This document shows, piece after piece, positions 1 through 64,000 of a stretch of DNA of 64,000 nt. This DNA is from an uncultured Chloroflexia bacterium (GTDB taxonomy: Bacteria > Chloroflexota > Limnocylindria > Limnocylindrales > CSP1-4), in contig CAVVYR010000008.1 of assembly GCA_963752475.1 (NCBI GenBank), forward strand, positions 448,001 through 512,000. Reading direction: 5' to 3'. Within the stretch, counting starts at the first letter, position 1; the number at the start of each line of letters is the position of its first letter. Position numbers and translations under genes: made by a program. Under the pieces are notes generated by a model. That model searched no databases. It worked only from the letters and a program-made list of their open reading frames with translations, and had not been told where the DNA came from.

Positions 1-267
1 ACGAAGCGCCAGGCGCTCGAACGGCTCATCGATGAGCGACGGCCCGACCTGGTCGTGATGCTCGGTGACGACCGCAATGATGTGGCTGCCTTCGGGGCGA
101 TCCATGATGCGCGCGCGTCCGATGGCGTGGACGGGCTCGCGGCAGGCGTCCTCAGCCGGGCCTCCGACCCTGCGCAGCTGGCGCAGGCCTCTGACGTGGT
201 CTTCGCCGGCGCACACGTGAGCGCTCGCTTCCTGACCCTGCTGGCGCGCGAGCGCAGCCGCCGCTGA
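1..267 (+). CDS. otsB: Trehalose-6-phosphate phosphatase / HAD-IIB hydrolase, 3' part (truncated by window start)
   Basis: Frame 1 reads TKRQALERLIDERRPDLVVMLGDDRNDVAAF: HAD motif III Lys and motif IV GDDxxD, with an OtsB-like C-terminus. Confidence 0.65.
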   Translation, partial: TKRQALERLIDERRPDLVVMLGDDRNDVAAFGAIHDARASDGVDGLAAGVLSRASDPAQLAQASDVVFAGAHVSARFLTLLARERSRR

Positions 268-404
268 GGATCCCGCTTGCCGGGTTCCCGTGACCGCACC
301 GTCGAGCTCAGCGCATCCGTTCGAGCGATGAGCCCGATCGCTCCGCCCGGCGCAAGGCTCTGCGCAAGGTGCGAGCCGCGACGAGCCCGTCGAGGGCTAG
401 GCGC

Positions 405-1934
405 CTAGAACTCGATCAGTGCCACGAGGCCCTGGGCAGCAGCCTCGGTCCACTCCAGGATGGCGGCGGTGACCGGCGGCACGAGGCCGATGACGATGAC
501 CGCCACGGCGGCCACGATGAGCCCGGCTCGCGTGACCGTGCCGATGCTGACCTCCGGCGCGTCCTCGGCCGGCTTGCGCATGTACATGTAGACCACCACG
601 CGCAGGTAGTAGAACGCGGCCATGGCGGCGTTGAGCATCATCAACACCGCCAGCAGGGTCACGGGGCCGCCGACCTCAAGGGCCGAGAGCACGACCGTCA
701 TCTTGGCGAAGAAGCCGGCCAGCGGCGGGATGCCCACCAGCGACAGCAGGAAGACCGTCATCAGCAGCGCCAGCACCGGCGCGCGGTAGCCCAGGCCGGT
801 GAAGGTGGCGATCTGGCTGGTGATGCCCGGCCGTCGCTGCAGCGCGGCCACGACGGCGAAGGCGCCGAGGTTCATGAAGGCGTAGGCGATCGCGTAGAAG
901 AGCACGCCCTGCACGCCGGACGCGGCGACCGCCGGGTCCTCGGCGGTGGCGAAGACCACCAGGCCGACCATCATGTAGCCGGTATGGGCGATCGACGAGT
1001 AGGCCAGCATGCGCTTGATGTTGTCCTGGCCCAGTGCGGCCAGGTTGCCCACGGTCATGGTCAGCGCCGCGAGCACGCCCACGACCAGCGCCCACTCACC
1101 GCGCAGCGGCCCGAGGGCTTCCACGAAGATGCGCAGGATCAATGCGAAGGCGGCGATCTTGGGACCCACCGAGAGGTAGCCCGTGACCGGCGTCGGTGAG
1201 CCCTGGTAGGCGTCGGGTGTCCAGTAGTGGAAGGGCACCGCGGCGATCTTGAAGAGCACGCCCACCGCCAGCATCGCCAGGCCCATGGCCAGCGCCAGCG
1301 GTAGCGCCTGGTCGCCGCTCAGCACGCCCTCGAGCTCGGTGGCGATGCCAGCCAGCTGCGTATTGCCGGTGAAGCCCAGCACGAAGGCCAGGCCGAACAG
1401 CAGGATCGCGCTGGAGAACGAGCCCAGCAGGAAGTACTTGATCGCGCCCTCGGTCGAGAGCCCGTCGCGCTTGGCGAAGCCTGCCAGCAGATAGCCTGGC
1501 AGCACCAGCAACTCCAGGCCGATGAAGAGGATCAGCAGGTCCTGACCGCCGGCGATGAGCATGCCGCCCGAGACGGCGAACAGCAGCGTGGCCGTGAACT
1601 CGGGCAGGGGCAGCTTGCGCGGCGTCAGGTAGTCAGGTGCGAAGAGCAGCGTGAGGATGGCGATCGAGATGAGCACCAGGTCAAGCAGCGCCGTCAGCAT
1701 GTCGCGGGTGTAGAGCGCGGGATCGCCGAAGGACGCGGCCTCGGCGAGGGCGCCGATATCCCAGGGCATGGGCCCGATGAGCAACGTCGCGACCAGGGCC
1801 ACCACGAGTCCGCCCAGGCCGAGGCCGAGGATGACGTCGTCGCGCCTGGGCAGGAATAGGTCGACGAGGATGACGAGCAGGGCCAGGGCTACCACCAGCG
1901 CGAAGGGGAGCAGGGTCAGCATCTCGTCACTCAT
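405..1934 (-). CDS. nuoN: NADH-quinone oxidoreductase subunit N
   Basis: Motifs EGAIKYFLLGS, FKIAAVPFHYWTPDAYQGSPTP, KRMLAYSSIAH; last gene of the nuo operon. Confidence 0.97.
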   Translation of the reverse strand: MSDEMLTLLPFALVVALALLVILVDLFLPRRDDVILGLGLGGLVVALVATLLIGPMPWDIGALAEAASFGDPALYTRDMLTALLDLVLISIAILTLLFAPDYLTPRKLPLPEFTATLLFAVSGGMLIAGGQDLLILFIGLELLVLPGYLLAGFAKRDGLSTEGAIKYFLLGSFSSAILLFGLAFVLGFTGNTQLAGIATELEGVLSGDQALPLALAMGLAMLAVGVLFKIAAVPFHYWTPDAYQGSPTPVTGYLSVGPKIAAFALILRIFVEALGPLRGEWALVVGVLAALTMTVGNLAALGQDNIKRMLAYSSIAHTGYMMVGLVVFATAEDPAVAASGVQGVLFYAIAYAFMNLGAFAVVAALQRRPGITSQIATFTGLGYRAPVLALLMTVFLLSLVGIPPLAGFFAKMTVVLSALEVGGPVTLLAVLMMLNAAMAAFYYLRVVVYMYMRKPAEDAPEVSIGTVTRAGLIVAAVAVIVIGLVPPVTAAILEWTEAAAQGLVALIEF

Positions 1935-3484
1935 CGCAGCAGCCTCGCGGTCGCCTCGGAGACCTCGTCAGCCGCGCTCTCGACGATGGCCAGCACGTCC
2001 TCGACCGGTGCCTGCGTCAGGTCCAGCACCAGCGCCGGGAAGAGGCCCAGCGCCACCGCCAGCAGCACCAGTGGCGCCAGCGTGGCAGCTTCGATGCGGT
2101 CGACGTCGGTGAGCTTGTCACCGAGTGACTTCAGGAAGTCGGTGACGTCGCCCATGATGATGTTCTGGACCATGTACAGCAGATAGACGGCCGCGAAGAT
2201 GATGGTGAAGGCGGCCACGTAGCCGACCCACGGCTCCCAGGTGACGGCGCCGAGGATGACCAGGAACTCGCCCACGAAGCCGGCCAGGCCGGGCAGTCCG
2301 GCTGAGGCCAGGCTGAAGAAGACCATCAGGGTCGCGAACACCGGGACCCGCTGCCCCAGGCCGCCCATCTTGGCGATGGTGCGGTCGTGGGTGCGCTCGT
2401 AGATCACACCCACGAGCAGGAAGAGGGCGCCGGTGATCACACCATGGCCGACCATCTGGAAGATGGCGCCCTGCACGCCCTGCTCGTTGAGCACGAAGAT
2501 GCCCAGGGTCACGAAGCCCATGTGGCTGACCGAGGAGTAGGCGATGAGGCGCTTGAGGTCCGTCTGACGGATGGCCACGATGGCGCCGTAGAGCATGCCC
2601 ACGATCGAGAGCGCGATGATGAAGGGCGCCAGGTCCTGCGTGGCGTCGGGGAAGAGCGGCAGGTTCATGCGGATGAGCCCGTAGCCACCGAGCTTCAGCA
2701 GCACGCCGGCGAGGATGACCGAACCCGCGGTTGGGGCCTCGGTGTGAGCATCGGGCAGCCACGTGTGGACCGGCCACATCGGTACCTTGATGGCGAAGGC
2801 CAGGAAGAAGCCCAGGAAGGCCCAGAACTGGAGCGTGGGATCGAAGCCGGCCTCCACCAGCGTCACGTAGTCGAAGGCACCGGTCCAATCACCGCCGTTC
2901 TGGCCCTGATAGGTGAAGGCCAGCGCGAGGATGGCCACCAGCATCAGCAGCGAGCCGACGAGCGTGTAGATGACGAACTTGATGGTGGCGTAGATGCGGT
3001 TGGCGCCGCCCCAGATGCCGATGATCAGATACATCGGCACGAGCACCACTTCCCAGAAGACGTAGAAGAGGAAGGTGTCGAGCGCGAGGAAGACGCCGAG
3101 CATGCCCACCTCGAGCACGAGGAAGGAGATCATGTACTCCTTCACCCGCGTCTTGATGGGTCCGAACGAGGCCAGGATGCTGATCGAGGTCAGCAGCGTC
3201 GTGAGCAGGATGAGCACCAGGCTGATGCCGTCCACACCGACCTTGTACTGGATGCCGAAGAAGCCGATCCAGTCGACCGCCTGCACCAGCTGGAAGCCTT
3301 CGCGCTCGTTGTCGAAGCTCACCGCCACGAGCAGCGAAAGGGCGAGGGCCACGAGCGAGATAGCGAGAGCACCCCAGCGATGGAGATCCACGCGCTTGTT
3401 GGGCACGAAGAGCAGGATCAGGGCGCCCACCAGCGGCGTGAAGATCAGCAGGGTGAGCCAGTCGAGGCGGTCGAGGAACTCCAT
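1931..3484 (-). CDS. nuoM: NADH-quinone oxidoreductase subunit M
   Basis: Motifs FYVFWE, AIKVPMWPVHTWLPDAHTEAPT, DLKRLIAYSSVSHMG. Confidence 0.97.
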   Translation of the reverse strand: MEFLDRLDWLTLLIFTPLVGALILLFVPNKRVDLHRWGALAISLVALALSLLVAVSFDNEREGFQLVQAVDWIGFFGIQYKVGVDGISLVLILLTTLLTSISILASFGPIKTRVKEYMISFLVLEVGMLGVFLALDTFLFYVFWEVVLVPMYLIIGIWGGANRIYATIKFVIYTLVGSLLMLVAILALAFTYQGQNGGDWTGAFDYVTLVEAGFDPTLQFWAFLGFFLAFAIKVPMWPVHTWLPDAHTEAPTAGSVILAGVLLKLGGYGLIRMNLPLFPDATQDLAPFIIALSIVGMLYGAIVAIRQTDLKRLIAYSSVSHMGFVTLGIFVLNEQGVQGAIFQMVGHGVITGALFLLVGVIYERTHDRTIAKMGGLGQRVPVFATLMVFFSLASAGLPGLAGFVGEFLVILGAVTWEPWVGYVAAFTIIFAAVYLLYMVQNIIMGDVTDFLKSLGDKLTDVDRIEAATLAPLVLLAVALGLFPALVLDLTQAPVEDVLAIVESAADEVSEATARLLR

Positions 3485-5541
3485 CAGCGGGCCATCAGGA
3501 TGAAGAGCGTCGCGATGACGACGAGGCCGATGGCGATGCCAAGGGCGTAGTTCTGTACTCGGCCGGTCTGGATCTGCCGTACGTCGTCACCGATACGCTG
3601 GGTGACCGCGCCAACGCCGTTGACCACGCCGTCGATGACCTTCACGTCGAACCACATGACGCCGTTGGCCACGCGTCCACCGATGACGTAGAAGAGGAGG
3701 TGGTTGAGCTCGTCGAAGTACCACTTGTTGAGCGAGCCGGTGTAGAGGAAGCGGCTGACCCGGTTGCGCTCAGCCAGGCTCTCAACGGTCTCGAGGCGGG
3801 CGCGTGTGTTGAAGACGCCGAAGAGCCAGATGGCCGCGCCGATGCCAAGGGCGGCCATGGCCACCGAGATGATCAGCAGCGCGCCGTTCAGGCCGAAGAA
3901 CTCGTACTCCGGGAAGGAGATGCCGAGGATGGCCTCACCGGGGTGGAACACCGGTTCGAGCCACTTCTTGATGGGCGAGGTGCCAAGGAGCGGTCCACCC
4001 GGGTCGAAGGCGACCTTGCCGGCGTCGTTGACGAAGAGCCCGGTGCCGATGATGAGGCCGAGGAAGGTCGTAGGGATGGCCAGCAGCACGAGCGGCCCGA
4101 CCATCGAGGGCGGTGACTCGTGGACCTTGGGCTCGATCTCCGGATCGACCCGACTCTTGCCGTAGAAGGTCAGGCCCATGAGTCGGAACATATAGAAGCC
4201 GGTGAGGGCGGCCACGATGATGCCCACGATGAACACCGGCCACCAGCCAAGGACGAAGGCTTCGTCGAGGATGAGGTCCTTCGAGAAGAAGCCCGCGAAG
4301 AGCGGGATACCGGCGAGCGACAGGGAGCCGAGGAGGAACGTCGCGTGCGTCCACGGGATCCTGCGCCAGAGTCCGCCCATCTTGGTCATGTCCTGCTCTT
4401 CGTGCATCGCGTGGATGACCGAGCCGGAGCCGAGGAAGAGCAGGCCCTTGGTGAAGCCGTGGGCCATGAGGTGGAAGATCGCCGCCAGCCAGGCACCCAC
4501 GCCCAGGGCCATGAACATGTAGCCCAGCTGGCTGAGGGTGGAGTAGGCCAGAACGCGCTTGATGTCCTTCTGGGTCAGCGCGATGGTCGCGGCCAGGACC
4601 GCGGTGAAGGTGCCCAGGAGAGCCACCAGCAGCAGGGCCTCGGGCGCTGAGGCGAAGATGGGCGTGGTGCGGGCGATGAAGTAGACGCCGGCGTTGACCA
4701 TGGTGGCCGCATGGATGAGCGCGGAGACCGGCGTGGGGCCCTCCATCGCATCGGGCAGCCAGACATGGAAGGGGAACTGAGCGCTCTTGCCGGCCGCGCC
4801 GACGAAGAGGAGCACGGCCACGGTGTTGCGAACGAGCGGGTCGGCCGACGCGGTATTCCACGCCCCGAAGGACTCGAAGATGTCCATCGTGCCGGTGATG
4901 AGGAAGACGCCGATGATGCCGACGAGGAAGCCGTGGTCGGCGACGCGGTTGACAAGGAACGCCTTCTTCGAAGCCAGCGCCGGTGCGCGCTTCGTGTACC
5001 AGAAGCCGATCAGCAGGTAGGACGAGAGGCCCACCAGCTCCCACGCGCCGAAGACGACCAGGTAGCTGCTCGCGAGCACCAGCAGGAGCATCGAGAACAT
5101 GAACAGGTTGAGGTAGGCGAAGAAGCGCCACTTCGACGGGTCGTGCTCCATGTAGCCGATGCTGTAGATGTGCACCAGTGCGCCGATCCAGGTGACCACG
5201 ATGAGCATCAGCGCCGAGAGGTTGTCGAGCACGAACCCGAACTCGACCTGCAGATCGCCCACGCCGACCCAGGTGTAGAACATGTGCGCGATGCCGTGCT
5301 CGCCGTAGGCACCGGAGAGTTGCTGGAAGGCGAGGTACGTGGCCACCAGCGTCGCAGCCACGATGGCGCCCACCGAGATGACCCACGGCCGCGAGAGGCG
5401 CCGGCCGACGAGACCCGTGAGCAGGAAGCCGGCCAGCGGCAGGCCCAGCACGAGCAGGATGAGGAACGTCTCGAGCTCGCCTGCGGGCCCGGGCGGGATG
5501 AAGAGCTCGCCGCCCTCCTCCGCGTTGAAGATCAGGTCCAT
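3484..5541 (-). CDS. nuoL: NADH-quinone oxidoreductase subunit L
   Basis: Motifs GKSAQFPFHVWLPDAMEGPTPVSALIHAATMV, DIKRVLAYSTLSQLG, C-terminal QTGRVQNY. Confidence 0.97.
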   Translation of the reverse strand: MDLIFNAEEGGELFIPPGPAGELETFLILLVLGLPLAGFLLTGLVGRRLSRPWVISVGAIVAATLVATYLAFQQLSGAYGEHGIAHMFYTWVGVGDLQVEFGFVLDNLSALMLIVVTWIGALVHIYSIGYMEHDPSKWRFFAYLNLFMFSMLLLVLASSYLVVFGAWELVGLSSYLLIGFWYTKRAPALASKKAFLVNRVADHGFLVGIIGVFLITGTMDIFESFGAWNTASADPLVRNTVAVLLFVGAAGKSAQFPFHVWLPDAMEGPTPVSALIHAATMVNAGVYFIARTTPIFASAPEALLLVALLGTFTAVLAATIALTQKDIKRVLAYSTLSQLGYMFMALGVGAWLAAIFHLMAHGFTKGLLFLGSGSVIHAMHEEQDMTKMGGLWRRIPWTHATFLLGSLSLAGIPLFAGFFSKDLILDEAFVLGWWPVFIVGIIVAALTGFYMFRLMGLTFYGKSRVDPEIEPKVHESPPSMVGPLVLLAIPTTFLGLIIGTGLFVNDAGKVAFDPGGPLLGTSPIKKWLEPVFHPGEAILGISFPEYEFFGLNGALLIISVAMAALGIGAAIWLFGVFNTRARLETVESLAERNRVSRFLYTGSLNKWYFDELNHLLFYVIGGRVANGVMWFDVKVIDGVVNGVGAVTQRIGDDVRQIQTGRVQNYALGIAIGLVVIATLFILMAR

Positions 5542-5547
5542 CCCCGC

Positions 5548-5859
5548 CTACTCCTTCATCGACGCGTACTCGTCGACGAGCGGCGTCCTGCGGTTGCGGT
5601 AGATGGCGATGACGATGGCCAGGCCCACGGTGGCCTCGCCGGCGGCGACGGCGATGACGAACAGCGCGATGCTCGAGGCGTGGGCCGCGAAGTCGGGCGT
5701 GAAGGCGCCGAAGGCGATGATGGCCAGGTTGACCGAGTTGAGCATGATCTCGATGGACATGAGCATGGCGATGGCGTTGCGCTTGGCCAGGAAGCCGAAG
5801 GCGCCGATGCCGAAGAGCATGACCGCCAGGATGAGGTAGGCCTCGAGCGACTGGCTCAT
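5548..5859 (-). CDS. nuoK: NADH-quinone oxidoreductase subunit K
   Basis: 103 aa with three TM segments; MSIEIMLN and AAGEATVGLA motifs. Confidence 0.97.
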   Translation of the reverse strand: MSQSLEAYLILAVMLFGIGAFGFLAKRNAIAMLMSIEIMLNSVNLAIIAFGAFTPDFAAHASSIALFVIAVAAGEATVGLAIVIAIYRNRRTPLVDEYASMKE

Positions 5860-6437
5860 GCGCTCTCATCCTCATCGGGCACGGGCCTGCCGGGCTGGTT
5901 GGTCTGCGGCATGTCGTCGTCGCGCTTGGCCACGTAGAGCCCGCCGATCACGCCCGCGAGCAGGAGCACGCCCAGTGCCAGGAAGGCGAACATGTACTCC
6001 TCGTAGACCGTCAGCGCGATCTCGCGCGCCTCGGCCACCTGCACCGTGCTGGTCGCGTCCCACTCGGTGAGCATCACCGACGTGATCATCAGGAAGACGA
6101 GCACGATGGCGGCGAGGGCGCCGGCCCACCATTGGCGGTTGAAGACGAGCTTGGCCGGCCCGCGCTTGGAGTGCGTGATCATCACCGCGAAGAGGATGAG
6201 CACGGCCACGGCCCCGACATACGTGAGTACCTGGCTGATGGCCAGGAAGGCGCTGCCGAGCATGCCGTAGATGCCTGCGAGGGCGGCGAAGGACAGGATG
6301 AGCCAGAGCGCCGACCGGATGATGTCCCGGCCGAGCACGACGAGCAGCGCGGAGCCCAGTGTCACGCCGGCGAGCAGCAGGAAGACGAAGTCATCCCAGC
6401 GCCAGTCGAGATACGGGACCGTCCCCGGTAGCTCCAC
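5856..6437 (-). CDS. nuoJ: NADH-quinone oxidoreductase subunit J
   Basis: QVLTYVGAVAVLILFAVM motif; position in the operon. Confidence 0.95.
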   Translation of the reverse strand: MELPGTVPYLDWRWDDFVFLLLAGVTLGSALLVVLGRDIIRSALWLILSFAALAGIYGMLGSAFLAISQVLTYVGAVAVLILFAVMITHSKRGPAKLVFNRQWWAGALAAIVLVFLMITSVMLTEWDATSTVQVAEAREIALTVYEEYMFAFLALGVLLLAGVIGGLYVAKRDDDMPQTNQPGRPVPDEDESA

Positions 6438-6460
6438 TCCCTCTCCGAACCCCCTGTCGA

Positions 6461-9070
6461 CTACTTGTGGTGGATGGCGCTGCCACCGCCGGCACCGCCG
6501 GAGGCGTCCCTGGCGCCGTTGGTAGATCCATTCGTCCCGTTCACGCCGTCCCCGGCGAGGCCTTGCGGCAGCATGGGCAGCAGCCGCTCGTGCGGGATGT
6601 CGCGGCCGTCGGCCTGGGCTCGGCTGAGCCAGTCACGCTCGCGTCGGATGTAGCTGATCTCCGAGTCGAACTCCATCGCGGCCATGGCGATGAGGTCGAT
6701 CATCGGTTCTTCTCGCGACTCGTGCGCGAGCTCGAAGTCGGGACCGCAGCGGAGCGCGTCGTAAGGACATGCATCGACACAGATGCCGCACAGGATGCAG
6801 CGGGACTCATCCACCTCGTACTTCTCCAGCACGCGCGGCTTGGGCATGAGCGCGCCCGTCGGGCACGTCTCGGCGCAGCGGCCGCAGGAGACGCATGGCG
6901 TGGTGTTGAGGCTCATGTCCAGCGGCGTCGTCACGAGCGTGTCGAAGCCGGTGCGCATGAAGTCGTAGCAGGCTGCTCCCACGACCTCGCGGCAGACGTT
7001 GGCGCAACGGCCGCAGTCGATGCAGCGCGAGGGCTCGCGCAGGATGAAGGCGTGGCTGTCGTCGCGGATGTAGTCGTGGTTGAGGCCGGTGAAGCGGTTC
7101 TCGCTGACGCTGCGGAAGGAGAGGCCGGTGCGCTTGGGCTCGAGGGTCTGCAGGGTGGTGCCGTACTCGATGCCCTGGCGGCGCAGGTCACAGTACCCGA
7201 TGGCCTCGCAGGTGCACTGCAGGCAGCGGGCCGACTCGGACATGGCCTCTTCCGCCGTGTAGGGGATCTCGTACTCGATGTAGGAGTCGTTGCGCTCCTC
7301 GGGCGCCATCGACTTCAGCCGGATGCGCGGCTCCTTGACCTCGCCGGTGTAGGGCACGATCGACAGGAACTCCGGCTGCGGCTCGGCCAGGACCTGGCGC
7401 GTGCGGATCTCCTCGAGGTCCTGGCCCTGCAGGTAGGCGTCGATGGCGTAGCTCGCCCGGCGACCCTCAGCGATGGCCTCCACGACCGTGGCGGCGCCGG
7501 TGCGCACGTCGCCGGCACCGAAGACGCCCGCCCGCCCGGTGCCGAAGGTGACCGCGTCGGCGTCCAGCCGCCAGCGCTTGGTCTTCTCGATGCCCTCCGC
7601 GCCGGTCTCGAGCCAGTCCAGCTGGGGGCCCTGGCCGATGGCCAACAGCACGCGATCGCAGTCGATGATGAACTCGGTGCCCTCGACCGGCTGCGGGCGT
7701 CGGCGGCCAGAGGCGTCCGGCTCGCCCAGCGCCATGCGCTGGAACTCCACGCCGGTGACCTTGTCGTTCTCGTCGGTCACCACCCGGGTGGGCGAGGCTT
7801 GGAAGATCGCGCGCGCACCCTCCTCCAGCATCTCGTGGACCTCGTCCGCGGCGGGCATGTCCTTCATGTCGCGGCGGTAGACGAGGGTGGTCTCGGTGCA
7901 GCCCTGGCGGACCGAGGTGCGCGAGCAGTCCATGGAGGTGAAGCCGCCGCCGATGACCACGACGCGCTTGCCCTTGTGGTCGGGATAGGGCAGGCCCAGC
8001 GTGGCCACGCGCAGGTACTCCAGGCCGTCGATGACGCCGTCGGCGTCCTCGCCGGGGATACCCAGCTTGTTCGTGTCGTAGCAGCCGATGGCTACGAGCA
8101 CCGCGTCGTAGCCCTGGTTCTGCAGGTCGTCGATGGTGAAGTCCTCGCCCAGGGCCACGCCCGTGACGAGCTTGGCGCCGAGGTCCCACACCGCCTGGTA
8201 CTCGGCTGCCAGGATGCGCTCCTTGGGCAGGCGGTACTCGGGGATGCCGTAGCGCAGCATGCCGCCCGCATCGGGATCGCGTTCGTAGACCGTGACCTCG
8301 TGGCCGCTGAGTGAGAGGTAGTAGGCCGCGGACATGCCCGAAGGGCCGGAGCCGATGACGGCCACGCGCTTGCCGGTGGCGGGCTGCTGGTCGAAGGGCA
8401 GAGGTGCCTTGGCGCCGTCAGCCTGGGCCTTGAGCACCTGGTCGCCGGCGTAGCGGTGGCTGTCGCGGATGGCGATGGCCTCTTCCACCTCGTCGCGGCG
8501 GCAGTGGTCCTCGCATGGAGCCGGACAGACACGCCCGAGCACCGAGGGGAATGGGATCGTGCGCTTGAAGACGCGCGCCGACTCGACGAAGTCGCCCTCG
8601 GTGTTGGCCTTCAGGAAGCCCGGGATGTCGATGTGGCTGGGGCACTTGTTCTGGCACGGCGGCAGGCAGTAGGCGTTGTGGTCGCTGAAGATGAGCTCAA
8701 GGTTCGTCTTGCGGATCTCGCGCAGCCTCGGGGTCTGGGTCTGCACGACCATGCCCTCCTCGGCCTCACGCGAGCAGGAGATCGGCGGCGTGTCCTCGCC
8801 CTCGACCTCGACCACGCACATGCGGCAGGCTCCGAAGCCGGGCAGCTTGGGCTCGTAGCAGAGCGTGGGCACCTCGATGCCGGCATCGCGGCAGACGTCG
8901 AGGATGGTCTGGCCCTCGCGGGCCTGCAACGTGCGGCCGTCGATCTCGAGCTCGAAGGCAGCAGAGGATTGCCTTCGCTGCGGCGACTGGGTCGTGAGCA
9001 GGCGCTCAGCGGCCTCGTCGGGCGACGGGTCGGACGGCTGGTGGATGATCTCGGGGAGCGTGTCGGTCAT
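6461..9070 (-). CDS. Multidomain Fe-S flavoprotein: NuoG/HydA-type N-terminal [2Fe-2S] + GltD/NfnB/SfrB-like FAD/NAD(P)H domain + 2x[4Fe-4S] + C-terminal half of NuoI
   Basis: PTLCY..GACRMC..SC; PPCQNKCP and GRVCPAPCEDHC; VIGSGPSG; GGMLRYGIPEYRLP; VIGGGFTSMD..VYRR; RCIDCGRCANVC; CVSCGRCAETCP; then RCILCGICVDACPYDAL..DFELA. ATG at 9070 overlaps the upstream stop (ATGA). Confidence 0.88.
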   Translation of the reverse strand: MTDTLPEIIHQPSDPSPDEAAERLLTTQSPQRRQSSAAFELEIDGRTLQAREGQTILDVCRDAGIEVPTLCYEPKLPGFGACRMCVVEVEGEDTPPISCSREAEEGMVVQTQTPRLREIRKTNLELIFSDHNAYCLPPCQNKCPSHIDIPGFLKANTEGDFVESARVFKRTIPFPSVLGRVCPAPCEDHCRRDEVEEAIAIRDSHRYAGDQVLKAQADGAKAPLPFDQQPATGKRVAVIGSGPSGMSAAYYLSLSGHEVTVYERDPDAGGMLRYGIPEYRLPKERILAAEYQAVWDLGAKLVTGVALGEDFTIDDLQNQGYDAVLVAIGCYDTNKLGIPGEDADGVIDGLEYLRVATLGLPYPDHKGKRVVVIGGGFTSMDCSRTSVRQGCTETTLVYRRDMKDMPAADEVHEMLEEGARAIFQASPTRVVTDENDKVTGVEFQRMALGEPDASGRRRPQPVEGTEFIIDCDRVLLAIGQGPQLDWLETGAEGIEKTKRWRLDADAVTFGTGRAGVFGAGDVRTGAATVVEAIAEGRRASYAIDAYLQGQDLEEIRTRQVLAEPQPEFLSIVPYTGEVKEPRIRLKSMAPEERNDSYIEYEIPYTAEEAMSESARCLQCTCEAIGYCDLRRQGIEYGTTLQTLEPKRTGLSFRSVSENRFTGLNHDYIRDDSHAFILREPSRCIDCGRCANVCREVVGAACYDFMRTGFDTLVTTPLDMSLNTTPCVSCGRCAETCPTGALMPKPRVLEKYEVDESRCILCGICVDACPYDALRCGPDFELAHESREEPMIDLIAMAAMEFDSEISYIRRERDWLSRAQADGRDIPHERLLPMLPQGLAGDGVNGTNGSTNGARDASGGAGGGSAIHHK

Positions 9071-10389
9071 GAAGCCACGGCACCAACTGTGCGGGAGGGT
9101 TGGCAGACACCGGCGGGACATTCACCGCGCTCGGCGTGGGCATCTAGTTCAGGCGCGAAGTATCGCATCACCGACAGCAGTGGGTTGCCGGCGTCGGCTT
9201 CGAGCCCGGAGAGGGCCGCGGCACGCATGTCGGCCGCGAGCGCGCGCATCAGCTCCTGGTCGCTGGGCCGAGTGTGGCCGCTGCAGAGGGCCGCGCCCAG
9301 TTCCGCGAGGCGGCGGATGCCGATGCGATCGGGGATGGTCTTGCCGCTGGCGTTGTCGCTCAGGAAGCGAGTCATGAGTGTGGCCAGGTCGACGAGACAG
9401 ACCTTGTCATCGAGGGCCATGAGCGTGCTCGAGCCGCCCAGTGCGCCAGCCTCGCGCAGGGCCTCGTAGCGCAGCGGGGTGTGGAGCGCGCCCGGCGGCA
9501 GGAAGCCGCCGGTGGGACCGCCCACGAGCACGGCCTTGAGGTTGCCCTTGGTACCGCCGCCGGGGCCGTCCACGATCTCCTTCAGCGTGGCGCCGAAGGG
9601 GACCTCGGCGATACCCGGCCGCTTCACGGAGCCACCCAGCTGCAGCAGCGTGGTTCCCGGGCTTTCCGCGTCAACCAGCGAGCTGAAGGCGCCGGCGCCG
9701 TTGGCCACGATCCAGGGCACGGCCGCGAGGGTCTTGACGTTGTTGATGACGGTGGGCTTGCCCCACAGGCCCTTGCGCGACGGGAACGGCGGCCGCTGAT
9801 CGGGCTGCGCGCGCTGGCCCTCCAACGCTCGCAGCAGCACGGTCTCCTCGCCGACCATGAAGCTGCCCGTCAGCTCGCGCACCTCGACCTCGAGGCTGGG
9901 CCCGTCGGCAGAGCGGCCGATGTAGCCGGCTGCAACGGCCTCGTCGATGGCCGCGTCGAGGCGCTCGGCCGCGACGGGTGCCGACGATGAGACGGCGATG
10001 GTGGCCTGCTCGGCACCGACGGCCCAGGCTGCGATGGCCACGCCCTCGACGACGAGGTGCGGGTCCCGCTCCATGAGCACGCGGTCAAGCTGGGCACCCG
10101 GGTCGGCCTCGAAGCCGTTGGCCACGACGTAACGCACCGGGTCGGGCTGCGAGACGCAGTCGCGCCACTTGGCGCCTGTCGGATATCCGGCTCCGCCCAG
10201 GCCGCGCAGGCCGGATTCGGTGATGGTGTGGACGACGGCCTCGGGCGAGAGCTGCTCCGTCGCGCGCTTCCAGGCACTCCAGGCTCCGCCGGCCTCGGCC
10301 ATGGCCAGGTCCTCGACCTCTCCGTCGGCGGCTCGCGCGGTCAGTACCTGCGGCCAGTCCTTGGCTCCCTGCAGGATGGGCAGGCTCAT
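9067..10389 (-). CDS. nuoF: NuoF/HydB-like flavoprotein subunit with degenerate [4Fe-4S] N3 motif
   Basis: SGLRGLGGAGYPTGAKW, GEETVLL, PTVINNVKTL, VGGPTGG; the ESCGKCxPCR-type motif reads NASGKTIPDR. Confidence 0.88.
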   Translation of the reverse strand: MSLPILQGAKDWPQVLTARAADGEVEDLAMAEAGGAWSAWKRATEQLSPEAVVHTITESGLRGLGGAGYPTGAKWRDCVSQPDPVRYVVANGFEADPGAQLDRVLMERDPHLVVEGVAIAAWAVGAEQATIAVSSSAPVAAERLDAAIDEAVAAGYIGRSADGPSLEVEVRELTGSFMVGEETVLLRALEGQRAQPDQRPPFPSRKGLWGKPTVINNVKTLAAVPWIVANGAGAFSSLVDAESPGTTLLQLGGSVKRPGIAEVPFGATLKEIVDGPGGGTKGNLKAVLVGGPTGGFLPPGALHTPLRYEALREAGALGGSSTLMALDDKVCLVDLATLMTRFLSDNASGKTIPDRIGIRRLAELGAALCSGHTRPSDQELMRALAADMRAAALSGLEADAGNPLLSVMRYFAPELDAHAERGECPAGVCQPSRTVGAVAS

Positions 10390-11225
10390 GCCGCCTCCCC
10401 CTGGGGCACGTTGGCGCGCAGGGCCGCGGCGATCGTGGCCGCGTCATCCGGGCTCGACTTGGGCAGCGGTTCGCCGTCGACCTCCACGTAGGCGCTGTCC
10501 TGGGATGCGCCGCCGCACGAGGTGGTGGCGAGGCGCACGGCACCGTCGGGGCTCACGCCACCGATATCGGTGGCGAGGTGCTCGCGGAAGGCCGCCAGTA
10601 CGCGGCCGCCGCCCAGCAGCGTGCAGTTCGTGCAGCGGCAGACGCGGACCACATGGCCCACGGGCTGCTCGAAGTGGAGGTGCGGGTACGACGTGGCCAT
10701 GCCGTACAGCGAGGCGTAGTCGGCGCCGGTCTGGTGGGCGATGTGCTGCAGCGCGGCCACCGGCAGGTGGCCGTAGGCGCCCTGCACCTGCTCGAGCATC
10801 GGCAGCGCGTTGCTCGGCTTGTAGGCACCGGCGCTGAGGATCTCGTCGACGGGGCCCAGGTCGATGGTCTCGAAGGGGTCGAAGGTGCGATCGGGGACCG
10901 GCCGGCCGGAGCGGCGCAGGGCCGACTCCTCACGGCGCTCGGCGTACTGCTCGGAGGCGCCCCAGTGCACGTGGTACCGGTCGCGCGTGTCCACGCCACC
11001 CATATCGATGCACTCGATGGGACAGGCCTGCGCGCACTGGAAGCAGGTCTCGCACTTGAGCGTGCCGGCCTCGTCGTAGACCAGGATCAGCCGACCGCGG
11101 TGCTTCGGGCTGATGGGGTTCTGCTCTTCGGGGTAGCGCACCGTCAGGTTGGGGCGGAAGACCTGCTTGATGGAGAAGGCCATGCCCTTGATGATGGCCA
11201 GGCCGGGGATGCGGTCGGTCCTCAC
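10386..11225 (-). CDS. Fusion of NuoI N-terminal half (one CxxCxxCxxxCP motif) and NuoE-like thioredoxin-fold domain
   Basis: GTG start overlaps the nuoH stop (GTGA); TVRYPEE..KHRGRL..KCETCFQCAQACP is NuoI-N; LEQVQGAYGHLP..YGMATSY..VCRCTNC..SCGG is NuoE-like. Confidence 0.85.
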   Translation of the reverse strand: MRTDRIPGLAIIKGMAFSIKQVFRPNLTVRYPEEQNPISPKHRGRLILVYDEAGTLKCETCFQCAQACPIECIDMGGVDTRDRYHVHWGASEQYAERREESALRRSGRPVPDRTFDPFETIDLGPVDEILSAGAYKPSNALPMLEQVQGAYGHLPVAALQHIAHQTGADYASLYGMATSYPHLHFEQPVGHVVRVCRCTNCTLLGGGRVLAAFREHLATDIGGVSPDGAVRLATTSCGGASQDSAYVEVDGEPLPKSSPDDAATIAAALRANVPQGEAA

Positions 11226-12619
11226 GACAGGTACTCCTTGACCACGATGATGGCGCCGGCGGTGACCATCAGGTTCAGCAGTGCGGCCGGCATCAGCCAC
11301 TTCCAGGCGAAGTTCATCATCTGGTCGATGCGCACGCGGGGGTAGGTGGCGCGCATGAGCACGAACAGCGCGACCAGCGCGAAGGACTTGCCGAAGAAGA
11401 CGAGGATGCCGAGCAGAGCCTCGAAGCTGAAGAGCGCCCAGGTGGTGATGCCGCCCATGACGATGAGGTTGGCCAGGACGAAGCCGACGACGAGCGACTT
11501 GATCGCGCCCCAGTCGGACTTGAGCATCCAGATGAGGCCGCCCAGCGCCAGCCACAGCACGGCCGGGATAAGGAGCGGGACGGCCAGCAGCCACGGACCG
11601 AGCTGACCCGGATCGACGTCGCTGAGCACGACCGGCGTGGCGACCCCGAAGAACTCGAGGATGGGGTCGATATGGATGCCGTGGTGGTAGCCGCCCAGGA
11701 AGAGCGTGACCGTCAGGGCCGAGAGGATGAAGACGTTGACGTACTCGGCGAAGAAGAAGAAGCCGAAGCGCATGCCGCTGTATTCGGTGGCGAAGCCGGC
11801 CACGAGCTCGGAGTCGGCCTCCGTGTAGTCGAAGGGTGTGCGGCCCGCTTCAGCGGTGGCGGCGATGAAGAAGATGATCAGCGCGAGGGGCTGCTGGAAG
11901 GCGTACCAGTTGACGAACCAGCCGCCCTGGTTCTCGACGATGGTGCCAAGGTTGAGCGTGCCCGCGAGCAGGACCACGCCGAAGGCGCCAAGGATGAGCG
12001 GCAGCTCGTAGCTGACGACCGCGGCTGCGGCTCGGATACCGCCGAGCAGCGAGTACTTGTTGTAGCTCGAGAGGCCGGCCATCATCAGGCCGACCACGCC
12101 GATGCCCGAAGCGGCGAAGAAGTAGAGCAGCCCCAGCTCCATGTAGTAGCCGGCCATGCCCGGCGCGAAGGGGATGACCATCAGCGTCATGACCGACGCG
12201 AGGAAGGTCACCGCTGGTGCGAGCGTGAAGACCGGCACGTCCACGCCGCGCGGGGTGTAGTCCTCCTTCGAGAGCACCTTGAGGCCGGCCATCAGCGAGG
12301 CCAGCGCGCCCCACGGGCCAGTGCGGTCGGGACCGACGCGCAAGTTCATCTGCGCGATGATCTTGAGCTCCATGTAGATGATCACGAAGGCCGCCGGCAC
12401 CGTGAAGAGCAGGACGCCGGTGGCCGCAGCGAAGAAGCGCAGGATCTCGATGTTGGCCTCGCCGGCGTCGACGATCCACTCCACGGCTGAGGGGCCGAGG
12501 CCGGTGACCCAGAGCAGGAAGAAGCCGATCGCGCCTGCCAGCACCAGGGCCAGCAGGGCAAGGACGATCTTGCCCAAGGTGGTCACGCCCGCGGGTGCCG
12601 GGCTGGCGGTGGCGCTCAC
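11222..12619 (-). CDS. nuoH: NADH-quinone oxidoreductase subunit H (extended, 465 aa)
   Basis: RVGPDRTGPWG, KVLSKED, NKYSLLGGIR, RTPFDYTEADSELVAGFATEYSG, PRVRIDQMM. Confidence 0.95.
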   Translation of the reverse strand: MSATASPAPAGVTTLGKIVLALLALVLAGAIGFFLLWVTGLGPSAVEWIVDAGEANIEILRFFAAATGVLLFTVPAAFVIIYMELKIIAQMNLRVGPDRTGPWGALASLMAGLKVLSKEDYTPRGVDVPVFTLAPAVTFLASVMTLMVIPFAPGMAGYYMELGLLYFFAASGIGVVGLMMAGLSSYNKYSLLGGIRAAAAVVSYELPLILGAFGVVLLAGTLNLGTIVENQGGWFVNWYAFQQPLALIIFFIAATAEAGRTPFDYTEADSELVAGFATEYSGMRFGFFFFAEYVNVFILSALTVTLFLGGYHHGIHIDPILEFFGVATPVVLSDVDPGQLGPWLLAVPLLIPAVLWLALGGLIWMLKSDWGAIKSLVVGFVLANLIVMGGITTWALFSFEALLGILVFFGKSFALVALFVLMRATYPRVRIDQMMNFAWKWLMPAALLNLMVTAGAIIVVKEYLS

Positions 12620-13839
12620 TTGTCGATCCCGCCCATGATCGGGTCAAGGCTGGCCATGATGGCCATGATGTCGGCGAGAACGTGACCCTTGGAGAGCGGG
12701 CCCACGGCCTGCAGGTTGAAGAACGAGGGATCGTGGATGCGGAAGCGGAACGGCTGGTCGGAGCCGTCGCTGACCGCGTAGGCGGCATATTGGCCGCGGG
12801 GTGACTCGAGCGCTGCGAAAGCACGGTTCGGCGGGATGCGCAGCAGGCGCGGCAGCTTGGCCATCACCGGCCCGTCGGGCATCTCGTGGAGCACCTGGTC
12901 GATGATGCGGATCGACTGCTTGATCTCGTCGATGTGCAGCAGGTAGCGCGCATAGGAGTCGCCATCGTTGCGCGTGGGGATATCGAACTCGAGCTCGGGA
13001 TAGACGCTGTACGGATGCGCGCGGCGGACGTCGTAGGGCACGCCCGAGGCTCGCAGGGGCGGGCCGGTCATGTTGTAGCGCAGGGCCATCTCGCGGTCGA
13101 CCACGCCGAGCCCCTTCGTGCGGTTCACGAAGATCTCGTTCTCGTTCATGAGCGTGGCCTGATCGTCGATGCGTGCGGCAGCGTGCCCCATCCAGTCGCC
13201 GAGGCGGCTGAGGAACTCGTGGTTGAGATCGCCGTTGACACCACCGATGCGCATGTAGTTGAAGAGCAGCTTCTGGCCGGTCAGCGCCGCCAGCATCTCC
13301 ACGATCTCGTCGCGCTCGGCGAAGCCGTAGAGGATGGGCGTGAGGCCGCCCAGGTCCAGCGCCAGCCAGCCGATGAAGGTGGCGTGGCTGCTGATGCGGT
13401 TGAGCTCCCAGGCGAGCACGCGGATGTACTCGGCGCGCCGCGGCACCTCGAGATCGAGCAGGCGCTCGGCGGACAGCACCGGCAGCGACTCACTGAACAT
13501 CGAAGCGATGTACTCGAGCGGGTCGGTGTTGCTGATGGCGTGGTGCCAGTCACCGTGCTCGCAGATCTTCTCCACGCCGCGGTGGAGGTAGCCCAGCACC
13601 GGGTCGATGTCGACGATCCTCTCGCCGTCGATCTTCATGACCACGCGCAACACGCCGTGGGTGGAGGGGTGCTGAGGGCCCAGGTTCAGGAACATCTCGC
13701 CGTCGTCGAGCTGGTAGAACTCGGCCTCGCGCTCGGTACGCGGGGTCAGCGGCGGGATGGCGTCGTAGATGGTGCCCGGCGTCTGGACCATGATCTCGGG
13801 ATCGTCGAGGCTGCGCATCTGCTCGCGGTCGGTGGTCAT
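12616..13839 (-). CDS. nuoD: NADH-quinone oxidoreductase subunit D
   Basis: NLGPQHPSTHGVLR, GYLHRGVEK, ELNRISSH, ESPRG. Confidence 0.96.
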   Translation of the reverse strand: MTTDREQMRSLDDPEIMVQTPGTIYDAIPPLTPRTEREAEFYQLDDGEMFLNLGPQHPSTHGVLRVVMKIDGERIVDIDPVLGYLHRGVEKICEHGDWHHAISNTDPLEYIASMFSESLPVLSAERLLDLEVPRRAEYIRVLAWELNRISSHATFIGWLALDLGGLTPILYGFAERDEIVEMLAALTGQKLLFNYMRIGGVNGDLNHEFLSRLGDWMGHAAARIDDQATLMNENEIFVNRTKGLGVVDREMALRYNMTGPPLRASGVPYDVRRAHPYSVYPELEFDIPTRNDGDSYARYLLHIDEIKQSIRIIDQVLHEMPDGPVMAKLPRLLRIPPNRAFAALESPRGQYAAYAVSDGSDQPFRFRIHDPSFFNLQAVGPLSKGHVLADIMAIMASLDPIMGGIDK

Positions 13840-14468
13840 GCCGGCTCCTCGCCGCTCTCGACCGCATCGGTCTCGTCGGCCGAGCCTGCGGCCACGGCCA
13901 GCAGCTTGCCATCCGCGCCCAGCCGCGCGCCGGCACCTGCGCTGGTCCGGATCACGGGGTTCTCGCGGTTCTCGGCCGGGGCCACGGGCGTCTCGATGTG
14001 GCGGATGCCCTCGCCCGGAGCACGCGAGGCGTCGTCAGGCATGGCGAAGTCCTTGCGCAGGGGGAAGGCCAGGTAGTCGGGCGGCATGTAGATCCGGCGC
14101 AGGTCGCGGTTGCCCTCGAACTCGATGCCGAACATGTCATAGGCCTCGCGCTCGCCCCACTCGGCACCAGGCCAGAGCTGGGTGACCGAGGGCAGGCGCG
14201 GATCTTCACGCGAGAGGCCGTCGGCGATGACCCGGACCCAGTCCTCCGAGAGCGGGCTCCAGAGGTGGTACACGACCTGCATGGTCACGCCGGTGTCGAC
14301 GCCGCAGATGTCGGCCATCAGCTCGAAACGCAGATCGCCGTCCTCGCGCAGCGTGCGCATGACGGCCGTGAGGTCCGCGGGACGGACGACCAGCTCGATG
14401 GTGTCGCCCATGACCTCCGCAGGCACGACGGTCCGATCAGCGAGGCGATCGTCGATGAGGGCGAGCAT
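13836..14468 (-). CDS. nuoC: NADH-quinone oxidoreductase subunit C
   Basis: EREAYDMFGIEFEG..DLRRI..FPLRKDF; start uncertain (ATG 14468, in-frame ACG 14480). Confidence 0.93.
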   Translation of the reverse strand: MLALIDDRLADRTVVPAEVMGDTIELVVRPADLTAVMRTLREDGDLRFELMADICGVDTGVTMQVVYHLWSPLSEDWVRVIADGLSREDPRLPSVTQLWPGAEWGEREAYDMFGIEFEGNRDLRRIYMPPDYLAFPLRKDFAMPDDASRAPGEGIRHIETPVAPAENRENPVIRTSAGAGARLGADGKLLAVAAGSADETDAVESGEEPA

Positions 14469-14491
14469 GCGCGTATCCGTGGCGGGCCTCC

Positions 14492-15166
14492 CTAGACGCC
14501 TTCCGGCACGGTGGGGCCGACCTTGCGGTCCTTCCACTGACCGCGGCGTTCGAGCACGAGTTGCTGCAGCTTGAGCATCCCGTAGATGAGGCCCTCCGGC
14601 CGCGGGGGGCAGCCGGGGACGTAGACGTCGACGGGCATGATGCGATCGATGCCCTCGACGGTGGAGTAGGAACGCTTGTAGCGGCCGCCCGAACAGGTGC
14701 AGTCACCCATGGCCACGCACCACTTGGGCTCGGGCATCTGCTCCCACAGGCGGATGAGCGGGTCGGCCATCTTGGTCGTGAGCGTGCCGGCCACGATGAG
14801 CACGTCCGCCTGCCGTGGCGAGGCACGGAAGGGGAACATGTTGAAGCGGTCCATGTCGTTGACCGGGGTGGCCGAGGACATCATCTCCATGGCGCAGCAG
14901 GCCAGGCCGGAAAGGAGCGGCCAGAGGCTGTTCGCGCGGAGGTAGTCGAACAGCAGGTCCGCGGTCGTGGGCACCACGTCGAGTGCGCCCCAGCGGCCGT
15001 TGTCGCCCTTCTCGCCGAACTCCAGTTCCTTGAGGTGATCGACGTGGGCGGCCTGCCCGCCGCTGTAGGCCTCTGGGTCGGCTGGCTTCCAGGTCGTGTT
15101 GGGCAGGACGATCGCACCGCGCTTGTCAGCGGTCGTGGCCTCCTTGCCGGTCTTCTTCACTTCCAC
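14492..15166 (-). CDS. nuoB: NADH-quinone oxidoreductase subunit B
   Basis: GLACCAMEM, RASPRQAD, MGDCTCSGG, VDVYVPGCPPRPE. Confidence 0.97.
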   Translation of the reverse strand: MEVKKTGKEATTADKRGAIVLPNTTWKPADPEAYSGGQAAHVDHLKELEFGEKGDNGRWGALDVVPTTADLLFDYLRANSLWPLLSGLACCAMEMMSSATPVNDMDRFNMFPFRASPRQADVLIVAGTLTTKMADPLIRLWEQMPEPKWCVAMGDCTCSGGRYKRSYSTVEGIDRIMPVDVYVPGCPPRPEGLIYGMLKLQQLVLERRGQWKDRKVGPTVPEGV

Positions 15167-15516
15167 GTCAGCAGGCCCTTCCTGGCGGCATACAGCACCG
15201 AGATCTCCATGATGCCGATGAACAGGAGCATGCCCATGAAGCCGCCGGTCAGCACGTCATCGAAAACGAGCGCCCACAGCGCGATGAAGAGGACTTCGAC
15301 GTCGAAGGCCACGAACAGCAGGGCGTAGAGGTAGAACGAGAGACCGAAGCGACCGCGGGTGTCGCCATAGGTGTCGATGCCCGACTCGTAGGGCAGACCC
15401 TTGTGCTCATCGCCCTTGTGCCGGTGCGAGATGAACCAGGCCAGTCCGATCGTCAGGAAGACGAAACTGAACCCCGCGATCACGAAGCCGAGCACGTACC
15501 AGAGCGGAGCGGTCAA
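15157..15516 (-). CDS. nuoA: NADH-quinone oxidoreductase subunit A
   Basis: PYESG, FVAFDVEVLF, KGLLTW; TTG start after an AGAGGA RBS. Confidence 0.96.
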   Translation of the reverse strand: MTAPLWYVLGFVIAGFSFVFLTIGLAWFISHRHKGDEHKGLPYESGIDTYGDTRGRFGLSFYLYALLFVAFDVEVLFIALWALVFDDVLTGGFMGMLLFIGIMEISVLYAARKGLLTWK

Positions 15517-15639
15517 TACGGTTCCTCTTGAGCCGTCGTTACAGACAAGGCTCGCAACCCGAAGTGGCGCTTCGGGGAAGACAGCGAGCGCGGGTGGATG
15601 TTACCGCAGCATCGGGGTTCTTCATGTGACACTGCGGCC

Positions 15640-16248
15640 ATGCAGCAGCACGTGCTCGCCCACATCGGCCTCGGTGCCAACGTGGGCGCGCCCCGCGAAG
15701 CCATGGAACGGGCGGTCTCGGCGCTGACGGTCCTGCCCGGTTGCGCGCTGGCCGGGGTCTCGCGGCTGTATCGCACGCAGCCGGTGGGGCCGGTCGAGCA
15801 GGGCGACTTCCTCAACGCGGTAGTGGCCCTGCGCGTGCCGGCCGGCGCCACACCCGAGGATGGTGCGATGGCCCTGCTGGTGGCGCTGAAGGGCCTGGAG
15901 CGTGCGATGGGGCGGATCCGGCGTGAGCGCTGGGGTCCGCGCGAGATCGATCTCGATCTGCTGCTCTTCGGTGAGGCCGAGATCCACGTGGAGCGTGAGG
16001 CGGCCGCTCGCAGCGTCGATCCCGGGAAGCTCGGGGTGCAGTGGCTGGACGTGCCCCACGTCTCCGCGGCCGAGCGCTCGTTCGTGCTGGCACCGTTGGC
16101 CGACCTGGCGCCCGAGCTGGTGCCGCCCGGCTGGGAGCTGAGCGTGGACGCGGCGCGAGCACGGGCCGCGGCAGCCGAGGGCCAGGATGCGGTCGAGGCC
16201 ATCGCCGAGTGGGACTTCCGCACGAGCCGCTGGCGCGACCTCGGCTAG
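15640..16248 (+). CDS. folK: 2-amino-4-hydroxy-6-hydroxymethyldihydropteridine diphosphokinase (HPPK)
   Basis: IGLGANVG, SRLYRT.P, FLNAV, RWGPREIDLDLL, PH..ERSFVLAPL. Confidence 0.95.
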   Translation: MQQHVLAHIGLGANVGAPREAMERAVSALTVLPGCALAGVSRLYRTQPVGPVEQGDFLNAVVALRVPAGATPEDGAMALLVALKGLERAMGRIRRERWGPREIDLDLLLFGEAEIHVEREAAARSVDPGKLGVQWLDVPHVSAAERSFVLAPLADLAPELVPPGWELSVDAARARAAAAEGQDAVEAIAEWDFRTSRWRDLG

Positions 16249-16596
16249 CCCTGCGCCGTGCTGGGCGGCCCTTCATGGTCAGGCGTCGTTCACAGCGACG
16301 CTATCGACCGATCCAGCTCGCTCTGGTGGACACTCGTCGCCCGGGCCGACCGTAGGCCCACGATGCCGCTCGGATCGCCGCCACCGGCGTCCTCTATTCC
16401 CTTTGCCGATGCCCACCCACGCTCGGGATCCGTGGCCGATGGCCAGCCAGTGGCCTCGACGGTGGCTACGAGCAGGCCTTGGGTCGAGGGAAGCGACGGG
16501 TGTCCACGAGGGCGGCGCCAGGCGCCTGGCGCCCGGAGCTCCGACAGCCACGATCGCCTCGACAGCTGCCCGACCGGCCGGCGCGTGCAGCCCGGT

Positions 16597-18066
16597 CTAC
16601 GCTTCGGCCCCCGGCTCCGACTGCTTCGAGAACTCAGCCTCGAGATCGGCGGCCAACTGCTTGACGATGCCGGCATGCTCCTCGTCCCTGACCAGGTTGG
16701 TCAACTCCCAGGGGTCTTCGACCGAGTCGTAGAGCTCGCGCTTGCCGTCCTCGTACTCGACGTAGTGCCAGCGCCCCAGCGGGTGCTGTGAAGTGGTGCG
16801 GATGGCCCGCCAGGCGGGCACGTCGGCGTAGGGCTCGCTGCGCTCCTCGCGCACGACCGTGCGCTCCAGATGCTCGGCTTCCCCGTCGAGCAGCGGCAGC
16901 AGTGACAGTCCGTCGGCTGCCTCCGGACCGTCGCGGAAGGGGCCCATCTCGCAGCCTGCCAGCGCACAGATGGTGGGCGCGATGTCGATGTTGCTGACGA
17001 CCTCGTCGATCTCGGTCACGTCCTCACCCCATCGAGCCGGCGAGCTGAAGACGAGCGGGATGGGCGTGGCGTAGGGCACGCCCTTGCGCTGGGGCAGGCG
17101 GTGGATGCCCCAGGCCACGCCGTTGTCAGCGGTGAAGACGTAGATCGTGTCCTCGTGCCGGCCGCGATCCTTCTGGGACCTGACCACGGCTCTGGTCAGT
17201 TCCTCGACCGAGAGCATCTCCTCGCAGTAGGTCCGCATCTTGCCCTGCCACCAGCGCTCGGACACCTTCTTCCGGTCGCGTACGAACTTGGGCTTGCCCT
17301 TGACGCTGGCGTTGAATGACTCGGGCCTCCAGGCCTTGATCTTGCGGCAGGCCTTGGCGTTCTCGTACTTCTGTGGCGGGATGTTCGGATCGTGCAGGTC
17401 GTAGATGCTGGCGAAGGCGAACAGCGGCTCATCATCGGGCGCGTTGCGGATGTGCTCGACGAGCTTGCGCTTGGTCACGAGCGTGCTGTGATCGGCCTTG
17501 CCATCGCCGTACTTCTCCATGCCGCCGTCGGGCGACCACATCGCGTAGTCGTAGTACCGGCCGTTGTCCTCGTAGATGATCTCGAACTCATCCCAGCCCT
17601 TGGCGTGGCGCTTCAGCTGGTGCGGCTTGACCTCTTCACGCAGATTGTTGAGGTACTTGCCCACGAAGACCGTCTGGTAGCCGGCCTCGTCCAGCTCCGT
17701 GGCCACCGTCACGCGCGGGTCGAAGGGCTCGGCTACGTTGCCCGTGACGCCGTGGTCGACCGTGTGCCGACCGGTGAGCATGGATCCGCGGCCGGGGCTG
17801 CACAGCGGGGTCTCGCTGATCGCGTTGGTGAACTGCACGCCGGCCTTGGCGAACATCGAGGAGAGCGTGGGCGTGCGCTTGGCGTTCTTCCATAGGCGCG
17901 CGTCATGTGGGTCGACATCGTCGAGGTAGATGACCACGATGTCCGGCTGACGGGCCGGCTCATCCTGCGCCGTGGCCGACATCGTCAATACCAGCAGGAG
18001 CGACAGCGCCAGCATCAACGACGAAGCGGCGCGGGACGTCAGGGGACGGCTGTGGCTGGGGCTCAC
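16597..18066 (-). CDS. Secreted formylglycine-type sulfatase
   Basis: Signal peptide; PDIVVIYLDD; CSPGR (CxPxR); GKYLN; FTADNG; ELYD..DPWEL.NL. Confidence 0.9.
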   Translation of the reverse strand: MSPSHSRPLTSRAASSLMLALSLLLVLTMSATAQDEPARQPDIVVIYLDDVDPHDARLWKNAKRTPTLSSMFAKAGVQFTNAISETPLCSPGRGSMLTGRHTVDHGVTGNVAEPFDPRVTVATELDEAGYQTVFVGKYLNNLREEVKPHQLKRHAKGWDEFEIIYEDNGRYYDYAMWSPDGGMEKYGDGKADHSTLVTKRKLVEHIRNAPDDEPLFAFASIYDLHDPNIPPQKYENAKACRKIKAWRPESFNASVKGKPKFVRDRKKVSERWWQGKMRTYCEEMLSVEELTRAVVRSQKDRGRHEDTIYVFTADNGVAWGIHRLPQRKGVPYATPIPLVFSSPARWGEDVTEIDEVVSNIDIAPTICALAGCEMGPFRDGPEAADGLSLLPLLDGEAEHLERTVVREERSEPYADVPAWRAIRTTSQHPLGRWHYVEYEDGKRELYDSVEDPWELTNLVRDEEHAGIVKQLAADLEAEFSKQSEPGAEA

Positions 18067-18114
18067 GGCGGCGAGTATGGCCCAGCACCCATGAATCCGC
18101 TGCCGGGCACCGGG

Positions 18115-19662
18115 CTAGTGGCGGAAGTGTCGGCGCCCCGTGAAGACCATGGCCAGGTGATGGCGATCGGCGATCTCGATAGCCATCTCGTCACGGATGG
18201 AGCCGCCCGGCTGGATGATGGCGGTCACGCCGCGCTCGGCCGCGAGCGCGATGGCATCGCCGAACGGGAAATAGGCATCGGACGCCAGCACCGCGCGGGA
18301 GGACCGGTCGGCCGCCCGGTGCAGCGCGACCTCCGTGGCGGTGAGGCGGCTTGACTGACCCGCACCCACGCCAACCAGCTGCGCGCCCTTGGCCACGACC
18401 ACCGCCAGGCTGGTCACGTGCCGCACCGCGCGCCAGGCGAACATCAGGTCGGTCAGCTCCTCGAGCGTGGGCCGGCGCCGGGTGACCACGTTGAGCTGTG
18501 AGTTGTCGATGTCGAGCGCGTCCTTCGTCTCCACCAGCAGCCCGCCCTCGATGCGGTGGAAATCGAGCTCGGCGATGCCGTAGTCAGGCAGGCCGTCGGT
18601 CGGTGAGGCCGGGACCTTCAGCGCCGCCAGCTCGGGGCGGCTCGCGAGGATGGCCTTGGCGCCTTCGGAGTAGGCCGGCGCCGCCACGCCCTCGTAGGGG
18701 TTGAGCACGAGCTCTCGGGCGATGGCCTCGTCGACCTCGCGGTTGAAGCCCACGACCGCGCCGTAGGCCGTGACCGGATCTCCGGCTAGGGCTCGTCGGT
18801 ACGCCTCGAGGCCGTCGTCATGCGAGGCCAGGCCCACCGGCGTGCGCTGCTTGGCGATGGCGCACGTGGTCGCGGCGAAGTCGCTGACCATGCGATAGGC
18901 CGCGTCGAGGTCGATGAGGTCGTTGAACGTCGGCTCGGGACCTTGCGTCCGCTCGGCGTCGGCCAGCGATCGCGAGCGATGCGTGGTCTCACGGTAGAAG
19001 GCACCGCGCTGCTGCGGGTTCTCGCCATAGGGCAGGTCGCGCTCCTTGCGCAGGACGATGCTCAGCTGCTCGGGGAAGCGGGTGCCGCCGATGTGATCGA
19101 GGTAGGCCGCGACCTCGCCCTGGTAGGTGGCCACGGTGCCGAAGGCCTTGGCCGCGAAACGCCGCCGAGCCTCTGCTGAGACCGCGCCGTGCTCGCGGAT
19201 CTCCTCGACCAGCAGTGGGTAGTCGGTCGGATCGCACACCGCGGCCACACCCCCGAAGTTGCGTGCCGCCGCGCTCAGCAGCGAGAGACCGCCGACGTCG
19301 ATCATCTCGACCGCCTCGTCGATCCCGACGACCCGCCGGCCGACCTGCGGCGAGAACGAGCGCATGCTCACGACCACGATGTCGATGGTGCCGATCTCGT
19401 GCTCGGCGAGGCTCTCGAGGTCCTCGGGCACATGGCGGCGGGCGAGGATGCCGGCGTAGATCGAGGGGTGGTAGGTCTTGATCTGGCTGCCGATGAGCCC
19501 CGGCAGGTCGGTCAACTCCGTGACCGCGGACACATCGACTCCGGCCTCGGACAGCTCGGTCCGCGTGCCGTCGGTGGCATAGACCTCGACCCCCTGGTCA
19601 AGCAGCTCGCGCGCAAGATCGGCGATGCCGGCGCGATCCGCGACCGAGAGCAGGGCTCGCAC
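18115..19662 (-). CDS. purH: PurH homologue (IMP cyclohydrolase/AICAR transformylase fold) with substituted catalytic motifs
   Basis: RALLSV, KTYHP, IDVGG, LPYGENPQQ, ASDAYFPF, IIQPGGSIRD, MVFTGRRHFRH; GTG start after GGAGGAG. Confidence 0.88.
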   Translation of the reverse strand: MRALLSVADRAGIADLARELLDQGVEVYATDGTRTELSEAGVDVSAVTELTDLPGLIGSQIKTYHPSIYAGILARRHVPEDLESLAEHEIGTIDIVVVSMRSFSPQVGRRVVGIDEAVEMIDVGGLSLLSAAARNFGGVAAVCDPTDYPLLVEEIREHGAVSAEARRRFAAKAFGTVATYQGEVAAYLDHIGGTRFPEQLSIVLRKERDLPYGENPQQRGAFYRETTHRSRSLADAERTQGPEPTFNDLIDLDAAYRMVSDFAATTCAIAKQRTPVGLASHDDGLEAYRRALAGDPVTAYGAVVGFNREVDEAIARELVLNPYEGVAAPAYSEGAKAILASRPELAALKVPASPTDGLPDYGIAELDFHRIEGGLLVETKDALDIDNSQLNVVTRRRPTLEELTDLMFAWRAVRHVTSLAVVVAKGAQLVGVGAGQSSRLTATEVALHRAADRSSRAVLASDAYFPFGDAIALAAERGVTAIIQPGGSIRDEMAIEIADRHHLAMVFTGRRHFRH

Positions 19663-19780
19663 TCGGCCTTCTCCTCCCTCGTTGCCGCGCGAGCCGATCG
19701 CTCTGCGCGGGACACCGAGTATATCCACGGCGTGCCGCTCTGCTGTGCGGCCGTCGCGCGGCCTTGCTACTCTCGGGTCC

Positions 19781-20245
19781 GTGAACCAGAGCTTCCTTGA
19801 CTCGCTCTTCCTGGAGGGCGGGTTCAATCCCGACAACTTCCCCGATCTGTTCTACCCGATCACGATCGCGTCGCTGGTCTTCCTCGTGGCCACGGTCGTG
19901 CTCTACAACGTGCAGACTCGGCGCCTCAAGCATCACCCGCCGTTGCTGAACCTCAACGAGTGGTTGTTCTGGACGGGGCTGTCGGTCTTCGGCCTGATGG
20001 TCGTGTACTCGATCTTCCAGTTCTACTTCGTCTTCATGCTGGGAACGCTCATCGTGGGCATCGGCACGATGATCTGGATCCGCTGGTACCGCTTCCCGCC
20101 GCTGATCGTGGCCTACAACGCCATCCTCCGGCGCGAGCAGTACCTGTCCCAGAAGAAGTACGCCTCGGCCGAGTCGACCATCCGAACCAGGTCGAAGGGT
20201 CGCGCCAAGACCAAGACCAAGTCGAAGAAGAAGAAGCGGCGCTGA
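19781..20245 (+). CDS. Hypothetical membrane protein (about 3 TM) with Lys/Arg-rich tail
   Basis: Hydrophobic segments and strong GC3 codon bias; GTG start 7 nt after TGCTACTCT. Confidence 0.75.
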   Translation: MNQSFLDSLFLEGGFNPDNFPDLFYPITIASLVFLVATVVLYNVQTRRLKHHPPLLNLNEWLFWTGLSVFGLMVVYSIFQFYFVFMLGTLIVGIGTMIWIRWYRFPPLIVAYNAILRREQYLSQKKYASAESTIRTRSKGRAKTKTKSKKKKRR

Positions 20246-20262
20246 CCGCCTGACGGGCCGAC

Positions 20263-20718
20263 ATGGAGATCCTTCGGTTCGGACCCGGCTACCGACGCTC
20301 CCGTCCTCTCGAGGGCAGCCACGGCGTGGGCGACCAGACCATCTGGTCCGACCCCCGTGCTCGCATCACCGAGTTGGCCTTCTCCTCTCGCGCGCTGGTC
20401 GCGCCACAGACGAGCCCCGATCTGGGGCTGTTCATCGTGGTCGCTGGCGGCGGCTGGGTGCAGATCGGCGAGGAGCGCACGTCGATCGACCACGGCGAGG
20501 CGGTCGAGTTCCCGCCGGGTGTACCCCACGGTGTCTGGACCGACGGCTCGACGATGCGCGCCATCCTCGTGGAGGTGCCCGATGTCGCGCTTGAGGGTTC
20601 TTCAGCGCGGCTGGCCGACCCGCCGGAGGTGGCCGACCTCACGCCTGCCCGCGGCCGGCTCGCCGAGCGGGACCTGCGACCCGAGGAGCACGACCCGTCC
20701 GAAGGCGAGCCCTGGTAG
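20263..20718 (+). CDS. Cupin-domain protein
   Basis: LFIVVAGGGWVQIG and GEAVEFPPGVPHGV cupin motifs. Confidence 0.75.
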   Translation: MEILRFGPGYRRSRPLEGSHGVGDQTIWSDPRARITELAFSSRALVAPQTSPDLGLFIVVAGGGWVQIGEERTSIDHGEAVEFPPGVPHGVWTDGSTMRAILVEVPDVALEGSSARLADPPEVADLTPARGRLAERDLRPEEHDPSEGEPW

Positions 20719-20722
20719 GGCG

Positions 20723-21373
20723 TCAGTCGTCGGTGTTCGGGCCGAGCACGGCACCCAGCTGGGCCACCGCCCGCCCGGTCGCACCCCACACGCGATGGCC
20801 CGCGACGGGGTAGCAGCCGTAGCGCAGGAGCCAGCCGTCGCGATCCTCCTCCACGACCTCGACTGGGGCATCGGGCAGGAAGTGACGCACGGGCACCGTC
20901 AGGATATCGGCCGTCTCGATCTCGTCGGGGGTGAAGGTGGGCGTGCGCTCCGCTAGCGCCAGCACCGGCACCATCCAGAAGCCCGACACGCGCACGTCCA
21001 CGGTCTCGAGTACGCCCATGGTGGTCACACCGACCGCGTCCGCATCCAGCCCCACCTCCTCGGCCGCCTCGCGTAGCGCGGTGCCTTCGGGGAACTGGTC
21101 TTCAGGCTCGCGCTTGCCACCGGGCAGTGCCACCTGCCCCGCGTGGATGTGATCGCCCGACGGCCGCACCTGGAGCACGATGTGGGCCTCGCCGGCAGCG
21201 TCGGGGTAGAGCAGCATCAGCGCGGCCGCGTCCCGGATCGGACCGTCGCTGGCTCGCCGCGCACCCGGCGGGATGCGGCCCTGGCGTAGCACGTGCGCCT
21301 CGATCTCGGCGCGTGGTGGAGGCAGCGGGGAGGGCAGGTCGGCCAGCCGCCGCCGGACGGTCTCGATGTGCAC
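20723..21373 (-). CDS. Nudix hydrolase, CoA pyrophosphatase (NudL-like)
   Basis: HAGQVALPGG + TALREAAEEVG Nudix box; VWGATG. Confidence 0.9.
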   Translation of the reverse strand: MHIETVRRRLADLPSPLPPPRAEIEAHVLRQGRIPPGARRASDGPIRDAAALMLLYPDAAGEAHIVLQVRPSGDHIHAGQVALPGGKREPEDQFPEGTALREAAEEVGLDADAVGVTTMGVLETVDVRVSGFWMVPVLALAERTPTFTPDEIETADILTVPVRHFLPDAPVEVVEEDRDGWLLRYGCYPVAGHRVWGATGRAVAQLGAVLGPNTDD

Positions 21374-21382
21374 CCGCAGAGC

Positions 21383-22462
21383 CTACGGGTTGTCGCTGAA
21401 ACCCGGGAGCGGGGGCACCGAACCGTCGTCCGCCGGTCGGGCCCACGCGAGCACGCGGAAGCCGCCCAGCTGCCGAGGATCGATCAGGCGGCTCACCGAC
21501 GCGCGGGCCTCCAGGTACGTCTGTGGCTCGACGCCGGGCCGCCGCCCGAGCTCGGCGAGCATGTCGCCAAGGCCCAGGCGTGCAAGGAAGGGACCCTGTG
21601 TCGTCGAGCCGATGAGCACCAGCCCTGCGTCGGCCCCGGCACGCTCGAGGGCGGTGACGTCGACGTGAGCGGTGAGGTCGGTGTGGCCGACCGCGTCGAA
21701 TGGGTCGTCGCCGACCTCGTGGCCGCGGTAGGTCAACAGCGTTCCGGCCAGGCGTCGAGGACCGTAGAGTTCAGCGGCGTCGTGGCCGTAGTCGATGACG
21801 AGGACGACGCCACCGGGCACGAGCCTGGCCGCGACCGTGCTCAGCCAGCGGGGTGCGGCGAGGCAGATCTCGGCCCGCTGGCCGTCGTGCAACTCCACCT
21901 CGTCGGACGCCAGATGGGCCGCCAGCTCCGGGGTCGATGGCTCGCCACGGACCTCGCTGAACCAGCCGTCGACCCAGCCGACGTAGGCCTCTCGCAGACC
22001 CTCGTGCTGGACGACGCGGTGCACGGGCAGGGCGTCGAGGTATTCGTTGGCGATGACGAGGTCCGCCCGCGCGCCGTCATCGTCGCTGCGGTCGGGCAGG
22101 TCCGCGCGCGTCCAGGTCGCGTGGAAGCCGAGGCCGTCGGTAGCGTCGGTGCGGAGCGTGCCGCGGCCAGCGCCGAACTCGAGCACGCGGAAGGGTGACG
22201 AAGCCGAGGCTTCCCAGGCGGCGTTGACGATCCGCCCCAGGCAGCGCCCGAAATACGGATGCAGCTCGGGTGCGGTGAGGAAGTCGCCGGCACGCGTGGG
22301 GCGCAGCTCCGAGGTGGCGTAGTAGCCCAGCCCGGGTTCGGTCAGGGCGCGTTCCATGAAGCGCGCGAAGGTGATGCGGCCCGCCGGGCTCGCGAGGATC
22401 TCGTCGCGGATGGCTTCGACCAGGCGCGGCTCGCTGCCGGCCCAGCGAGGATCCTCAGCCAC
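21383..22462 (-). CDS. SAM-dependent methyltransferase, MidA/NDUFAF7 family
   Basis: ITFARFMERAL..GYY..GDFLTAPE, EFGAGRG, ANEYLDALP, IDYG, DLTAHVD. Confidence 0.9.
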   Translation of the reverse strand: MAEDPRWAGSEPRLVEAIRDEILASPAGRITFARFMERALTEPGLGYYATSELRPTRAGDFLTAPELHPYFGRCLGRIVNAAWEASASSPFRVLEFGAGRGTLRTDATDGLGFHATWTRADLPDRSDDDGARADLVIANEYLDALPVHRVVQHEGLREAYVGWVDGWFSEVRGEPSTPELAAHLASDEVELHDGQRAEICLAAPRWLSTVAARLVPGGVVLVIDYGHDAAELYGPRRLAGTLLTYRGHEVGDDPFDAVGHTDLTAHVDVTALERAGADAGLVLIGSTTQGPFLARLGLGDMLAELGRRPGVEPQTYLEARASVSRLIDPRQLGGFRVLAWARPADDGSVPPLPGFSDNP

Positions 22463-23075
22463 GCGGCGAACGCCGTCGGCGGCGCAGCGCCGAGAGCGGC
22501 CCGCGCGGTGTGCCGTGGCCCAGCAGCAGCTTGAAGCCGAGCACCGACGGCAGCCAGGCGTAGCCCGAGGGTGGCGGGGCCACGATCGACGTTCCAGCCA
22601 ACCAGAGGGTGTAGAGGCCGTAGGCCACCGAGCGCCTCTTCTCGCTCGACGCGAGCTCCAGCATCGCCGCGCTGGCCACGAGCGTGGAGTACGAGACGGC
22701 GGCGCTACGCCACTGCCTGCGGCCGCTCATCGCTTCCGCAAGGAAGGGGTACAGGTGCAGCGCGGCGAAGGCCACGCGATCCCGCCTGCGCGTGCCGACG
22801 CGGTGATACCAGCGCTTGCACGAGGGGGTCTCGTTGCACCACGCGCCGCCACCAAGGTCCAGGCCCACCGCGGATGCTGCCGCCAGCTCGACGGGGCTGG
22901 CATCCGGCCGCTGGCGCTTGACCAGCGCAGGCGCGGCCACGGCGCCGGCAGCGGCGAAGCCGAGCGTGCCCGCGTTCTCCCAGCGAGACGCACCCGGGCC
23001 GACGAACTTGTCCCACTCGCCGATGAGTCCCTCACGTGGTGGAGGGATGGTGCCCTTGTCCTTCGGTTTCGCCAT
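22455..23075 (-). CDS. Hypothetical membrane protein
   Basis: WDKFVGPGA..DLGGGAWCNET..KRWYH; sits between clpB and the methyltransferase, overlapping the latter. Confidence 0.65.
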   Translation of the reverse strand: MAKPKDKGTIPPPREGLIGEWDKFVGPGASRWENAGTLGFAAAGAVAAPALVKRQRPDASPVELAAASAVGLDLGGGAWCNETPSCKRWYHRVGTRRRDRVAFAALHLYPFLAEAMSGRRQWRSAAVSYSTLVASAAMLELASSEKRRSVAYGLYTLWLAGTSIVAPPPSGYAWLPSVLGFKLLLGHGTPRGPLSALRRRRRSPRG

Positions 23076-23103
23076 CGGGTCAACCCCCTTGTGGGGCAGC
23101 GCC

Positions 23104-25845
<2,742 letters not shown>

Positions 25846-25871
25846 GGGGGAATCGGGTTCGTCCTTGGCGT

Positions 25872-26939
25872 TCAGCGAGTTCCGGTGGCGGGCTCGGCCC
25901 GCGGGTCGGTCTGTTCGATGTGATCGATGAAAGCCTTGGCCTTGGCCCGGCCCTCGTCGTCGAGGAACGTGGGCAGCACCACCTTGGTGCGCACGCGCAG
26001 GTCGCCGGGGGCCTCGGCGCCGAAGCGCGGCAGACCCTGGCCGGCGAGCCGGAAGACCCGCCCGTTCTGGGTGCCGGCCGGGATGGTCAGTGCCAGGCGC
26101 TTGCCCGAGAGCGTGTCGATGTGCACCTCCGCGCCCAGCAGGGCCTCGCCCAGCGTCAGCGAAAGGTCCATCGAGAGGTCGGCGTTGTCGCGCGCGAACA
26201 CCGGATGCTTGGCCACGCGCGCGGTGATGTAGACGTTGCCGCCGCCCTCGGCCTTGCCGGTGAGGCGGATCTTCTGGCCGTCGCGCACACCCGGCGGGAT
26301 CCTGACCTCGAGCGTCTTGCCGCCGATCTGGAGGTGGCGTTCGGTGCCACGCATGACCTCCTCGAGGCTGATGGTGGCGTCGGCCGTGACGTCCGCCGGC
26401 CGGCGCGGCCCTGGCCGGCGGCCTCGAGCGGAGCCCGTGCCGAAGCCCGATGAGGCGTAGCCGGCGCCGCTATCGCCGCCCAGGCCGCCGAAGAGGGGAT
26501 CGATGTTGACGTTGGTGGGGCCGGCGGCACCGGCATCGCCGCTGGTGAAGAAGGTTCGGAAGAAGTCGCTGAAGCCGGAGAGGTCCTCCGCATTGCCGCG
26601 GTATTCGAAGCGCATGCCGCCAGGGAAGCCACCGGCGCCACCGGCGCCACCGGCGCCGGCCCCGCCGAAGCCCGCGAAGGGGTTGCCGCCGCTGTTGCCG
26701 CCGGCCTGCTGGTACGCCTGCCAGTTGGCGCCGAGTTGGTCGTAGGCCTTGCGCTTCTCGGGGTCGGACAGGACCTCGTTGGCCTCGCTGACCTCCTTGA
26801 AGCGCTTCTCGGCCGAGGCCTCACCCGTGTTGACGTCCGGATGGTTCTCGCGGGCAAGGCGACGGAAGGCCTTCTTGATGTCGGCCTGACTGGCGTCCTT
26901 GCTTACGCCGAGGGTGGCGTAGTAGTCGCGATACTCCAT
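25872..26939 (-). CDS. DnaJ-class (CbpA-like, no zinc finger) co-chaperone
   Basis: MEYRDYY, HPD motif, G/F-rich linker, DnaJ_C domain; no CxxCxGxG repeats. Confidence 0.92.
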
Positions 26940-26955
26940 CCGGTACGTCTTCGGG

Positions 26956-29454
<2,499 letters not shown>

Positions 29455-29874
29455 TCAGATCTCCTTGGCGGTCTGGTCGGGGTTCGGGGTGGCGGACTCG
29501 TCAGTCGACTCCTCGTCGACCTCATCCGCTCGCTGGCCATCAGGCTTGCCGAGGCCATCGGGATCGCTATACAGCTTCTCGAGGACGCGCGTCCCAAGAC
29601 GCTCTTCGAGCTCGAAGAGGACGCGGACCCCGGCCAGGTTCACGCCCAGGTTCTGGGTCAGATGCCGGATCCAGAGGACCCGGCGCAGATCGTTCTCCGA
29701 GAAGAGCCGGATGTTCGTTGGCGTGCGGGCCGGGCGGACCAGGCCCTCGCTTTCGTAGATGCGCAGCGTTCGCGGATGAACGCTCACCAGCTCCGCGGCC
29801 ACACTGATGATGTAGACCGGGCTGCTGGCGTCGGCACCACTCGGGCGCCGACGCGCTCCAGCTCTATCTCGCAC
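29455..29874 (-). CDS. hspR: MerR-family heat-shock repressor HspR
   Basis: PVYIISVAAEL..HPRTLRIYE..GL..R..LTQNLGVNLAGV; located in a chaperone operon; start uncertain. Confidence 0.85.
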   Translation of the reverse strand: MRDRAGARRRPSGADASSPVYIISVAAELVSVHPRTLRIYESEGLVRPARTPTNIRLFSENDLRRVLWIRHLTQNLGVNLAGVRVLFELEERLGTRVLEKLYSDPDGLGKPDGQRADEVDEESTDESATPNPDQTAKEI

Positions 29875-29878
29875 CGGG

Positions 29879-30400
29879 TCAGGCCTGCCGACCCGCGTCC
29901 GCGTCCGTCCCATCCTCGGTGCCCTGGGTTTCAGCGGCGACCTGCTTGGCCGCGTGCGTCGCCTGGTTCACCTGGATCTGGCGGGGCTTGGCTGCCTCAG
30001 CTCGCGGGATGTACAGCCGCAGCATGCCGTTGTCGAAGTCGGCGCTGGCACGCTCGGTGTCCATGCCGCTCGGGAGGGTCAGCGTGCGGGTCCCGCTGCT
30101 CCGGCGCAGCTCACGATAGACGCGTTCGCCGTCGGCGCGCTCCTCCTCGGCCTGCTCCTTGACGGCGATGGTCAGGTTGTCCTGGTGGACGGTGATCTCC
30201 ACGTCCTCGGGATCGACGCCAGGCAGCGCGGCTTCGATCAGGACTGCGTCCTCGGACGAGGTGACGTCCAGTGGTAGACGCGCCTCTACCGGGCCAGCCC
30301 ATGCGAGCGGCCGGAAGGCGGCATCGTCGAAGAGCCGATCGAATGCGCGCGTGACGCGCATCAGGTCGGTAGTCGGTCGAGCCTTGCGGATGACGGTCAT
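29879..30400 (-). CDS. Hsp20/alpha-crystallin small heat-shock protein
   Basis: LPGVDPEDVEI, RTLTLP, ADFDNGMLRLYIP; GGAGG RBS. Confidence 0.93.
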   Translation of the reverse strand: MTVIRKARPTTDLMRVTRAFDRLFDDAAFRPLAWAGPVEARLPLDVTSSEDAVLIEAALPGVDPEDVEITVHQDNLTIAVKEQAEEERADGERVYRELRRSSGTRTLTLPSGMDTERASADFDNGMLRLYIPRAEAAKPRQIQVNQATHAAKQVAAETQGTEDGTDADAGRQA

Positions 30401-30486
30401 CGTCGGGTCCTCCGTATCTGGATCGGGTAGGTCAATTCTGTCGTTGGGTCGTCGGGGCGGTCGCGACTTCGCCCTTACACGTCCGC

Positions 30487-30540
30487 ATACTAGAACCTTG
30501 ACAATGACATTGTCAAGTCTTGTGTCACAGAACTGTCAAC
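30487..30540 (-). promoter_or_regulatory. Sigma70-type promoter of the heat-shock operon with a HAIR-like operator palindrome
   Basis: -35 TTGACA (30511-30516) and -10 TAGTAT (30487-30492); perfect palindrome CTTGACAATG-A-CATTGTCAAG at 30497-30517. Confidence 0.8.
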
Positions 30541-30960
30541 TATCCTGTCATCGATCAGGCACGAAGGATGCCATCAGCCCATCAGGGTCCGTGAGTGTCC
30601 CATGGATAGGGTTGTGCCGCAAGCACCATCGCTTCGACGAGCACGTGTGCCGGTCACGCACGTATCCTGCGCTCGACCGGGCCCAGCTCACCTCGCGTGC
30701 GTCACGGGCACCGCATGGGGACCGTTGCTGGACGCGCTAGTGGCACGCAGGCGTCGAGCCGCAAGGGGCCAGGTGCGTACGTGGCGTCCCTGGCAGGCCA
30801 CGCCCTCAGGGCACCGGCGCCGCTTCCTGGAGCGGAGGTGGCCACCCCGAGCTCCGCGCATCACCTGAACCGCGAGCGGCCGGAGCGGGCGAGTCGGACA
30901 TGACCGCGCGGCGGCAGGAAACGGAGATGTCGGCGCGGCAGGAAACCAGACGTCGGGGCG

Positions 30961-31647
30961 TTAGGACTCGACCGAGGCGATCTCGGGCACGTGCCCGATG
31001 AGCTGCATACGCAGGTCGTTCTCGCACTCGGTGCGGGAGATGGCGATGACCTTGTCGCCCTCCTGGAAGATCGTCTCGGTGGTGACCGCCTGAGCCCGGT
31101 CGTCACGGATGACCACGAAGAGCGTACAGCCCTCCGGCAGCGCGATGTCCGCCGGACGACGGCCGAGGGCAGGGGAGTCCTCGGCGATCTGTGCCTCCAG
31201 CAGTTCCAGCTCGCCGCCCTCGAGGTTGGCCAGGTGCAGCAGCTCGTGGACCGGGATGTCCTGCTCGATGGCGGCCAGCACCATACGCGTGGGGCTGATG
31301 ATCTCGTCCACGCCGAGGTTGCGGAAGAGGATCTCGTTGCGGGGGTTGTTGACGCGGGCGATGGTGCGCGGCACATCGAAGTGGTGCTTTGCCATCTGGC
31401 ACACGACGAGGTTGTCGGCGTCGTCGCCGGTCACGGCGGCCACGATGGTGGCCCGGTTGGCGCCGGCTTCCGCGAGATGCGTGCCCTCGCAGCCGTCACG
31501 GTTGACCACGACCGCACCAAGCTCGTCACGGATGCGCTCGGCCGCGCGCGGGTCCTTCTCCATGAGCACGATCTCGTGGCCTTCGGCGAGAAGTTCCTTG
31601 GTCAGATAGAAGCCGATGCGGCCTCCACCCACGACGATCACGAACAC
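30961..31647 (-). CDS. trkA: TrkA/KtrA-family potassium uptake regulator (RCK_N + RCK_C)
   Basis: IVVGGGRIG, AVTGDDADNLV, C-terminal RCK_C domain. Confidence 0.9.
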   Translation of the reverse strand: MFVIVVGGGRIGFYLTKELLAEGHEIVLMEKDPRAAERIRDELGAVVVNRDGCEGTHLAEAGANRATIVAAVTGDDADNLVVCQMAKHHFDVPRTIARVNNPRNEILFRNLGVDEIISPTRMVLAAIEQDIPVHELLHLANLEGGELELLEAQIAEDSPALGRRPADIALPEGCTLFVVIRDDRAQAVTTETIFQEGDKVIAISRTECENDLRMQLIGHVPEIASVES

Positions 31648-31648
31648 G

Positions 31649-32164
31649 TCAGCGGTCTCCAGTCCTGGGGGCGGGCATCGGCTCGCCGGCGGCAGCGGGT
31701 GCCTGGGCCTCGGGTGTCGGCGGGGGAGCGACGGCGACGGTGACACCGGACGCACCCGGCACGCCGGGCTTGCCCATGTAGCGGCTGATGCCGTCGATCA
31801 TCATCTCAGTGCGGTTGATGGTGTCGATGCCCAGTGTCGAGTAGGCCTTGGAGCGCACCGGATCGTTGATCTTGCACAGCACGTGCGGGATGCGGAACTC
31901 CTGCTTGGCCAGCTGTGCGGCGAGGATGTTGCGGTTGTCGCCGTTGGTCAGCGCGAAGAACCACTCGCACTCGCTCGCACCTGCACGCTCGAGCACGCTG
32001 GTGTCGGTGCCGTCGCCACGCAAGGCCTGACCGGAAAAGCCCGGTGCCAGTCGCCGGAACGCCTCGGTGCGGATATCGAGGATGACCACCTCGTGCCCCT
32101 CTTCCGCCAGCTGGCTCGCCATGCCGGCGCCCACGCGCCCGCTACCTACGATGATCACACGCAT
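31649..32164 (-). CDS. trkA: TrkA-family protein (RCK_N only)
   Basis: IIVGSGRVG, GDGTD..LERAG, TNGDNRN; Pro/Ala tail in place of RCK_C. Confidence 0.85.
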   Translation of the reverse strand: MRVIIVGSGRVGAGMASQLAEEGHEVVILDIRTEAFRRLAPGFSGQALRGDGTDTSVLERAGASECEWFFALTNGDNRNILAAQLAKQEFRIPHVLCKINDPVRSKAYSTLGIDTINRTEMMIDGISRYMGKPGVPGASGVTVAVAPPPTPEAQAPAAAGEPMPAPRTGDR

Positions 32165-32166
32165 CG

Positions 32167-32655
32167 TCAGACCCTCTTCATGGTTTCGTCGCGCCGCTCG
32201 CTATCGGCCACCGGCTCTCGCACGACGATGACGCGGCAGGGGGCATTCTTGAAGACATAGGGGATGGTCTGGCCGAGGGCGAAATCGCCGCCGAAGCGCA
32301 CCTTGTAGGGCAGACCCATCACGATGGCGTCGGCCTCGATGGCCACGGCCTCATCCACCAGCGCGGCGCCCACGTCGCGCGCCTGCAGCAGCTGCGACTC
32401 GAGCGGCACACCTTCCTTCTCGGCGAGGCCTTCGGCCAGATCCAGCGCGCGCGATGCTTCCTCGCGTTGATCCTCGAGGTCATCGTCGAGGTCGTGGCTC
32501 CAGTCCACCTCCACGACGTAGACCGCCATCAGCTCCGCCTCATCGGCACGGGCGAGCTTGCAGCCGCACTCGATGACGAGCTCGTCGGTGGGGCCGCCGT
32601 CGAGGCTGAGGACCGCGCGCTTGACCGGCGCGCCGAGGGAGGTTTCGTTGGGCAC
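32167..32655 (-). CDS. Universal stress protein
   Basis: AVYVVEV, ARDVGAALVDEA..DAIVMG..LGQTIPYVFKNAPCRV. Confidence 0.9.
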   Translation of the reverse strand: MPNETSLGAPVKRAVLSLDGGPTDELVIECGCKLARADEAELMAVYVVEVDWSHDLDDDLEDQREEASRALDLAEGLAEKEGVPLESQLLQARDVGAALVDEAVAIEADAIVMGLPYKVRFGGDFALGQTIPYVFKNAPCRVIVVREPVADSERRDETMKRV

Positions 32656-32733
32656 GATGGGCAGCCTACCACCGCCCCGCGGAGCCGGGCAGGACGATGT
32701 GGGAGACGCTCGACCCGGCCGGCCACATGGGCG

Positions 32734-34896
32734 TCACCGGCGCCATCCGAAGCGCCGTCTCGGCGGTTCATCGGCGGCCTCCTCGACCGACCGATCTGGC
32801 GCCTGTTCGGGGTCGGCGTCGGCGCGCACGCGGGTGTCAGGACCCTCGCTCTGGCGCATCGCGCCGTAGGGCACATCAGCCACGACCGTGTTGGGTCGGC
32901 CCACGAGGGCTTCGCGGATGCGATGCGCCTTCTGATTGTGCAGGATCCTGTCCCACCAGTGGCGTGGCACGTAGTCGGGCAGGACTACGATGGTGATGGT
33001 GTTCGGTGGCGTCGGGGCCATGACGTCGAGGTAGTGCAGGAATGGCAGCACCAGCGAGCGGTACGGCGTCTCGATGATGACCAGCGGGACCTCCGGGAGC
33101 ATGCGCTCCCAATCCACCCGTAGCTCCTCCGCGGCTTCTGCATCGACGGTGATGTGCACCGCGCGCACTTCGTCGGAGAGCGTGCGTCCGAACTGCACCG
33201 AGCGCACCACCGCGCGCGAGAGTGAGGGCACCGGGATGATCACGCGGGACCTCTTGGTGGGCGCGCCGTACACGCGCGATTTGTCCACCTCCAACTCCTT
33301 GGCCGCGGTGTCGTACTCGTGGTGGATGAACCACATGATCGCCACCAGCACCGGGATGAGCACGAGCACGAGCAGCGAGGCCGGCGCCTTGACCACGGCC
33401 ACATCGATGGCCACCAGCCCGGTGATGACGGCGCCGATGGCGTTGACCGTGAGCCGCCTGCGGTAGCCCGCGGGCCGCTCGCGGAGCCAGTGGCGGATCA
33501 TGCCCGTCTGGCTGATGGTGAAGTCGATGAACACGCCCACCGCGTAGAGCGGGATGAGGGCGTGGGTGTCGCCCCCGAAGACGACGATGAGGATCCCGGC
33601 CAACACACCCAGGACGACGATGCCGGCGGTGAAGGCCAGGCGGTCACCGCGGTAGGCGAAGCGACGGGGCATGAAGTTGTCCTCGGCCAGCACGGCCGAC
33701 AGGCGCGGGAAGGCGGAGAAGGAGGTGTTGGCCGCAAGCATGAGGATGATGGCGGCGAAGGTGAGGAAGAGATAGAACCCGATCGACTCGAGGCCGAAGA
33801 CGTTGCCGGCGACCTGGGACAGGACCGTGGCCTCCTCGTTGGGTATCACTGCATAGCCGGTAGCCAGGAAGGTGACGCCGATGAAGAGCACGCCCAGCAG
33901 CACGGCCATGACCGCCAGAGTGGAAGCGGCGTTCTTCGACTCAGGCGGCTCGAAGGCGGGCACGCCCGTGGCGATGGCCTCGGTCCCGGTGAGTGCGACC
34001 GCGCCGGAGGCGAACGCGCGCATAGCCAGCAGCAGCACGGCCACCGACGCCAGGTCCAGCGAGGATTCCCGGATGGCAGGGTAGGAGGCGCCGGCCCCCT
34101 GGACCAGGATCTGCCACGCACCCAGCACGATCATCAGCAGCGCCGTGCCCACGAAGAGGTAGGTCGGGACGGCGAAGATGTTGCCGGCCTCGCGCACGCC
34201 GCGGAGGTTGGCCATGGTGACGGCCGCGACCACGACCACCGCGATGAGCACCTGCCACTCGCCGAGCGTGGGGATGGCCGCCACGATCTGCTCCGAGGCT
34301 GAGGAGATGGAGACCGCGACCGTGAGCACATAGTCGATGAGCAGGGCCGCAGCAGCCACGAGCGAGGGCAGCTTGCCCAGGTTGGCCTTGGATACCGAGT
34401 ACGAACCACCGCCGCTGGGGTAGGCCACCACGACCTGCCGGTAGCTGATGGCCACGACGCCCAGCAGCAGGGCGATGCTGATGGCCACCGGCAGTGCCAG
34501 ATGCAACGCCGCCAGGCCGACGCCCGCGAGCAGCAGCGCACGCAGGATCTCCTCGGTGGCATAGGCGCTCGATGAGATGGCGTCCGAGCTGAAGATGGCC
34601 AGGGCCTTCTTCTTTGATAGGCGCTCGCCGATCTCCTCGGCCGTGGCCAGCGGGCGCCCGAAGAGCGTGCGTCGGACCGCGGCCATGGCCCGGCCCCGCG
34701 TCTCGACTTCCTCGTGCGCCTTGGGCCGCGCTTCGAGCGCGCCCGAGGGCGTGTAGCGGAAGTACTCGCTTCGCGTGCGCTCGACGCGGACGCGCCGGTT
34801 GCCCGGCTTCTGGCCGCTCAGGCCGGCGGGTCTGGCTGTCTGGGTCGTTCGCTCCAGGTCGGATGGCGGCGGTGCGCCACCCTTGTCACTCGTCAT
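32734..34896 (-). CDS. APC-family permease, KimA/YdaO-like K+ transporter (paralog 1)
   Basis: ALAIFSSDAISSSAYATEE, AYPSGGGSY, ALTGTEAI, LIPLYAVGVF, C-terminal PYRSLV..WW..LHNQ. Confidence 0.88.
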   Translation of the reverse strand: MTSDKGGAPPPSDLERTTQTARPAGLSGQKPGNRRVRVERTRSEYFRYTPSGALEARPKAHEEVETRGRAMAAVRRTLFGRPLATAEEIGERLSKKKALAIFSSDAISSSAYATEEILRALLLAGVGLAALHLALPVAISIALLLGVVAISYRQVVVAYPSGGGSYSVSKANLGKLPSLVAAAALLIDYVLTVAVSISSASEQIVAAIPTLGEWQVLIAVVVVAAVTMANLRGVREAGNIFAVPTYLFVGTALLMIVLGAWQILVQGAGASYPAIRESSLDLASVAVLLLAMRAFASGAVALTGTEAIATGVPAFEPPESKNAASTLAVMAVLLGVLFIGVTFLATGYAVIPNEEATVLSQVAGNVFGLESIGFYLFLTFAAIILMLAANTSFSAFPRLSAVLAEDNFMPRRFAYRGDRLAFTAGIVVLGVLAGILIVVFGGDTHALIPLYAVGVFIDFTISQTGMIRHWLRERPAGYRRRLTVNAIGAVITGLVAIDVAVVKAPASLLVLVLIPVLVAIMWFIHHEYDTAAKELEVDKSRVYGAPTKRSRVIIPVPSLSRAVVRSVQFGRTLSDEVRAVHITVDAEAAEELRVDWERMLPEVPLVIIETPYRSLVLPFLHYLDVMAPTPPNTITIVVLPDYVPRHWWDRILHNQKAHRIREALVGRPNTVVADVPYGAMRQSEGPDTRVRADADPEQAPDRSVEEAADEPPRRRFGWRR

Positions 34897-35110
34897 GGGT
34901 CATGGCCCGGCGCCAAGGCGCCTGGTGAACACGCGCTTCGGTGGGAGGCCGTGGCGCGCTCATCGTTCCTTCATCGAAGCCGGGGCTGCGCCCTGCACCG
35001 GTGGGGCGGATACGCATCGGCGGCTTTCGTTTCGAAACTATCCGTACAACAACGAAAGTGACAGGGGCACTTGGTCACGTGATACGGGCCGGATGGCGGG
35101 GCCGACGGCC

Positions 35111-37336
35111 CTACCTGGCGGCGTCGTCTTCGTGACCAGCCGCCTCGTCGGTCTCCTCCTGCGACGCCGTCGAAGCGTGCTCGCGGTTCTCGTCGCCGGA
35201 GCCATCACCGCGCGCGTCGTCGTTGCGGTGCCAGAGTCCACGGAAGCTGATGCCGGCGTGGCGGTGCTCGGAGCCGTAGGGCACGTCGGCCACGACCGTG
35301 TCAGGCCGTCCCACGAGCGCGTTCTTCAGCTGGTTGGCCGTCTGGTTGTAGAGGATACGATCCCAGAAGTGGCGCGGCACGTACTCGGGCAGGACCACGA
35401 TGGTGATGGTGTCCTCGTCCGTTGGCGCCATCACATCGAGGTAGTGCAGGAACGGCGTCACCAGTGAGCGGAACGGCGTCTCCACGATGACCAGGGGCAC
35501 GCCCGGCAGTGCCCTCTCCCACTCCCCGCGCAGTTTCTCGCCCTCGTCGAGATCGGAGGTGATGAGCACCGCCTTGACGTCGTCGCTCAGCGAGCGGCCG
35601 AATTGGACCGACTGCACCGACGCGCGCGAGAGGCTCATGACCGGGATGATCACGCGGTTGTCCTTGCGCGGCGCGTCGAAGACCTGGTCAGGATTGAGCT
35701 CGAGATCGCTGCCCACGGTGTCGTACTCGCGCCGGATGAACCACATGACCATGACCTGGACGGGCAGGACCACCAGCACCAGCAGGGACTCCGGCGCCTT
35801 GGAGATGATCACCGACACGAGGATGATTCCGGTGATGACCGCACCGAACGCGTTGATCACGAGCCGGACGCCCCAGCCCGGCGTCTTGTTGCGCAGCCAG
35901 TGCAGGACCATGCCCGACTGGCTGATGGTGAAGTCGGTGAAGATGGCCGTGGCGTAGATCGGGATGAGCGTGGTCGTGCTGCCGCCGAAGGCCACGATGA
36001 GCACCGCTGCCATCACGCCCAGCACGACGATGCCGAGGGTGTAGGCCAGGCGCTCACCGCGGAACGAGAACGCCCGCGGGAAGAAGCCGTCGCTGGCCAG
36101 CACCGAGGCCAGCACCGGGAAGGCTGCGAACGAGGTGTTGGCGGCGAGGATGAGGATGAGCGTGGTGAACGTGAGGAAGAGGAAGAAGCCGATCGAGCCC
36201 ACGCCGAAGACCGCCTCGGCCGACTGGGCGATGATCGTGGTCTCATCGTTGGGGATGAGGCCGTAGCCGTTGGCCAGGAACGTGATGCCGATGAAGAGGG
36301 TGCCCAGGATGACCGACATCACGGCCAGGGTCGTGGCCGCGTTCCGGGCCTCGGGCGGTCTGAAGGCGGGCACGCCGGTGGCGATGGCCTCGGTGCCGGT
36401 CAGGCCGACCGAGCCGGCCGAGAAGGCCCGCACGGCCAGCAGCACCAGCGCCAGGCTGCTCATGTCTGCGGTCGCACCAGACAGCGAGGGGTAGGCCGCG
36501 TCCACTCCCTGGACCATGATCTGATACGCGCCCAGGCCGATCATCAGCAGGGCCATGCCCAGGAAGAGGTAGGTCGGGATGGCGAAGATGTTGCCCGCCT
36601 CACGCAGGCCGCGGAGGTTGCCGAGGGTGATGAGGAAGACGGCACCGACCGCGATGAACGTCTTCCAGTCGGCCAGGGCCGGCGCGGCCGAGGCGATCTG
36701 GTCCGAGGCTGACGACACCGACACCGCCACCGTCAGCACATAGCCCACGAGCAGGGCGCTGGCGGCGACCAGCGAGGGGATCTTGCCGAAGGTCGCCTTG
36801 GAGACCGAGTACGAGCCGCCGCCGGTGGGGTAGGCCATCACGATCATGCGGTAGGAGAGCGCCACGACGCCGAGCAGGACGGCCAGGGCGATCGAGACCG
36901 GCAGCGACAGCGAGAGATAGCCGTAGCCGACCCCGGCGGTGGCACCGGCCAGGACCAGCGCGCGCAGGATCTCCTCGGTGGCATAGGCACTCGAGGAGAT
37001 CGCGTCCGAGCTGAAGATGGCCAGCGCCTTCTTCTTGGGCAGGCGCTCCTCGCCCTCTTCCTCAGAGGCCAGCGGGCGGCCGAAGAGCACGCGCCGAGCC
37101 GCAGCCAGGCCACGACCCAGCGGGCGCTTCTCCTCGTGGGCCTTGGGTCGGGCCACGAGCGTGTCCTTGGCGGCGTAGCGGAAGTACTCCGCCTGTGGAC
37201 GTTCCACCCGGACGCGGCGGTCGCCGAGCTTGCGCCCCCTCAGGCTCGCGTGCCGGGATGCGGGGCTGCTGGAGCGACTGCTGTCGCCTCCACCTCCACC
37301 ATCGTCGTCGCCGTTGCCGCGGCGTTCGTCGGCCAT
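35111..37336 (-). CDS. APC-family permease, KimA/YdaO-like K+ transporter (paralog 2)
   Basis: Same motif set: SSDAISSSAYATEE, GLTGTEAI, PFRSLV..LYNQ. Confidence 0.88.
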   Translation of the reverse strand: MADERRGNGDDDGGGGGDSSRSSSPASRHASLRGRKLGDRRVRVERPQAEYFRYAAKDTLVARPKAHEEKRPLGRGLAAARRVLFGRPLASEEEGEERLPKKKALAIFSSDAISSSAYATEEILRALVLAGATAGVGYGYLSLSLPVSIALAVLLGVVALSYRMIVMAYPTGGGSYSVSKATFGKIPSLVAASALLVGYVLTVAVSVSSASDQIASAAPALADWKTFIAVGAVFLITLGNLRGLREAGNIFAIPTYLFLGMALLMIGLGAYQIMVQGVDAAYPSLSGATADMSSLALVLLAVRAFSAGSVGLTGTEAIATGVPAFRPPEARNAATTLAVMSVILGTLFIGITFLANGYGLIPNDETTIIAQSAEAVFGVGSIGFFLFLTFTTLILILAANTSFAAFPVLASVLASDGFFPRAFSFRGERLAYTLGIVVLGVMAAVLIVAFGGSTTTLIPIYATAIFTDFTISQSGMVLHWLRNKTPGWGVRLVINAFGAVITGIILVSVIISKAPESLLVLVVLPVQVMVMWFIRREYDTVGSDLELNPDQVFDAPRKDNRVIIPVMSLSRASVQSVQFGRSLSDDVKAVLITSDLDEGEKLRGEWERALPGVPLVIVETPFRSLVTPFLHYLDVMAPTDEDTITIVVLPEYVPRHFWDRILYNQTANQLKNALVGRPDTVVADVPYGSEHRHAGISFRGLWHRNDDARGDGSGDENREHASTASQEETDEAAGHEDDAAR

Positions 37337-37342
37337 ACCCGG

Positions 37343-38065
37343 CTAGACCCCCATCTCGAGTCGGTCGGCCAGGCGGCCCGGCAGCTTGGTGGCACGGATA
37401 GCGTCCTGCGTGGCCTCGATGTCGTAGTCGAAGCGCAGCCACTCGACTTCCGCGGACGCCGTATCGATGGTCATGGCGCAGGCGCGCGGGTCGCCATCCC
37501 GCGGCTGGCCCACCGAGCCAGGGTTGAGGATGCAGCGGCGTGCATCGAGCGTGAGCCTGGCCTCATCCTCGGCCAGGAGTGCCTCCACCTGACCGTCGTC
37601 GTCGCGGAACGTGAGTTGGTGGTGGGTGTGGCCCACGATGCAGTAGGGCGTCTCGAAGGCAGCCAGGTTGATGCGCGCGGCGGGCACCGAGAAGAGGTAC
37701 TCCCAGAGGGGGTCGCGCGGGCTGCCGTGCGCGAGCGTGAAGTCACCCTCGACGCGCGTCTCCGGCAGCTCGGCCAGCCAGTCGAGGTTGGCCGGCTTCA
37801 TCTTCTCGGCCGTCCACTCGACAGCCGCCTTGGCCAAGTCGTTGAACGTGCCCGTGGGGATCCGCCCCAGGACGGCGGCGTCATGGTTGCCCTGGACGGC
37901 GACCACATCGAGTTCGGACAGTCGCTCCACGACCTCGTCGGGATGCGGTCCGTAGCCCACGATGTCGCCCAGGACCCACAGTTGGTCGAAGGTGCGGACG
38001 GCCTCGAGGGCGGCCTCGAGGGCAGGGGCATTGGAGTGGATGTCCGAGAGGACCGCGACGCGCAT
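37343..38065 (-). CDS. Metallophosphoesterase (YfcE/MJ0936-like)
   Basis: SDIHSN, LGDIVGYG, GNHD, HGSP, GHTH, NPGSVGQPRD. Confidence 0.92.
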   Translation of the reverse strand: MRVAVLSDIHSNAPALEAALEAVRTFDQLWVLGDIVGYGPHPDEVVERLSELDVVAVQGNHDAAVLGRIPTGTFNDLAKAAVEWTAEKMKPANLDWLAELPETRVEGDFTLAHGSPRDPLWEYLFSVPAARINLAAFETPYCIVGHTHHQLTFRDDDGQVEALLAEDEARLTLDARRCILNPGSVGQPRDGDPRACAMTIDTASAEVEWLRFDYDIEATQDAIRATKLPGRLADRLEMGV

Positions 38066-38133
38066 CGGCGCGAGCGTAGCAGGGCGCACGATGCCGCGAG
38101 CCGTGCGCGTCGCAGCCGCCCGATCGGCACCGT

Positions 38134-38982
38134 TCAGCGCTTCCTCCGGCGCCGCACACCGGCTGGGCGCGGATAGGCCCCCGGCGTCGTGCGCTCCTTG
38201 GGCACCACCACCAGGCGATGGTCCGCCAGCGACGGCGCCTGCACCGGAACCACGCGAGGCCGACCGGCTCCAGCGGCTCGGATGATGGAGCCGGCGCCCT
38301 GCAGTTCGGCCCGTAGTCCACCGCGCTCCTCCTCGCGCTTCCAGACCACGACGGCGCCGCCGACCCTCGTCAGTGGCAGGCTCAGCTCCAGCACCTCAGC
38401 GAGGGAGCCGACAGCGCGCGAGACGACGACGTCCCAGGCTTCGCGCACCTCCTCGATCTCGGCCACGGCCTCGGCTCGCTCACCGATGGCTTCGATCTGC
38501 ACGGCCGCCTCGGGATCGTCCACTGCATCGGCCAGGATGGCGGACACGGCGTCACCAGCGACCTCGAGGAAGCGGGCCTTCTTGCCCACCGAGTCCAGCA
38601 GTGAGACGCCGCCCAGCGGCAGGGCCGCCGCCAGGGGCAGCCCCGGGTAGCCGCCACCACTGCCGATGTCCAGCAGGCTCACGCCGGGCCGCACCAGCGG
38701 CTCCAGGACCGGTACCGCGCTGAGGGCGTCGCAGACATGGCGCAGCGCCATGGCCTCGGGGTCTCGGATGGCGGTGAGGTTGATAGCGCGGTTCCAGTCG
38801 CGCAGCAGCCGGGCGTGGGCCTCGTACGTGCGGCGCGCGAGGGCCGAGCCGGCGCGCGTATCAAGCAGGTCCAGTTCGGTCAGCCCGGCCTCGAGGGCGG
38901 CCTCGAAGGCCTCGCCCATGGGTTCCAGGGTCGCAGGGTCGGTGGGAAGCTCGCGGCGCCGCGGGGCAGCGGGTTCGGTCAA
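38134..38982 (-). CDS. rsmG: 16S rRNA m7G527 methyltransferase
   Basis: WNRAINLTA, HVCDAL, LDIGSGGGYPGLP, KKARFL, SRAV, YPR. Confidence 0.94.
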   Translation of the reverse strand: MTEPAAPRRRELPTDPATLEPMGEAFEAALEAGLTELDLLDTRAGSALARRTYEAHARLLRDWNRAINLTAIRDPEAMALRHVCDALSAVPVLEPLVRPGVSLLDIGSGGGYPGLPLAAALPLGGVSLLDSVGKKARFLEVAGDAVSAILADAVDDPEAAVQIEAIGERAEAVAEIEEVREAWDVVVSRAVGSLAEVLELSLPLTRVGGAVVVWKREEERGGLRAELQGAGSIIRAAGAGRPRVVPVQAPSLADHRLVVVPKERTTPGAYPRPAGVRRRRKR

Positions 38983-39042
38983 GGCAGGATTCCCCAGGAG
39001 ATGATCGGTGATCGGTCAGGGCGCGATCGTGACCGAGACACG

Positions 39043-39217
39043 AAAAGTGCGCCGGAAGCGACCCTCCTCATGGCCGGTTCGCGGTCGTCGTCGCGAACAC
39101 GGTACCCGGGCCAAAGCCGCTCCCGGCGCTGGAACGTTCCTCGCACCCGTCGGCGTTTCGGTCTTCCGACACCCGGACGGTCGTCGCGTATGGATCTCTC
39201 CATACATCGTCACGGGC
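39043..39217 (-). ncRNA. Candidate structured leader/sRNA upstream of rsmG
   Basis: GAGA-tetraloop hairpin 39188-39205; 17-bp G-U-containing stem pairing 39113-39129 with 39049-39065, followed by ACUUUU. Confidence 0.4.
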
Positions 39218-39313
39218 GGCGTTACCGTACTCCGCCGCTGCACGACACCACGTAGGGCACCGCGTGGTGCAGGAAGGGCAGTGTCCGCAGCCATGAGCGG
39301 GCCGTCAAGCGGG

Positions 39314-39396
39314 TTATCCACGATTCACGGTGCCTACTGGCACCACTGTGGAAAACCCGGCTCTGACGGTGGATAAGCCCCCGCGCCGGTGGACAT
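39314..39396. promoter_or_regulatory. Cluster of DnaA-box-like 9-mers
   Basis: TTATCCACG (39314), TGTGGAAAA (39347), GGTGGATAA (39368), GGTGGACAT (39388) compared with consensus TTWTNCACA. Confidence 0.6.
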
Positions 39397-39409
39397 CGGT
39401 GCCGATCGG

Positions 39410-39769
39410 TCAGGCGTCGGAGTTGCGGCTGGTGCTGCGCGCCGGACGGCCCATCCCGCGGCGCACCACGTCCATGACCTCCGAGGTGGCGGTGTCAGGG
39501 TCGCCGCTCTTGGCGGCCGATGTGACGCAACCCTGGACGTGGTCCTCCATCAGCAGCATGGTCACCGAGTCGACCGCGGCTCGCAGGGCTGCGGTCTGCT
39601 GCAGGATGTCGACGCAGTCCTCGTCCCGCTCGATCATGCGCGACACACCCCGGACCTGGCCCTCCATGCGTGCCAGCCGACGCAGCACCTGTTCACGCGA
39701 GCCCCCGTAGGGTCGCGTCTGGGGCGCTGTCCGACTTCGCCGCTTGCCTGCGCTGGAGCTGCCGCTCAC
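39410..39769 (-). CDS. csoR: CsoR/RcnR-family metal-sensing repressor
   Basis: RRLARMEGQVRGV..DCVDILQQ..EDHVQGCV (Cys-His-Cys); GTG start after GGGAG. Confidence 0.88.
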   Translation of the reverse strand: MSGSSSAGKRRSRTAPQTRPYGGSREQVLRRLARMEGQVRGVSRMIERDEDCVDILQQTAALRAAVDSVTMLLMEDHVQGCVTSAAKSGDPDTATSEVMDVVRRGMGRPARSTSRNSDA

Positions 39770-39790
39770 CGCTGTCTCCCATACCGATCG

Positions 39791-39808
39791 ATACTGGGTG
39801 GGAGTATA
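39791..39808 (-). promoter_or_regulatory. CsoR-type operator overlapping a -10 element
   Basis: ATACT-GGGTGGG-AGTAT inverted repeat around a G-tract; TATACT on the minus strand at 39803-39808. Confidence 0.65.
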
Positions 39809-39822
39809 TCGAACGCGACCGA

Positions 39823-40241
39823 CTACGGCGCTGGCGGCTTCTCGGCGAAGAGCTCGAGGACGCCCCAGGTCGCGACGGCCATGCCCACGACGGCCAGCCA
39901 CAGTCCCGGTGCATCGAGCGGCGTGAGACGGTACTGCTCCTCGCCTCCGAGGAGGTCGATGATCGCCACCGCCAACCCGCCGATACCCACCACCAGGAGG
40001 GCCAGGAACGTGACCGGTCGGTCGAGCGTGACCTGTCGCGTCTCGGTGGTGAATGGCAGCACGATGAGCGCCAGCATCAGCACAGCGGCGATGAACATGA
40101 CCACGCCTGGGCCGGCGAAGCCCCACTCGGTGCTCACCGGCAGCACGATGCCTCCCGCCGTCTGCCAGGCCAGGAACATGGAGATGATGCCGAGCACCGC
40201 GCCGATCGCGATGAGCGAGCGGCCTCGGCCGAGACCTCGCC

Positions 40242-40245
<4 letters not shown>
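39823..40245 (-). CDS. Hypothetical membrane protein (4 TM)
   Basis: Four hydrophobic segments; start overlaps the hpt stop. Confidence 0.75.
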
Positions 40246-40799
<554 letters not shown>

Positions 40800-40846
40800 G
40801 CGCTCCGCTCCTCCTTCGTGGCTTGGGTGGCGCGCTCCGGGCGCGG

Positions 40847-41272
40847 TCAGTGGTTGCGCGGCTGCGTGGGCGCGGCTCCCGAGGCATCGGCCGCGACGAC
40901 CTTCTTGGGCGGGGGCTGGCCCTCGATACCGATGAGCGAGGCGGCCGCATCGAGGCGACCGTACTTGAGCATCAGCGCCTTGAAGTCGCGAGCGTAGAAC
41001 AGCTTGATCCTGATCATGGGGTAGAGCTCGCGCAGATGCCGCAACTTGCGGTTCTTCTTGCGCACGAGGCTCTGCTTGAGCGTGGTCAGCTCGACGTAGA
41101 GCTCCAGCTCCGGCAGATAGAAGTCCGGCGCGAACGACTCCACCACCATGCCCTCCGTGTTCCAGCGGATGGGGAAGGTGTGCGGCTCGTACTCCCACTC
41201 GACCTTGTAGTAGTCGAGGATGCGGGCCAGCTCGCCTTCGCTGGCGTGGGCGAAGTGGGGAGTCGCGGTCAA
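40847..41272 (-). CDS. Hypothetical protein with a PD-(D/E)xK-like nuclease fold
   Basis: SE..ARILD..WEYEP..FAPDFYLP..YVELTT. Confidence 0.7.
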   Translation of the reverse strand: MTATPHFAHASEGELARILDYYKVEWEYEPHTFPIRWNTEGMVVESFAPDFYLPELELYVELTTLKQSLVRKKNRKLRHLRELYPMIRIKLFYARDFKALMLKYGRLDAAASLIGIEGQPPPKKVVAADASGAAPTQPRNH

Positions 41273-41628
41273 CGCGCCTCACCATCGAAGCGAGCGATGA
41301 GCTGATGCACGTCGCCCTCGAAGTCATCGAGCAGGTGGTGGACGTCAAGCACGTCATCCGCTGTCACGGGCCCGCCATCTGGGGCCGCGTCCGGATCGGG
41401 CTCCTCCACGCGCACGAGCTCACCACCCTCGAGGGTGGCGCTGTCGCCATCGATCTGGATGGTCACGATGGCCACGGCCTGCGAGCCGCAGTGATCGCAT
41501 GACAGATCCACGAAGAAGAGCTCCTCACGCTGGGCGATGAGACGGATGTGTCCCTGGCCGTAGGCCTGTCCGCATGCCGCACAGCCGAAGGACGCAAGCT
41601 CGCTCGTCAACCAACTCTCAGCGTCCAT
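41269..41628 (-). CDS. Small zinc-ribbon protein
   Basis: CAAC..CDHC pairs; acidic C-terminus DDVLDVHHLL. Confidence 0.75.
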   Translation of the reverse strand: MDAESWLTSELASFGCAACGQAYGQGHIRLIAQREELFFVDLSCDHCGSQAVAIVTIQIDGDSATLEGGELVRVEEPDPDAAPDGGPVTADDVLDVHHLLDDFEGDVHQLIARFDGEAR

Positions 41629-41769
41629 GTCCTCAGTCTATCGGCAGTGTCATGCGGGGACGTTGCGTCGGTGTTGCCATTGGGGTCCGATTCGCGAATC
41701 GGCGTGTCGGGCTTGTTCATGCGTGGTATACCGAGGCGACCCAAGAGAAACAGAGGAGGAGTCACTCGC

Positions 41770-42618
41770 ATGGGTTCATTCAGGAAGGGTGCTGTCGCCA
41801 TCGGTGCGGCGGCCGTCCTCGCCGTCTCCGCGGTCGCACCGATGGCCGCGCAGGACGCCGATCATCTCCAGCGGGTCATGGACAAGGGCATCGTCGTGAT
41901 GTCGACCGACCCGCTGTACCCGCCGCAGTCGTTCCTCGATGACGACGGTGAGATCGTCGGCTTCGACCTCGATGTCGGGCAGGCCATCGCTGACAAGCTG
42001 GGCGTGCAGTTCGTGCCCACGCCGACGCCGTGGGCCGTGGTGGCCTCCGGGCGCTGGGCCGATCGCATGGACTTCAGCGTCGGCTCCATGACCATCACGC
42101 CCGAACGCCAGGAGTCGATCGACTTCACCCGGCCGTATCGCTACGACACCGCCGGTGTGGCGCTGCGCGAAGGCGTCGAGGCCGACAGCCTCGAGGGCCT
42201 GACCGTCTGCGTCGGCGAGGCCACGACGTACTTCGACTGGCTCAACGGGACGCTCACGCTGGCCGAGGGCACCGGAGCCTTCGCCACCGATCCGCCCGCC
42301 AACGTCAACGTCGTGACTCGCGAGACCGACCGCAACTGCGCCGACGAGTGGGCCTCCGGCCGCGCCGACGCCGACGCCTGGGTGACGTCCGAGCAGACCA
42401 TCGCACAGGCGGTGGAAGAGGGCCTGCCCGTCGTGCCCATCGGCGAGGCCGTGTTCGGCGAGCCGCTGGCCGTCGCCTTCGACAACTCCGTCGAGGACAA
42501 CGACTCCCTCGTGGCGCGCGTCGACGAGATCGTCGGCGAGCTGCGCGACGAGGGCGTGCTGACCGAGCTATCGGAGAAGTGGTACGGGGTGGACCTGACC
42601 ACGCCTCCCACCGAGTGA
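41770..42618 (+). CDS. Polar amino-acid ABC transporter substrate-binding protein
   Basis: Signal peptide; YPPQSF..GFDLDV, SMTITPER, LSEKWYG; [12 protein letters not shown]. Confidence 0.92.
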   Translation: MGSFRKGAVAIGAAAVLAVSAVAPMAAQDADHLQRVMDKGIVVMSTDPLYPPQSFLDDDGEIVGFDLDVGQAIADKLGVQFVPTPTPWAVVASGRWADRMDFSVGSMTITPERQESIDFTRPYRYDTAGVALREGVEADSLEGLTVCVGEATTYFDWLNGTLTLAEGTGAFATDPPANVNVVTRETDRNCADEWASGRADADAWVTSEQTIAQAVEEGLPVVPIGEAVFGEPLAVAFDNSVEDNDSLVARVDEIVGELRDEGVLTELSEKWYGVDLTTPPTE

Positions 42619-42647
42619 CGCATCAGCATCGGCGCTAGCCGGCAATC

Positions 42648-42672
42648 GAGGGGGCGCCTTGAGCGCCCCCTC
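42648..42672 (+). terminator. Intra-operonic stem-loop after the binding-protein gene
   Basis: GAGGGGGCGC-cttga-GCGCCCCCTC. Confidence 0.6.
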
Positions 42673-42692
42673 TCGCCGTATCCGGGGGCTCC

Positions 42693-43607
42693 ATGACCGA
42701 GAACACGCAGCCGAAGCCGGAAGGCTCGAGCGGGCCAGATCCCCATGCCATCGTCGGCCGCATCACCCAGGCCGACCGACGCCGACAGGTGCGTTCGCGG
42801 ATCATCTTCGCCGCGACCTGGGCCGCCATCGTGGGCGGCCTCGTGGCGACCCTGGCGCTTGGGGGTGCCATCGACCTGGACTTCCTCAGCGAGGGTCCAC
42901 CGTGGTGGCGGTTCATCCTCGGTGAGGTGGAGGTCACGAGCGACGGCTTCGCCGGCATCGCCATCGGGCCGCTCCAGTTCGTCATCACCGGTGCCTTCGC
43001 CACGATCCTCATCTCGGTCGTGGCCATCACCATGGCCATCGGCTTCGCGCTCCTCGGGAGCATCGGCCGGTTGTCGAAGAACTCGGTCGTCTACGCCGTG
43101 GCCACGCTCTACGTCTCGCTCGTGCGAGGCACGCCGCTGCTGGTGCAGATCCTCTTCATCTGGCTGGCGCTGCCCCAGATCTGGCAGGGCTTCGGGCAGG
43201 TCGACGCGCTCATCCTGGGCACGTTCGCGGTGGCCTTCAACTACGGCGCCTATATGACCGAGATCTTCCGCGCCGGCATCCAGGCCGTTCCCAGCGGACA
43301 GCGTGAGGCGGCTGCGGCCCTGGGCCTGAGCGATCGTCGGATCTTCGGCCGGATCGTGCTGCCGCAGGCGTTCCGCATCGTCATCCCGGCCATCGGCAAC
43401 GAGTTCATCGCCATGATCAAGGACACCTCGCTGCTGGCCGTCATCGGCGTGCAGGAGCTGCTGTGGAAGGCACGTACGGTCGGCTCCCAGAACTTCAAGA
43501 TGCTCGAGACGCTCATCCTCGCGGCGCTCGTGTACTGGGTCCTGACCATCATCTTCAGCTACTTCCAGGAACGCATGGAGCAACGCATGGCACGAGGTGA
43601 CCGATGA
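42693..43607 (+). CDS. Amino-acid ABC transporter permease
   Basis: RGTPLLVQ, EIFRAGI..GQREAA (EAA loop), IKDTSL. Confidence 0.94.
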   Translation: MTENTQPKPEGSSGPDPHAIVGRITQADRRRQVRSRIIFAATWAAIVGGLVATLALGGAIDLDFLSEGPPWWRFILGEVEVTSDGFAGIAIGPLQFVITGAFATILISVVAITMAIGFALLGSIGRLSKNSVVYAVATLYVSLVRGTPLLVQILFIWLALPQIWQGFGQVDALILGTFAVAFNYGAYMTEIFRAGIQAVPSGQREAAAALGLSDRRIFGRIVLPQAFRIVIPAIGNEFIAMIKDTSLLAVIGVQELLWKARTVGSQNFKMLETLILAALVYWVLTIIFSYFQERMEQRMARGDR

Positions 43608-44479
43608 GCGTCCCGTTGGGCGGTGTCGTCCTCGAGGCGACCGCGATCGAGAAGTACTTCGACGACAACCATGTCATCCGCGGTATGAGCCTGGCTGTGC
43701 GCAAGCACGAGACGGTCATGCTCATCGGCCGCTCCGGCTCCGGCAAGACGACCTTCCTGCGCTGCCTGAATTTCCTCGAGGAGCCGACGGTCGGGTCCGT
43801 GTCGATGGGGGACCTGCGCGTCGAGGCTGACCCGCTGCAACGGGCCGGTCGCGAACGCAAGACCCACATCCGTCAATTGCGCCAGCAGACCGGCATGGTC
43901 TTCCAGGAGTTCAACCTGTTCCCGCACATGAGCGTGCTCGACAACTGTATCGAGGCGCCGGTGAACGTCAAAGGCGTGAGCAAGGACGAGGCCATCGCGA
44001 CGGCCGAGCGCTACCTCGACAAGGTCCAGATGATCGAGAAGCGCGACGAGTACCCAGCGCGCCTGTCAGGCGGACAGAAACAGCGTGTGGCCATCGCCCG
44101 TGCCCTGTGCATGGAGCCGGAGGTGCTGCTCTTCGACGAGCCCACCTCGGCCCTCGACCCCGAGCTCATCGGCGAGGTCATCGTGGTCATGGAGCAGCTC
44201 GCCCACGAAGGCTCCACGATGATCGTGGTCTCGCACGAGATGGCCTTCGCGCGGGAGGCTGCCGATCGGGTCGTCTACCTCGAGGGCGGCGTCATCGTGG
44301 AGGAGGGACCGCCCGAGCAGGTCCTTGACGATCCGCAAGAAGAGGCCACGCAGCAGTTCCTGCGCCGCTTCCTGAGCGAGGGTGCCAAGGCCCCCACCGC
44401 TCACGATCCGGAGCCGGCCTCACCCTTCGTCGACCCGATCACTCAGGCATCGCTGCATGGCGGTGGTGGTGCGGGCTGA
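43604..44479 (+). CDS. Amino-acid ABC transporter ATP-binding protein (GlnQ-like)
   Basis: GRSGSGKT, LSGGQKQR, FDEPTSALDPE. Confidence 0.95.
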   Translation: MSVPLGGVVLEATAIEKYFDDNHVIRGMSLAVRKHETVMLIGRSGSGKTTFLRCLNFLEEPTVGSVSMGDLRVEADPLQRAGRERKTHIRQLRQQTGMVFQEFNLFPHMSVLDNCIEAPVNVKGVSKDEAIATAERYLDKVQMIEKRDEYPARLSGGQKQRVAIARALCMEPEVLLFDEPTSALDPELIGEVIVVMEQLAHEGSTMIVVSHEMAFAREAADRVVYLEGGVIVEEGPPEQVLDDPQEEATQQFLRRFLSEGAKAPTAHDPEPASPFVDPITQASLHGGGGAG

Positions 44480-44500
44480 CTCAGAGCAGCGCCGGAGCGG

Positions 44501-45214
44501 CTAGATCTCGCCCAGGTAGGAGCGGCGGACGTCCTCGTTGGAGGCCAGCGCCTGGGCCGAGTCAGCCATGATGATCTGGCCCGACTGCAGCACATAGCCG
44601 CGGCTGGCCACGGTCAGTGCCGTGGCCGCGTTCTGTTCCACCAGCAGGATGGCGGTGCCTTCCGAGTGGATGCGCTCGATGGTCTCGAAGATGTACTCGA
44701 CGAGGTTCGGCGCCAGTCCCATGGAGGGCTCGTCCAGCAGCAGGATGCGTGGCTTGGTCATGAGCGCGCGGCCCATGGCCAGCATCTGCTGCTCACCACC
44801 CGAGAGCGTGCCCGCCACCTGCGCGCGACGCTCTTCGAGGCGCGGGAACATCTCGTAGGCGTTCTGCACGCCCTCTTCGACGATGCTCTCGTCGTCGACC
44901 GTGAAGGCACCCATGCGCAGGTTCTCCTCGACCGTCAGTTGAGCGAAGATGCGTCGGCCCTCGGGCACCTGCACCACGCCCCGGGTGACGACCTCGTGGG
45001 GCGGTACATGCGTCAGGTCTTCACCATCGAAGACGACCCTGCCGGTCTTGGGCACGAGCAGGCTGCTGACGGTGTTGAGCGTCGTGGTCTTGCCGGCACC
45101 GTTGGCACCGATGAGGGTCACGATCTCGTTCTCGTCGACCTCCAGCGAGATGCCGCGCAGGGCGTGGATCTTGCCGTAGAAGGTATTCAGGTCGTGGATC
45201 TCGAGCAGGGCCAT
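44501..45214 (-). CDS. livF: Branched-chain amino-acid ABC ATPase
   Basis: GANGAGKTT, VPEGRRIF, LSGGEQQM, DEPSMGLAP. Confidence 0.94.
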   Translation of the reverse strand: MALLEIHDLNTFYGKIHALRGISLEVDENEIVTLIGANGAGKTTTLNTVSSLLVPKTGRVVFDGEDLTHVPPHEVVTRGVVQVPEGRRIFAQLTVEENLRMGAFTVDDESIVEEGVQNAYEMFPRLEERRAQVAGTLSGGEQQMLAMGRALMTKPRILLLDEPSMGLAPNLVEYIFETIERIHSEGTAILLVEQNAATALTVASRGYVLQSGQIIMADSAQALASNEDVRRSYLGEI

Positions 45215-45216
45215 GG

Positions 45217-46101
45217 TCAGTCGTTCTCCGCCGGGGTGGATGCAGCCTCTGGCTTCTCGGCCACCGGCTCGGGTTCGGGTTCTGTCTCGCTGCTCGCCTG
45301 CGCGGCGCCAGCCGCCTCGGCTTCAGCCGCAGCTTCGGCGGCGGCCTTGCCCAGGTAGGCCTCGATGACCCGCTGGTCGCTCTGGATCTCGGCGGCCGTG
45401 CCCTCTGCGATGCGCTCACCGTAGTCGAGCACGGTGATGCGCTCGCTGATGTCCATGACCACGCGCATCTCATGCTCGATGAGCAGGATGGTGATGCCCA
45501 GCTCATCGCGCAGCTTGCGGATGAGGCCGGTCAGCTCGTGGGTCTCGGCGGGGTTCATGCCGGCGGTGGGCTCGTCCAGCAGCAGCACTCGCGGGCTGGT
45601 GCCCAGCGCACGTGCGATCTCCAACCGTCGCTGGTCGCCGTAGGGCATGTTGCTCGCGAGGATGTCTCCGGAGCCGGCCAGGCCGACGTAGGCCAACAGT
45701 CGCTCGGCCTCCTCGACCGCCTCGTTCTCTTCGGTGCGCTGACCCCTGGTGCGCAGGACCGCGTGGACCCAGTTGGACTGGAGGTGCTGATGCTGGCCCA
45801 CGAGCACGTTCTCGTTGGCGGTCATGCCACCGAAGAGGCGGATGTTCTGGTACGTCCGCGACAGCCCCAGCCGAGCGATCTTGTCGGGCCGCAGCTCATG
45901 GATCTCGGTCCCGTCGAGGGTGATGGCGCCCTCGTCGATCTGGTAGAAGCCGGCGATGCAGTTGAAGAACGTGGTCTTGCCCGCGCCGTTGGGGCCGATG
46001 ACGCTGACGATGGCGCCCTCTTCGAGGTCGAAGGTCAGGTCGTTGACGGCGACCAGGCCACCGAAGCGCTTGGTCGCGTTGTGCGTTTCGAGCAGGGCCA
46101 T
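45217..46101 (-). CDS. livG: Branched-chain amino-acid ABC ATPase
   Basis: GPNGAGKTT, YGDQRRLEIARAL, DEPTAGMNP, VIEAYLG. Confidence 0.94.
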   Translation of the reverse strand: MALLETHNATKRFGGLVAVNDLTFDLEEGAIVSVIGPNGAGKTTFFNCIAGFYQIDEGAITLDGTEIHELRPDKIARLGLSRTYQNIRLFGGMTANENVLVGQHQHLQSNWVHAVLRTRGQRTEENEAVEEAERLLAYVGLAGSGDILASNMPYGDQRRLEIARALGTSPRVLLLDEPTAGMNPAETHELTGLIRKLRDELGITILLIEHEMRVVMDISERITVLDYGERIAEGTAAEIQSDQRVIEAYLGKAAAEAAAEAEAAGAAQASSETEPEPEPVAEKPEAASTPAEND

Positions 46102-46104
46102 GTC

Positions 46105-47966
46105 CTAGGCACCCCCCGTGCTGGCGGCAGGAGCCCCATCCGGTCCGTCACCGGATGCGGGTGGCGGCCCCTCACCTTCGAGAGCCGGTTCATCGTGGTG
46201 CATCTCCTGGCGTCCGACGCGCGACGGCAGCAGACCCTCCGGTCGCCAGTGCATGACCAGGATGAGCGCGATGCCGTAGAAGAGGAAGCGGTACTCGGCG
46301 AACTCGCGGAAGAGCTCGGGCAGGCCGATGATGACGATGGCCCCGAGGATGACACCGGGGATACTGCCCATTCCGCCGAGCGTGACGATGGTCACGATGA
46401 GGATGGACACGTTGAGGTTGATCGAGCTGGAGATGATCGAGCCGTAGAGGGCCGCGAAGATGGCCCCGCCGAGGCCGGCGAAGGCGGCGCCCAGCATGTA
46501 GGCCAGCGACTTGGTCTGGACCAGGTTGATGCCCAGGGCCTCCGCTACATCCTCGTCCTCGCGGATGGCCACCCACGCACGACCCAGGCGGGAATCGCGC
46601 AGGCGGATGGCGATGAACGAGATGATGACGATACATATCAATGAGATGTAGTAGATCTGGTTCGGTCCCGCTAACCAGTGGTCGGGCGGGATGTCGATGC
46701 CCAGCGAGGCCAGCGGCTTGGGCACGTTGAGGATGCCGCGGGGGCCGCCGATGAAGTCCTTGAGCAGGTCGGAGCGCGCGAGGATGGCGATGATCTCGCC
46801 GAAACCGAGGGTGGCGATGGCGAGGTAGTCGCCGCGGATGCCCAGGATGGGCAGGCCCAGCAGGATGCCGAAGCCCATGGCTACCAGCATGGCGAATGGG
46901 ATGGCGAAGAAGAAGTTCCATTCGGCGATGCCCAGCTCCCCGGTGCTGGTGAGCAGCGCGGTGGTGTAGGCGCCGACAGCGAAAAAGGCCACGAAGCCGA
47001 GGTCCAGGAGGCCGGCCAGGCCGAGCGTGATGTTGAGCCCCAGGCCCATCAGCGCGTAGAGGGCGATGAGCGCGATGACCGCGGGGATGAAGCCGGTGAA
47101 GCCCAGCGGCAGCAGCAGCACCACGATGAGCACGAGCGCGCCCAGCGGGATCGTCAGCATGGGCGAGCGTTGGCTCTCTCTGGGAAGCGCCTGCCAACGC
47201 TTGCGCGGCTGGAAGACCACCCAGATGCCGTACATCACGGCCACCGAGACGGCCACCAGGATGGCGCCCGGCATGCGCAAGCCGCTGGAGCTGAACAGGT
47301 CGCGGGCGACGCCGGAGCTGACGTCGTGCTGCAGCATGGGTGAGCGGATGACGCTGGCGAACATGCCCATGACGATGACCGCGCCGACCATGAACACCAG
47401 GAGGTTGCGCAGGTGGCGCGGCATCAGCGTCAGCAGACCGCCGATCACGCCCGTGGACATGGCCACCACGGCCGGGAACCAGAACGTGATCGGGAAGGCC
47501 TCGCCACGCCACATCTCACGGGTGTTCTCGAGCCCGAAGAACTCGGCCCCCGAGATGAGGTTGTAGAGGTCCGGGGAGGCGTTGGGGAAGTAGTCGCGCA
47601 GGTCCAGCGCTGGACCCACGATGAGCAAGATCGAAAGCGCAGAGCCGGCGATGAGGCCGGTCACGGCCGCGCCGATGATGGCGTTGAGTGGGCCCTTGGG
47701 CGCACGCATGGAGCCGGTGTAGCCGCCGAAGGCGAAGGTCACCAACAACAGGGTCTGACCGAGTGTGATGACATCCTCGATCATGTCGCGTTCCTGGAAC
47801 GTGTTGACGATGCCCACGAGCGTGAGGTAGAGGGACGCGAAGGCGAAGAGCAGGCCAGCGATGATGACCGGTCGCCAGGCGTGGCGATCGGTGTTCAGGC
47901 TCCAGTCCACGGGTTCGTTGGTGGTCACGGTCTTCTCGGGTGCGTCAGGCGTGGTCGTCCGGGCCG

Positions 47967-47970
<4 letters not shown>
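46105..47970 (-). CDS. livM: Branched-chain amino-acid ABC permease with long N-terminal membrane extension
   Basis: GLLDLGFVAF, RGDYLAIATLGFGE, GRAWVAIREDE. Confidence 0.9.
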
Positions 47971-49076
<1,106 letters not shown>

Positions 49077-49112
49077 GGGCGGCGGATCCGGTGCGAGTTA
49101 GAGGGTGGACAT

Positions 49113-49146
49113 GGACGAGCCGGGCGTTGATACGCCCGGCTCGTCC
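49113..49146. terminator. 15-bp stem-loop between livK and livH
   Basis: GGACGAGCCGGGCGT-tgat-ACGCCCGGCTCGTCC. Confidence 0.65.
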
Positions 49147-49180
49147 TTTGTCAGCTGGTCAGTCAGTCCCTGGCGGGTGG

Positions 49181-50407
49181 CTAGGCCTCGGGGGCCCAGA
49201 CCACGGCCGGCGGCCAGACCTCATCTTCGATGGTGTCGGCGCCGACCTGGTAGACGGCGATGATCGGCGCGCTGCAGTCGCCGTCCTCGGTGCAGGTCAG
49301 GTTGCCGGTGACACCGGGGTAGTCCGCGGTAGCGTAGAGCGCCTCACGTAGGGCACCCAGATCGACGTCGAGCGAGCCGTCGTCGTTCTCGACCGCGACC
49401 TCGGCCACGGTGTCGAGGATGATGGCGGCGGCATCATGCGCATGCGCATGGAAGGCCTGCAACGGGGCGTCGAGGCCGCTGATGTCGAGGTAGGACTCGA
49501 CGAGATCGGCGTAGGTCTCCTGCATGGCGCCGAAGTTCGGGCTCGACAGGTACATGCCCTCGACGTTGGGGCCGGCGGCGTTGACGAAGTCCTGCGAGAA
49601 CAGGCCGTCGGAGCCGATGAGGACGACGTCCTCGAGACCGCCCACATCCGCGTACTGGTCGGCGATGAAGCCGCCCTCAGCGGTGAAGATCGGGAAGTAG
49701 ATGACCTCAGGCGCGGCAGCCGCGACGTTGGTCAGGACCGGGTTCATGTCGGTCTGGCCGGCAGAGACGGCCTCGGAGACGACGATCTCGCCGCCCAGCT
49801 CCGCGAACGCCTCCTCGAACACGCCCACCAGCGCCTCGGCGTAGGCCGAGCCGTCATGGATGGTGGCGGCCTTGGTCAGACCCAGCTCGCCCGACACGAA
49901 GTCGGCCACGAACTTGCCCTGGATGGCATCGGACCAGGCCGTGCGCAGGAAGCCTTCGTACTCGGCACCGCGATCGGGGAACGTCAGCGACGGGCGGGTA
50001 GCTGAGCCGGAGATGGCGGTCAGGCCGGCCTCGGTGATGGTCTGGATGCCGCCGACGGTGGCGTCGGAGCACGAGGAGCCGACGACGCCGATGACGGTCG
50101 GGTCGTTGGCCAGCGCGAGTGCGGCCTGAGCGCCACCCTCGACGGTGCAGAGCTCGTCCTGGATATTCAGCTCGATCTCGTGACCGAGGATCTCGCCGCC
50201 ACGGTCCTCGACCGCGACCTCGATGCCGTAGACCATGTCCTGGCCGAGCACGGCGTTGGGGCCGGAGAGCACCTGATACACGCCAAGCGTGATGGGCTCA
50301 CCTTCGGGGATATTGATGACCTTGGAATCCTGGGCCAGCGCGGGCGCGGCGACAGCGGTGGCCAACAGGCCGGTCGCCGCGGCGACGCCGAGGGTCTTTC
50401 GCATCAT
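49181..50407 (-). CDS. livK: Branched-chain amino-acid ABC substrate-binding protein
   Basis: Signal peptide; LivK-type motifs (VVGSSCS, HDGSAY, GVTG); adjacent to livH. Confidence 0.88.
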   Translation of the reverse strand: MMRKTLGVAAATGLLATAVAAPALAQDSKVINIPEGEPITLGVYQVLSGPNAVLGQDMVYGIEVAVEDRGGEILGHEIELNIQDELCTVEGGAQAALALANDPTVIGVVGSSCSDATVGGIQTITEAGLTAISGSATRPSLTFPDRGAEYEGFLRTAWSDAIQGKFVADFVSGELGLTKAATIHDGSAYAEALVGVFEEAFAELGGEIVVSEAVSAGQTDMNPVLTNVAAAAPEVIYFPIFTAEGGFIADQYADVGGLEDVVLIGSDGLFSQDFVNAAGPNVEGMYLSSPNFGAMQETYADLVESYLDISGLDAPLQAFHAHAHDAAAIILDTVAEVAVENDDGSLDVDLGALREALYATADYPGVTGNLTCTEDGDCSAPIIAVYQVGADTIEDEVWPPAVVWAPEA

Positions 50408-50787
50408 GGTTCCTGTGGTCTCCTCCTACGGATGTCGATGCGGCGCGTTCCGGCGCCAAAAACATGCGGCCTCGGTCGGGTGCCACGAGCCCGGCGACGA
50501 CGCGTAGAAAGCCCCATTCCAGGTGCCGCATGCACCGTTTCCTGGTCCCCCTTGAAAGAACGCCGCGCTTCTTACTGGGTCGCGCGCGCACGACGGCCTG
50601 AGACCGCTGAAGCGTGCGCCACATTCTAGACGCCTCTCCGGTGCCTGCAAGGTGACCTTGCGGCTCCATCTCGGTTACGGCCTCGTGCAGCGCCGAGTGG
50701 GAACGCCTCCGCTGTTGCGTTCGGGCAACACCCGCACCCGGTGGCGGCGAATCGAAACGACCGGGGCGCAGGGCCCCGGTCGTGTCT

Positions 50788-50816
50788 CACTGAGGCCGGT
50801 CATGCCGGCCTCAGTG
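50788..50816 (-). terminator. Stem-loop directly after the small lipoprotein gene
   Basis: CACTGAGGCCGG-tcatg-CCGGCCTCAGTG; a second hairpin lies at 50757-50783. Confidence 0.6.
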
Positions 50817-50966
50817 TCACTCGGACTCTTCCTCGGTGGCGTCTTCTGCCGGCTCCTCGACGGCCGGCTCGTCTGCCGGGGCCTCGGTGGCGTCGTCGTC
50901 ACCGTCGCAGGCGGCGATGGCGAAGGCGAAGACCAGGGCAGCGAACAGGGCGGTGATCCTCTTCAT
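50817..50966 (-). CDS. 49-aa acidic lipoprotein
   Basis: MKRITALFAALVFAFAIAAC lipobox followed by a D/E/P/A-rich tail; GAGGAGG RBS; downstream hairpin. Confidence 0.8.
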   Translation of the reverse strand: MKRITALFAALVFAFAIAACDGDDDATEAPADEPAVEEPAEDATEEESE

Positions 50967-51387
50967 TCGGGACTTCCCTCCTCGGACTGGTTGGGTGGTA
51001 GGCCGGCGACAGCGTCGTCGGTGGATCAGGTGCGGCACACCCACACGAAGGGACACGCTCACGGCAAGCGCTCCGTGAAGTATCATAAGCGTCGGCGTTT
51101 CGAATGCAAGACGCCTTGAGCGCCCCGGGCGTGTGCGGACAGCGACCCTCTGCGGTCCCTGGAACACCCGGTGCGGCGCGTTCGAGGATCGTTTGACGCC
51201 ACCGTCGTGATCAGACAGACCGTAGAAGCCCGCGGGGCCCGGTCGTCACCAGGAGCTCGACACATCAGCAACGACCGGACACACGACCTGCGATGCGCGC
51301 TGGGCTCTGCCCTTGGCGGCGACCGTCGCCTCGAGTGTCCCCTACGCTGAGTCGCCAGCTGCGGCTCGCACTACACAGGAGTCCTGC

Positions 51388-53247
51388 GTGAGCAAGAACG
51401 TCGCCGTCTTCGTTGACGTTGCGAATATCTTCTATGCGGCCAAGGCCGCGGGGGTGGACATCGACTACGTCACCCTCCTCAAGTCGGCCACGGCCAACCG
51501 CGACTTCGTGCGCGCGTACGCCTACACCGGCCTCGATCCCGAGAACGAGAACCAGCGCCAGTTCCACGCCTTCCTGGCACGCTCCGGCTACAAGGTCGTG
51601 AGCAAGGACATCCGCAAGTACGGCGACGGCCGCGTCAAGGCCAACCTCGACATCGAGCTCGTCGTCGACATGATGCGCATGGCGGACAAGATCGACATCG
51701 CCATCGTCGTCTCCGGCGACGGTGACTTCGCTCCCGCCATCACGGCTGTCCAGCAGAAGGGTGTGCGCGTGGAGGTCATCAGCTTCCGCGGTAACACCAG
51801 CAGCGATCTCATCGATGTGGCCGACATCTTCATCGACATCACCAGCGTCGCCAAGGTCGAGAAGGGCGCCCGCAGCGGTCGCCGCGTCGCATCCGACGGC
51901 GATCTCTCCATGACCGAGGTTCCGGACAAGGAATCGGGCGTCAAGCCGCGCCGCCGTCGCCGCAGCGATGCGGATGACAAGACCGAGAAGCCCAGCCGCC
52001 CCCGCCGGCGTGGCGGCCGCAAGCCAGACGCGGAGAAGGTAGAGAAGGTCGAAGCAGCGGACAAGACAGAAGCGACCGCCGCAGCAGCGACAGGCGTTGC
52101 TGCGACAGGCGCTGCAGCGCTCGTCGCTCTGCCCGGCGAGAAGCTCTCGCGCGGCGCAGAGGTAGCAGAGGCTCCGGCCCAGACCGAGGAAGCCCCTGCG
52201 GCCGAGTCCACCGAACCTGCTGATGAGCAGTCCGGTGAGGACACCGGCCGTCGTCGTCGCCGCCGCCGCGGTGGCCGCGGTCGTGGTCGTGGCGGCCGTG
52301 GCGGTGAGGCTGCGCCTGAGGTGCCGGCCGAGGAGGCCGCTCCTGTCGAGGCCACCCTTGCGGAGGACGAGGTCCCGACGCTGCCCCAGCACTCCGGTTT
52401 CGGCTCCGTCTGGGATAGCCAGATCGGCGTTCCCGCGGACACGGCTGCGACCGCCACCGGAGGTGCCGAGGACCTCGAGGACCTCGAGGATGAACCGGAG
52501 GTGCCTGAGTACCTCCTGTCGGAGAAGAAGCAGGGCCGCCGCCGTGGCCGCAGCGGCCGCAGTGGCCGCAGCGGGGGTGGCTATCGTTCCGCGCTGGACC
52601 GCGAGCGCTACGGCGTCAGCGGTGGCTCTTCGCGCGGCTCGGGACGCGGCAAGGGCCGCTCGGCCAGCACGCCGCGTGCCTCTGCCCAGTCGATGGAGCC
52701 CATCGAGCAGACGCCCGGTGGCGACCCCTGGAGCGAGGTCCCACCGGAGGTCCAGGAGCTGCTGAAGGCTGAGCTTGCCCGGCGTGACGGCACCGACAGC
52801 AAGTCCCAGCCCGAGGCTGCTTCCGAGAAGGCCGACGAGGCCGAGGAGAAGCCCAAGAAGCGCACCACCCGCAAGCGCACGACCCAGAAGGCCGCTCCGG
52901 CCAAGGACGACGCGCCTGCCGACGAGGCCGAGAAGGCCGACGAGGCCGAGGAGAAGCCCAAGAAGCGCACCACCCGCAAGCGCACGACCCAGAAGGCCGC
53001 TCCGGCCAAGGACGACGCGCCTGCCGACGAGGCCGAGAAGGCCGACGAGGCTGAGGAGAAGCCCAAGAAGCGCACCACCCGCAAGCGCACGACCAAGAAG
53101 GCCGCTCCGGCCAAGGACGACGCGCCTGCCGACGAGGCCGAGAAGGCCGACGAGGCTGAGGAGAAGCCCAAGAAGCGCACCACCCGCAAGCGCACGACCA
53201 AGAAGGCCGCTCCGGCCAAGGACGACGCGCCTGCCGACGAGGCCTAG
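51388..53247 (+). CDS. NYN (LabA/DUF88, PIN-like) domain protein with a disordered C-terminus of about 440 aa
   Basis: VFVDVAN, KANLDIEL..D, VSGDGDF, ADIFID; GTG start after AGGAG. Confidence 0.9.
   Translation: MSKNVAVFVDVANIFYAAKAAGVDIDYVTLLKSATANRDFVRAYAYTGLDPENENQRQFHAFLARSGYKVVSKDIRKYGDGRVKANLDIELVVDMMRMADKIDIAIVVSGDGDFAPAITAVQQKGVRVEVISFRGNTSSDLIDVADIFIDITSVAKVEKGARSGRRVASDGDLSMTEVPDKESGVKPRRRRRSDADDKTEKPSRPRRRGGRKPDAEKVEKVEAADKTEATAAAATGVAATGAAALVALPGEKLSRGAEVAEAPAQTEEAPAAESTEPADEQSGEDTGRRRRRRRGGRGRGRGGRGGEAAPEVPAEEAAPVEATLAEDEVPTLPQHSGFGSVWDSQIGVPADTAATATGGAEDLEDLEDEPEVPEYLLSEKKQGRRRGRSGRSGRSGGGYRSALDRERYGVSGGSSRGSGRGKGRSASTPRASAQSMEPIEQTPGGDPWSEVPPEVQELLKAELARRDGTDSKSQPEAASEKADEAEEKPKKRTTRKRTTQKAAPAKDDAPADEAEKADEAEEKPKKRTTRKRTTQKAAPAKDDAPADEAEKADEAEEKPKKRTTRKRTTKKAAPAKDDAPADEAEKADEAEEKPKKRTTRKRTTKKAAPAKDDAPADEA
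52825..53244 (+). repeat. Four tandem 105-bp coding repeats (35 aa)
   Basis: EKADEAEEKPKKRTTRKRTT(Q/K)KAAPAKDDAPADEA x4, nearly identical in DNA, ending at the stop codon. Confidence 0.95.
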
Positions 53248-53256
53248 CCTCCGACC

Positions 53257-54372
53257 ATGGATCGTGCCGCCGAGCCTATCGCGCCCGGCGGCACCTTCCT
53301 GACTCGCGGCCACGCCGCGGCTCTGGCGGCGGTCGCACGCGCCGTCGTCAGCGAGCATCCGCCGCATGCCCTGCTGCTGGTGGGGCCTCGCGGCGTGGGC
53401 AAGACCACGCTGGCGCTCGATCTCGCGGCCGGTCTGCTGTGTCTGGATCACGAGCCGGCTGACCGCCCCTGCCGTGACTGCTCGGCCTGCCGCAAGGTGG
53501 CCACCGACAACCATGCCGACCTCCACCTCGTCGAGCCTGAGGGCGCGGGTGAGCAGATCCGTATCAGCCAGGTGCAGGGGCTGGCATCCGAGTTGGCGCT
53601 GACGGCCATGGAAGGCCGATTTCGTATCGCCGTCATCACCTCCGCCCAGCGACTCAACCCCGATGCTCAGAACGCGCTGCTCAAGACCCTCGAAGAGCCA
53701 GGTCCGGCGACTTGCCTGGTGCTCTGCGCGGACGATGCCGCACCCCTGCTGCCCACGGTCATCTCCAGGGCTGCCCGCCTACGCCTCGCGCCCACGCCCA
53801 TCGGTGCCCTTACCGAACTGCTGATCGAGGAAGACCGCGCCCAACCGGCGCAGGCGCGTGCTCTGGCCATCGCTTCCGGCGGACGGACCGGACTGGCCCT
53901 CCGGCTGTCGACGCAGCCGGAAGCCGTCATCGCCCGCGCTCGCATCAGCCACACGCTGCTCGAGCTCAGCACGGCCGACCGACGAGCGCGTCTCGAGGCC
54001 GCAGCCGATCTCATCACCGACGGGGCCGCGGTCGACGCCGCCTTGCGCGGCGAGGTGGCCCCCTCGGGCAAGAAGCTGCAGCCGGTCGAGCGCCGTCGGG
54101 CAGTGACGCTCGTCATCGATGTCTGGCGCGACCTCGGGCGCGACCTCGCGATGGCCGCCCAAGGGGCGGGGCAAGGCGTCCGCGACCTCGACCAGCTCGA
54201 GGGGCTGCTCGATATCGGATCACGCATGGATCTGGGCACCTTGCGGCGTTTCCTCGACCGTCTCGACCGTCTGGCGCTGGCCATCGAGGGCTACGCCAGC
54301 CCTGAGCTGACGCTGGATGCGCTGCTGTTGACGTGGCCGCACCCGCGCTCTGGCGGGAAGGCCGCCGCATGA
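53257..54372 (+). CDS. holB: DNA polymerase III delta' subunit
   Basis: HALLLVGPRGVGK, LLC..PCRDCSAC, AQNALLKTLEEP, LLPTVISR. Confidence 0.9.
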   Translation: MDRAAEPIAPGGTFLTRGHAAALAAVARAVVSEHPPHALLLVGPRGVGKTTLALDLAAGLLCLDHEPADRPCRDCSACRKVATDNHADLHLVEPEGAGEQIRISQVQGLASELALTAMEGRFRIAVITSAQRLNPDAQNALLKTLEEPGPATCLVLCADDAAPLLPTVISRAARLRLAPTPIGALTELLIEEDRAQPAQARALAIASGGRTGLALRLSTQPEAVIARARISHTLLELSTADRRARLEAAADLITDGAAVDAALRGEVAPSGKKLQPVERRRAVTLVIDVWRDLGRDLAMAAQGAGQGVRDLDQLEGLLDIGSRMDLGTLRRFLDRLDRLALAIEGYASPELTLDALLLTWPHPRSGGKAAA

Positions 54373-54671
54373 GTTCGCCCGAGCGGCGACTCGTGGCCAT
54401 CGTCCGCGGCATGGTCCAGGGCGTCGGATTCCGCTGGTTCGTGCAGCGCGAGGCGGGGCGGCTCGGCCTCGACGGCTGGGTCGCCAACCAGGCCGACGGC
54501 TCGGTCGAGGTGGTGGTGGAGGGCTCGGAGGCTGCGCTCGGCGAGCTCGTGCTGATGCTGTGGGAGGGTCCTCCGGGCGCGTCGGTCGGTGGCGTCGACG
54601 TGCGCCATGAACCCGCACGCGGCAACATCGCCGGCTTCACCATCCGCAGCGGTGCACATCGCGGTGACTGA
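54369..54671 (+). CDS. acyP: Acylphosphatase
   Basis: VRGMVQGVGFR, GWVANQADGSVE, GPP. Confidence 0.95.
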   Translation: MSSPERRLVAIVRGMVQGVGFRWFVQREAGRLGLDGWVANQADGSVEVVVEGSEAALGELVLMLWEGPPGASVGGVDVRHEPARGNIAGFTIRSGAHRGD

Positions 54672-54983
54672 GGGCTCGAGCGGTCGCTGCCACCGGCTTC
54701 AGCGCGCGGCAATGGGATCTGCCCGACCTTGGCGTAGGCGCCTTCGAACGCAGCGTGCTGCCGGCGATGACCGACCACGACGAGCCAGCCACCGTTCCGC
54801 GGTCTCGTTCGCGGGCACCATCACGCAGGGCGTGTCCGGCCTCGGGAAGTTCGGCATCCCTGGCAACTCGACGGTGATGCTGCACTTGACGAAGGCCCGC
54901 TCACCGGGTACCGCACCGCCGAGCATCGCAAGCCACTGCGCGCGCTGCTCGGAGATGTGCTCGGCTAGGCTATCGTGACTGCC

Positions 54984-57900
54984 ATGGACTTCCGCATCGC
55001 CCGTCCGGCCCGTGACCGCTATGGCTTCGACGAAAGCCTCTTCTCGAGTGACGGAGACGCCATCGTCTTCGACCCCGCCCGCGCCATCGCGCTGGCTGAG
55101 CGCTTCGTCGACGAGGACGCCGACCGTGCCCGGGCGGCCTCGGAGATCGCTGCCATCGGCCTCATCCATGAGCTGGGTCACCGTGCTGTCTCGGTAGAGC
55201 GTCGGGGTGACCCCGTCGGTGGCGGTCCGATGGCCCGTGGACTTGCCGAGCTCGACTCACGCGTCGGTGAGGACGCGGTCGATGAGGGACTCTCGAACTA
55301 CGAGACCGCGTTCCCGGCCCTGCCCGTCTACCGCGACGAGGTGCCGGTCGGTGAGTGGCTGGCGCGGCCCAAGAGCGACGTACCCGGTCGCGAGGCGGCA
55401 CTCGAGGAGCTGGCCTTGACGAGCATCGCAGCGCGCAATCCGGCCGCCGCGCCCTATCGCGAGTTGACCTCCGACCCATCGCTCACGGAGTCGACCCAGA
55501 AGCGATTGCTCGACGCTGTGGCCGGTGCCGACCTCGACCCTGACGACCCGGACCTTGAGCGAAAGGCACCCGCGCACACGCTGTGGCAGCGCCTCATCGA
55601 ACCGATGGAGACGGCGCCCCAGTCGCTGGCCGCCCAACTGCGCTGGATCCGCATCCATTGGGCCGGCTGGCTCGACGATGCCGACCTGCTGCACATCGAC
55701 CGCCAGCTGGGTGTGCTCGACGAGATCGATCGCCTGGCGTGGCTGCGGGCGCAGGGTGGCCCAGGCAGCGGCGACCAGGCCGACTCGGCGGCGCTGTCGG
55801 GCTTCGGCGGCTTCGACGACGAACCGGAGGCCTTCAGCGAGGACCGCGACTGGATGGCCGAGCTCGTGCTCGTGGCCAAGTCCACCTACGTCTGGCTCTC
55901 GCAGCTCTCTCGCGACTACGGCCGTGAGATCACGCGTCTCGACCAGATCCCGGACGAGGAGCTCGACGAGCTGCGTGCGCGGGGCTTCAGCGGGCTCTGG
56001 CTGATCGGCCTCTGGGAGCGCAGCCCGGCCTCTCGGAAGATCAAGCAATGGCGCGGTAATCCTGACGCCATGGCCTCGGCCTACTCGGTGGCTGACTACC
56101 GCATCGCCGACGAGCTGGGAGGTGACCCGGCTTGGCAGAACCTGCGCGATCGTGCGGCCGCACGCGGCATCCGCCTGGCCGCGGACATGGTGCCCAACCA
56201 CATGGGCATCGACTCCACTTGGGTCGTGGAGCGCCCCGACTTGTTCATCTCCACGCCGTACCCCCCGTTCGAGTCGTACTCCTTCACGGGTGATGATCTC
56301 TCGAGCGACGACCGTGTCGTCATCCAACTGGAGGATCACTACTGGGACTCGTCGGATGCGGCGGTCGTCTTCAAGCGCATCGACAAGGCCTCGGGCGAGG
56401 AGCGCTACATCTACCACGGCAACGACGGCACCAGCTTCCCCTGGAACGACACGGCGCAACTGGACTACCTCAGGGAGGAGGTGCGCGAGGCTGTCATCGG
56501 CCAGATCCTCGAGGTCGCGCGCCGGTTCAACGTGATCCGCTTCGACGCTGCCATGGTCCTGGCCCGACGTCACATCCAGCGCTTGTGGTACCCGCTGCCG
56601 GGTCACGAGGCCGGGATCCCCTCACGCTCGGTCGCGGCCGTGCCGGCCGACGAGCTGCGACGGCTGATGCCGCAGGAGTTCTGGCGCGAGGTCGTCGACC
56701 GGGTCGCCCAAGAGGTGCCGGACACGCTCCTACTGGCCGAGGCCTTCTGGCTCATGGAGGGCTACTTCGTGCGCACCCTGGGCATGCACCGCGTGTACAA
56801 CAGCGCCTTCATGCACATGCTGCGGGACGAGAAGAACGCGGAGTACCAGCAGGTCATCCGCGAGACCGTCCAGTTCGACGCACGCATCCTGGGCCGCTAC
56901 GTCAACTTCATGAACAATCCCGACGAGCGCTCGGCCGTCGATCAGTTCGGTAGTCATGATAAGTACTTCGGTGTAGCGACGCTGCTGGCCACGCTGCCGG
57001 GCCTGCCCATGTTCGGCCACGGCCAGTTCGAGGGCTACAGCGAGCAGTACGGGATGGAGTTTCGCCGGCCGCAGCGTGACGAGTGGCCCGATCAAGGGCT
57101 CGTCGAGCGGCACCGTCGGGAGATCAGCCCGCTTCTGCACGAGCGCTGGCGCTTCTCCGGCGCTGCCGGCTTCCGCCAACTCACCGCACTCGAAGGTGGG
57201 GGAGCGACCCACGATGTCTTTACGTATGCTAACGATGCGGAGAACGGGCCCCGGGGCGCGATGGAGAAGCGCTCGCTGGTGGTCTATCTCAACCGCTACC
57301 CGCGGGCGCACGTGCGCATCCCCGGCGTGGCCGAGGCACTGAGCCTGGGCTTCGAGCGTGACGGCTACGTCATCCTTCGCGATCACCAGACCGGGCTGGA
57401 CTACCTGCGCCAGCTCGCTGACCTGCGACAGAACGGCCTCGAGCTGGAGCTCGATGGCTACGGCTGCCATGTCTTCCTTGCCTTCGAGGAGGTCTCCGAC
57501 GCCGGTGGTGCCGGTTGGGCCGAGCTGGCCCAGCGCCAGGGCTTGGCCGGCATGCCCGACGCCCACGCGGCGCTGCGCCGGATGCGGGACGAGCCGGTCC
57601 GCGAGGCCGTGCGCGCGGTCTTCGCCACGCGCGTGGCCGAGGAAGCATTCCTGCCGGATGTCTCGGGTGAGCCCGATACACACGCCGGCGCCGACGCTGC
57701 CCGGAGCGCGCTCACGACCGCGTTCGAGCGACTAGCCTCGGTCGTCGGCTCGCAGACTGACGTCACCGGCACCGCCATCGAGACGGCGCGTGTGGCTGCG
57801 AGCGTGCGTACGGTCCGCCCTCGCCTGCTGGCCCAGGCGTTGGCCGGCTGGACCATCTTCAGCGCCATCGGCAGCGTCGCTTGCGACGGTCATGCCGGCC

Positions 57901-58298
57901 GCACCAGCGACGTCTTCGGAGCCTGGGATGGCGCCGACGCGGTCGGTGATCTTGCGCGCAGGTCGGGGACCGGCGATGCGCAGGCATGGCGGGCGGCCGA
58001 GCTGGCTCATGCACTGCTTGCCATCGAGCCCGGCCAGCTGCTTGAGGCGGCGGACGCTGACGGACTGCCGGCCGCGTGGTTCGAGATCCCGGCCGTGCGT
58101 GCCGCGACCGGCTGGAACCAGTGGGAAGGTGCAACGTACATCTCGGCCGAAGCCTGGGACCAGTTCGTCGATGCCCTCGCCGAACGAGAGATGCTACTCG
58201 ACCTGCCGGGTGCCAGCGACCATGCTGCTGAGCTGCGGCGACGCGCGGCAGAGGCCTCGTACCAGATCGACGCCACGGACGATCGCGACGCACGATGA
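54984..58298 (+). CDS. Large GH13 alpha-amylase-family protein
   Basis: ADMVPNH, IRFDAAM (nucleophile), LAEAFW (acid/base), NNPDE; alternative GTG start at 54975. Confidence 0.85.
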   Translation: MDFRIARPARDRYGFDESLFSSDGDAIVFDPARAIALAERFVDEDADRARAASEIAAIGLIHELGHRAVSVERRGDPVGGGPMARGLAELDSRVGEDAVDEGLSNYETAFPALPVYRDEVPVGEWLARPKSDVPGREAALEELALTSIAARNPAAAPYRELTSDPSLTESTQKRLLDAVAGADLDPDDPDLERKAPAHTLWQRLIEPMETAPQSLAAQLRWIRIHWAGWLDDADLLHIDRQLGVLDEIDRLAWLRAQGGPGSGDQADSAALSGFGGFDDEPEAFSEDRDWMAELVLVAKSTYVWLSQLSRDYGREITRLDQIPDEELDELRARGFSGLWLIGLWERSPASRKIKQWRGNPDAMASAYSVADYRIADELGGDPAWQNLRDRAAARGIRLAADMVPNHMGIDSTWVVERPDLFISTPYPPFESYSFTGDDLSSDDRVVIQLEDHYWDSSDAAVVFKRIDKASGEERYIYHGNDGTSFPWNDTAQLDYLREEVREAVIGQILEVARRFNVIRFDAAMVLARRHIQRLWYPLPGHEAGIPSRSVAAVPADELRRLMPQEFWREVVDRVAQEVPDTLLLAEAFWLMEGYFVRTLGMHRVYNSAFMHMLRDEKNAEYQQVIRETVQFDARILGRYVNFMNNPDERSAVDQFGSHDKYFGVATLLATLPGLPMFGHGQFEGYSEQYGMEFRRPQRDEWPDQGLVERHRREISPLLHERWRFSGAAGFRQLTALEGGGATHDVFTYANDAENGPRGAMEKRSLVVYLNRYPRAHVRIPGVAEALSLGFERDGYVILRDHQTGLDYLRQLADLRQNGLELELDGYGCHVFLAFEEVSDAGGAGWAELAQRQGLAGMPDAHAALRRMRDEPVREAVRAVFATRVAEEAFLPDVSGEPDTHAGADAARSALTTAFERLASVVGSQTDVTGTAIETARVAASVRTVRPRLLAQALAGWTIFSAIGSVACDGHAGRTSDVFGAWDGADAVGDLARRSGTGDAQAWRAAELAHALLAIEPGQLLEAADADGLPAAWFEIPAVRAATGWNQWEGATYISAEAWDQFVDALAEREMLLDLPGASDHAAELRRRAAEASYQIDATDDRDAR

Positions 58299-58990
58299 GC
58301 GGCGATCGCCTCGGCGATCTCGTCGCTGACATCACTACCTGCCGCCGCTGTCCGCGCTTGGTCGAGTGGCGCGAGGAGGTGGCGCGCACGAAGGTCGCGC
58401 GCCACCGCGACTCGGTCTACTGGGGTCGCCCGGTGCCTGGGTTCGGCGACCCGGAGGCTCGCCTGCTCGTGCTGGGACTGGCGCCGGCAGCCCACGGAGC
58501 CAACCGCACTGGACGCGTATTCACCGGCGACAACCCCGGCGGCTCCGGGGAGATCCTCTACGAGGCGCTGTATCGAGCGGACTACTCTCCGCGACCCCGC
58601 TCGATGGGCCCAGCCGACGACCTCAAGCTGCAGGACTGCTACATCGCCGCGGTCAACCGCTGTGCGCCACCGGCCAACAAGCCCACCACCGAGGAGCGGG
58701 ACAACTGCATCCCGTTCCTCGCACGCGAGCTGCGGCTGCTGGCGCGCGCGCGCGTCATCCTCGTGCTTGGCGGCTATGCCTGGGACGCGACCTTGCGCGT
58801 ACTCGCCGGTGAGGGACACAAGCTCACGCCGAAGCCGAAGTTCGGGCACGGCGCGGAGGCTGCGGTCGGGCCCTACACGCTCGTGGGCTGTTATCACCCC
58901 AGCCAGCAGAACATGTTCACCGGTCGGCTCACGACGGACATGCTCGACGAGGTGCTGGCGCGTGCACGGGACCTGGTGGAGTCCCCGTAG
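58295..58990 (+). CDS. Uracil-DNA glycosylase family 5 (UdgB-like, [4Fe-4S])
   Basis: CRRCPRL, GLAPAAHGANRTGRVFTGD, RCAPPANKP, YHPSQQN. Confidence 0.93.
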   Translation: MSGDRLGDLVADITTCRRCPRLVEWREEVARTKVARHRDSVYWGRPVPGFGDPEARLLVLGLAPAAHGANRTGRVFTGDNPGGSGEILYEALYRADYSPRPRSMGPADDLKLQDCYIAAVNRCAPPANKPTTEERDNCIPFLARELRLLARARVILVLGGYAWDATLRVLAGEGHKLTPKPKFGHGAEAAVGPYTLVGCYHPSQQNMFTGRLTTDMLDEVLARARDLVESP

Positions 58991-59114
58991 CCGAGTAGAT
59001 CGGCCGTGACATTTGGTCATCGCTGCGCTATACCTTTCCCAAGGGCTGTGAAGAGGGAAGGCAGAGTGCCAGGCCGGGGGGTCCGGTCCAGTGGACTCGC
59101 AGGAGATCATCGAG

Positions 59115-60350
59115 ATGACCCCCAGGAAGACCGTTGTGCTCATCGCAGCGTCAGCGTTGGCTGTGGCGCTGGCGGCTCCGGTATCGGCCCAGCCCACCAT
59201 CGAGGTCGTGGCCGAGGGCTTGCATGCCCCCAGAGGGCTGGCCGTAGCCGGCGACGGCAGCCTGCTCGTGGCTGAGGCCGGCCAGGCCGGCGACGTTTGC
59301 CCCGAGATGGCCGCAGGCTTCTGCTTTGGTGCGTCCGGCTCCATCGCACACATCAGCGACGGCAGCGTCGAGCGCATCATCGAGGGTCTGCCGTCCTCTG
59401 GCTCCGGCCCCGAGCTGGTGGGTCCGTCCGACGTGGCCATGGTCGATGAGGACCACTTCTACGTGGTCGTGAACAGCGGTGCCGACCCGGCTATGCGCGA
59501 GGGCCTGCCTCCGGAGATGTCCGCTATGGGCTGGCTTGTGATGGGCTCCAGCGACGGCAGCTCAAAGCCGGTCGCAGATGTCGCCGGTTTCGAGTCGACC
59601 GATGATCCTGACGCGGAGTACTCGGGCGGCGTGCCCGACGCCAACCCACACTCCGTGGCCCTCGCTGCGGATGGCAGCGTGGTCGTGGCCGATGCCGGCC
59701 AGAACGCGCTGCTGGGTGTGGACGACGCCGGCACGGTCTCGCTCATCACGCTCTTCCCGCCCCGCGAGCACCTGTTCTCGGCCGAGCTGATGGCGGCGAT
59801 GGGCCCACCACCGGAGGTCGATGGCGAGATGGCGGCGGAGGGTGAGGCCATGGCCGAGGGCGCTGAGATGGGCGAAGCCGACGAGATGGCCGAGGCTCCA
59901 CCGGAGGGCGCGATGGTCCCGGTCCCGGTCGAGTCCGTGCCGACGGCCGTCGTGCTCGGACCCGATGGTGCCTACTACGTCGGAGAGCTCACGGGCGGCC
60001 CGTTTCCGGTCGGCGGCGCGAGCGTTTGGCGCGTGGTCCCGGGCGAGGAACCCACCGAGTATGCGACCGGGCTCACCAACATCATGGACCTTGGCTTCGG
60101 TCCCGACGGTACGCTCTACGTGGCTGAGATCGTGCACGAGGGCTTGATGCCTCTCTTCATGGGTGGCGACGTTGCGCCGATCGGCGCGGTCATGAGCGTT
60201 CCATCCGGCGGCGGAGCGGCCGCGGTCCTCGCTACGGGCCCGGAGCTGATGGCCCTCGGCGGTCTGGCCGTCGGTGACGATGGCGCCATCTACGTCAGCG
60301 CCAACACGCTTGGCCCCGAGGGCGGCACGGTCGTCAAGATCACTCCCTAG
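59115..60350 (+). CDS. Secreted ScyD/ScyE-like beta-propeller protein
   Basis: Signal peptide; PRGLA..LLVAEAG, ANP..V..DAG.N, ESVPT..GPDGAYYVGELTG.PF. Confidence 0.75.
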   Translation: MTPRKTVVLIAASALAVALAAPVSAQPTIEVVAEGLHAPRGLAVAGDGSLLVAEAGQAGDVCPEMAAGFCFGASGSIAHISDGSVERIIEGLPSSGSGPELVGPSDVAMVDEDHFYVVVNSGADPAMREGLPPEMSAMGWLVMGSSDGSSKPVADVAGFESTDDPDAEYSGGVPDANPHSVALAADGSVVVADAGQNALLGVDDAGTVSLITLFPPREHLFSAELMAAMGPPPEVDGEMAAEGEAMAEGAEMGEADEMAEAPPEGAMVPVPVESVPTAVVLGPDGAYYVGELTGGPFPVGGASVWRVVPGEEPTEYATGLTNIMDLGFGPDGTLYVAEIVHEGLMPLFMGGDVAPIGAVMSVPSGGGAAAVLATGPELMALGGLAVGDDGAIYVSANTLGPEGGTVVKITP

Positions 60351-60374
60351 CCCCGAGGTTCACCCGCGATCGAC

Positions 60375-60403
60375 GACGGCTCGCCCCTCCGGGGCGGGCC
60401 GTC
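60375..60403. terminator. Stem-loop between convergent genes
   Basis: GACGGCTCGCCCC-tcc-GGGGCGGGCCGTC. Confidence 0.65.
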
Positions 60404-60417
60404 ACTTCATGTGGCGG

Positions 60418-61272
60418 CTAGCCGTCCAGGTGGCGGAAGTTCGGCCACAGCTGGAGGTCGATGTGCGGGGCCATCTCCAAGAGCTCCCGGACGTCGCCCT
60501 CCAGCGACTCCACCAGGTCGGCCGGCTCGTCGAGGGCAGCAGGGGAGGGCCGCTTCTTCGAGACGTTGTAGGCCTTGCCCAGGTCCTCGGGCGGCGGCAC
60601 CCAGTCGTCAAGCTCGAGGAACTCCAGCGTGCGCTGGTACTCGGCCGCCGGATCCTGCAGGCACTTCTCGAACTGCAGCACGAGCAGGCGGTCCAGCCCG
60701 TAGGCCTCCACGTACGGTCGCAGCGCGAAGGCGTAGAACGAGCGGGCGTAAGCATCCTTGCGGCCGGCCCACAGGTTCAGCCGCTTGCCACGCCGCTCCT
60801 TGTGCTTCTGCCACTGACCCACACCCGAGCGGTAGCGTTCGACGGGATCCCGTAGCAGCACCACCAGCTTGGCCTTCGGGGCCACGGCCTTCATCGCTTC
60901 GACCACGCCCGGCACGTTCATATACCGCGGCGTCCACTCGCCGACCATCTTGCCCTCGGGCCGGGGGAAGTAGCGGTAGTACTCCTCGCGATCGGCGTCG
61001 AACAGCGGCCGCCAGCCGAAGCGGCTCAGCTGGTGCGTCTCCTTGAGCTGCCAGCCGACCACGTCGGGGTGCTTGACGATGAGCTTCCACCAGCGGGTGG
61101 TGCCGGCCTTCTGTACGCCGATGCCGATGTAGTCGGGCGGACCCGTCGTCCAGCCCTCCTTCAGCGGTGGCGGCGGCGCACCGCTGCCCGAACGCCGTTT
61201 GCCGCTGCTGTTCGGTGCGTCCGACGATCTCCTCGGCCGGACCAGGCGCTGCACGCGTCGCTTGATGTTCAC
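60418..61272 (-). CDS. PAPS-dependent sulfotransferase
   Basis: PDYIGIGVQKAGTT (5'-PSB loop), KETH, GEWTPRY, LRDPVERYRS (3'-PB); start uncertain. Confidence 0.88.
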   Translation of the reverse strand: MNIKRRVQRLVRPRRSSDAPNSSGKRRSGSGAPPPPLKEGWTTGPPDYIGIGVQKAGTTRWWKLIVKHPDVVGWQLKETHQLSRFGWRPLFDADREEYYRYFPRPEGKMVGEWTPRYMNVPGVVEAMKAVAPKAKLVVLLRDPVERYRSGVGQWQKHKERRGKRLNLWAGRKDAYARSFYAFALRPYVEAYGLDRLLVLQFEKCLQDPAAEYQRTLEFLELDDWVPPPEDLGKAYNVSKKRPSPAALDEPADLVESLEGDVRELLEMAPHIDLQLWPNFRHLDG

Positions 61273-61329
61273 GTCTCCGAGTGTGCCATGTCCGCGGCCG
61301 GCCGCGCCGCTCCCTAGACTGAATGGTGA

Positions 61330-62631
61330 ATGCACAGGCTCCACCCGATCGTCGGCACCCTCCGACGCAACCCTGACTTCTCACGCCTCTACCTGGCGCT
61401 GCTCATCGCCTTCGCGGCCGACTGGTTCGCCACGGTCGCGCTCATCGATCTCGTCCTCGAGACGACCGATTCGGCAGCAGCAGCCTCGGTCATCCTGGTG
61501 CTGCAGATGGCGCCGTTCCTGGTGGCCACGCCTATCGCGGGCATGCTCGCCGACCGATTCGACCGACGGCTCCTGCTCACCGGCGCCAACGTCGCGCGTG
61601 GGGTCGTGTGCATCGGGTTGCTCTTCGCCGTCGATGCCGAGACGGTCTGGATCGCCTTCGCCGTGGTCGGCCTGCTGGCCTTCGGGGCGGCCTTCTTCGA
61701 GCCCACCGTCAGTGCCTCGTTGCCGAACCTCGTCGATCGGGCGGACCTGCCCACGGCCAACGCGCTCGTCGGATCGGCCTGGGGCACGATGGTCGCCTTG
61801 GGTGCGGCCATCGGCGGGGTCGTCACCGCCACCGTCGGGCGCGAGGTCACCTTCCTCATGTACCCGCTGCTCTTCTTCGCCTCGGCCGCGCTGGTGTGGA
61901 CGGTCCGACGCTCGATGCGCGAGGAACATGCCGTCGCCCCGGAGGACGCCCCTCGCGGCATCAGCGGCCTGGTCTCGACGGTCACCGAGACGCTTGCCCT
62001 GGCGCGCCGCGATCACGCCGTGGCCTCGTTGCTGTTGACGAAGCCGACCTTCGGTGTTGCCACTGGCATCGTGCACATGCTGGCCATCACCAGCGACGAC
62101 ATCTGGGGCTCCGGCCAGCTGGGCGTGGGCATCCTCTTCGCGGCTCGCGGTCTCGGTGCCATCGTGGGCCCGTTCCTGGCTCGGACCTACGCGGTCGACG
62201 ACATCAGCCGCCTGCTGCGTGGCATCAGCCTGGCCTTCGTGGTGTACCTGGTCGGGTACGCGCTGCTACCGCTTTCCCCGGTCATCTGGGCTGCGGCCGT
62301 GTTCGTCTTCGTGGGCCACGTCGGCGGCGGTGCGCAGTGGACGCTCTCGTCCTTCGGGCTCCAACGTACGACGCCGGACCGGGTACGTGGACGCGTCTTC
62401 GCCGTCGACTTCGGGATCGCCCTGGCCATCTCCTCGGTCTCGACCCTGACGGCCGGCTGGCTCGCGGGCACCATCGGCCCGATCCCGACGCTGTACGTGA
62501 TGCTGGGCGCGATGGCCATGACCGTCGGGCTCTGGTTCTGGTGGACCGGGCCCGTCCGCCGAGGCGAGGCTACACCGGTCCATGACGTGGACGAGCCACC
62601 ACCCCACGCCTCACCCGAGCCGCCGATCTAG
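61330..62631 (+). CDS. MFS transporter (DHA3/macrolide-efflux-like)
   Basis: About 12 TM segments; GMLADRFDRR motif A; TPDRVRGRVF. Confidence 0.9.
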   Translation: MHRLHPIVGTLRRNPDFSRLYLALLIAFAADWFATVALIDLVLETTDSAAAASVILVLQMAPFLVATPIAGMLADRFDRRLLLTGANVARGVVCIGLLFAVDAETVWIAFAVVGLLAFGAAFFEPTVSASLPNLVDRADLPTANALVGSAWGTMVALGAAIGGVVTATVGREVTFLMYPLLFFASAALVWTVRRSMREEHAVAPEDAPRGISGLVSTVTETLALARRDHAVASLLLTKPTFGVATGIVHMLAITSDDIWGSGQLGVGILFAARGLGAIVGPFLARTYAVDDISRLLRGISLAFVVYLVGYALLPLSPVIWAAAVFVFVGHVGGGAQWTLSSFGLQRTTPDRVRGRVFAVDFGIALAISSVSTLTAGWLAGTIGPIPTLYVMLGAMAMTVGLWFWWTGPVRRGEATPVHDVDEPPPHASPEPPI

Positions 62632-62941
62632 CGAGTGCCCAGCGGCCTCGACGGTATCGGGAGCTCAGTGGCTCCTTATCCCCTGCTGGCTGGACTCGAC
62701 CAGCCTGCGCTCCCGAGTGCACGGCTCGAGCACAGTAGAGGCTGAGACTGACGATCCGAGCCTGCTGGAGGCTGAGACGGAGCACTTCGGCCTCGATGAC
62801 GTCGAGTTCAGCCATCAGGGGATAGCCGCTGGAGCCGCGGGAGTCCTTGCCTCGGGCCACCCGGAACCAGGACGTTGCGTCGTGGCAGGACCAGCATGGA
62901 CTGACAGGGTCGTTCATCAGCGACACGCCGATGGCGCACGT

Positions 62942-62984
62942 TAGTCAACGTGGTATAGACTATCTACTGATGATTGACTATCAA
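62942..62984. promoter_or_regulatory. Probable MarR operator/promoter
   Basis: AT-rich island with two related palindromes, TAGActaTCTA (62956-62966) and TTGActaTCAA (62974-62984). Confidence 0.65.
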
Positions 62985-63004
62985 CGTAATCTCGAGCGAC
63001 TGGG

Positions 63005-63493
63005 ATGAGCGAGGCGCGCCCCGATCCCACCACCGGGCGCCTGAGCCGACTGATGCACCGGCTCGGCTCCACCCTGGGCCCATCACACGAGGACGTGGCC
63101 GATATCGATGTCCCGCGCCACCAGATGCGGGCGCTCTTCATCGTGGCCAAGCACGGTCCGCTGTCCGTCAGCGCTCTGGCCAAGGCCATCGACGCCAGCC
63201 TGGCGAGCACGTCCTCGCTGGCAGACCGCCTGGTGAAGGCCGGCTACGTGAAGCGCCAGCCCGATCCCGAAGACCGGCGACGCGTCTCGCTGATCGCCAC
63301 CGGCCGCGGTCAGGAGGCGGCTGACGCGCTCATGCGTCGCTTCCATGAGCGCTTCGAGCGACTCATCGAGGCCATGAGCCCCAAGGGACGCGAGGCACTG
63401 GAGGCCGGACTCATCGACATGATCCGCGCGGCAGAGGAGCTCGGCCTGCGCGACGACCATGACCACCCTCCCCACCCTGGAGACCAGGCATGA
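63005..63493 (+). CDS. MarR-family transcriptional regulator
   Basis: DRLVKAGYVKR..PEDRR..T..G winged-helix motif. Confidence 0.92.
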   Translation: MSEARPDPTTGRLSRLMHRLGSTLGPSHEDVADIDVPRHQMRALFIVAKHGPLSVSALAKAIDASLASTSSLADRLVKAGYVKRQPDPEDRRRVSLIATGRGQEAADALMRRFHERFERLIEAMSPKGREALEAGLIDMIRAAEELGLRDDHDHPPHPGDQA

Positions 63494-64000
63494 CGACCGC
63501 TACGGGCGCCAACGCGATGGTCGAGGTCCGGGAGCTGGCCCGCAGCTTCGGTGACATCGAGGCCGTCAAGGGCGTGTCCTTCGAGATCCACGAAGGCGAG
63601 ATCTTCGGCTTCCTCGGCCCCAACGGCGCCGGCAAATCCACCACCATCAACATGCTCTGCACGCTGCTGCGCCCCACGGCCGGCGCGGCCACGCTCAACG
63701 GCTTCGACGTCCAGCAGGACCGCAGCGACGTGCGCCGCTCGATCGGCCTCGTCTTCCAGCAGCCCACACTCGACGAGTACCTCACCGCCGAGCAGAACCT
63801 CAGGTTCCACGCCTACGCCTACGCCGTCCCCAAGGACGTGCGCGACCAGCGTATGCGTGAGCTGCTCGAGATGGTCGAGCTCTGGGACCGCCGCAAGTCA
63901 CCGGTGCGCACGTACTCGGGCGGCATGAAGCGGCGCCTCGAGATCGCACGTGGGCTGCTCCACCATCCCCGCGTCCTCTTCCTCGACGAGCCCACGCTGG
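63490..64000 (+). CDS. ABC exporter ATP-binding protein (DrrA-like), truncated by window end
   Basis: ATG overlaps the marR stop; GFLGPNGAGKSTT, YSGGMKRRLEIARGL, LFLDEPT. Confidence 0.92.
   Translation, partial: MTTATGANAMVEVRELARSFGDIEAVKGVSFEIHEGEIFGFLGPNGAGKSTTINMLCTLLRPTAGAATLNGFDVQQDRSDVRRSIGLVFQQPTLDEYLTAEQNLRFHAYAYAVPKDVRDQRMRELLEMVELWDRRKSPVRTYSGGMKRRLEIARGLLHHPRVLFLDEPTL

What the first reader, a model, noticed from the sequence alone, without database searches (positions are those of the whole stretch)
6461..11225. Complex I with nuoI split in two by an inserted three-gene electron-input cassette
Seen: there is no stand-alone nuoI between nuoH and nuoJ. The gene after nuoH starts like NuoI (KGMAFSIKQVF..TVRYPEE..HRGRL..KCETCFQCAQACPIECI, about 11000-11225) but has only one ferredoxin motif and then becomes a NuoE-like domain. 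The gene before nuoJ ends with the missing NuoI half (KYEVDESRCILCGICVDACPYDAL..DFELAHESRE, about 6700-6840). The three genes and nuoH are translationally coupled (GTGA/ATGA overlaps). Established: in 2x[4Fe-4S] ferredoxin folds such as NuoI, each cluster takes three Cys from one motif and the fourth from the other. Inference: an E/F/G-like cassette was inserted into nuoI, and N6a/N6b are now co-ligated by two polypeptides, fixing the new input module onto the Q-module. I do not know of a described complex I with this architecture.
Basis: partly seen in the sequence, partly recalled or inferred. Interest (0 to 1): 0.95.

Follow-up and report, generated by a model that had tools for sequence, protein, structure and literature searches.

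The report
Complex I with a split NuoI
This uncultured Chloroflexota bacterium encodes a proton-pumping respiratory complex I whose small iron-sulfur subunit NuoI is made as two halves, each fused to one end of a three-protein NAD(P)H-oxidising module borrowed from soluble transhydrogenases, a conserved wiring I did not find described in print.

Summary
On the minus strand lies a 13-gene operon nuoA-B-C-D-H-X1-X2-X3-J-K-L-M-N (405-15516). X1 (279 aa) is the N-half of NuoI (one CxxCxxCxxxCP motif) plus a NuoE-like domain. X2 (440 aa) is NuoF-like. X3 (869 aa) is a NuoG-type [2Fe-2S] domain, a GltD/NfnB-type FAD/NAD(P)H domain, a HydA-type two-cluster domain and the C-half of NuoI. NuoI profiles give complementary half-hits. 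No intact nuoI and no second nuoD were found in this genome (88.8% complete) or in five relatives (91-98% complete).

The cassette is most like StnABC/NfnABC (Bfu-type) transhydrogenases. The layout is shared by all Limnocylindria families sampled and by a second, high-GC lineage (one record is named Thermoleophilia) that keeps a complete Bfu-type module.

In this species all four ligands of the NuoF N3 cluster are gone and the NuoE [2Fe-2S] site is degenerate, while every X3 cysteine motif is invariant. The most likely electron entry is therefore NAD(P)H at the X3 flavin. Co-ligation of N6a/N6b by the two polypeptides is inferred; one complex prediction gave weak support.

Ten literature searches found no description; the nearest is the predicted "Nuo-Bfu". 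This scan has noted the same architecture in other genomes.

The parts
15157..15516 (-). nuoA
   Evidence: PF00507, E 1e-26
14492..15166 (-). nuoB (N2 subunit; CC tandem, CxxC.., GCPP seen in the sequence)
   Evidence: PF01058, E 8e-28; sequence
13836..14468 (-). nuoC
   Evidence: PF00329, E 1.7e-38
12616..13839 (-). nuoD, complex I type (no NiFe cysteine motifs seen); the only NuoD in the genome
   Evidence: PF00346, E 1.2e-84; sequence
11222..12619 (-). nuoH (465 aa, with an insertion relative to the Pfam profile)
   Evidence: PF00146, E 1.6e-96
10386..11225 (-). X1, 279 aa: NuoI N-half fused to a NuoE-like domain; GTG start in a GTGA overlap with nuoH
10980..11198 (-). X1 residues 10-82: NuoI N-terminal half, with the single motif C58-x2-C61-x2-C64-x3-C68-P69 (11019-11054)
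   Evidence: NF004536 positions 12-84 of 180, E 4.9e-16; the Cys and Pro are invariant in 20 of 20 sequences
10419..10847 (-). X1 residues 127-269: NuoE-like domain. The helical part is conserved; the [2Fe-2S] ligands are degenerate (3 of 4 canonical Cys here)
   Evidence: PF01257, E 2.6e-23; best solved match StnA 8oh5_A; alignment
9067..10389 (-). X2, 440 aa: NuoF/HydB-like core (FMN domain, SLBB, N3 domain), without the extra N- and C-terminal cluster domains of bifurcating BfuB
   Evidence: PF01512 E 2.9e-40, PF10589 E 1.6e-10; best solved match 9bov_B E 1.8e-103
9190..9366 (-). X2 residues 342-400: remnant of the N3 [4Fe-4S] site. All four Cys are replaced (S, T, D, S)
   Evidence: alignment to 9bov_B; family alignment; 10 same-genus loci cover this site and all 10 keep 3 Cys (an eleventh locus ends short of it)
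6461..9070 (-). X3, 869 aa: NuoG-N/GltD/HydA-ferredoxin/NuoI-C fusion
   Evidence: NF009454 E 3e-165
8732..8959 (-). X3 residues 38-113: NuoG/HydA-type [2Fe-2S] domain (C71, C82, C85, C99 invariant)
   Evidence: PF13510, E 9e-21
7421..8668 (-). X3 residues 135-550: GltD/NfnB-like domain with two [4Fe-4S] sites, a FAD fold (GSGPSG) and an NAD(P)H fold (GGGFT..YRR). H205 is invariant where StnC has K170
   Evidence: PF14691, PF07992; TIGR01318 E 1.6e-94
7190..7225 (-). X3 C616-x2-C619-x-C621-x5-C627 motif, as in StnC and NfnA
   Evidence: alignment to 9bov_A and 9n5u_A; invariant
6848..7045 (-). X3 residues 676-741: HydA/NuoG-type two-cluster ferredoxin domain. Motif M1 is C683/686/689/693; motif M2 is C726/729/732/736-P
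   Evidence: PF22117; 7p5h_A E 4e-20; all Cys invariant in 34 of 34 sequences
6695..6835 (-). X3 residues 746-792: NuoI C-terminal half. Motif M3 is C758/761/764/768-P, followed by GPDFELAHESRE
   Evidence: TIGR01971 positions 71-117; TYKY/NuoI chains E 1e-13; Cys invariant in 34 of 34
6464..6694 (-). X3 residues 793-869: variable tail, Gly/Asn-rich at its end
   Evidence: alignment
5856..6437 (-). nuoJ
   Evidence: PF00499
5548..5859 (-). nuoK
   Evidence: PF00420
3484..5541 (-). nuoL
   Evidence: PF00361, PF00662
1931..3484 (-). nuoM
   Evidence: PF00361
405..1934 (-). nuoN
   Evidence: PF00361

Best explanation
This is the cell's only complex I: a proton-pumping NAD(P)H:quinone oxidoreductase. 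Its usual NADH module (NuoEFG) is replaced by a module derived from a soluble Stn/NfnABC (Bfu-type) transhydrogenase.

The module is tied to the quinone module because NuoI is made in two pieces. The N-half, with one four-cysteine motif, is the start of X1. The C-half, with the other motif, is the end of X3. The two halves are inferred to fold together into the usual two-cluster ferredoxin core (N6a/N6b), so each cluster takes cysteines from both polypeptides and the complex can only be completed with the module in place.

In this species electrons most likely enter as a hydride from NAD(P)H to the FAD of the GltD-like domain of X3; the motifs favour NADPH. From there they run through the X3 iron-sulfur clusters to N6a/N6b, then to N2 in NuoB and on to quinone. 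The NuoE-like domain of X1 and the NuoF-like X2 have lost their cluster ligands here and probably act mainly as a scaffold holding X1 to X3.

Shown: gene order, domain content, the complementary NuoI halves, conservation, and the ligand losses. Inferred: co-folding of the halves, the electron path, the nucleotide specificity and the scaffold role.
For: 1. Complementary NuoI half-hits. No intact NuoI and a single NuoD in the genome. None of 5 class relatives at 91-98% completeness has a NuoI match over the cut-off, and each has the two halves.

2. Parity. X1 carries one CxxCxxCxxxCP motif and X3 carries three. From established ferredoxin chemistry (recalled), such a motif gives three Cys to one cluster and the fourth to its neighbour. 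With an odd number in each chain, one two-cluster unit must be built across X1 and X3. All 16 cysteines are invariant.

3. M1 and M2 of X3 align with the two-cluster domain of HydA, StnC and NfnA. That leaves M3, which carries the NuoI-type flank GPDFELAHESRE, for X1.

4. Complex prediction of X3 655-845 with X1 1-118 and four [4Fe-4S]: weak support, score 0.39 against a best control of 0.00 (3 controls). The mark was reached by 58 of 80 solved complexes and 2 of 110 mismatched pairs, but at 0.60 or under by only 7 of those 80 and by both mismatches that passed. The runs agree in at least 64% of their contacts and the partner's pLDDT is at least 48. A pass for halves of a known fold may come from likeness to solved complex I.

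5. The cassette is Stn/Nfn-like. X3 matches 9bov_A at E 2e-166, 9n5u_A at 1e-146 and StnC 8oh5_C at 5e-145. X2 matches 9bov_B at 2e-103. X1 matches StnA at 2e-16. In StnC a chain FAD-C7-C6-C5-C4-C3 carries NADPH electrons (PMC10482914, passages read).

6. Constraint. X3 is 73-78% identical within the family and 48-60% across the class, while X2 is 39-53%. The NuoE thioredoxin part is truncated in 4 of 5 other family-f1 genera and in family f4. N3 cysteines number 4 of 4 in two lineages, 3 of 4 in most, and 0 of 4 only here.

7. Selection. The operon is kept in 16 of 16 streamlined genomes of 1.0-1.4 Mb. Synteny holds in 8 of 8 loci from families f1-f3. Contigs from RNA libraries, belonging to relatives, cover the genes, which is only a hint of expression.
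Against: No structure supports the co-folding. Both AlphaFold2 models were of low confidence and the complex prediction gave no contacts.

M2 and M3 of X3 together also align to both motifs of whole NuoI chains: X3 725-784 pairs with Nqo9 52-124, and X3 725-789 with E. coli NuoI 59-130. X3 homologs in other families hit TIGR01971 positions 40-111. A different pairing is therefore possible.

X2 keeps the GGAGYPTG loop and the GEET motif. Same-genus relatives keep 3 N3 cysteines, and G401 and family f4 keep all 4. X2 may therefore be redox-active in other species, and the scaffold role may not generalise.

The preference for NADPH over NADH rests only on the conserved YRR motif shared with NADPH-binding StnC and NfnA, and the role of that motif is recalled.

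The genome is 88.8% complete with 5.8% contamination. It holds three other NuoF-like genes elsewhere.
Confidence: 0.6

Rival explanations
1. Alternative pairing. Motifs M2 and M3 of X3 form a complete NuoI-like two-cluster domain within X3, and the X1 motif pairs with M1 of X3. Clusters are still shared between the two proteins, but N6a/N6b themselves are not split.
For: X3 725-790 aligns to both motifs of Nqo9, E. coli NuoI and MBH subunit N. X3 homologs hit the NuoI profile at positions 40-111. Pfam Fer4_7 spans 726-772. The 21-residue spacing between M2 and M3 is typical of small ferredoxins (recalled).
Against: M1, M2 and the 32-residue stretch between them align as one unit to the HydA/StnC/NfnA two-cluster domain, and that stretch is highly conserved. 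The X1 N-half carries the NuoI-specific N-terminal region directly before its motif.
Confidence: 0.2
2. Two-flavin enzyme. X2 still binds FMN and oxidises NADH, so the complex takes both NADH and NADPH, or works as a membrane-coupled transhydrogenase or bifurcating enzyme.
For: The second lineage has a complete Bfu-type X2 of about 640 aa, with an N-terminal [2Fe-2S] domain, N3 and a C-terminal two-cluster domain, plus an intact NuoE. G401 and family f4 keep 4 of 4 N3 cysteines. A confurcating 'Nuo-Bfu' has been proposed (PMC9304861, passages read).
Against: In this species the N3 ligands are 0 of 4, the NuoE ligands are incomplete and the extra BfuB cluster domains are absent. No cluster therefore lies between the X2 flavin site and the chain.
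Confidence: 0.13
3. The physiological direction is reversed: proton-motive force drives quinol to NADP+ reduction, to make NADPH.
For: Complex I is reversible (established). A GltD-type site that binds NADP(H) is present.
Against: This is the only complex I found in the genome and is kept in streamlined genomes, which points to a central catabolic role. Nothing here tests direction.
Confidence: 0.05
4. Artefact or decaying operon: a misassembly or a pseudogenised nuoI.
For: The source is a metagenome-assembled genome at 88.8% completeness. A few relatives show frameshifted copies (G015, G022; G062 X3).
Against: The same layout is found in 41 of 41 relatives, in four families of the class and in 7 of 7 long metagenome loci of a second lineage. 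All frames are open with coupled starts. Contigs from independent runs bridge the junctions.
Confidence: 0.01

Closest known systems
Canonical complex I subunit NuoI (Nqo9, TYKY/NDUFS8) within NuoA-N
   Same: The same NuoI sequence family for both halves. The same Q- and P-module genes (A, B, C, D, H, J-N), with NuoD of the complex I type.
   Different: NuoI is on two polypeptides, each fused to an input-module protein. There is no NuoE, NuoF or NuoG of the canonical kind, and the input genes sit at the nuoI position between nuoH and nuoJ.
StnABC / NfnABC (Nfn-Bfu) soluble electron-bifurcating transhydrogenases (PDB 8oh5, 9bov, 9n5u; PMC10482914, PMC12018979)
   Same: The best solved matches for X1-E, X2 and X3. 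X3 shares the [2Fe-2S] + GltD + CxxCxC..C + two-cluster layout of StnC and NfnA.
   Different: X3 lacks the FdhF-like C-terminal half and ends in the NuoI C-half. X2 lacks the N- and C-terminal cluster domains and N3. X1-E lacks a full [2Fe-2S] site. An invariant His205 stands where StnC has K170, and Ile where it has C114. The context is membrane-bound.
Predicted 'Nuo-Bfu' and 'Mbh-Bfu' complexes (Schut et al. 2022, PMC9304861; passages read, figures and supplements not seen)
   Same: A complex I-like or Mbh-like proton pump with Bfu-type genes in the middle of the operon as its input module.
   Different: Nuo-Bfu is described as 14 subunits A-N in Deferribacteres, Proteobacteria, Planctomycetes and Nitrospirae. 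The passages I read mention no GltD domain and no split NuoI.
Mbx-like operons in which the NuoI homolog is replaced by a gltD-related flavoprotein (Degli Esposti 2015, PMC4758237; passages read)
   Same: A GltD-type NAD(P)-binding flavoprotein joined to a complex I-like Q-module at the NuoI position.
   Different: There NuoI is said to be substituted. Here both NuoI halves are retained, and NuoE/F-like proteins are present.

Membership tests
Respiratory complex I (NDH-1, Nuo) | Membrane subunits NuoA, H, J, K, L, M, N | tested here: met
   All seven match their Pfam families above the cut-off
Respiratory complex I (NDH-1, Nuo) | Q-module NuoB/C/D, with NuoD lacking NiFe ligands | tested here: met
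   PF01058, PF00329, PF00346. NuoD shows QHPSTHG and a C-terminal DPIMGGIDK with no CxxC pairs (sequence; the motif meaning is recalled)
Respiratory complex I (NDH-1, Nuo) | NuoI as one polypeptide with two CxxCxxCxxxCP motifs | tested here: not met
   Two half-hits on X1 and X3. No match over the TIGR01971 cut-off in the genome
Respiratory complex I (NDH-1, Nuo) | N-module NuoF with FMN and the N3 cluster | tested here: not met
   X2 scores 327 bits against a 559-bit cut-off for nuoF_fam. N3 cysteines are 0 of 4
Stn / NfnABC (Bfu family) | BfuB with extra clusters: an N-terminal [2Fe-2S] and a C-terminal two-[4Fe-4S] domain (PMC9304861, passages) | tested here: not met
   X2 has no such Pfam hits. 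The second-lineage homolog has them
Stn / NfnABC (Bfu family) | BfuC/StnA [2Fe-2S] with four Cys | tested here: not met
   X1 has CRCTNC..SCGGAS, which is 3 of the 4 canonical positions. The site is not conserved in the class
Stn / NfnABC (Bfu family) | BfuA with a GltD-like FAD/NADPH domain inserted in a NuoG-like protein | tested here: met
   X3 residues 41-767 align to 9bov_A 6-698, E 2e-166
Stn / NfnABC (Bfu family) | [quoted passage not shown] | tested here: not met
   StnC K170 aligns with X3 H205. H205 is invariant in 10 of 10 sequences
Stn / NfnABC (Bfu family) | Electron bifurcation among NADH, NADPH and ferredoxin | not testable with these tools
   Needs enzyme assays
Nuo-Bfu (predicted) | 14 subunits A-N, with BfuABC in place of NuoEFG | tested here: not met
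   13 genes. There is no separate NuoI, and the cassette lies between nuoH and nuoJ

The most novel reading that the evidence does not exclude
A widespread, undescribed lineage of respiratory complex I, found in Chloroflexota and probably Thermoleophilia, is fed by a Bfu-type transhydrogenase module hard-wired into the pump through a NuoI whose two clusters are shared between two polypeptides. In its reduced Limnocylindria form it would be an NADPH-specific proton-pumping complex I. In its complete form it could couple NADH, NADPH, ferredoxin and quinone at one proton pump.
Probability: 0.3. Interest if true: 0.9.

Novelty: new variant of a known kind. Interest (0 to 1): 0.8.

Why it matters
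Complex I is among the best-studied enzymes of bioenergetics, and its 14 core subunits are treated as fixed units. Three points follow from this finding.

1. A core iron-sulfur subunit is split, with its two clusters apparently ligated across two chains. This shows how a new electron-input module can be made obligatory for assembly.

2. The input module is derived from a soluble bifurcating transhydrogenase and carries a GltD-type flavin. That would give abundant soil and freshwater bacteria a pump fed by NADPH, or by several carriers in the complete form. It would change how their energy and redox budgets are read from genomes.

3. Standard annotation calls these genes 'NuoE' and 'glutamate synthase small subunit' (names seen). 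Genome surveys would therefore score these organisms as lacking NuoI, or as having an incomplete complex I.

Tried and rejected
- AlphaFold2 of full-length X3 (10-row alignment) gave mean pLDDT 54, and under 40 across residues 561-812. AlphaFold2 of X3 640-830 (34 rows) gave mean pLDDT 38.9. Both are too poor to judge which motifs pair, so no fold search was run on them.
- Complex prediction returned no contacts, so it cannot tell the two pairings apart.
The sources of P0203, P0222 and P0230 therefore stay unknown.
- P0251 and P0182 (701 and 574 aa) looked like longer fusions but are frameshifted translations of high-GC DNA and were dropped.
- A search of 401 Chloroflexota genomes with P0210 found no close relative; the best full-length matches were 34-35% identical, in Limnocylindria. 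The second lineage is therefore not placed in that phylum. Its Thermoleophilia label rests on 1 named record among the 120 listed.
- In the read-laying, bins with little or no cover in the RNA runs are not interpreted. All runs laid were contigs, so expression is not shown.
- Literature: ten searches and passages of PMC4758237, PMC5736913, PMC12361115, PMC13399641, PMC3144371 and PMC12221290 gave no description of a split NuoI. Supplements and figures were not visible; the clade tables of PMC9304861 could contain these genes.
- The idea that the loss of all N3 cysteines is general was rejected: it is specific to this species.

Full report
**What is there.**
The minus strand of window 405-15516 carries thirteen tightly packed genes. 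Ten of them match the Pfam families of NuoA, B, C, D, H, J, K, L, M and N above the cut-off. Three genes lie between nuoH and nuoJ:
- X1, 10386-11225, 279 aa
- X2, 9067-10389, 440 aa
- X3, 6461-9070, 869 aa

X1 starts at a GTG that overlaps the nuoH stop (GTGA), 8 nt after an AAGGAG. X1/X2 and X2/X3 overlap as ATGA.

**The split.**
X1 residues 10-82 match the N-terminal half of NuoI models (NF004536 positions 12-84 of 180, E 4.9e-16; TIGR01971 positions 1-66 of 121). X1 residues 127-269 match NuoE/HoxE/FdsG-type thioredoxin-like ferredoxins. X3 residues 746-792 match TIGR01971 positions 71-117.

Against solved chains the halves are complementary. In mycobacterial NuoI (8e9g_I), X1 covers residues 7-77 and X3 covers 84-129. 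In plant TYKY (7ar7_I), X1 covers 23-92 and X3 covers 99-144. The cut falls in the loop between the two cysteine motifs.

The genome (38 contigs, 88.8% complete, 5.8% contamination) has no NuoI match over the curated cut-off, and the two best of 16 matches are these halves. It has a single NuoD locus. Three other NuoF-like genes lie elsewhere.

**What the cassette is.**
The best solved relatives of X3 are 9bov_A (E 2e-166, residues 41-767 against 6-698), NfnA 9n5u_A (1e-146) and StnC 8oh5_C (5e-145). For X2 they are 9bov_B (2e-103), HydB and NfnB. For the NuoE-like part of X1 the best is StnA 8oh5_A.

X3 therefore has the StnC/NfnA layout: a [2Fe-2S] domain, an inserted GltD/NfnB-like FAD/NAD(P)H domain with two [4Fe-4S] sites, a CxxCxC..C motif and a HydA-type two-cluster domain. 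It lacks the FdhF-like C-terminal half, and the NuoI C-half stands in that place.

In StnC, NADPH electrons run FAD-C7-C6-C5-C4-C3 to StnB, and a side branch (C2, C1) is called a non-functional remnant (PMC10482914, passages read). I infer that in X3 the clusters of the two-cluster domain lead on to N6a/N6b.

X3 differs from solved Stn and Nfn proteins at the non-cysteine ligand position of the flavin-proximal cluster. StnC K170 and C114 align with X3 H205 and I149, and H205 is invariant in 10 of 10 sequences.

**Degeneration of the E/F-like parts.**
Aligned to 9bov_B, the four cysteines of the NuoF N3 cluster read S, T, D, S in X2.

Across ten homologs from four families, G401 and family f4 keep 4 of 4, and the others keep 3 of 4 with the second replaced by T, S or A. 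Eleven same-genus loci were examined; ten cover this site and all ten keep 3 of 4, and the eleventh ends short of it. The total loss is therefore specific to this species.

X2 also lacks the N-terminal [2Fe-2S] and C-terminal two-cluster domains of bifurcating BfuB proteins.

The canonical Cx4C..Cx3C site of the NuoE-like domain is incomplete here (3 of 4) and absent in families f2 and f3. The whole thioredoxin part is missing in 4 of 5 other f1 genera and in f4, where X1 is 186-239 aa. The helical N-domain is kept.

By contrast every X3 cysteine motif, the FAD and NAD(P)H glycine motifs and the YRR motif are invariant. X3 is 73-78% identical within the family, against 46-53% for X2.

**Distribution.**
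The X1 fusion is present in 41 of 41 genomes of the genus and of a sister family. Of the 40 relatives, 37 show one full-length match and 3 show pieces or a partial match. The 16 genomes of the sister family are only 1.0-1.4 Mb.

In a sample of 401 genomes of the phylum, strong matches (E 1e-42 or better) occur in 23 of 23 f1, 4 of 4 f2 and 16 of 16 f3 genomes. Among the 150 best listed matches, none outside the class covers both the NuoI half and the thioredoxin part of NuoE (426 further matches were not listed).

Gene order nuoA,B,(C),D,H-X1-X2-X3-J,K,L,M,N holds in 8 of 8 loci from f1, f2 and f3. In f4 (G354) nuoB-nuoD-X1-X2-X3 sit between unrelated genes and nuoH lies on another contig. Five class genomes at 91-98% completeness have no NuoI over the cut-off but do have both halves.

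Record titles name Candidatus Limnocylindrales or Limnocylindria for 19 of the 80 best loci. Most of the rest carry generic Chloroflexota labels, and 2 carry Acidobacteriota labels on short contigs.

**Other Chloroflexota families.**
In families f9, f28 and f46, 5 of 5 genomes have an intact NuoI over the cut-off next to a canonical NuoD. They also have a nuoB-X1-X2-X3 cluster and a second NuoD of the type seen in the window. The split-NuoI system is thus a separate line of complex I-like enzymes. It coexists with the canonical one in some families and is the only one found in Limnocylindria.

**A second lineage.**
The all-against-all search returned distant X1-like proteins (27-34% identity) with an intact NuoE domain. 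One is P0210, whose NuoE part scores 152 bits against a 141-bit cut-off.

Relatives of P0210 are found on 110 metagenome stretches, of which the best 80 were kept. I examined 7 of those 80, chosen as long loci, and all 7 show nuoA,B,D,H-X1-X2-X3-J,K,L,M(N) at 65-70% G+C.

There X2 is about 640 aa, with an N-terminal [2Fe-2S] domain, a strong N3 domain and a C-terminal two-cluster domain. X3 again ends in the NuoI C-half (TIGR01971 positions 69-114).

One of the 120 listed relatives carries an NCBI name, Thermoleophilia bacterium. No close relative was found in 401 Chloroflexota genomes. The complete Bfu-type module therefore looks like the older state and the Limnocylindria module a reduced one. 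This order is an inference; I built no tree.

**Do the halves really share clusters?**
The evidence is indirect.

1. Homology assigns X1 and the X3 tail to opposite halves of one fold.
2. X1 has one ferredoxin motif and X3 has three. Such a motif gives three cysteines to one cluster and the fourth to the neighbouring one (established for this fold; recalled). So one two-cluster unit has to be built across the two chains, whichever motifs pair.
3. M1 and M2 of X3 align as a unit with the two-cluster domain of HydA, StnC and NfnA. That leaves M3 for X1.
4. The complex prediction gave weak support. The score was 0.39 against a best of three controls at 0.00. The mark was reached by 58 of 80 solved complexes and 2 of 110 mismatches, but at 0.60 or under by only 7 of the 80 and by both mismatches that passed. 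The runs agree in at least 64% of contacts and the partner's pLDDT is at least 48. Such a pass may reflect likeness to solved complex I.

Against this, M2 and M3 together also align to whole NuoI cores, and both AlphaFold2 models were unusable.

**Not an artefact.**
Besides the conservation above, contigs of a DNA run from another study bridge nuoJ/X3 (6300-6634, 7 differences) and X2/X3 (8979-9180, 2 differences). Contigs of the best-holding run, which may be the source sample, span 8855-10414. Contigs in two RNA libraries, belonging to relatives, cover parts of X1-X3 and bridge X1/X2 and nuoH/X1. This is only a hint of transcription.

**Literature.**
Ten full-text searches found no description of a split NuoI or of this operon.

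The nearest ideas in print are two. Schut et al. 2022 predict the 'Nuo-Bfu' and 'Mbh-Bfu' complexes (PMC9304861, passages read). Degli Esposti 2015 remarks that mbx-like operons replace NuoI by a gltD-like flavoprotein (PMC4758237, passages read). Figures and supplements could not be seen.

**Earlier notes of this scan.**
The scan's own earlier notes report the same architecture in at least 14 other genomes. They agree with this reading but are not independent evidence.

**Verdict.**
This is a new variant of complex I. It is conserved across a whole class and present in a second lineage, with a plausible but untested mechanism.

Noticed in passing
G000:C8:226734-226952, C23:23703-23921, C24:28367-28585 (own genome, outside the window): Three places give identical scores to a ferredoxin-type stretch inside a 685-aa open frame. 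This is either a gene present in three identical copies or an assembly duplication.
   Followed up: no
L195:10864-15177: In one locus of the second lineage, X2 and X3 lie in the same frame with no stop between them. This is a possible X2-X3 fusion protein of about 1,450 aa. In the six other loci they are separate.
   Followed up: partly
L030 (G354), L113 (G106), L114 (G058), L115 (G350): In family f4 and in other Chloroflexota families the split-NuoI cassette sits with nuoB (and nuoD in f4), away from the membrane-subunit genes. Those other families also have a canonical complex I with an intact NuoI. Whether this cluster docks on a membrane arm encoded elsewhere, or is soluble, is open.
   Followed up: partly
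window 11222-12619 (nuoH): NuoH is 465 aa. About 90 residues (roughly 312-401) have no counterpart in family f3 homologs, and the Pfam match spans 386 residues for a 298-position profile. This is an insertion in the subunit that contacts NuoI.
   Followed up: no
window 10848-10979 (X1 residues 83-126): The linker between the NuoI half and the NuoE-like domain is itself strongly conserved (YHVHWG..E.YAERREESALRRSGRPVPD, many positions at 90% or more in 20 sequences). It has no family match, so it may be a new interface element.
   Followed up: no
G000:C6:204212-204616, with the same place in G005, G009 and G002: A second NuoE-like gene, next to a NuoF-like gene at C6:205099, shows one in-frame TGA inside the match in four genomes of the genus. 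This could be a gene boundary, selenocysteine or a frameshift.
   Followed up: no
L027 (G062) 9025-11302; G015:C4 and G022:C6: A few relatives have the X3 or X1 match broken over two or three frames. These are sequencing errors or real pseudogenes.
   Followed up: no
window 6464-6694 (X3 tail): The last 75 or so residues of X3 form a variable tail that is Gly/Asn/His-rich at its end. It is present in f1 and absent in f3.
   Followed up: no

What the first reader, a model, noticed from the sequence alone, without database searches (positions are those of the whole stretch)
6461..9070. NuoG replaced by a GltD/NfnB/SfrB-like flavoprotein: probable NADPH-linked proton-pumping complex I
Seen: the 869-aa protein has a NuoG/HydA-type [2Fe-2S] N-terminus, then a full glutamate-synthase-beta-type module (PPCQNKCP, GRVCPAPCEDHC, GSGPSG FAD site, GGGFTSMD plus VYRR). 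After it come RCLQCTC..C and two [4Fe-4S] motifs; there is no molybdopterin or H-cluster domain. Established: the YRR after the second Rossmann strand binds the 2'-phosphate in NADPH-using GltD/NfnB/SfrB proteins. Inference: electrons enter from NADPH at this FAD and pass along the Fe-S chain to the split N6a/N6b and N2. Reverse electron flow to make NADPH, or bifurcation, is also possible.
Basis: partly seen in the sequence, partly recalled or inferred. Interest (0 to 1): 0.88.

Follow-up and report, generated by a model that had tools for sequence, protein, structure and literature searches.

The report
Complex I with transhydrogenase-type NADPH module
A soil Chloroflexota bacterium builds its only respiratory complex I with an electron-input module borrowed from soluble NADPH-oxidising transhydrogenases and welded onto the two halves of a split core subunit, so it probably burns NADPH instead of NADH.

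Summary
The protein is a homologue of the large subunit of the soluble NfnABC/StnABC ("Bfu") transhydrogenases. It has a [2Fe-2S] domain, an inserted GltD/NfnL-type FAD/NADPH module and three [4Fe-4S] sites. Its formate-dehydrogenase-like tail is replaced by the C-terminal half of NuoI.

The N-terminal half of NuoI is fused to a NuoE/StnA-like protein two genes upstream, and a NuoF/StnB-like gene lies between them. So a Bfu-type three-gene cassette sits in frame inside nuoI of an otherwise complete nuoABCDH..JKLMN operon. This is the only complex I locus found in the genome.

All cluster cysteines and the YRR motif are invariant in 81 of 81 sequences. The NuoF-like subunit evolves fast, and in this species it has lost every cysteine of the N3-type cluster. 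This leaves FAD/NADPH as the only connected entry point.

The architecture is found throughout the window's own class (relatives labelled Limnocylindrales). It also occurs in cultured Ktedonobacteria, where a canonical complex I coexists with it.

The best reading is a proton-pumping NADPH:quinone oxidoreductase (about 0.55). No activity has been tested. My literature searches found no description of it.

The parts
6461..9070 (-). Target gene ('G'), 869 aa: an NfnA/StnC-like flavo-iron-sulfur subunit fused to the C-terminal half of NuoI
   Evidence: ORF; Pfam. PDB matches: 9bov_A 2.3e-166, 9n5u_A 1.2e-146, 8oh5_C 4.7e-145.
8732..8959 (-). [2Fe-2S] domain (aa 38-113; C71, C82, C85, C99). It equals cluster A1 of NfnA and N1b of NuoG.
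   Evidence: Pfam Fer2_4 9e-21. The four Cys are invariant in 81/81.
8429..8668 (-). GltD/NfnL N-terminal two-[4Fe-4S] domain (aa 135-214; C135, C139, C143, C182, C186, C190). His205, just beyond the Pfam domain, takes the place of the NfnA/StnC Lys170 ligand.
   Evidence: Pfam Fer4_20 3.6e-18. Cys invariant in 81/81. His in 81/81 plus two distant members, Lys in three FdhF-type homologues. The role of the Lys is from PMC10482914 section 9 and PMC11829005 section 11.
7463..8368 (-). FAD and NAD(P)H Rossmann folds (aa 235-536): GSGPSG, GGGFTSMD and YRR 398-400
   Evidence: Pfam Pyr_redox_2 1.3e-29. Motifs invariant in 81/81. YRR is shared with the three solved NADPH-oxidising homologues (alignments).
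7190..7225 (-). C616-x2-C619-x-C621-x5-C627: a [4Fe-4S] site equivalent to A3 of NfnA. It links the GltD clusters to the ferredoxin-like domain.
   Evidence: Aligned to the same motif in 9bov_A, 9n5u_A and 8oh5_C. Invariant in 81/81. Cluster naming follows PMC11829005 section 11.
6848..7045 (-). Ferredoxin-like 2x[4Fe-4S] domain (aa 676-741; C683/686/689/693 and C726/729/732/736), equal to A2 (the Y-junction) and A4
   Evidence: Pfam Fer4_Nqo3, Fer4_7. Invariant in 81/81.
6671..6835 (-). C-terminal half of NuoI (aa 746-800; C758/761/764/768 followed by Pro769), followed by a poorly conserved tail to aa 869
   Evidence: TIGR01971 profile 71-117, 52.6 bits. It is one of the two best NuoI matches in the whole genome. 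Invariant in 81/81.
9067..10389 (-). NuoF/StnB-like gene ('F'), 440 aa. It lacks the N-terminal [2Fe-2S] and C-terminal ferredoxin domains of BfuB. All four N3/B1 cysteines are replaced in this species (Ser348, Thr351, Asp354, Ser394; codons at 9346-9348, 9337-9339, 9328-9330, 9208-9210).
   Evidence: Pfam Complex1_51K 2.9e-40; NADH_4Fe-4S only 41 bits. PDB: 9bov_B 350 bits against Nqo1 254 bits. Column counts; codons.
10386..11225 (-). Fusion gene ('IE'), about 279 aa from the GTG at 11225. The NuoI N-terminal half (about 10983-11195) carries C-x2-C-x2-C-x3-C-P. A conserved linker follows, then a NuoE/StnA-like thioredoxin-type domain (about 10431-10880).
   Evidence: TIGR01971 profile 6-66; Pfam 2Fe-2S_thioredx 2.2e-23. 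PDB: 8oh5_A 2.3e-16 and 8e9g_I (query 11-81). Start inferred from the GTGA overlap and the consensus Met in alignment A1.
11222..12619 (-). nuoH
   Evidence: Pfam NADHdh 1.6e-96
12616..13839 (-). nuoD. It is the only NuoD locus in the genome and is of the 'variant' type, matching Pfam as positions 1-169 plus 197-271.
13836..14537 (-). nuoC
   Evidence: Pfam Complex1_30kDa
14492..15166 (-). nuoB. The tandem CC, GDCTC and PGCPP motifs for cluster N2 are present.
   Evidence: Pfam Oxidored_q6. Motifs read from the translation; their assignment to N2 is recalled.
15157..15516 (-). nuoA
   Evidence: Pfam Oxidored_q4
5856..6437 (-). nuoJ
   Evidence: Pfam Oxidored_q3
5548..5859 (-). nuoK
   Evidence: Pfam Oxidored_q2
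3484..5541 (-). nuoL
   Evidence: Pfam Proton_antipo_M/N/C
1931..3484 (-). nuoM
   Evidence: Pfam Proton_antipo_M
405..1934 (-). nuoN
   Evidence: Pfam Proton_antipo_M

Best explanation
The operon encodes a complete membrane and quinone module of respiratory complex I (NuoA, B, C, D, H, J, K, L, M, N). Its electron-input module is not NuoEFG. It is a captured NfnABC/StnABC-type (Bfu) module, inserted in frame into nuoI. The N-half of NuoI is fused to the NuoE/StnA-like protein, and the C-half of NuoI is fused to the NfnA/StnC-like flavoprotein.

Proposed mechanism:
1. NADPH donates a hydride to the FAD of the GltD/NfnL-type module.
2. Electrons pass one at a time through the two GltD clusters (A7, here Cys3+His, then A6).
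3. They continue through the CxxCxC..C cluster (A3) to the Y-junction cluster A2.
4. In the soluble enzymes they would go on to A1 -> B1 -> FMN. Here they leave through A4 into the reconstituted NuoI clusters (N6a/N6b).
5. From there they pass to N2 in NuoB and on to menaquinone, driving proton pumping.

In this species the NuoF-like subunit has no N3/B1 cluster, so its flavin site, if still occupied, is electrically isolated. The F-like and E-like proteins mainly serve as scaffold.

Shown: domain composition, ligand conservation, homology, gene order, distribution and relative evolutionary rates.
Inferred: NADPH as substrate, the A4-to-N6 contact, assembly of the two NuoI halves, quinone reduction and proton pumping.
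For: 1. Architecture:
- Pfam and NCBIfam domains of all 13 genes are.
- The NuoI profile is split cleanly, positions 6-66 in one protein and 71-117 in the other. These are the two best NuoI matches in the genome, and nothing else reaches the family cut-off.
- There is one NuoD locus in the genome and no NuoG above the cut-off.
- 4-nt start/stop overlaps (GTGA/ATGA) occur at the H/IE, IE/F and F/G junctions.

2. Origin of the input module. All three proteins match Bfu subunits better than respiratory ones:
- G: 9bov_A 2.3e-166, 9n5u_A 1.2e-146, 8oh5_C 4.7e-145, against Nqo3 8.7e-14.
- F: 9bov_B 350 bits against Nqo1 254 bits.
- E part: StnA, HydC and NfnC rank ahead of respiratory NuoE.

3. In the solved homologues the GltD-type FAD is the NADPH site, and FAD-A7-A6-A3-A2 is the electron path. 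A2-A4-A5 is a side branch towards the Fdh-like domain, and that branch is functional in formate dehydrogenases (PMC10482914 sections 7-9, 11; PMC11829005 section 11). Here the NuoI C-half begins 22 residues after the last Cys of the A4 motif.

4. Conservation:
- Every ligand Cys of A1, A7/A6, A3, A2/A4 and the NuoI half is invariant in 81 of 81 sequences, as are YRR and both Rossmann motifs.
- G is the most conserved protein of the operon (median identity to the window 77%). F is among the least (52%).
- F identity is lower than G identity in 2344 of 2346 orthologue pairs.
- In a matched control of one genome pair, canonical NuoF is 75% and NuoG 61% identical, whereas variant F is 53% and variant G 78%.

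5. The FMN route is cut:
- The window's F has Ser/Thr/Asp/Ser at the four N3 positions. The other 69 orthologues keep three Cys.
- In the alignment columns examined (42 Tyr, 26 Phe, 2 other among 70; Tyr in the six distant ones), the variant F proteins have Tyr or Phe, with two exceptions, where NfnB has the Asp-195 said to stabilise the flavosemiquinone. The Asp-195 role is from a passage of PMC12018979.

6. Distribution:
- The gene order is the same in 74 of 80 related loci: 52 are complete and 22 are cut by contig ends. The other 6 differ only in the M/N best-hit labels.
- Variant-type NuoD occurs in 60 of 61 class genomes, and a contiguous canonical-type match in 1 of 61.
- All 16 fusion-bearing G sequences fall on one side of a branch (SH-aLRT 99).

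7. The genome also has an NDH-2-type hit and PntB, so NADH oxidation need not depend on this complex.
Against: - No enzymatic, cofactor or structural measurement exists for any member.
- NADPH specificity rests on homology and on the YRR motif. The motif's role in binding the 2'-phosphate is recalled, not tested here.
- 69 of 70 orthologous F proteins keep three N3 cysteines, the Gly-rich loop, Lys74 and the GEET motif. Distant members keep all four cysteines. In most of the clade an FMN/NAD(H) site could therefore still be wired in.
- The window species may be an odd, partly degenerate case. It shows 8 departures from positions that are >=95% conserved, the most among 70 sequences.
- The A7 ligand is His, not the Lys reported as essential in Stn/Nfn, so redox tuning differs.
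- No distances could be measured because no coordinates were available. The A4-to-N6 contact is inferred from the short linker alone.
- One distant fusion protein (P0134) lacks YRR.
- The genome is a MAG, 88.8% complete with 5.8% contamination, so a second complex I could have been missed.
Confidence: 0.55

Rival explanations
1. Dual-donor enzyme. Both NADPH (FAD on G) and NADH (FMN on the F-like subunit, via the N3-like cluster and the [2Fe-2S] A1) feed the same Y-junction (A2) and then NuoI. The window species has merely lost the NADH arm.
For: - 69 of 70 F orthologues keep Cys at three N3 positions, with Thr/Ser at the fourth. The GxRGxGGAG loop, Lys74/Trp75 and GEET are near-invariant.
- Six distant members keep all four Cys.
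- The A1 [2Fe-2S] ligands are invariant in 81/81.
- The A1-B1-FMN path exists in the solved homologues (PMC11829005 section 11).
Against: - F evolves much faster than G.
- The Asp next to the flavin is Tyr or Phe in nearly all variant F proteins examined.
- NNVET is degenerate in the distant members.
- The window species dispenses with the cluster altogether.
Confidence: 0.17
2. The complex works physiologically in reverse. Proton-motive force drives electrons from quinol uphill to NADP+, supplying NADPH for biosynthesis, for example during growth on H2 or CO.
For: - Complex I is reversible (established knowledge).
- The genome encodes two NiFe-hydrogenase loci with NuoF-like partners.
- Ktedonobacteria carrying the module are trace-gas oxidisers (PMC6776052, passages seen).
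Against: - In the sampled class it is the only complex I, so a forward respiratory role is the simpler reading.
- PntB is present as an alternative route to NADPH.
- Nothing in the sequence indicates direction.
Confidence: 0.1
3. The GltD-type flavin site does not use a pyridine nucleotide as donor. It might reduce or oxidise another substrate, or accept electrons from a partner protein, and the complex would take its electrons elsewhere.
For: - All NCBIfam equivalog matches fall below their cut-offs. For example PRK12814 scores 551 against 916, and gltA 311 against 472.
- GGGNTAID of the solved homologues is GGGFTSMD here, and the A7 ligand is changed from Lys to His.
Against: - Both Rossmann motifs, the PEYRL Arg and YRR are invariant and identical to NADPH-bound homologues.
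- There is no extra candidate donor gene in the operon.
Confidence: 0.08
4. Bfu-like electron bifurcation or confurcation, coupling NADPH, NAD+ and the quinone/Fe-S chain.
For: All three input subunits derive from a bifurcating family.
Against: - The defined bifurcation site B1-FMN-C1 and the B3/B4 ferredoxin domain are absent or degenerate.
- F lacks the N- and C-terminal BfuB domains.
- B1 is lost in the window.
- The canonical fourth Cys of C1 is replaced in 32 of 32 sequences.
- Distant members lack the C1 domain altogether.
- Quinone reduction is downhill and needs no bifurcation.
Confidence: 0.04

Closest known systems
NfnABC / StnABC (Bfu-family) NADPH:NAD+/ferredoxin transhydrogenases. 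Structures: 9bov (Caldicellulosiruptor), 9n5u (archaeal), 8oh5 (Sporomusa ovata).
   Same: - Same order of three genes (E-like, F-like, large subunit).
- Same large-subunit topology: [2Fe-2S] domain, inserted GltD/NfnL FAD-NADPH module, CxxCxC..C cluster and 2x[4Fe-4S] domain.
- They are the best sequence matches for all three proteins.
   Different: - There is no Fdh-like C-terminal domain. In the soluble enzymes this domain holds the tetramer together.
- NuoI halves are fused to two of the three subunits.
- The F-like subunit lacks the [2Fe-2S] and B3/B4 domains and, in this species, B1.
- The A7 ligand is His instead of the conserved Lys.
- The module is embedded in a membrane nuo operon.
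Canonical 14-subunit respiratory complex I (NuoA-N; for example Thermus thermophilus Nqo1-14)
   Same: - All membrane subunits and NuoB, C and D are present and syntenic.
- The N2 and NuoI cluster motifs are present.
- The N-terminal [2Fe-2S] and ferredoxin-like parts of NuoG are recognisable.
   Different: - nuoE, nuoF and nuoG are not between nuoD and nuoH. Their counterparts sit inside nuoI.
- NuoI is in two polypeptides.
- The NuoG-like subunit carries a FAD/NADPH module and has no molybdopterin-like domain.
- NuoF has no N3 in this species.
- The conservation pattern is inverted: G is more conserved than F.
11-subunit complex I relatives with alternative input modules (cyanobacterial NDH-1 with ferredoxin; Fpo with FpoF)
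   Same: The same idea: an ABCDHIJKLMN core is served by a non-NuoEFG donor module. The gene order around the insertion matches that core. This comparison is recalled; PMC3144371 was seen only in a search listing.
   Different: Here the donor module is covalently fused to both halves of NuoI and is pyridine-nucleotide linked.
Mbx-like operons in which NuoI is substituted by a GltD-related flavoprotein (Degli Esposti 2015, PMC4758237; passage seen)
   Same: A GltD-type NAD(P)-interacting flavoprotein is attached at the NuoI position of a complex-I-like membrane complex.
   Different: - Those are Mbx/hydrogenase-like complexes, proposed to reduce NAD(P)+.
- There NuoI is replaced, not split.
- They have no StnA/StnB-like partners and no [2Fe-2S]/ferredoxin-like scaffold.

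Membership tests
Respiratory complex I (Nuo) | Seven membrane subunits plus NuoB, NuoC and NuoD in one locus | tested here: met
   Pfam hits for NuoA, B, C, D, H, J, K, L, M and N. The order is conserved in the related loci.
Respiratory complex I (Nuo) | NuoI as one polypeptide with two CxxCxxCxxxCP motifs | tested here: not met
   The profile is split into positions 6-66 and 71-117 on two proteins. No match in the genome reaches the TIGR01971 cut-off.
Respiratory complex I (Nuo) | NuoG with a complete N5 motif and a molybdopterin-like C-terminal domain | tested here: not met
   NADH-G_4Fe-4S_3 is matched only at aa 120-136, and there is no molybdopterin domain. TIGR01973 scores 92.7 bits against a cut-off of 470. 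No NuoG above the cut-off in the genome.
Respiratory complex I (Nuo) | NuoF with the four-Cys N3 cluster next to FMN | tested here: not met
   Ser/Thr/Asp/Ser in the window. Relatives have three Cys plus Thr/Ser.
Respiratory complex I (Nuo) | NADH:quinone oxidoreduction coupled to proton pumping | not testable with these tools
   Needs biochemistry.
Bfu family (NfnABC/StnABC) | Large subunit: [2Fe-2S] domain, inserted NfnL/GltD module, A3 cluster and ferredoxin-like A2/A4 clusters | tested here: met
   Aligned end to end (query 41-767) with 9bov_A, 9n5u_A and 8oh5_C. Ligands invariant.
Bfu family (NfnABC/StnABC) | Fdh/NuoG-like C-terminal domain of the large subunit (A5 cluster, tetramer contacts) | tested here: not met
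   The protein ends about 100 aa after the NuoI half, with no molybdopterin domains.
Bfu family (NfnABC/StnABC) | Lys ligand of cluster A7 (K170), reported as strictly conserved | tested here: not met
   His205 in 81/81 plus two distant fusion proteins. Lys in the three FdhF-type homologues aligned. The feature is from PMC10482914 section 9 and PMC11829005 section 11.
Bfu family (NfnABC/StnABC) | BfuB with B1 [4Fe-4S], FMN and the C-terminal B3/B4 ferredoxin domain | tested here: not met
   The query covers only template residues about 120-525 of 584, and the B1 ligands are lost.
Bfu family (NfnABC/StnABC) | BfuC with the four-Cys [2Fe-2S] cluster C1 | tested here: inconclusive
   Three canonical Cys are kept: two in 32/32 and one in 29/32. 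The fourth is Ser/Gly/Ala/Asn/Thr in 32/32. An extra Cys two residues after the first is invariant in 32/32. Distant members lack the domain.
GltD / NfnL (NfnB) flavoprotein fold | Fer4_20 two-cluster domain plus FAD and NAD(P)H Rossmann folds | tested here: met
   Pfam hits above their cut-offs. PDB matches: NfnB 4ylf_B 2.6e-82, NfnI-L 5jca_L 2.9e-76, GltD 2vdc_G 5.6e-66.
GltD / NfnL (NfnB) flavoprotein fold | NADPH signature (YRR after the second Rossmann strand) | tested here: met
   YRR 398-400 is invariant in 81/81 and identical in the three NADPH-oxidising structures. Its role in binding the 2'-phosphate is recalled, not tested.
GltD / NfnL (NfnB) flavoprotein fold | Score above a curated equivalog cut-off (glutamate synthase small subunit, PRK12814 and others) | tested here: not met
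   PRK12814 551 against 916; gltA 311 against 472; gltD_gamma 317 against 483.
SfrB (NADPH:Fe(III) reductase beta subunit) | N-terminal 2x[4Fe-4S] ferredoxin plus GltD, partnered with SfrA | not tested
   No SfrB reference sequence was available from a tool. The architecture recalled for SfrB differs from the one found here.

The most novel reading that the evidence does not exclude
This is a second, independent invention of a pyridine-nucleotide-linked complex I. An 11-subunit-type core captured a whole NfnABC/StnABC transhydrogenase operon by in-frame insertion into nuoI. The Y-junction of that module was rewired so that its former dead-end branch (A2-A4) became the output to N6a/N6b.

The result would be a truly NADPH-specific proton pump. 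In relatives that keep the N3-like cluster, the same junction would also connect FMN/NAD(H). Those enzymes would then be membrane-bound, quinone-coupled NADPH/NADH redox valves.
Probability: 0.2. Interest if true: 0.9.

Novelty: new variant of a known kind. Interest (0 to 1): 0.74.

Why it matters
- Complex I is textbook NADH-specific, and no proton-pumping NADPH:quinone oxidoreductase of this family is established. If the reading is right, a whole class of abundant soil and freshwater Chloroflexota respires NADPH directly through its only complex I. That would change how their energy budgets and redox balance are modelled.
- The locus is also a clear case of modular evolution: a soluble bifurcating-enzyme module welded onto a split core subunit.
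- It offers a natural experiment on how electron-input modules were recruited to the ancestral 11-subunit complex.
- Cultured Ktedonobacteria (Thermogemmatispora, Ktedonobacter, Dictyobacter) carry the module, so the claim can be tested directly.

Tried and rejected
1. Complex prediction for the two NuoI halves (alignments A1 and A2) gave no verdict. The complex scored 0.35 and a control 0.40. It is evidence neither way.

2. My first reading, that loss of N3 is clade-wide, was wrong. Column counts show it is unique to the window among 70 sequences.

3. I considered a second electron entry through the NuoE-like [2Fe-2S] fused to the NuoI N-half. This was weakened: six distant members lack that domain entirely, and the fourth canonical Cys is missing in 32/32.

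4. RNA evidence:
- One search found only small shares (0.06-0.09 of sampled words) in six RNA libraries.
- Laying three of them (X1, X2, X6) plus X7 gave short contigs. A few were identical over 151-209 nt.
- Contigs in RNA libraries do not show transcription, and no silent control stretch could be laid.

5. The plasmid collection held only FdhF-type or plain GltD-type relatives.

7. Literature: eight full-text searches found no description of a split NuoI or of a Bfu/GltD-type subunit inside a nuo operon of Chloroflexota. Subscription journals and bioRxiv supplements were not covered.

8. I therefore did not spend a folding job on it.

Full report
**Observation**

The 869-aa ORF is real, but it lies on the minus strand (6461-9070). 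Its ATG overlaps the stop of the preceding gene as ATGA.

Pfam finds the following:
- a Fer2_4 [2Fe-2S] domain (aa 38-113);
- only the first 17 positions of the NuoG N5 motif (aa 120-136);
- the two-cluster Fer4_20 domain of the GltD/dihydropyrimidine-dehydrogenase type (135-214);
- a Pyr_redox_2 flavoprotein body (235-536);
- ferredoxin-type motifs up to aa 774;
- no molybdopterin or H-cluster domain.

After the CxxCxC..C site there are three, not two, CxxCxxCxxxC motifs. NCBIfam assigns the last one (aa 746-792) to positions 71-117 of the 121-position NuoI profile.

**The operon**

Reading the minus strand, the order is nuoA, B, C, D, H, then three unusual genes, then nuoJ, K, L, M, N.

- The first unusual gene ('IE', about 279 aa from a GTG at 11225) starts with NuoI profile positions 6-66, including one CxxCxxCxxxCP motif. 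It continues through a conserved linker into a thioredoxin-like NuoE-type domain.
- The second ('F', 440 aa) is NuoF-like.
- The third is the target ('G').

The junctions H/IE, IE/F and F/G are 4-nt overlaps (GTGA, ATGA, ATGA).

Across the whole genome the two best matches to the NuoI profile are exactly these two halves (profile positions 1-66 and 71-117). Nothing reaches the family cut-off. There is one NuoD locus and no NuoG above its cut-off. The genome is a MAG, 88.8% complete with 5.8% contamination, so absence elsewhere is not proven.

The three other NuoF-like genes of the genome belong to other systems, and all keep a high-scoring N3 domain:
- a NuoF-GltD fusion beside a NiFe hydrogenase;
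- a HoxF-like gene beside a second NiFe hydrogenase;
- a NuoE+NuoF+FdhA set.

**What the input module is**

All three proteins are closer to the soluble electron-bifurcating Bfu family than to respiratory NuoEFG.

- G aligns from residue 41 to 767 with the large subunits of Caldicellulosiruptor NfnABC (9bov_A, 2.3e-166), an archaeal Nfn-Bfu (9n5u_A, 1.2e-146) and Sporomusa StnABC (8oh5_C, 4.7e-145). Thermus Nqo3 scores 8.7e-14.
- F scores 350 bits with 9bov_B and 254 bits with Thermus Nqo1. It covers only the core of BfuB, lacking BfuB's N-terminal [2Fe-2S] and C-terminal ferredoxin domains.
- The E part of IE matches StnA, HydC and NfnC ahead of respiratory NuoE. Its N-terminus matches NuoI.

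The gene order E-like, F-like, large subunit is that of stnABC. The flanks (ABCDH, I, JKLMN) have the order of 11-subunit complexes; that order is recalled. The simplest history is an in-frame capture of a Bfu-type operon inside nuoI.

I built a quick maximum-likelihood tree of 49 rows with the NuoI half removed:
- 16 fusion-bearing proteins;
- 32 FdhF-type homologues taken from the representative search;
- one long-branched GltD outgroup.

It puts all 16 fusion proteins on one side of a branch (SH-aLRT 99). This is compatible with a single origin. The root is unreliable.

**Electron path**

In the solved enzymes the GltD-type FAD is the non-bifurcating NADPH site. Electrons run FAD-A7-A6-A3-A2-A1 to B1 (the N3 equivalent) and FMN. 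A2-A4-A5 is a side branch towards the inactive Fdh-like domain, and that branch is functional in true formate dehydrogenases (PMC10482914 sections 7-9 and 11; PMC11829005 section 11; PMC12018979 passages).

In G every ligand of A1, A7/A6, A3, A2 and A4 is invariant in 81 of 81 sequences (window plus 80 orthologues). The Fdh-like domain with A5 is gone. The NuoI C-half begins 22 residues after the last Cys of the A4 motif.

I therefore infer that the former dead-end branch is the output: A2 -> A4 -> N6a/N6b -> N2. This step, and the assembly of the two NuoI halves, are inferences. No coordinates were available to measure distances.

A clade marker is His205 in place of the Lys that ligates A7 in Nfn/Stn. 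It is His in 81/81 plus two distant members, and Lys in three FdhF-type homologues.

**NADPH site**

Both Rossmann motifs, the PEYRL arginine (StnC R239) and TLVYRRDMKDMPA are invariant in 81/81. YRR is shared with the three NADPH-oxidising structures. That YRR binds the 2'-phosphate is recalled knowledge, not tested here. One distant fusion protein of unknown lineage (P0134) lacks it.

**The F-like and E-like subunits**

In the window all four N3/B1 cysteines are replaced: codons AGC, ACC, GAT and TCC, against TGC, ACC, TGT and TGC in the nearest relative.

This is not a clade trait. The comparison set was 70 sequences: the window plus 69 of 78 orthologues, 9 being dropped for under 90% coverage. 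In that set:
- the first, third and fourth positions are Cys in 69, and non-Cys only in the window;
- the second is Thr (46), Ser (20), Ala (3) or Cys (1);
- the window also carries the most departures (8) from positions that are >=95% conserved.

Six distant members keep all four Cys.

Nearly all variant F proteins examined have Tyr or Phe where NfnB has Asp-195, the residue said to stabilise the flavosemiquinone. The counts are 42 Tyr, 26 Phe and 2 other among the 70 sequences, and Tyr in the six distant members (PMC12018979 passage).

F evolves fast:
- Median identity to the window is 52% for F against 77% for G.
- F identity is below G identity in 2344 of 2346 orthologue pairs.
- In one matched genome pair the canonical enzyme shows the opposite pattern: NuoF 75% and NuoG 61%, whereas variant F is 53% and variant G 78% (n = 1 pair).

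For the E-like domain I compared 32 sequences: the window plus 31 of 75 orthologues, 44 being dropped because no single ORF spanned the query. The fourth canonical Cys is absent in all 32. An extra Cys two residues after the first is invariant. Distant members lack the thioredoxin-like domain altogether.

Together this points to G as the catalytic input and to F and E as largely structural. In this species the FMN arm is fully disconnected.

**Distribution**

- The 120 best protein-database hits to the C-terminal part of G are at least 79% identical. Most are about 850-870 aa long, with some shorter fragments, and those with names are labelled Chloroflexota or Limnocylindrales.
- In species-representative genomes 708 of 740 candidate stretches encode relatives. 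The 80 best are nearly all MAGs labelled Chloroflexota, Chloroflexia, Anaerolineaceae or Limnocylindrales; one is labelled Polarisedimenticolia.
- Gene order matches the window in 74 of these 80 loci: 52 are complete and 22 are cut by contig ends. The other 6 differ only in nuoM/nuoN best-hit labels, which I did not resolve.
- In a sample of 61 genomes of the window's class, 60 show a NuoD with the variant's split Pfam pattern. The remaining genome has only a contig-cut partial match. One genome (G406) also has a contiguous canonical-type match.
- In a 401-genome sample of the phylum, near-full-length matches to a distant fusion protein occur in 73 genomes. These cover the window's class and at least three further families. 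The tally includes three unpublished genomes that contribute no fusion locus.
- The protein from one of those families is 100% identical to a protein named Thermogemmatispora carboxidivorans. Close homologues are named Ktedonobacter, Ktedonospora, Dictyobacter and Tengunoibacter, and all are annotated only as 'FAD-dependent oxidoreductase'. Another family is Ktedonobacterales.

In those genomes the module sits as nuoB-IE-F-G. In the one inspected in detail it lies beside a divergently oriented isocitrate dehydrogenase gene. The variant nuoA/C/D/H genes lie elsewhere, and a canonical 14-gene nuo operon coexists.

**Physiological context**

The window genome also encodes PntB and an NDH-2-type protein. 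NADH can therefore be oxidised or converted without this complex.

**Verdict**

The most likely function is a proton-pumping NADPH:quinone oxidoreductase whose input module was captured from a Bfu-type transhydrogenase (confidence about 0.55).

The main rival is a dual NADPH/NADH enzyme in relatives that keep the N3-like cluster. Reverse operation, another flavin substrate and bifurcation are less likely.

Eight literature searches found no description of this arrangement. The nearest printed idea is a GltD-related flavoprotein replacing NuoI in Mbx-like operons (PMC4758237, passage). A transcriptome paper on Thermomicrobium lists its complex I genes as nuoA-E,H-N (PMC6776052, passage). I could not check whether that organism carries the variant.

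**Caveats**

- Everything functional is inferred from sequence.
- The genome is an incomplete MAG.
- The complex-prediction job gave no verdict.
- The RNA-library contigs do not establish transcription.

Noticed in passing
G000 contig C4, about 244851-250883 (locus L007:1852-7884): A 1113-aa fusion of a NuoF-like protein (intact N3 domain) with a complete GltD-type module lies next to a NiFe-hydrogenase large subunit. It is possibly an NADP-linked soluble hydrogenase. A second, HoxF-like locus with a NiFe hydrogenase is on C6 (L008).
   Followed up: partly
Proteins P0130, P0189, P0199, P0197, P0225, P0153: Six FdhF-type homologues with the same [2Fe-2S]-GltD insertion are about 810-850 aa long and all end at the same '...DHCARL' motif. 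They look like gene calls truncated at a selenocysteine TGA of true formate dehydrogenases.
   Followed up: no
Locus L102:7927-9132 (minus strand), next to nuoB-IE-F-G at 9419-14678: In the Thermogemmatispora-type genome the four-gene module is divergently adjacent to an isocitrate/isopropylmalate dehydrogenase-family gene (Pfam Iso_dh 3.6e-135). If that enzyme is NADP-dependent, it would be a source of NADPH.
   Followed up: no
Locus L104 (G211:C115:1-20000): One contig carries two nuo clusters. One is nuoA-B-C-D followed by F- and G-like genes of a different type. The other is the variant nuoA-B-C-D-H-IE-F-G.
   Followed up: partly
Window 7073-7123 (aa 650-666 of G): The window-type (Limnocylindrales-labelled) proteins carry a roughly 17-residue insertion between the A3 and A2 motifs. 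It is absent from the Ktedonobacteria-type and FdhF-type homologues. They also carry a clade-wide extra Cys701.
   Followed up: no
Protein P0134 (816 aa, unknown lineage): This distant member has the same NuoI-C fusion, but its second Rossmann region is degenerate (no YRR; GDGFAAAE instead of GGGFTSMD). Its nucleotide site may differ or be lost.
   Followed up: partly
Class sample, e.g. G151:C2:98983, G169:C6:51019, G178:C5:1197644: Some genomes of the window's family hold additional, weaker NuoD-like matches (E 1e-27 to 1e-44). These may belong to hydrogenase-type or other complex-I-like systems.
   Followed up: no
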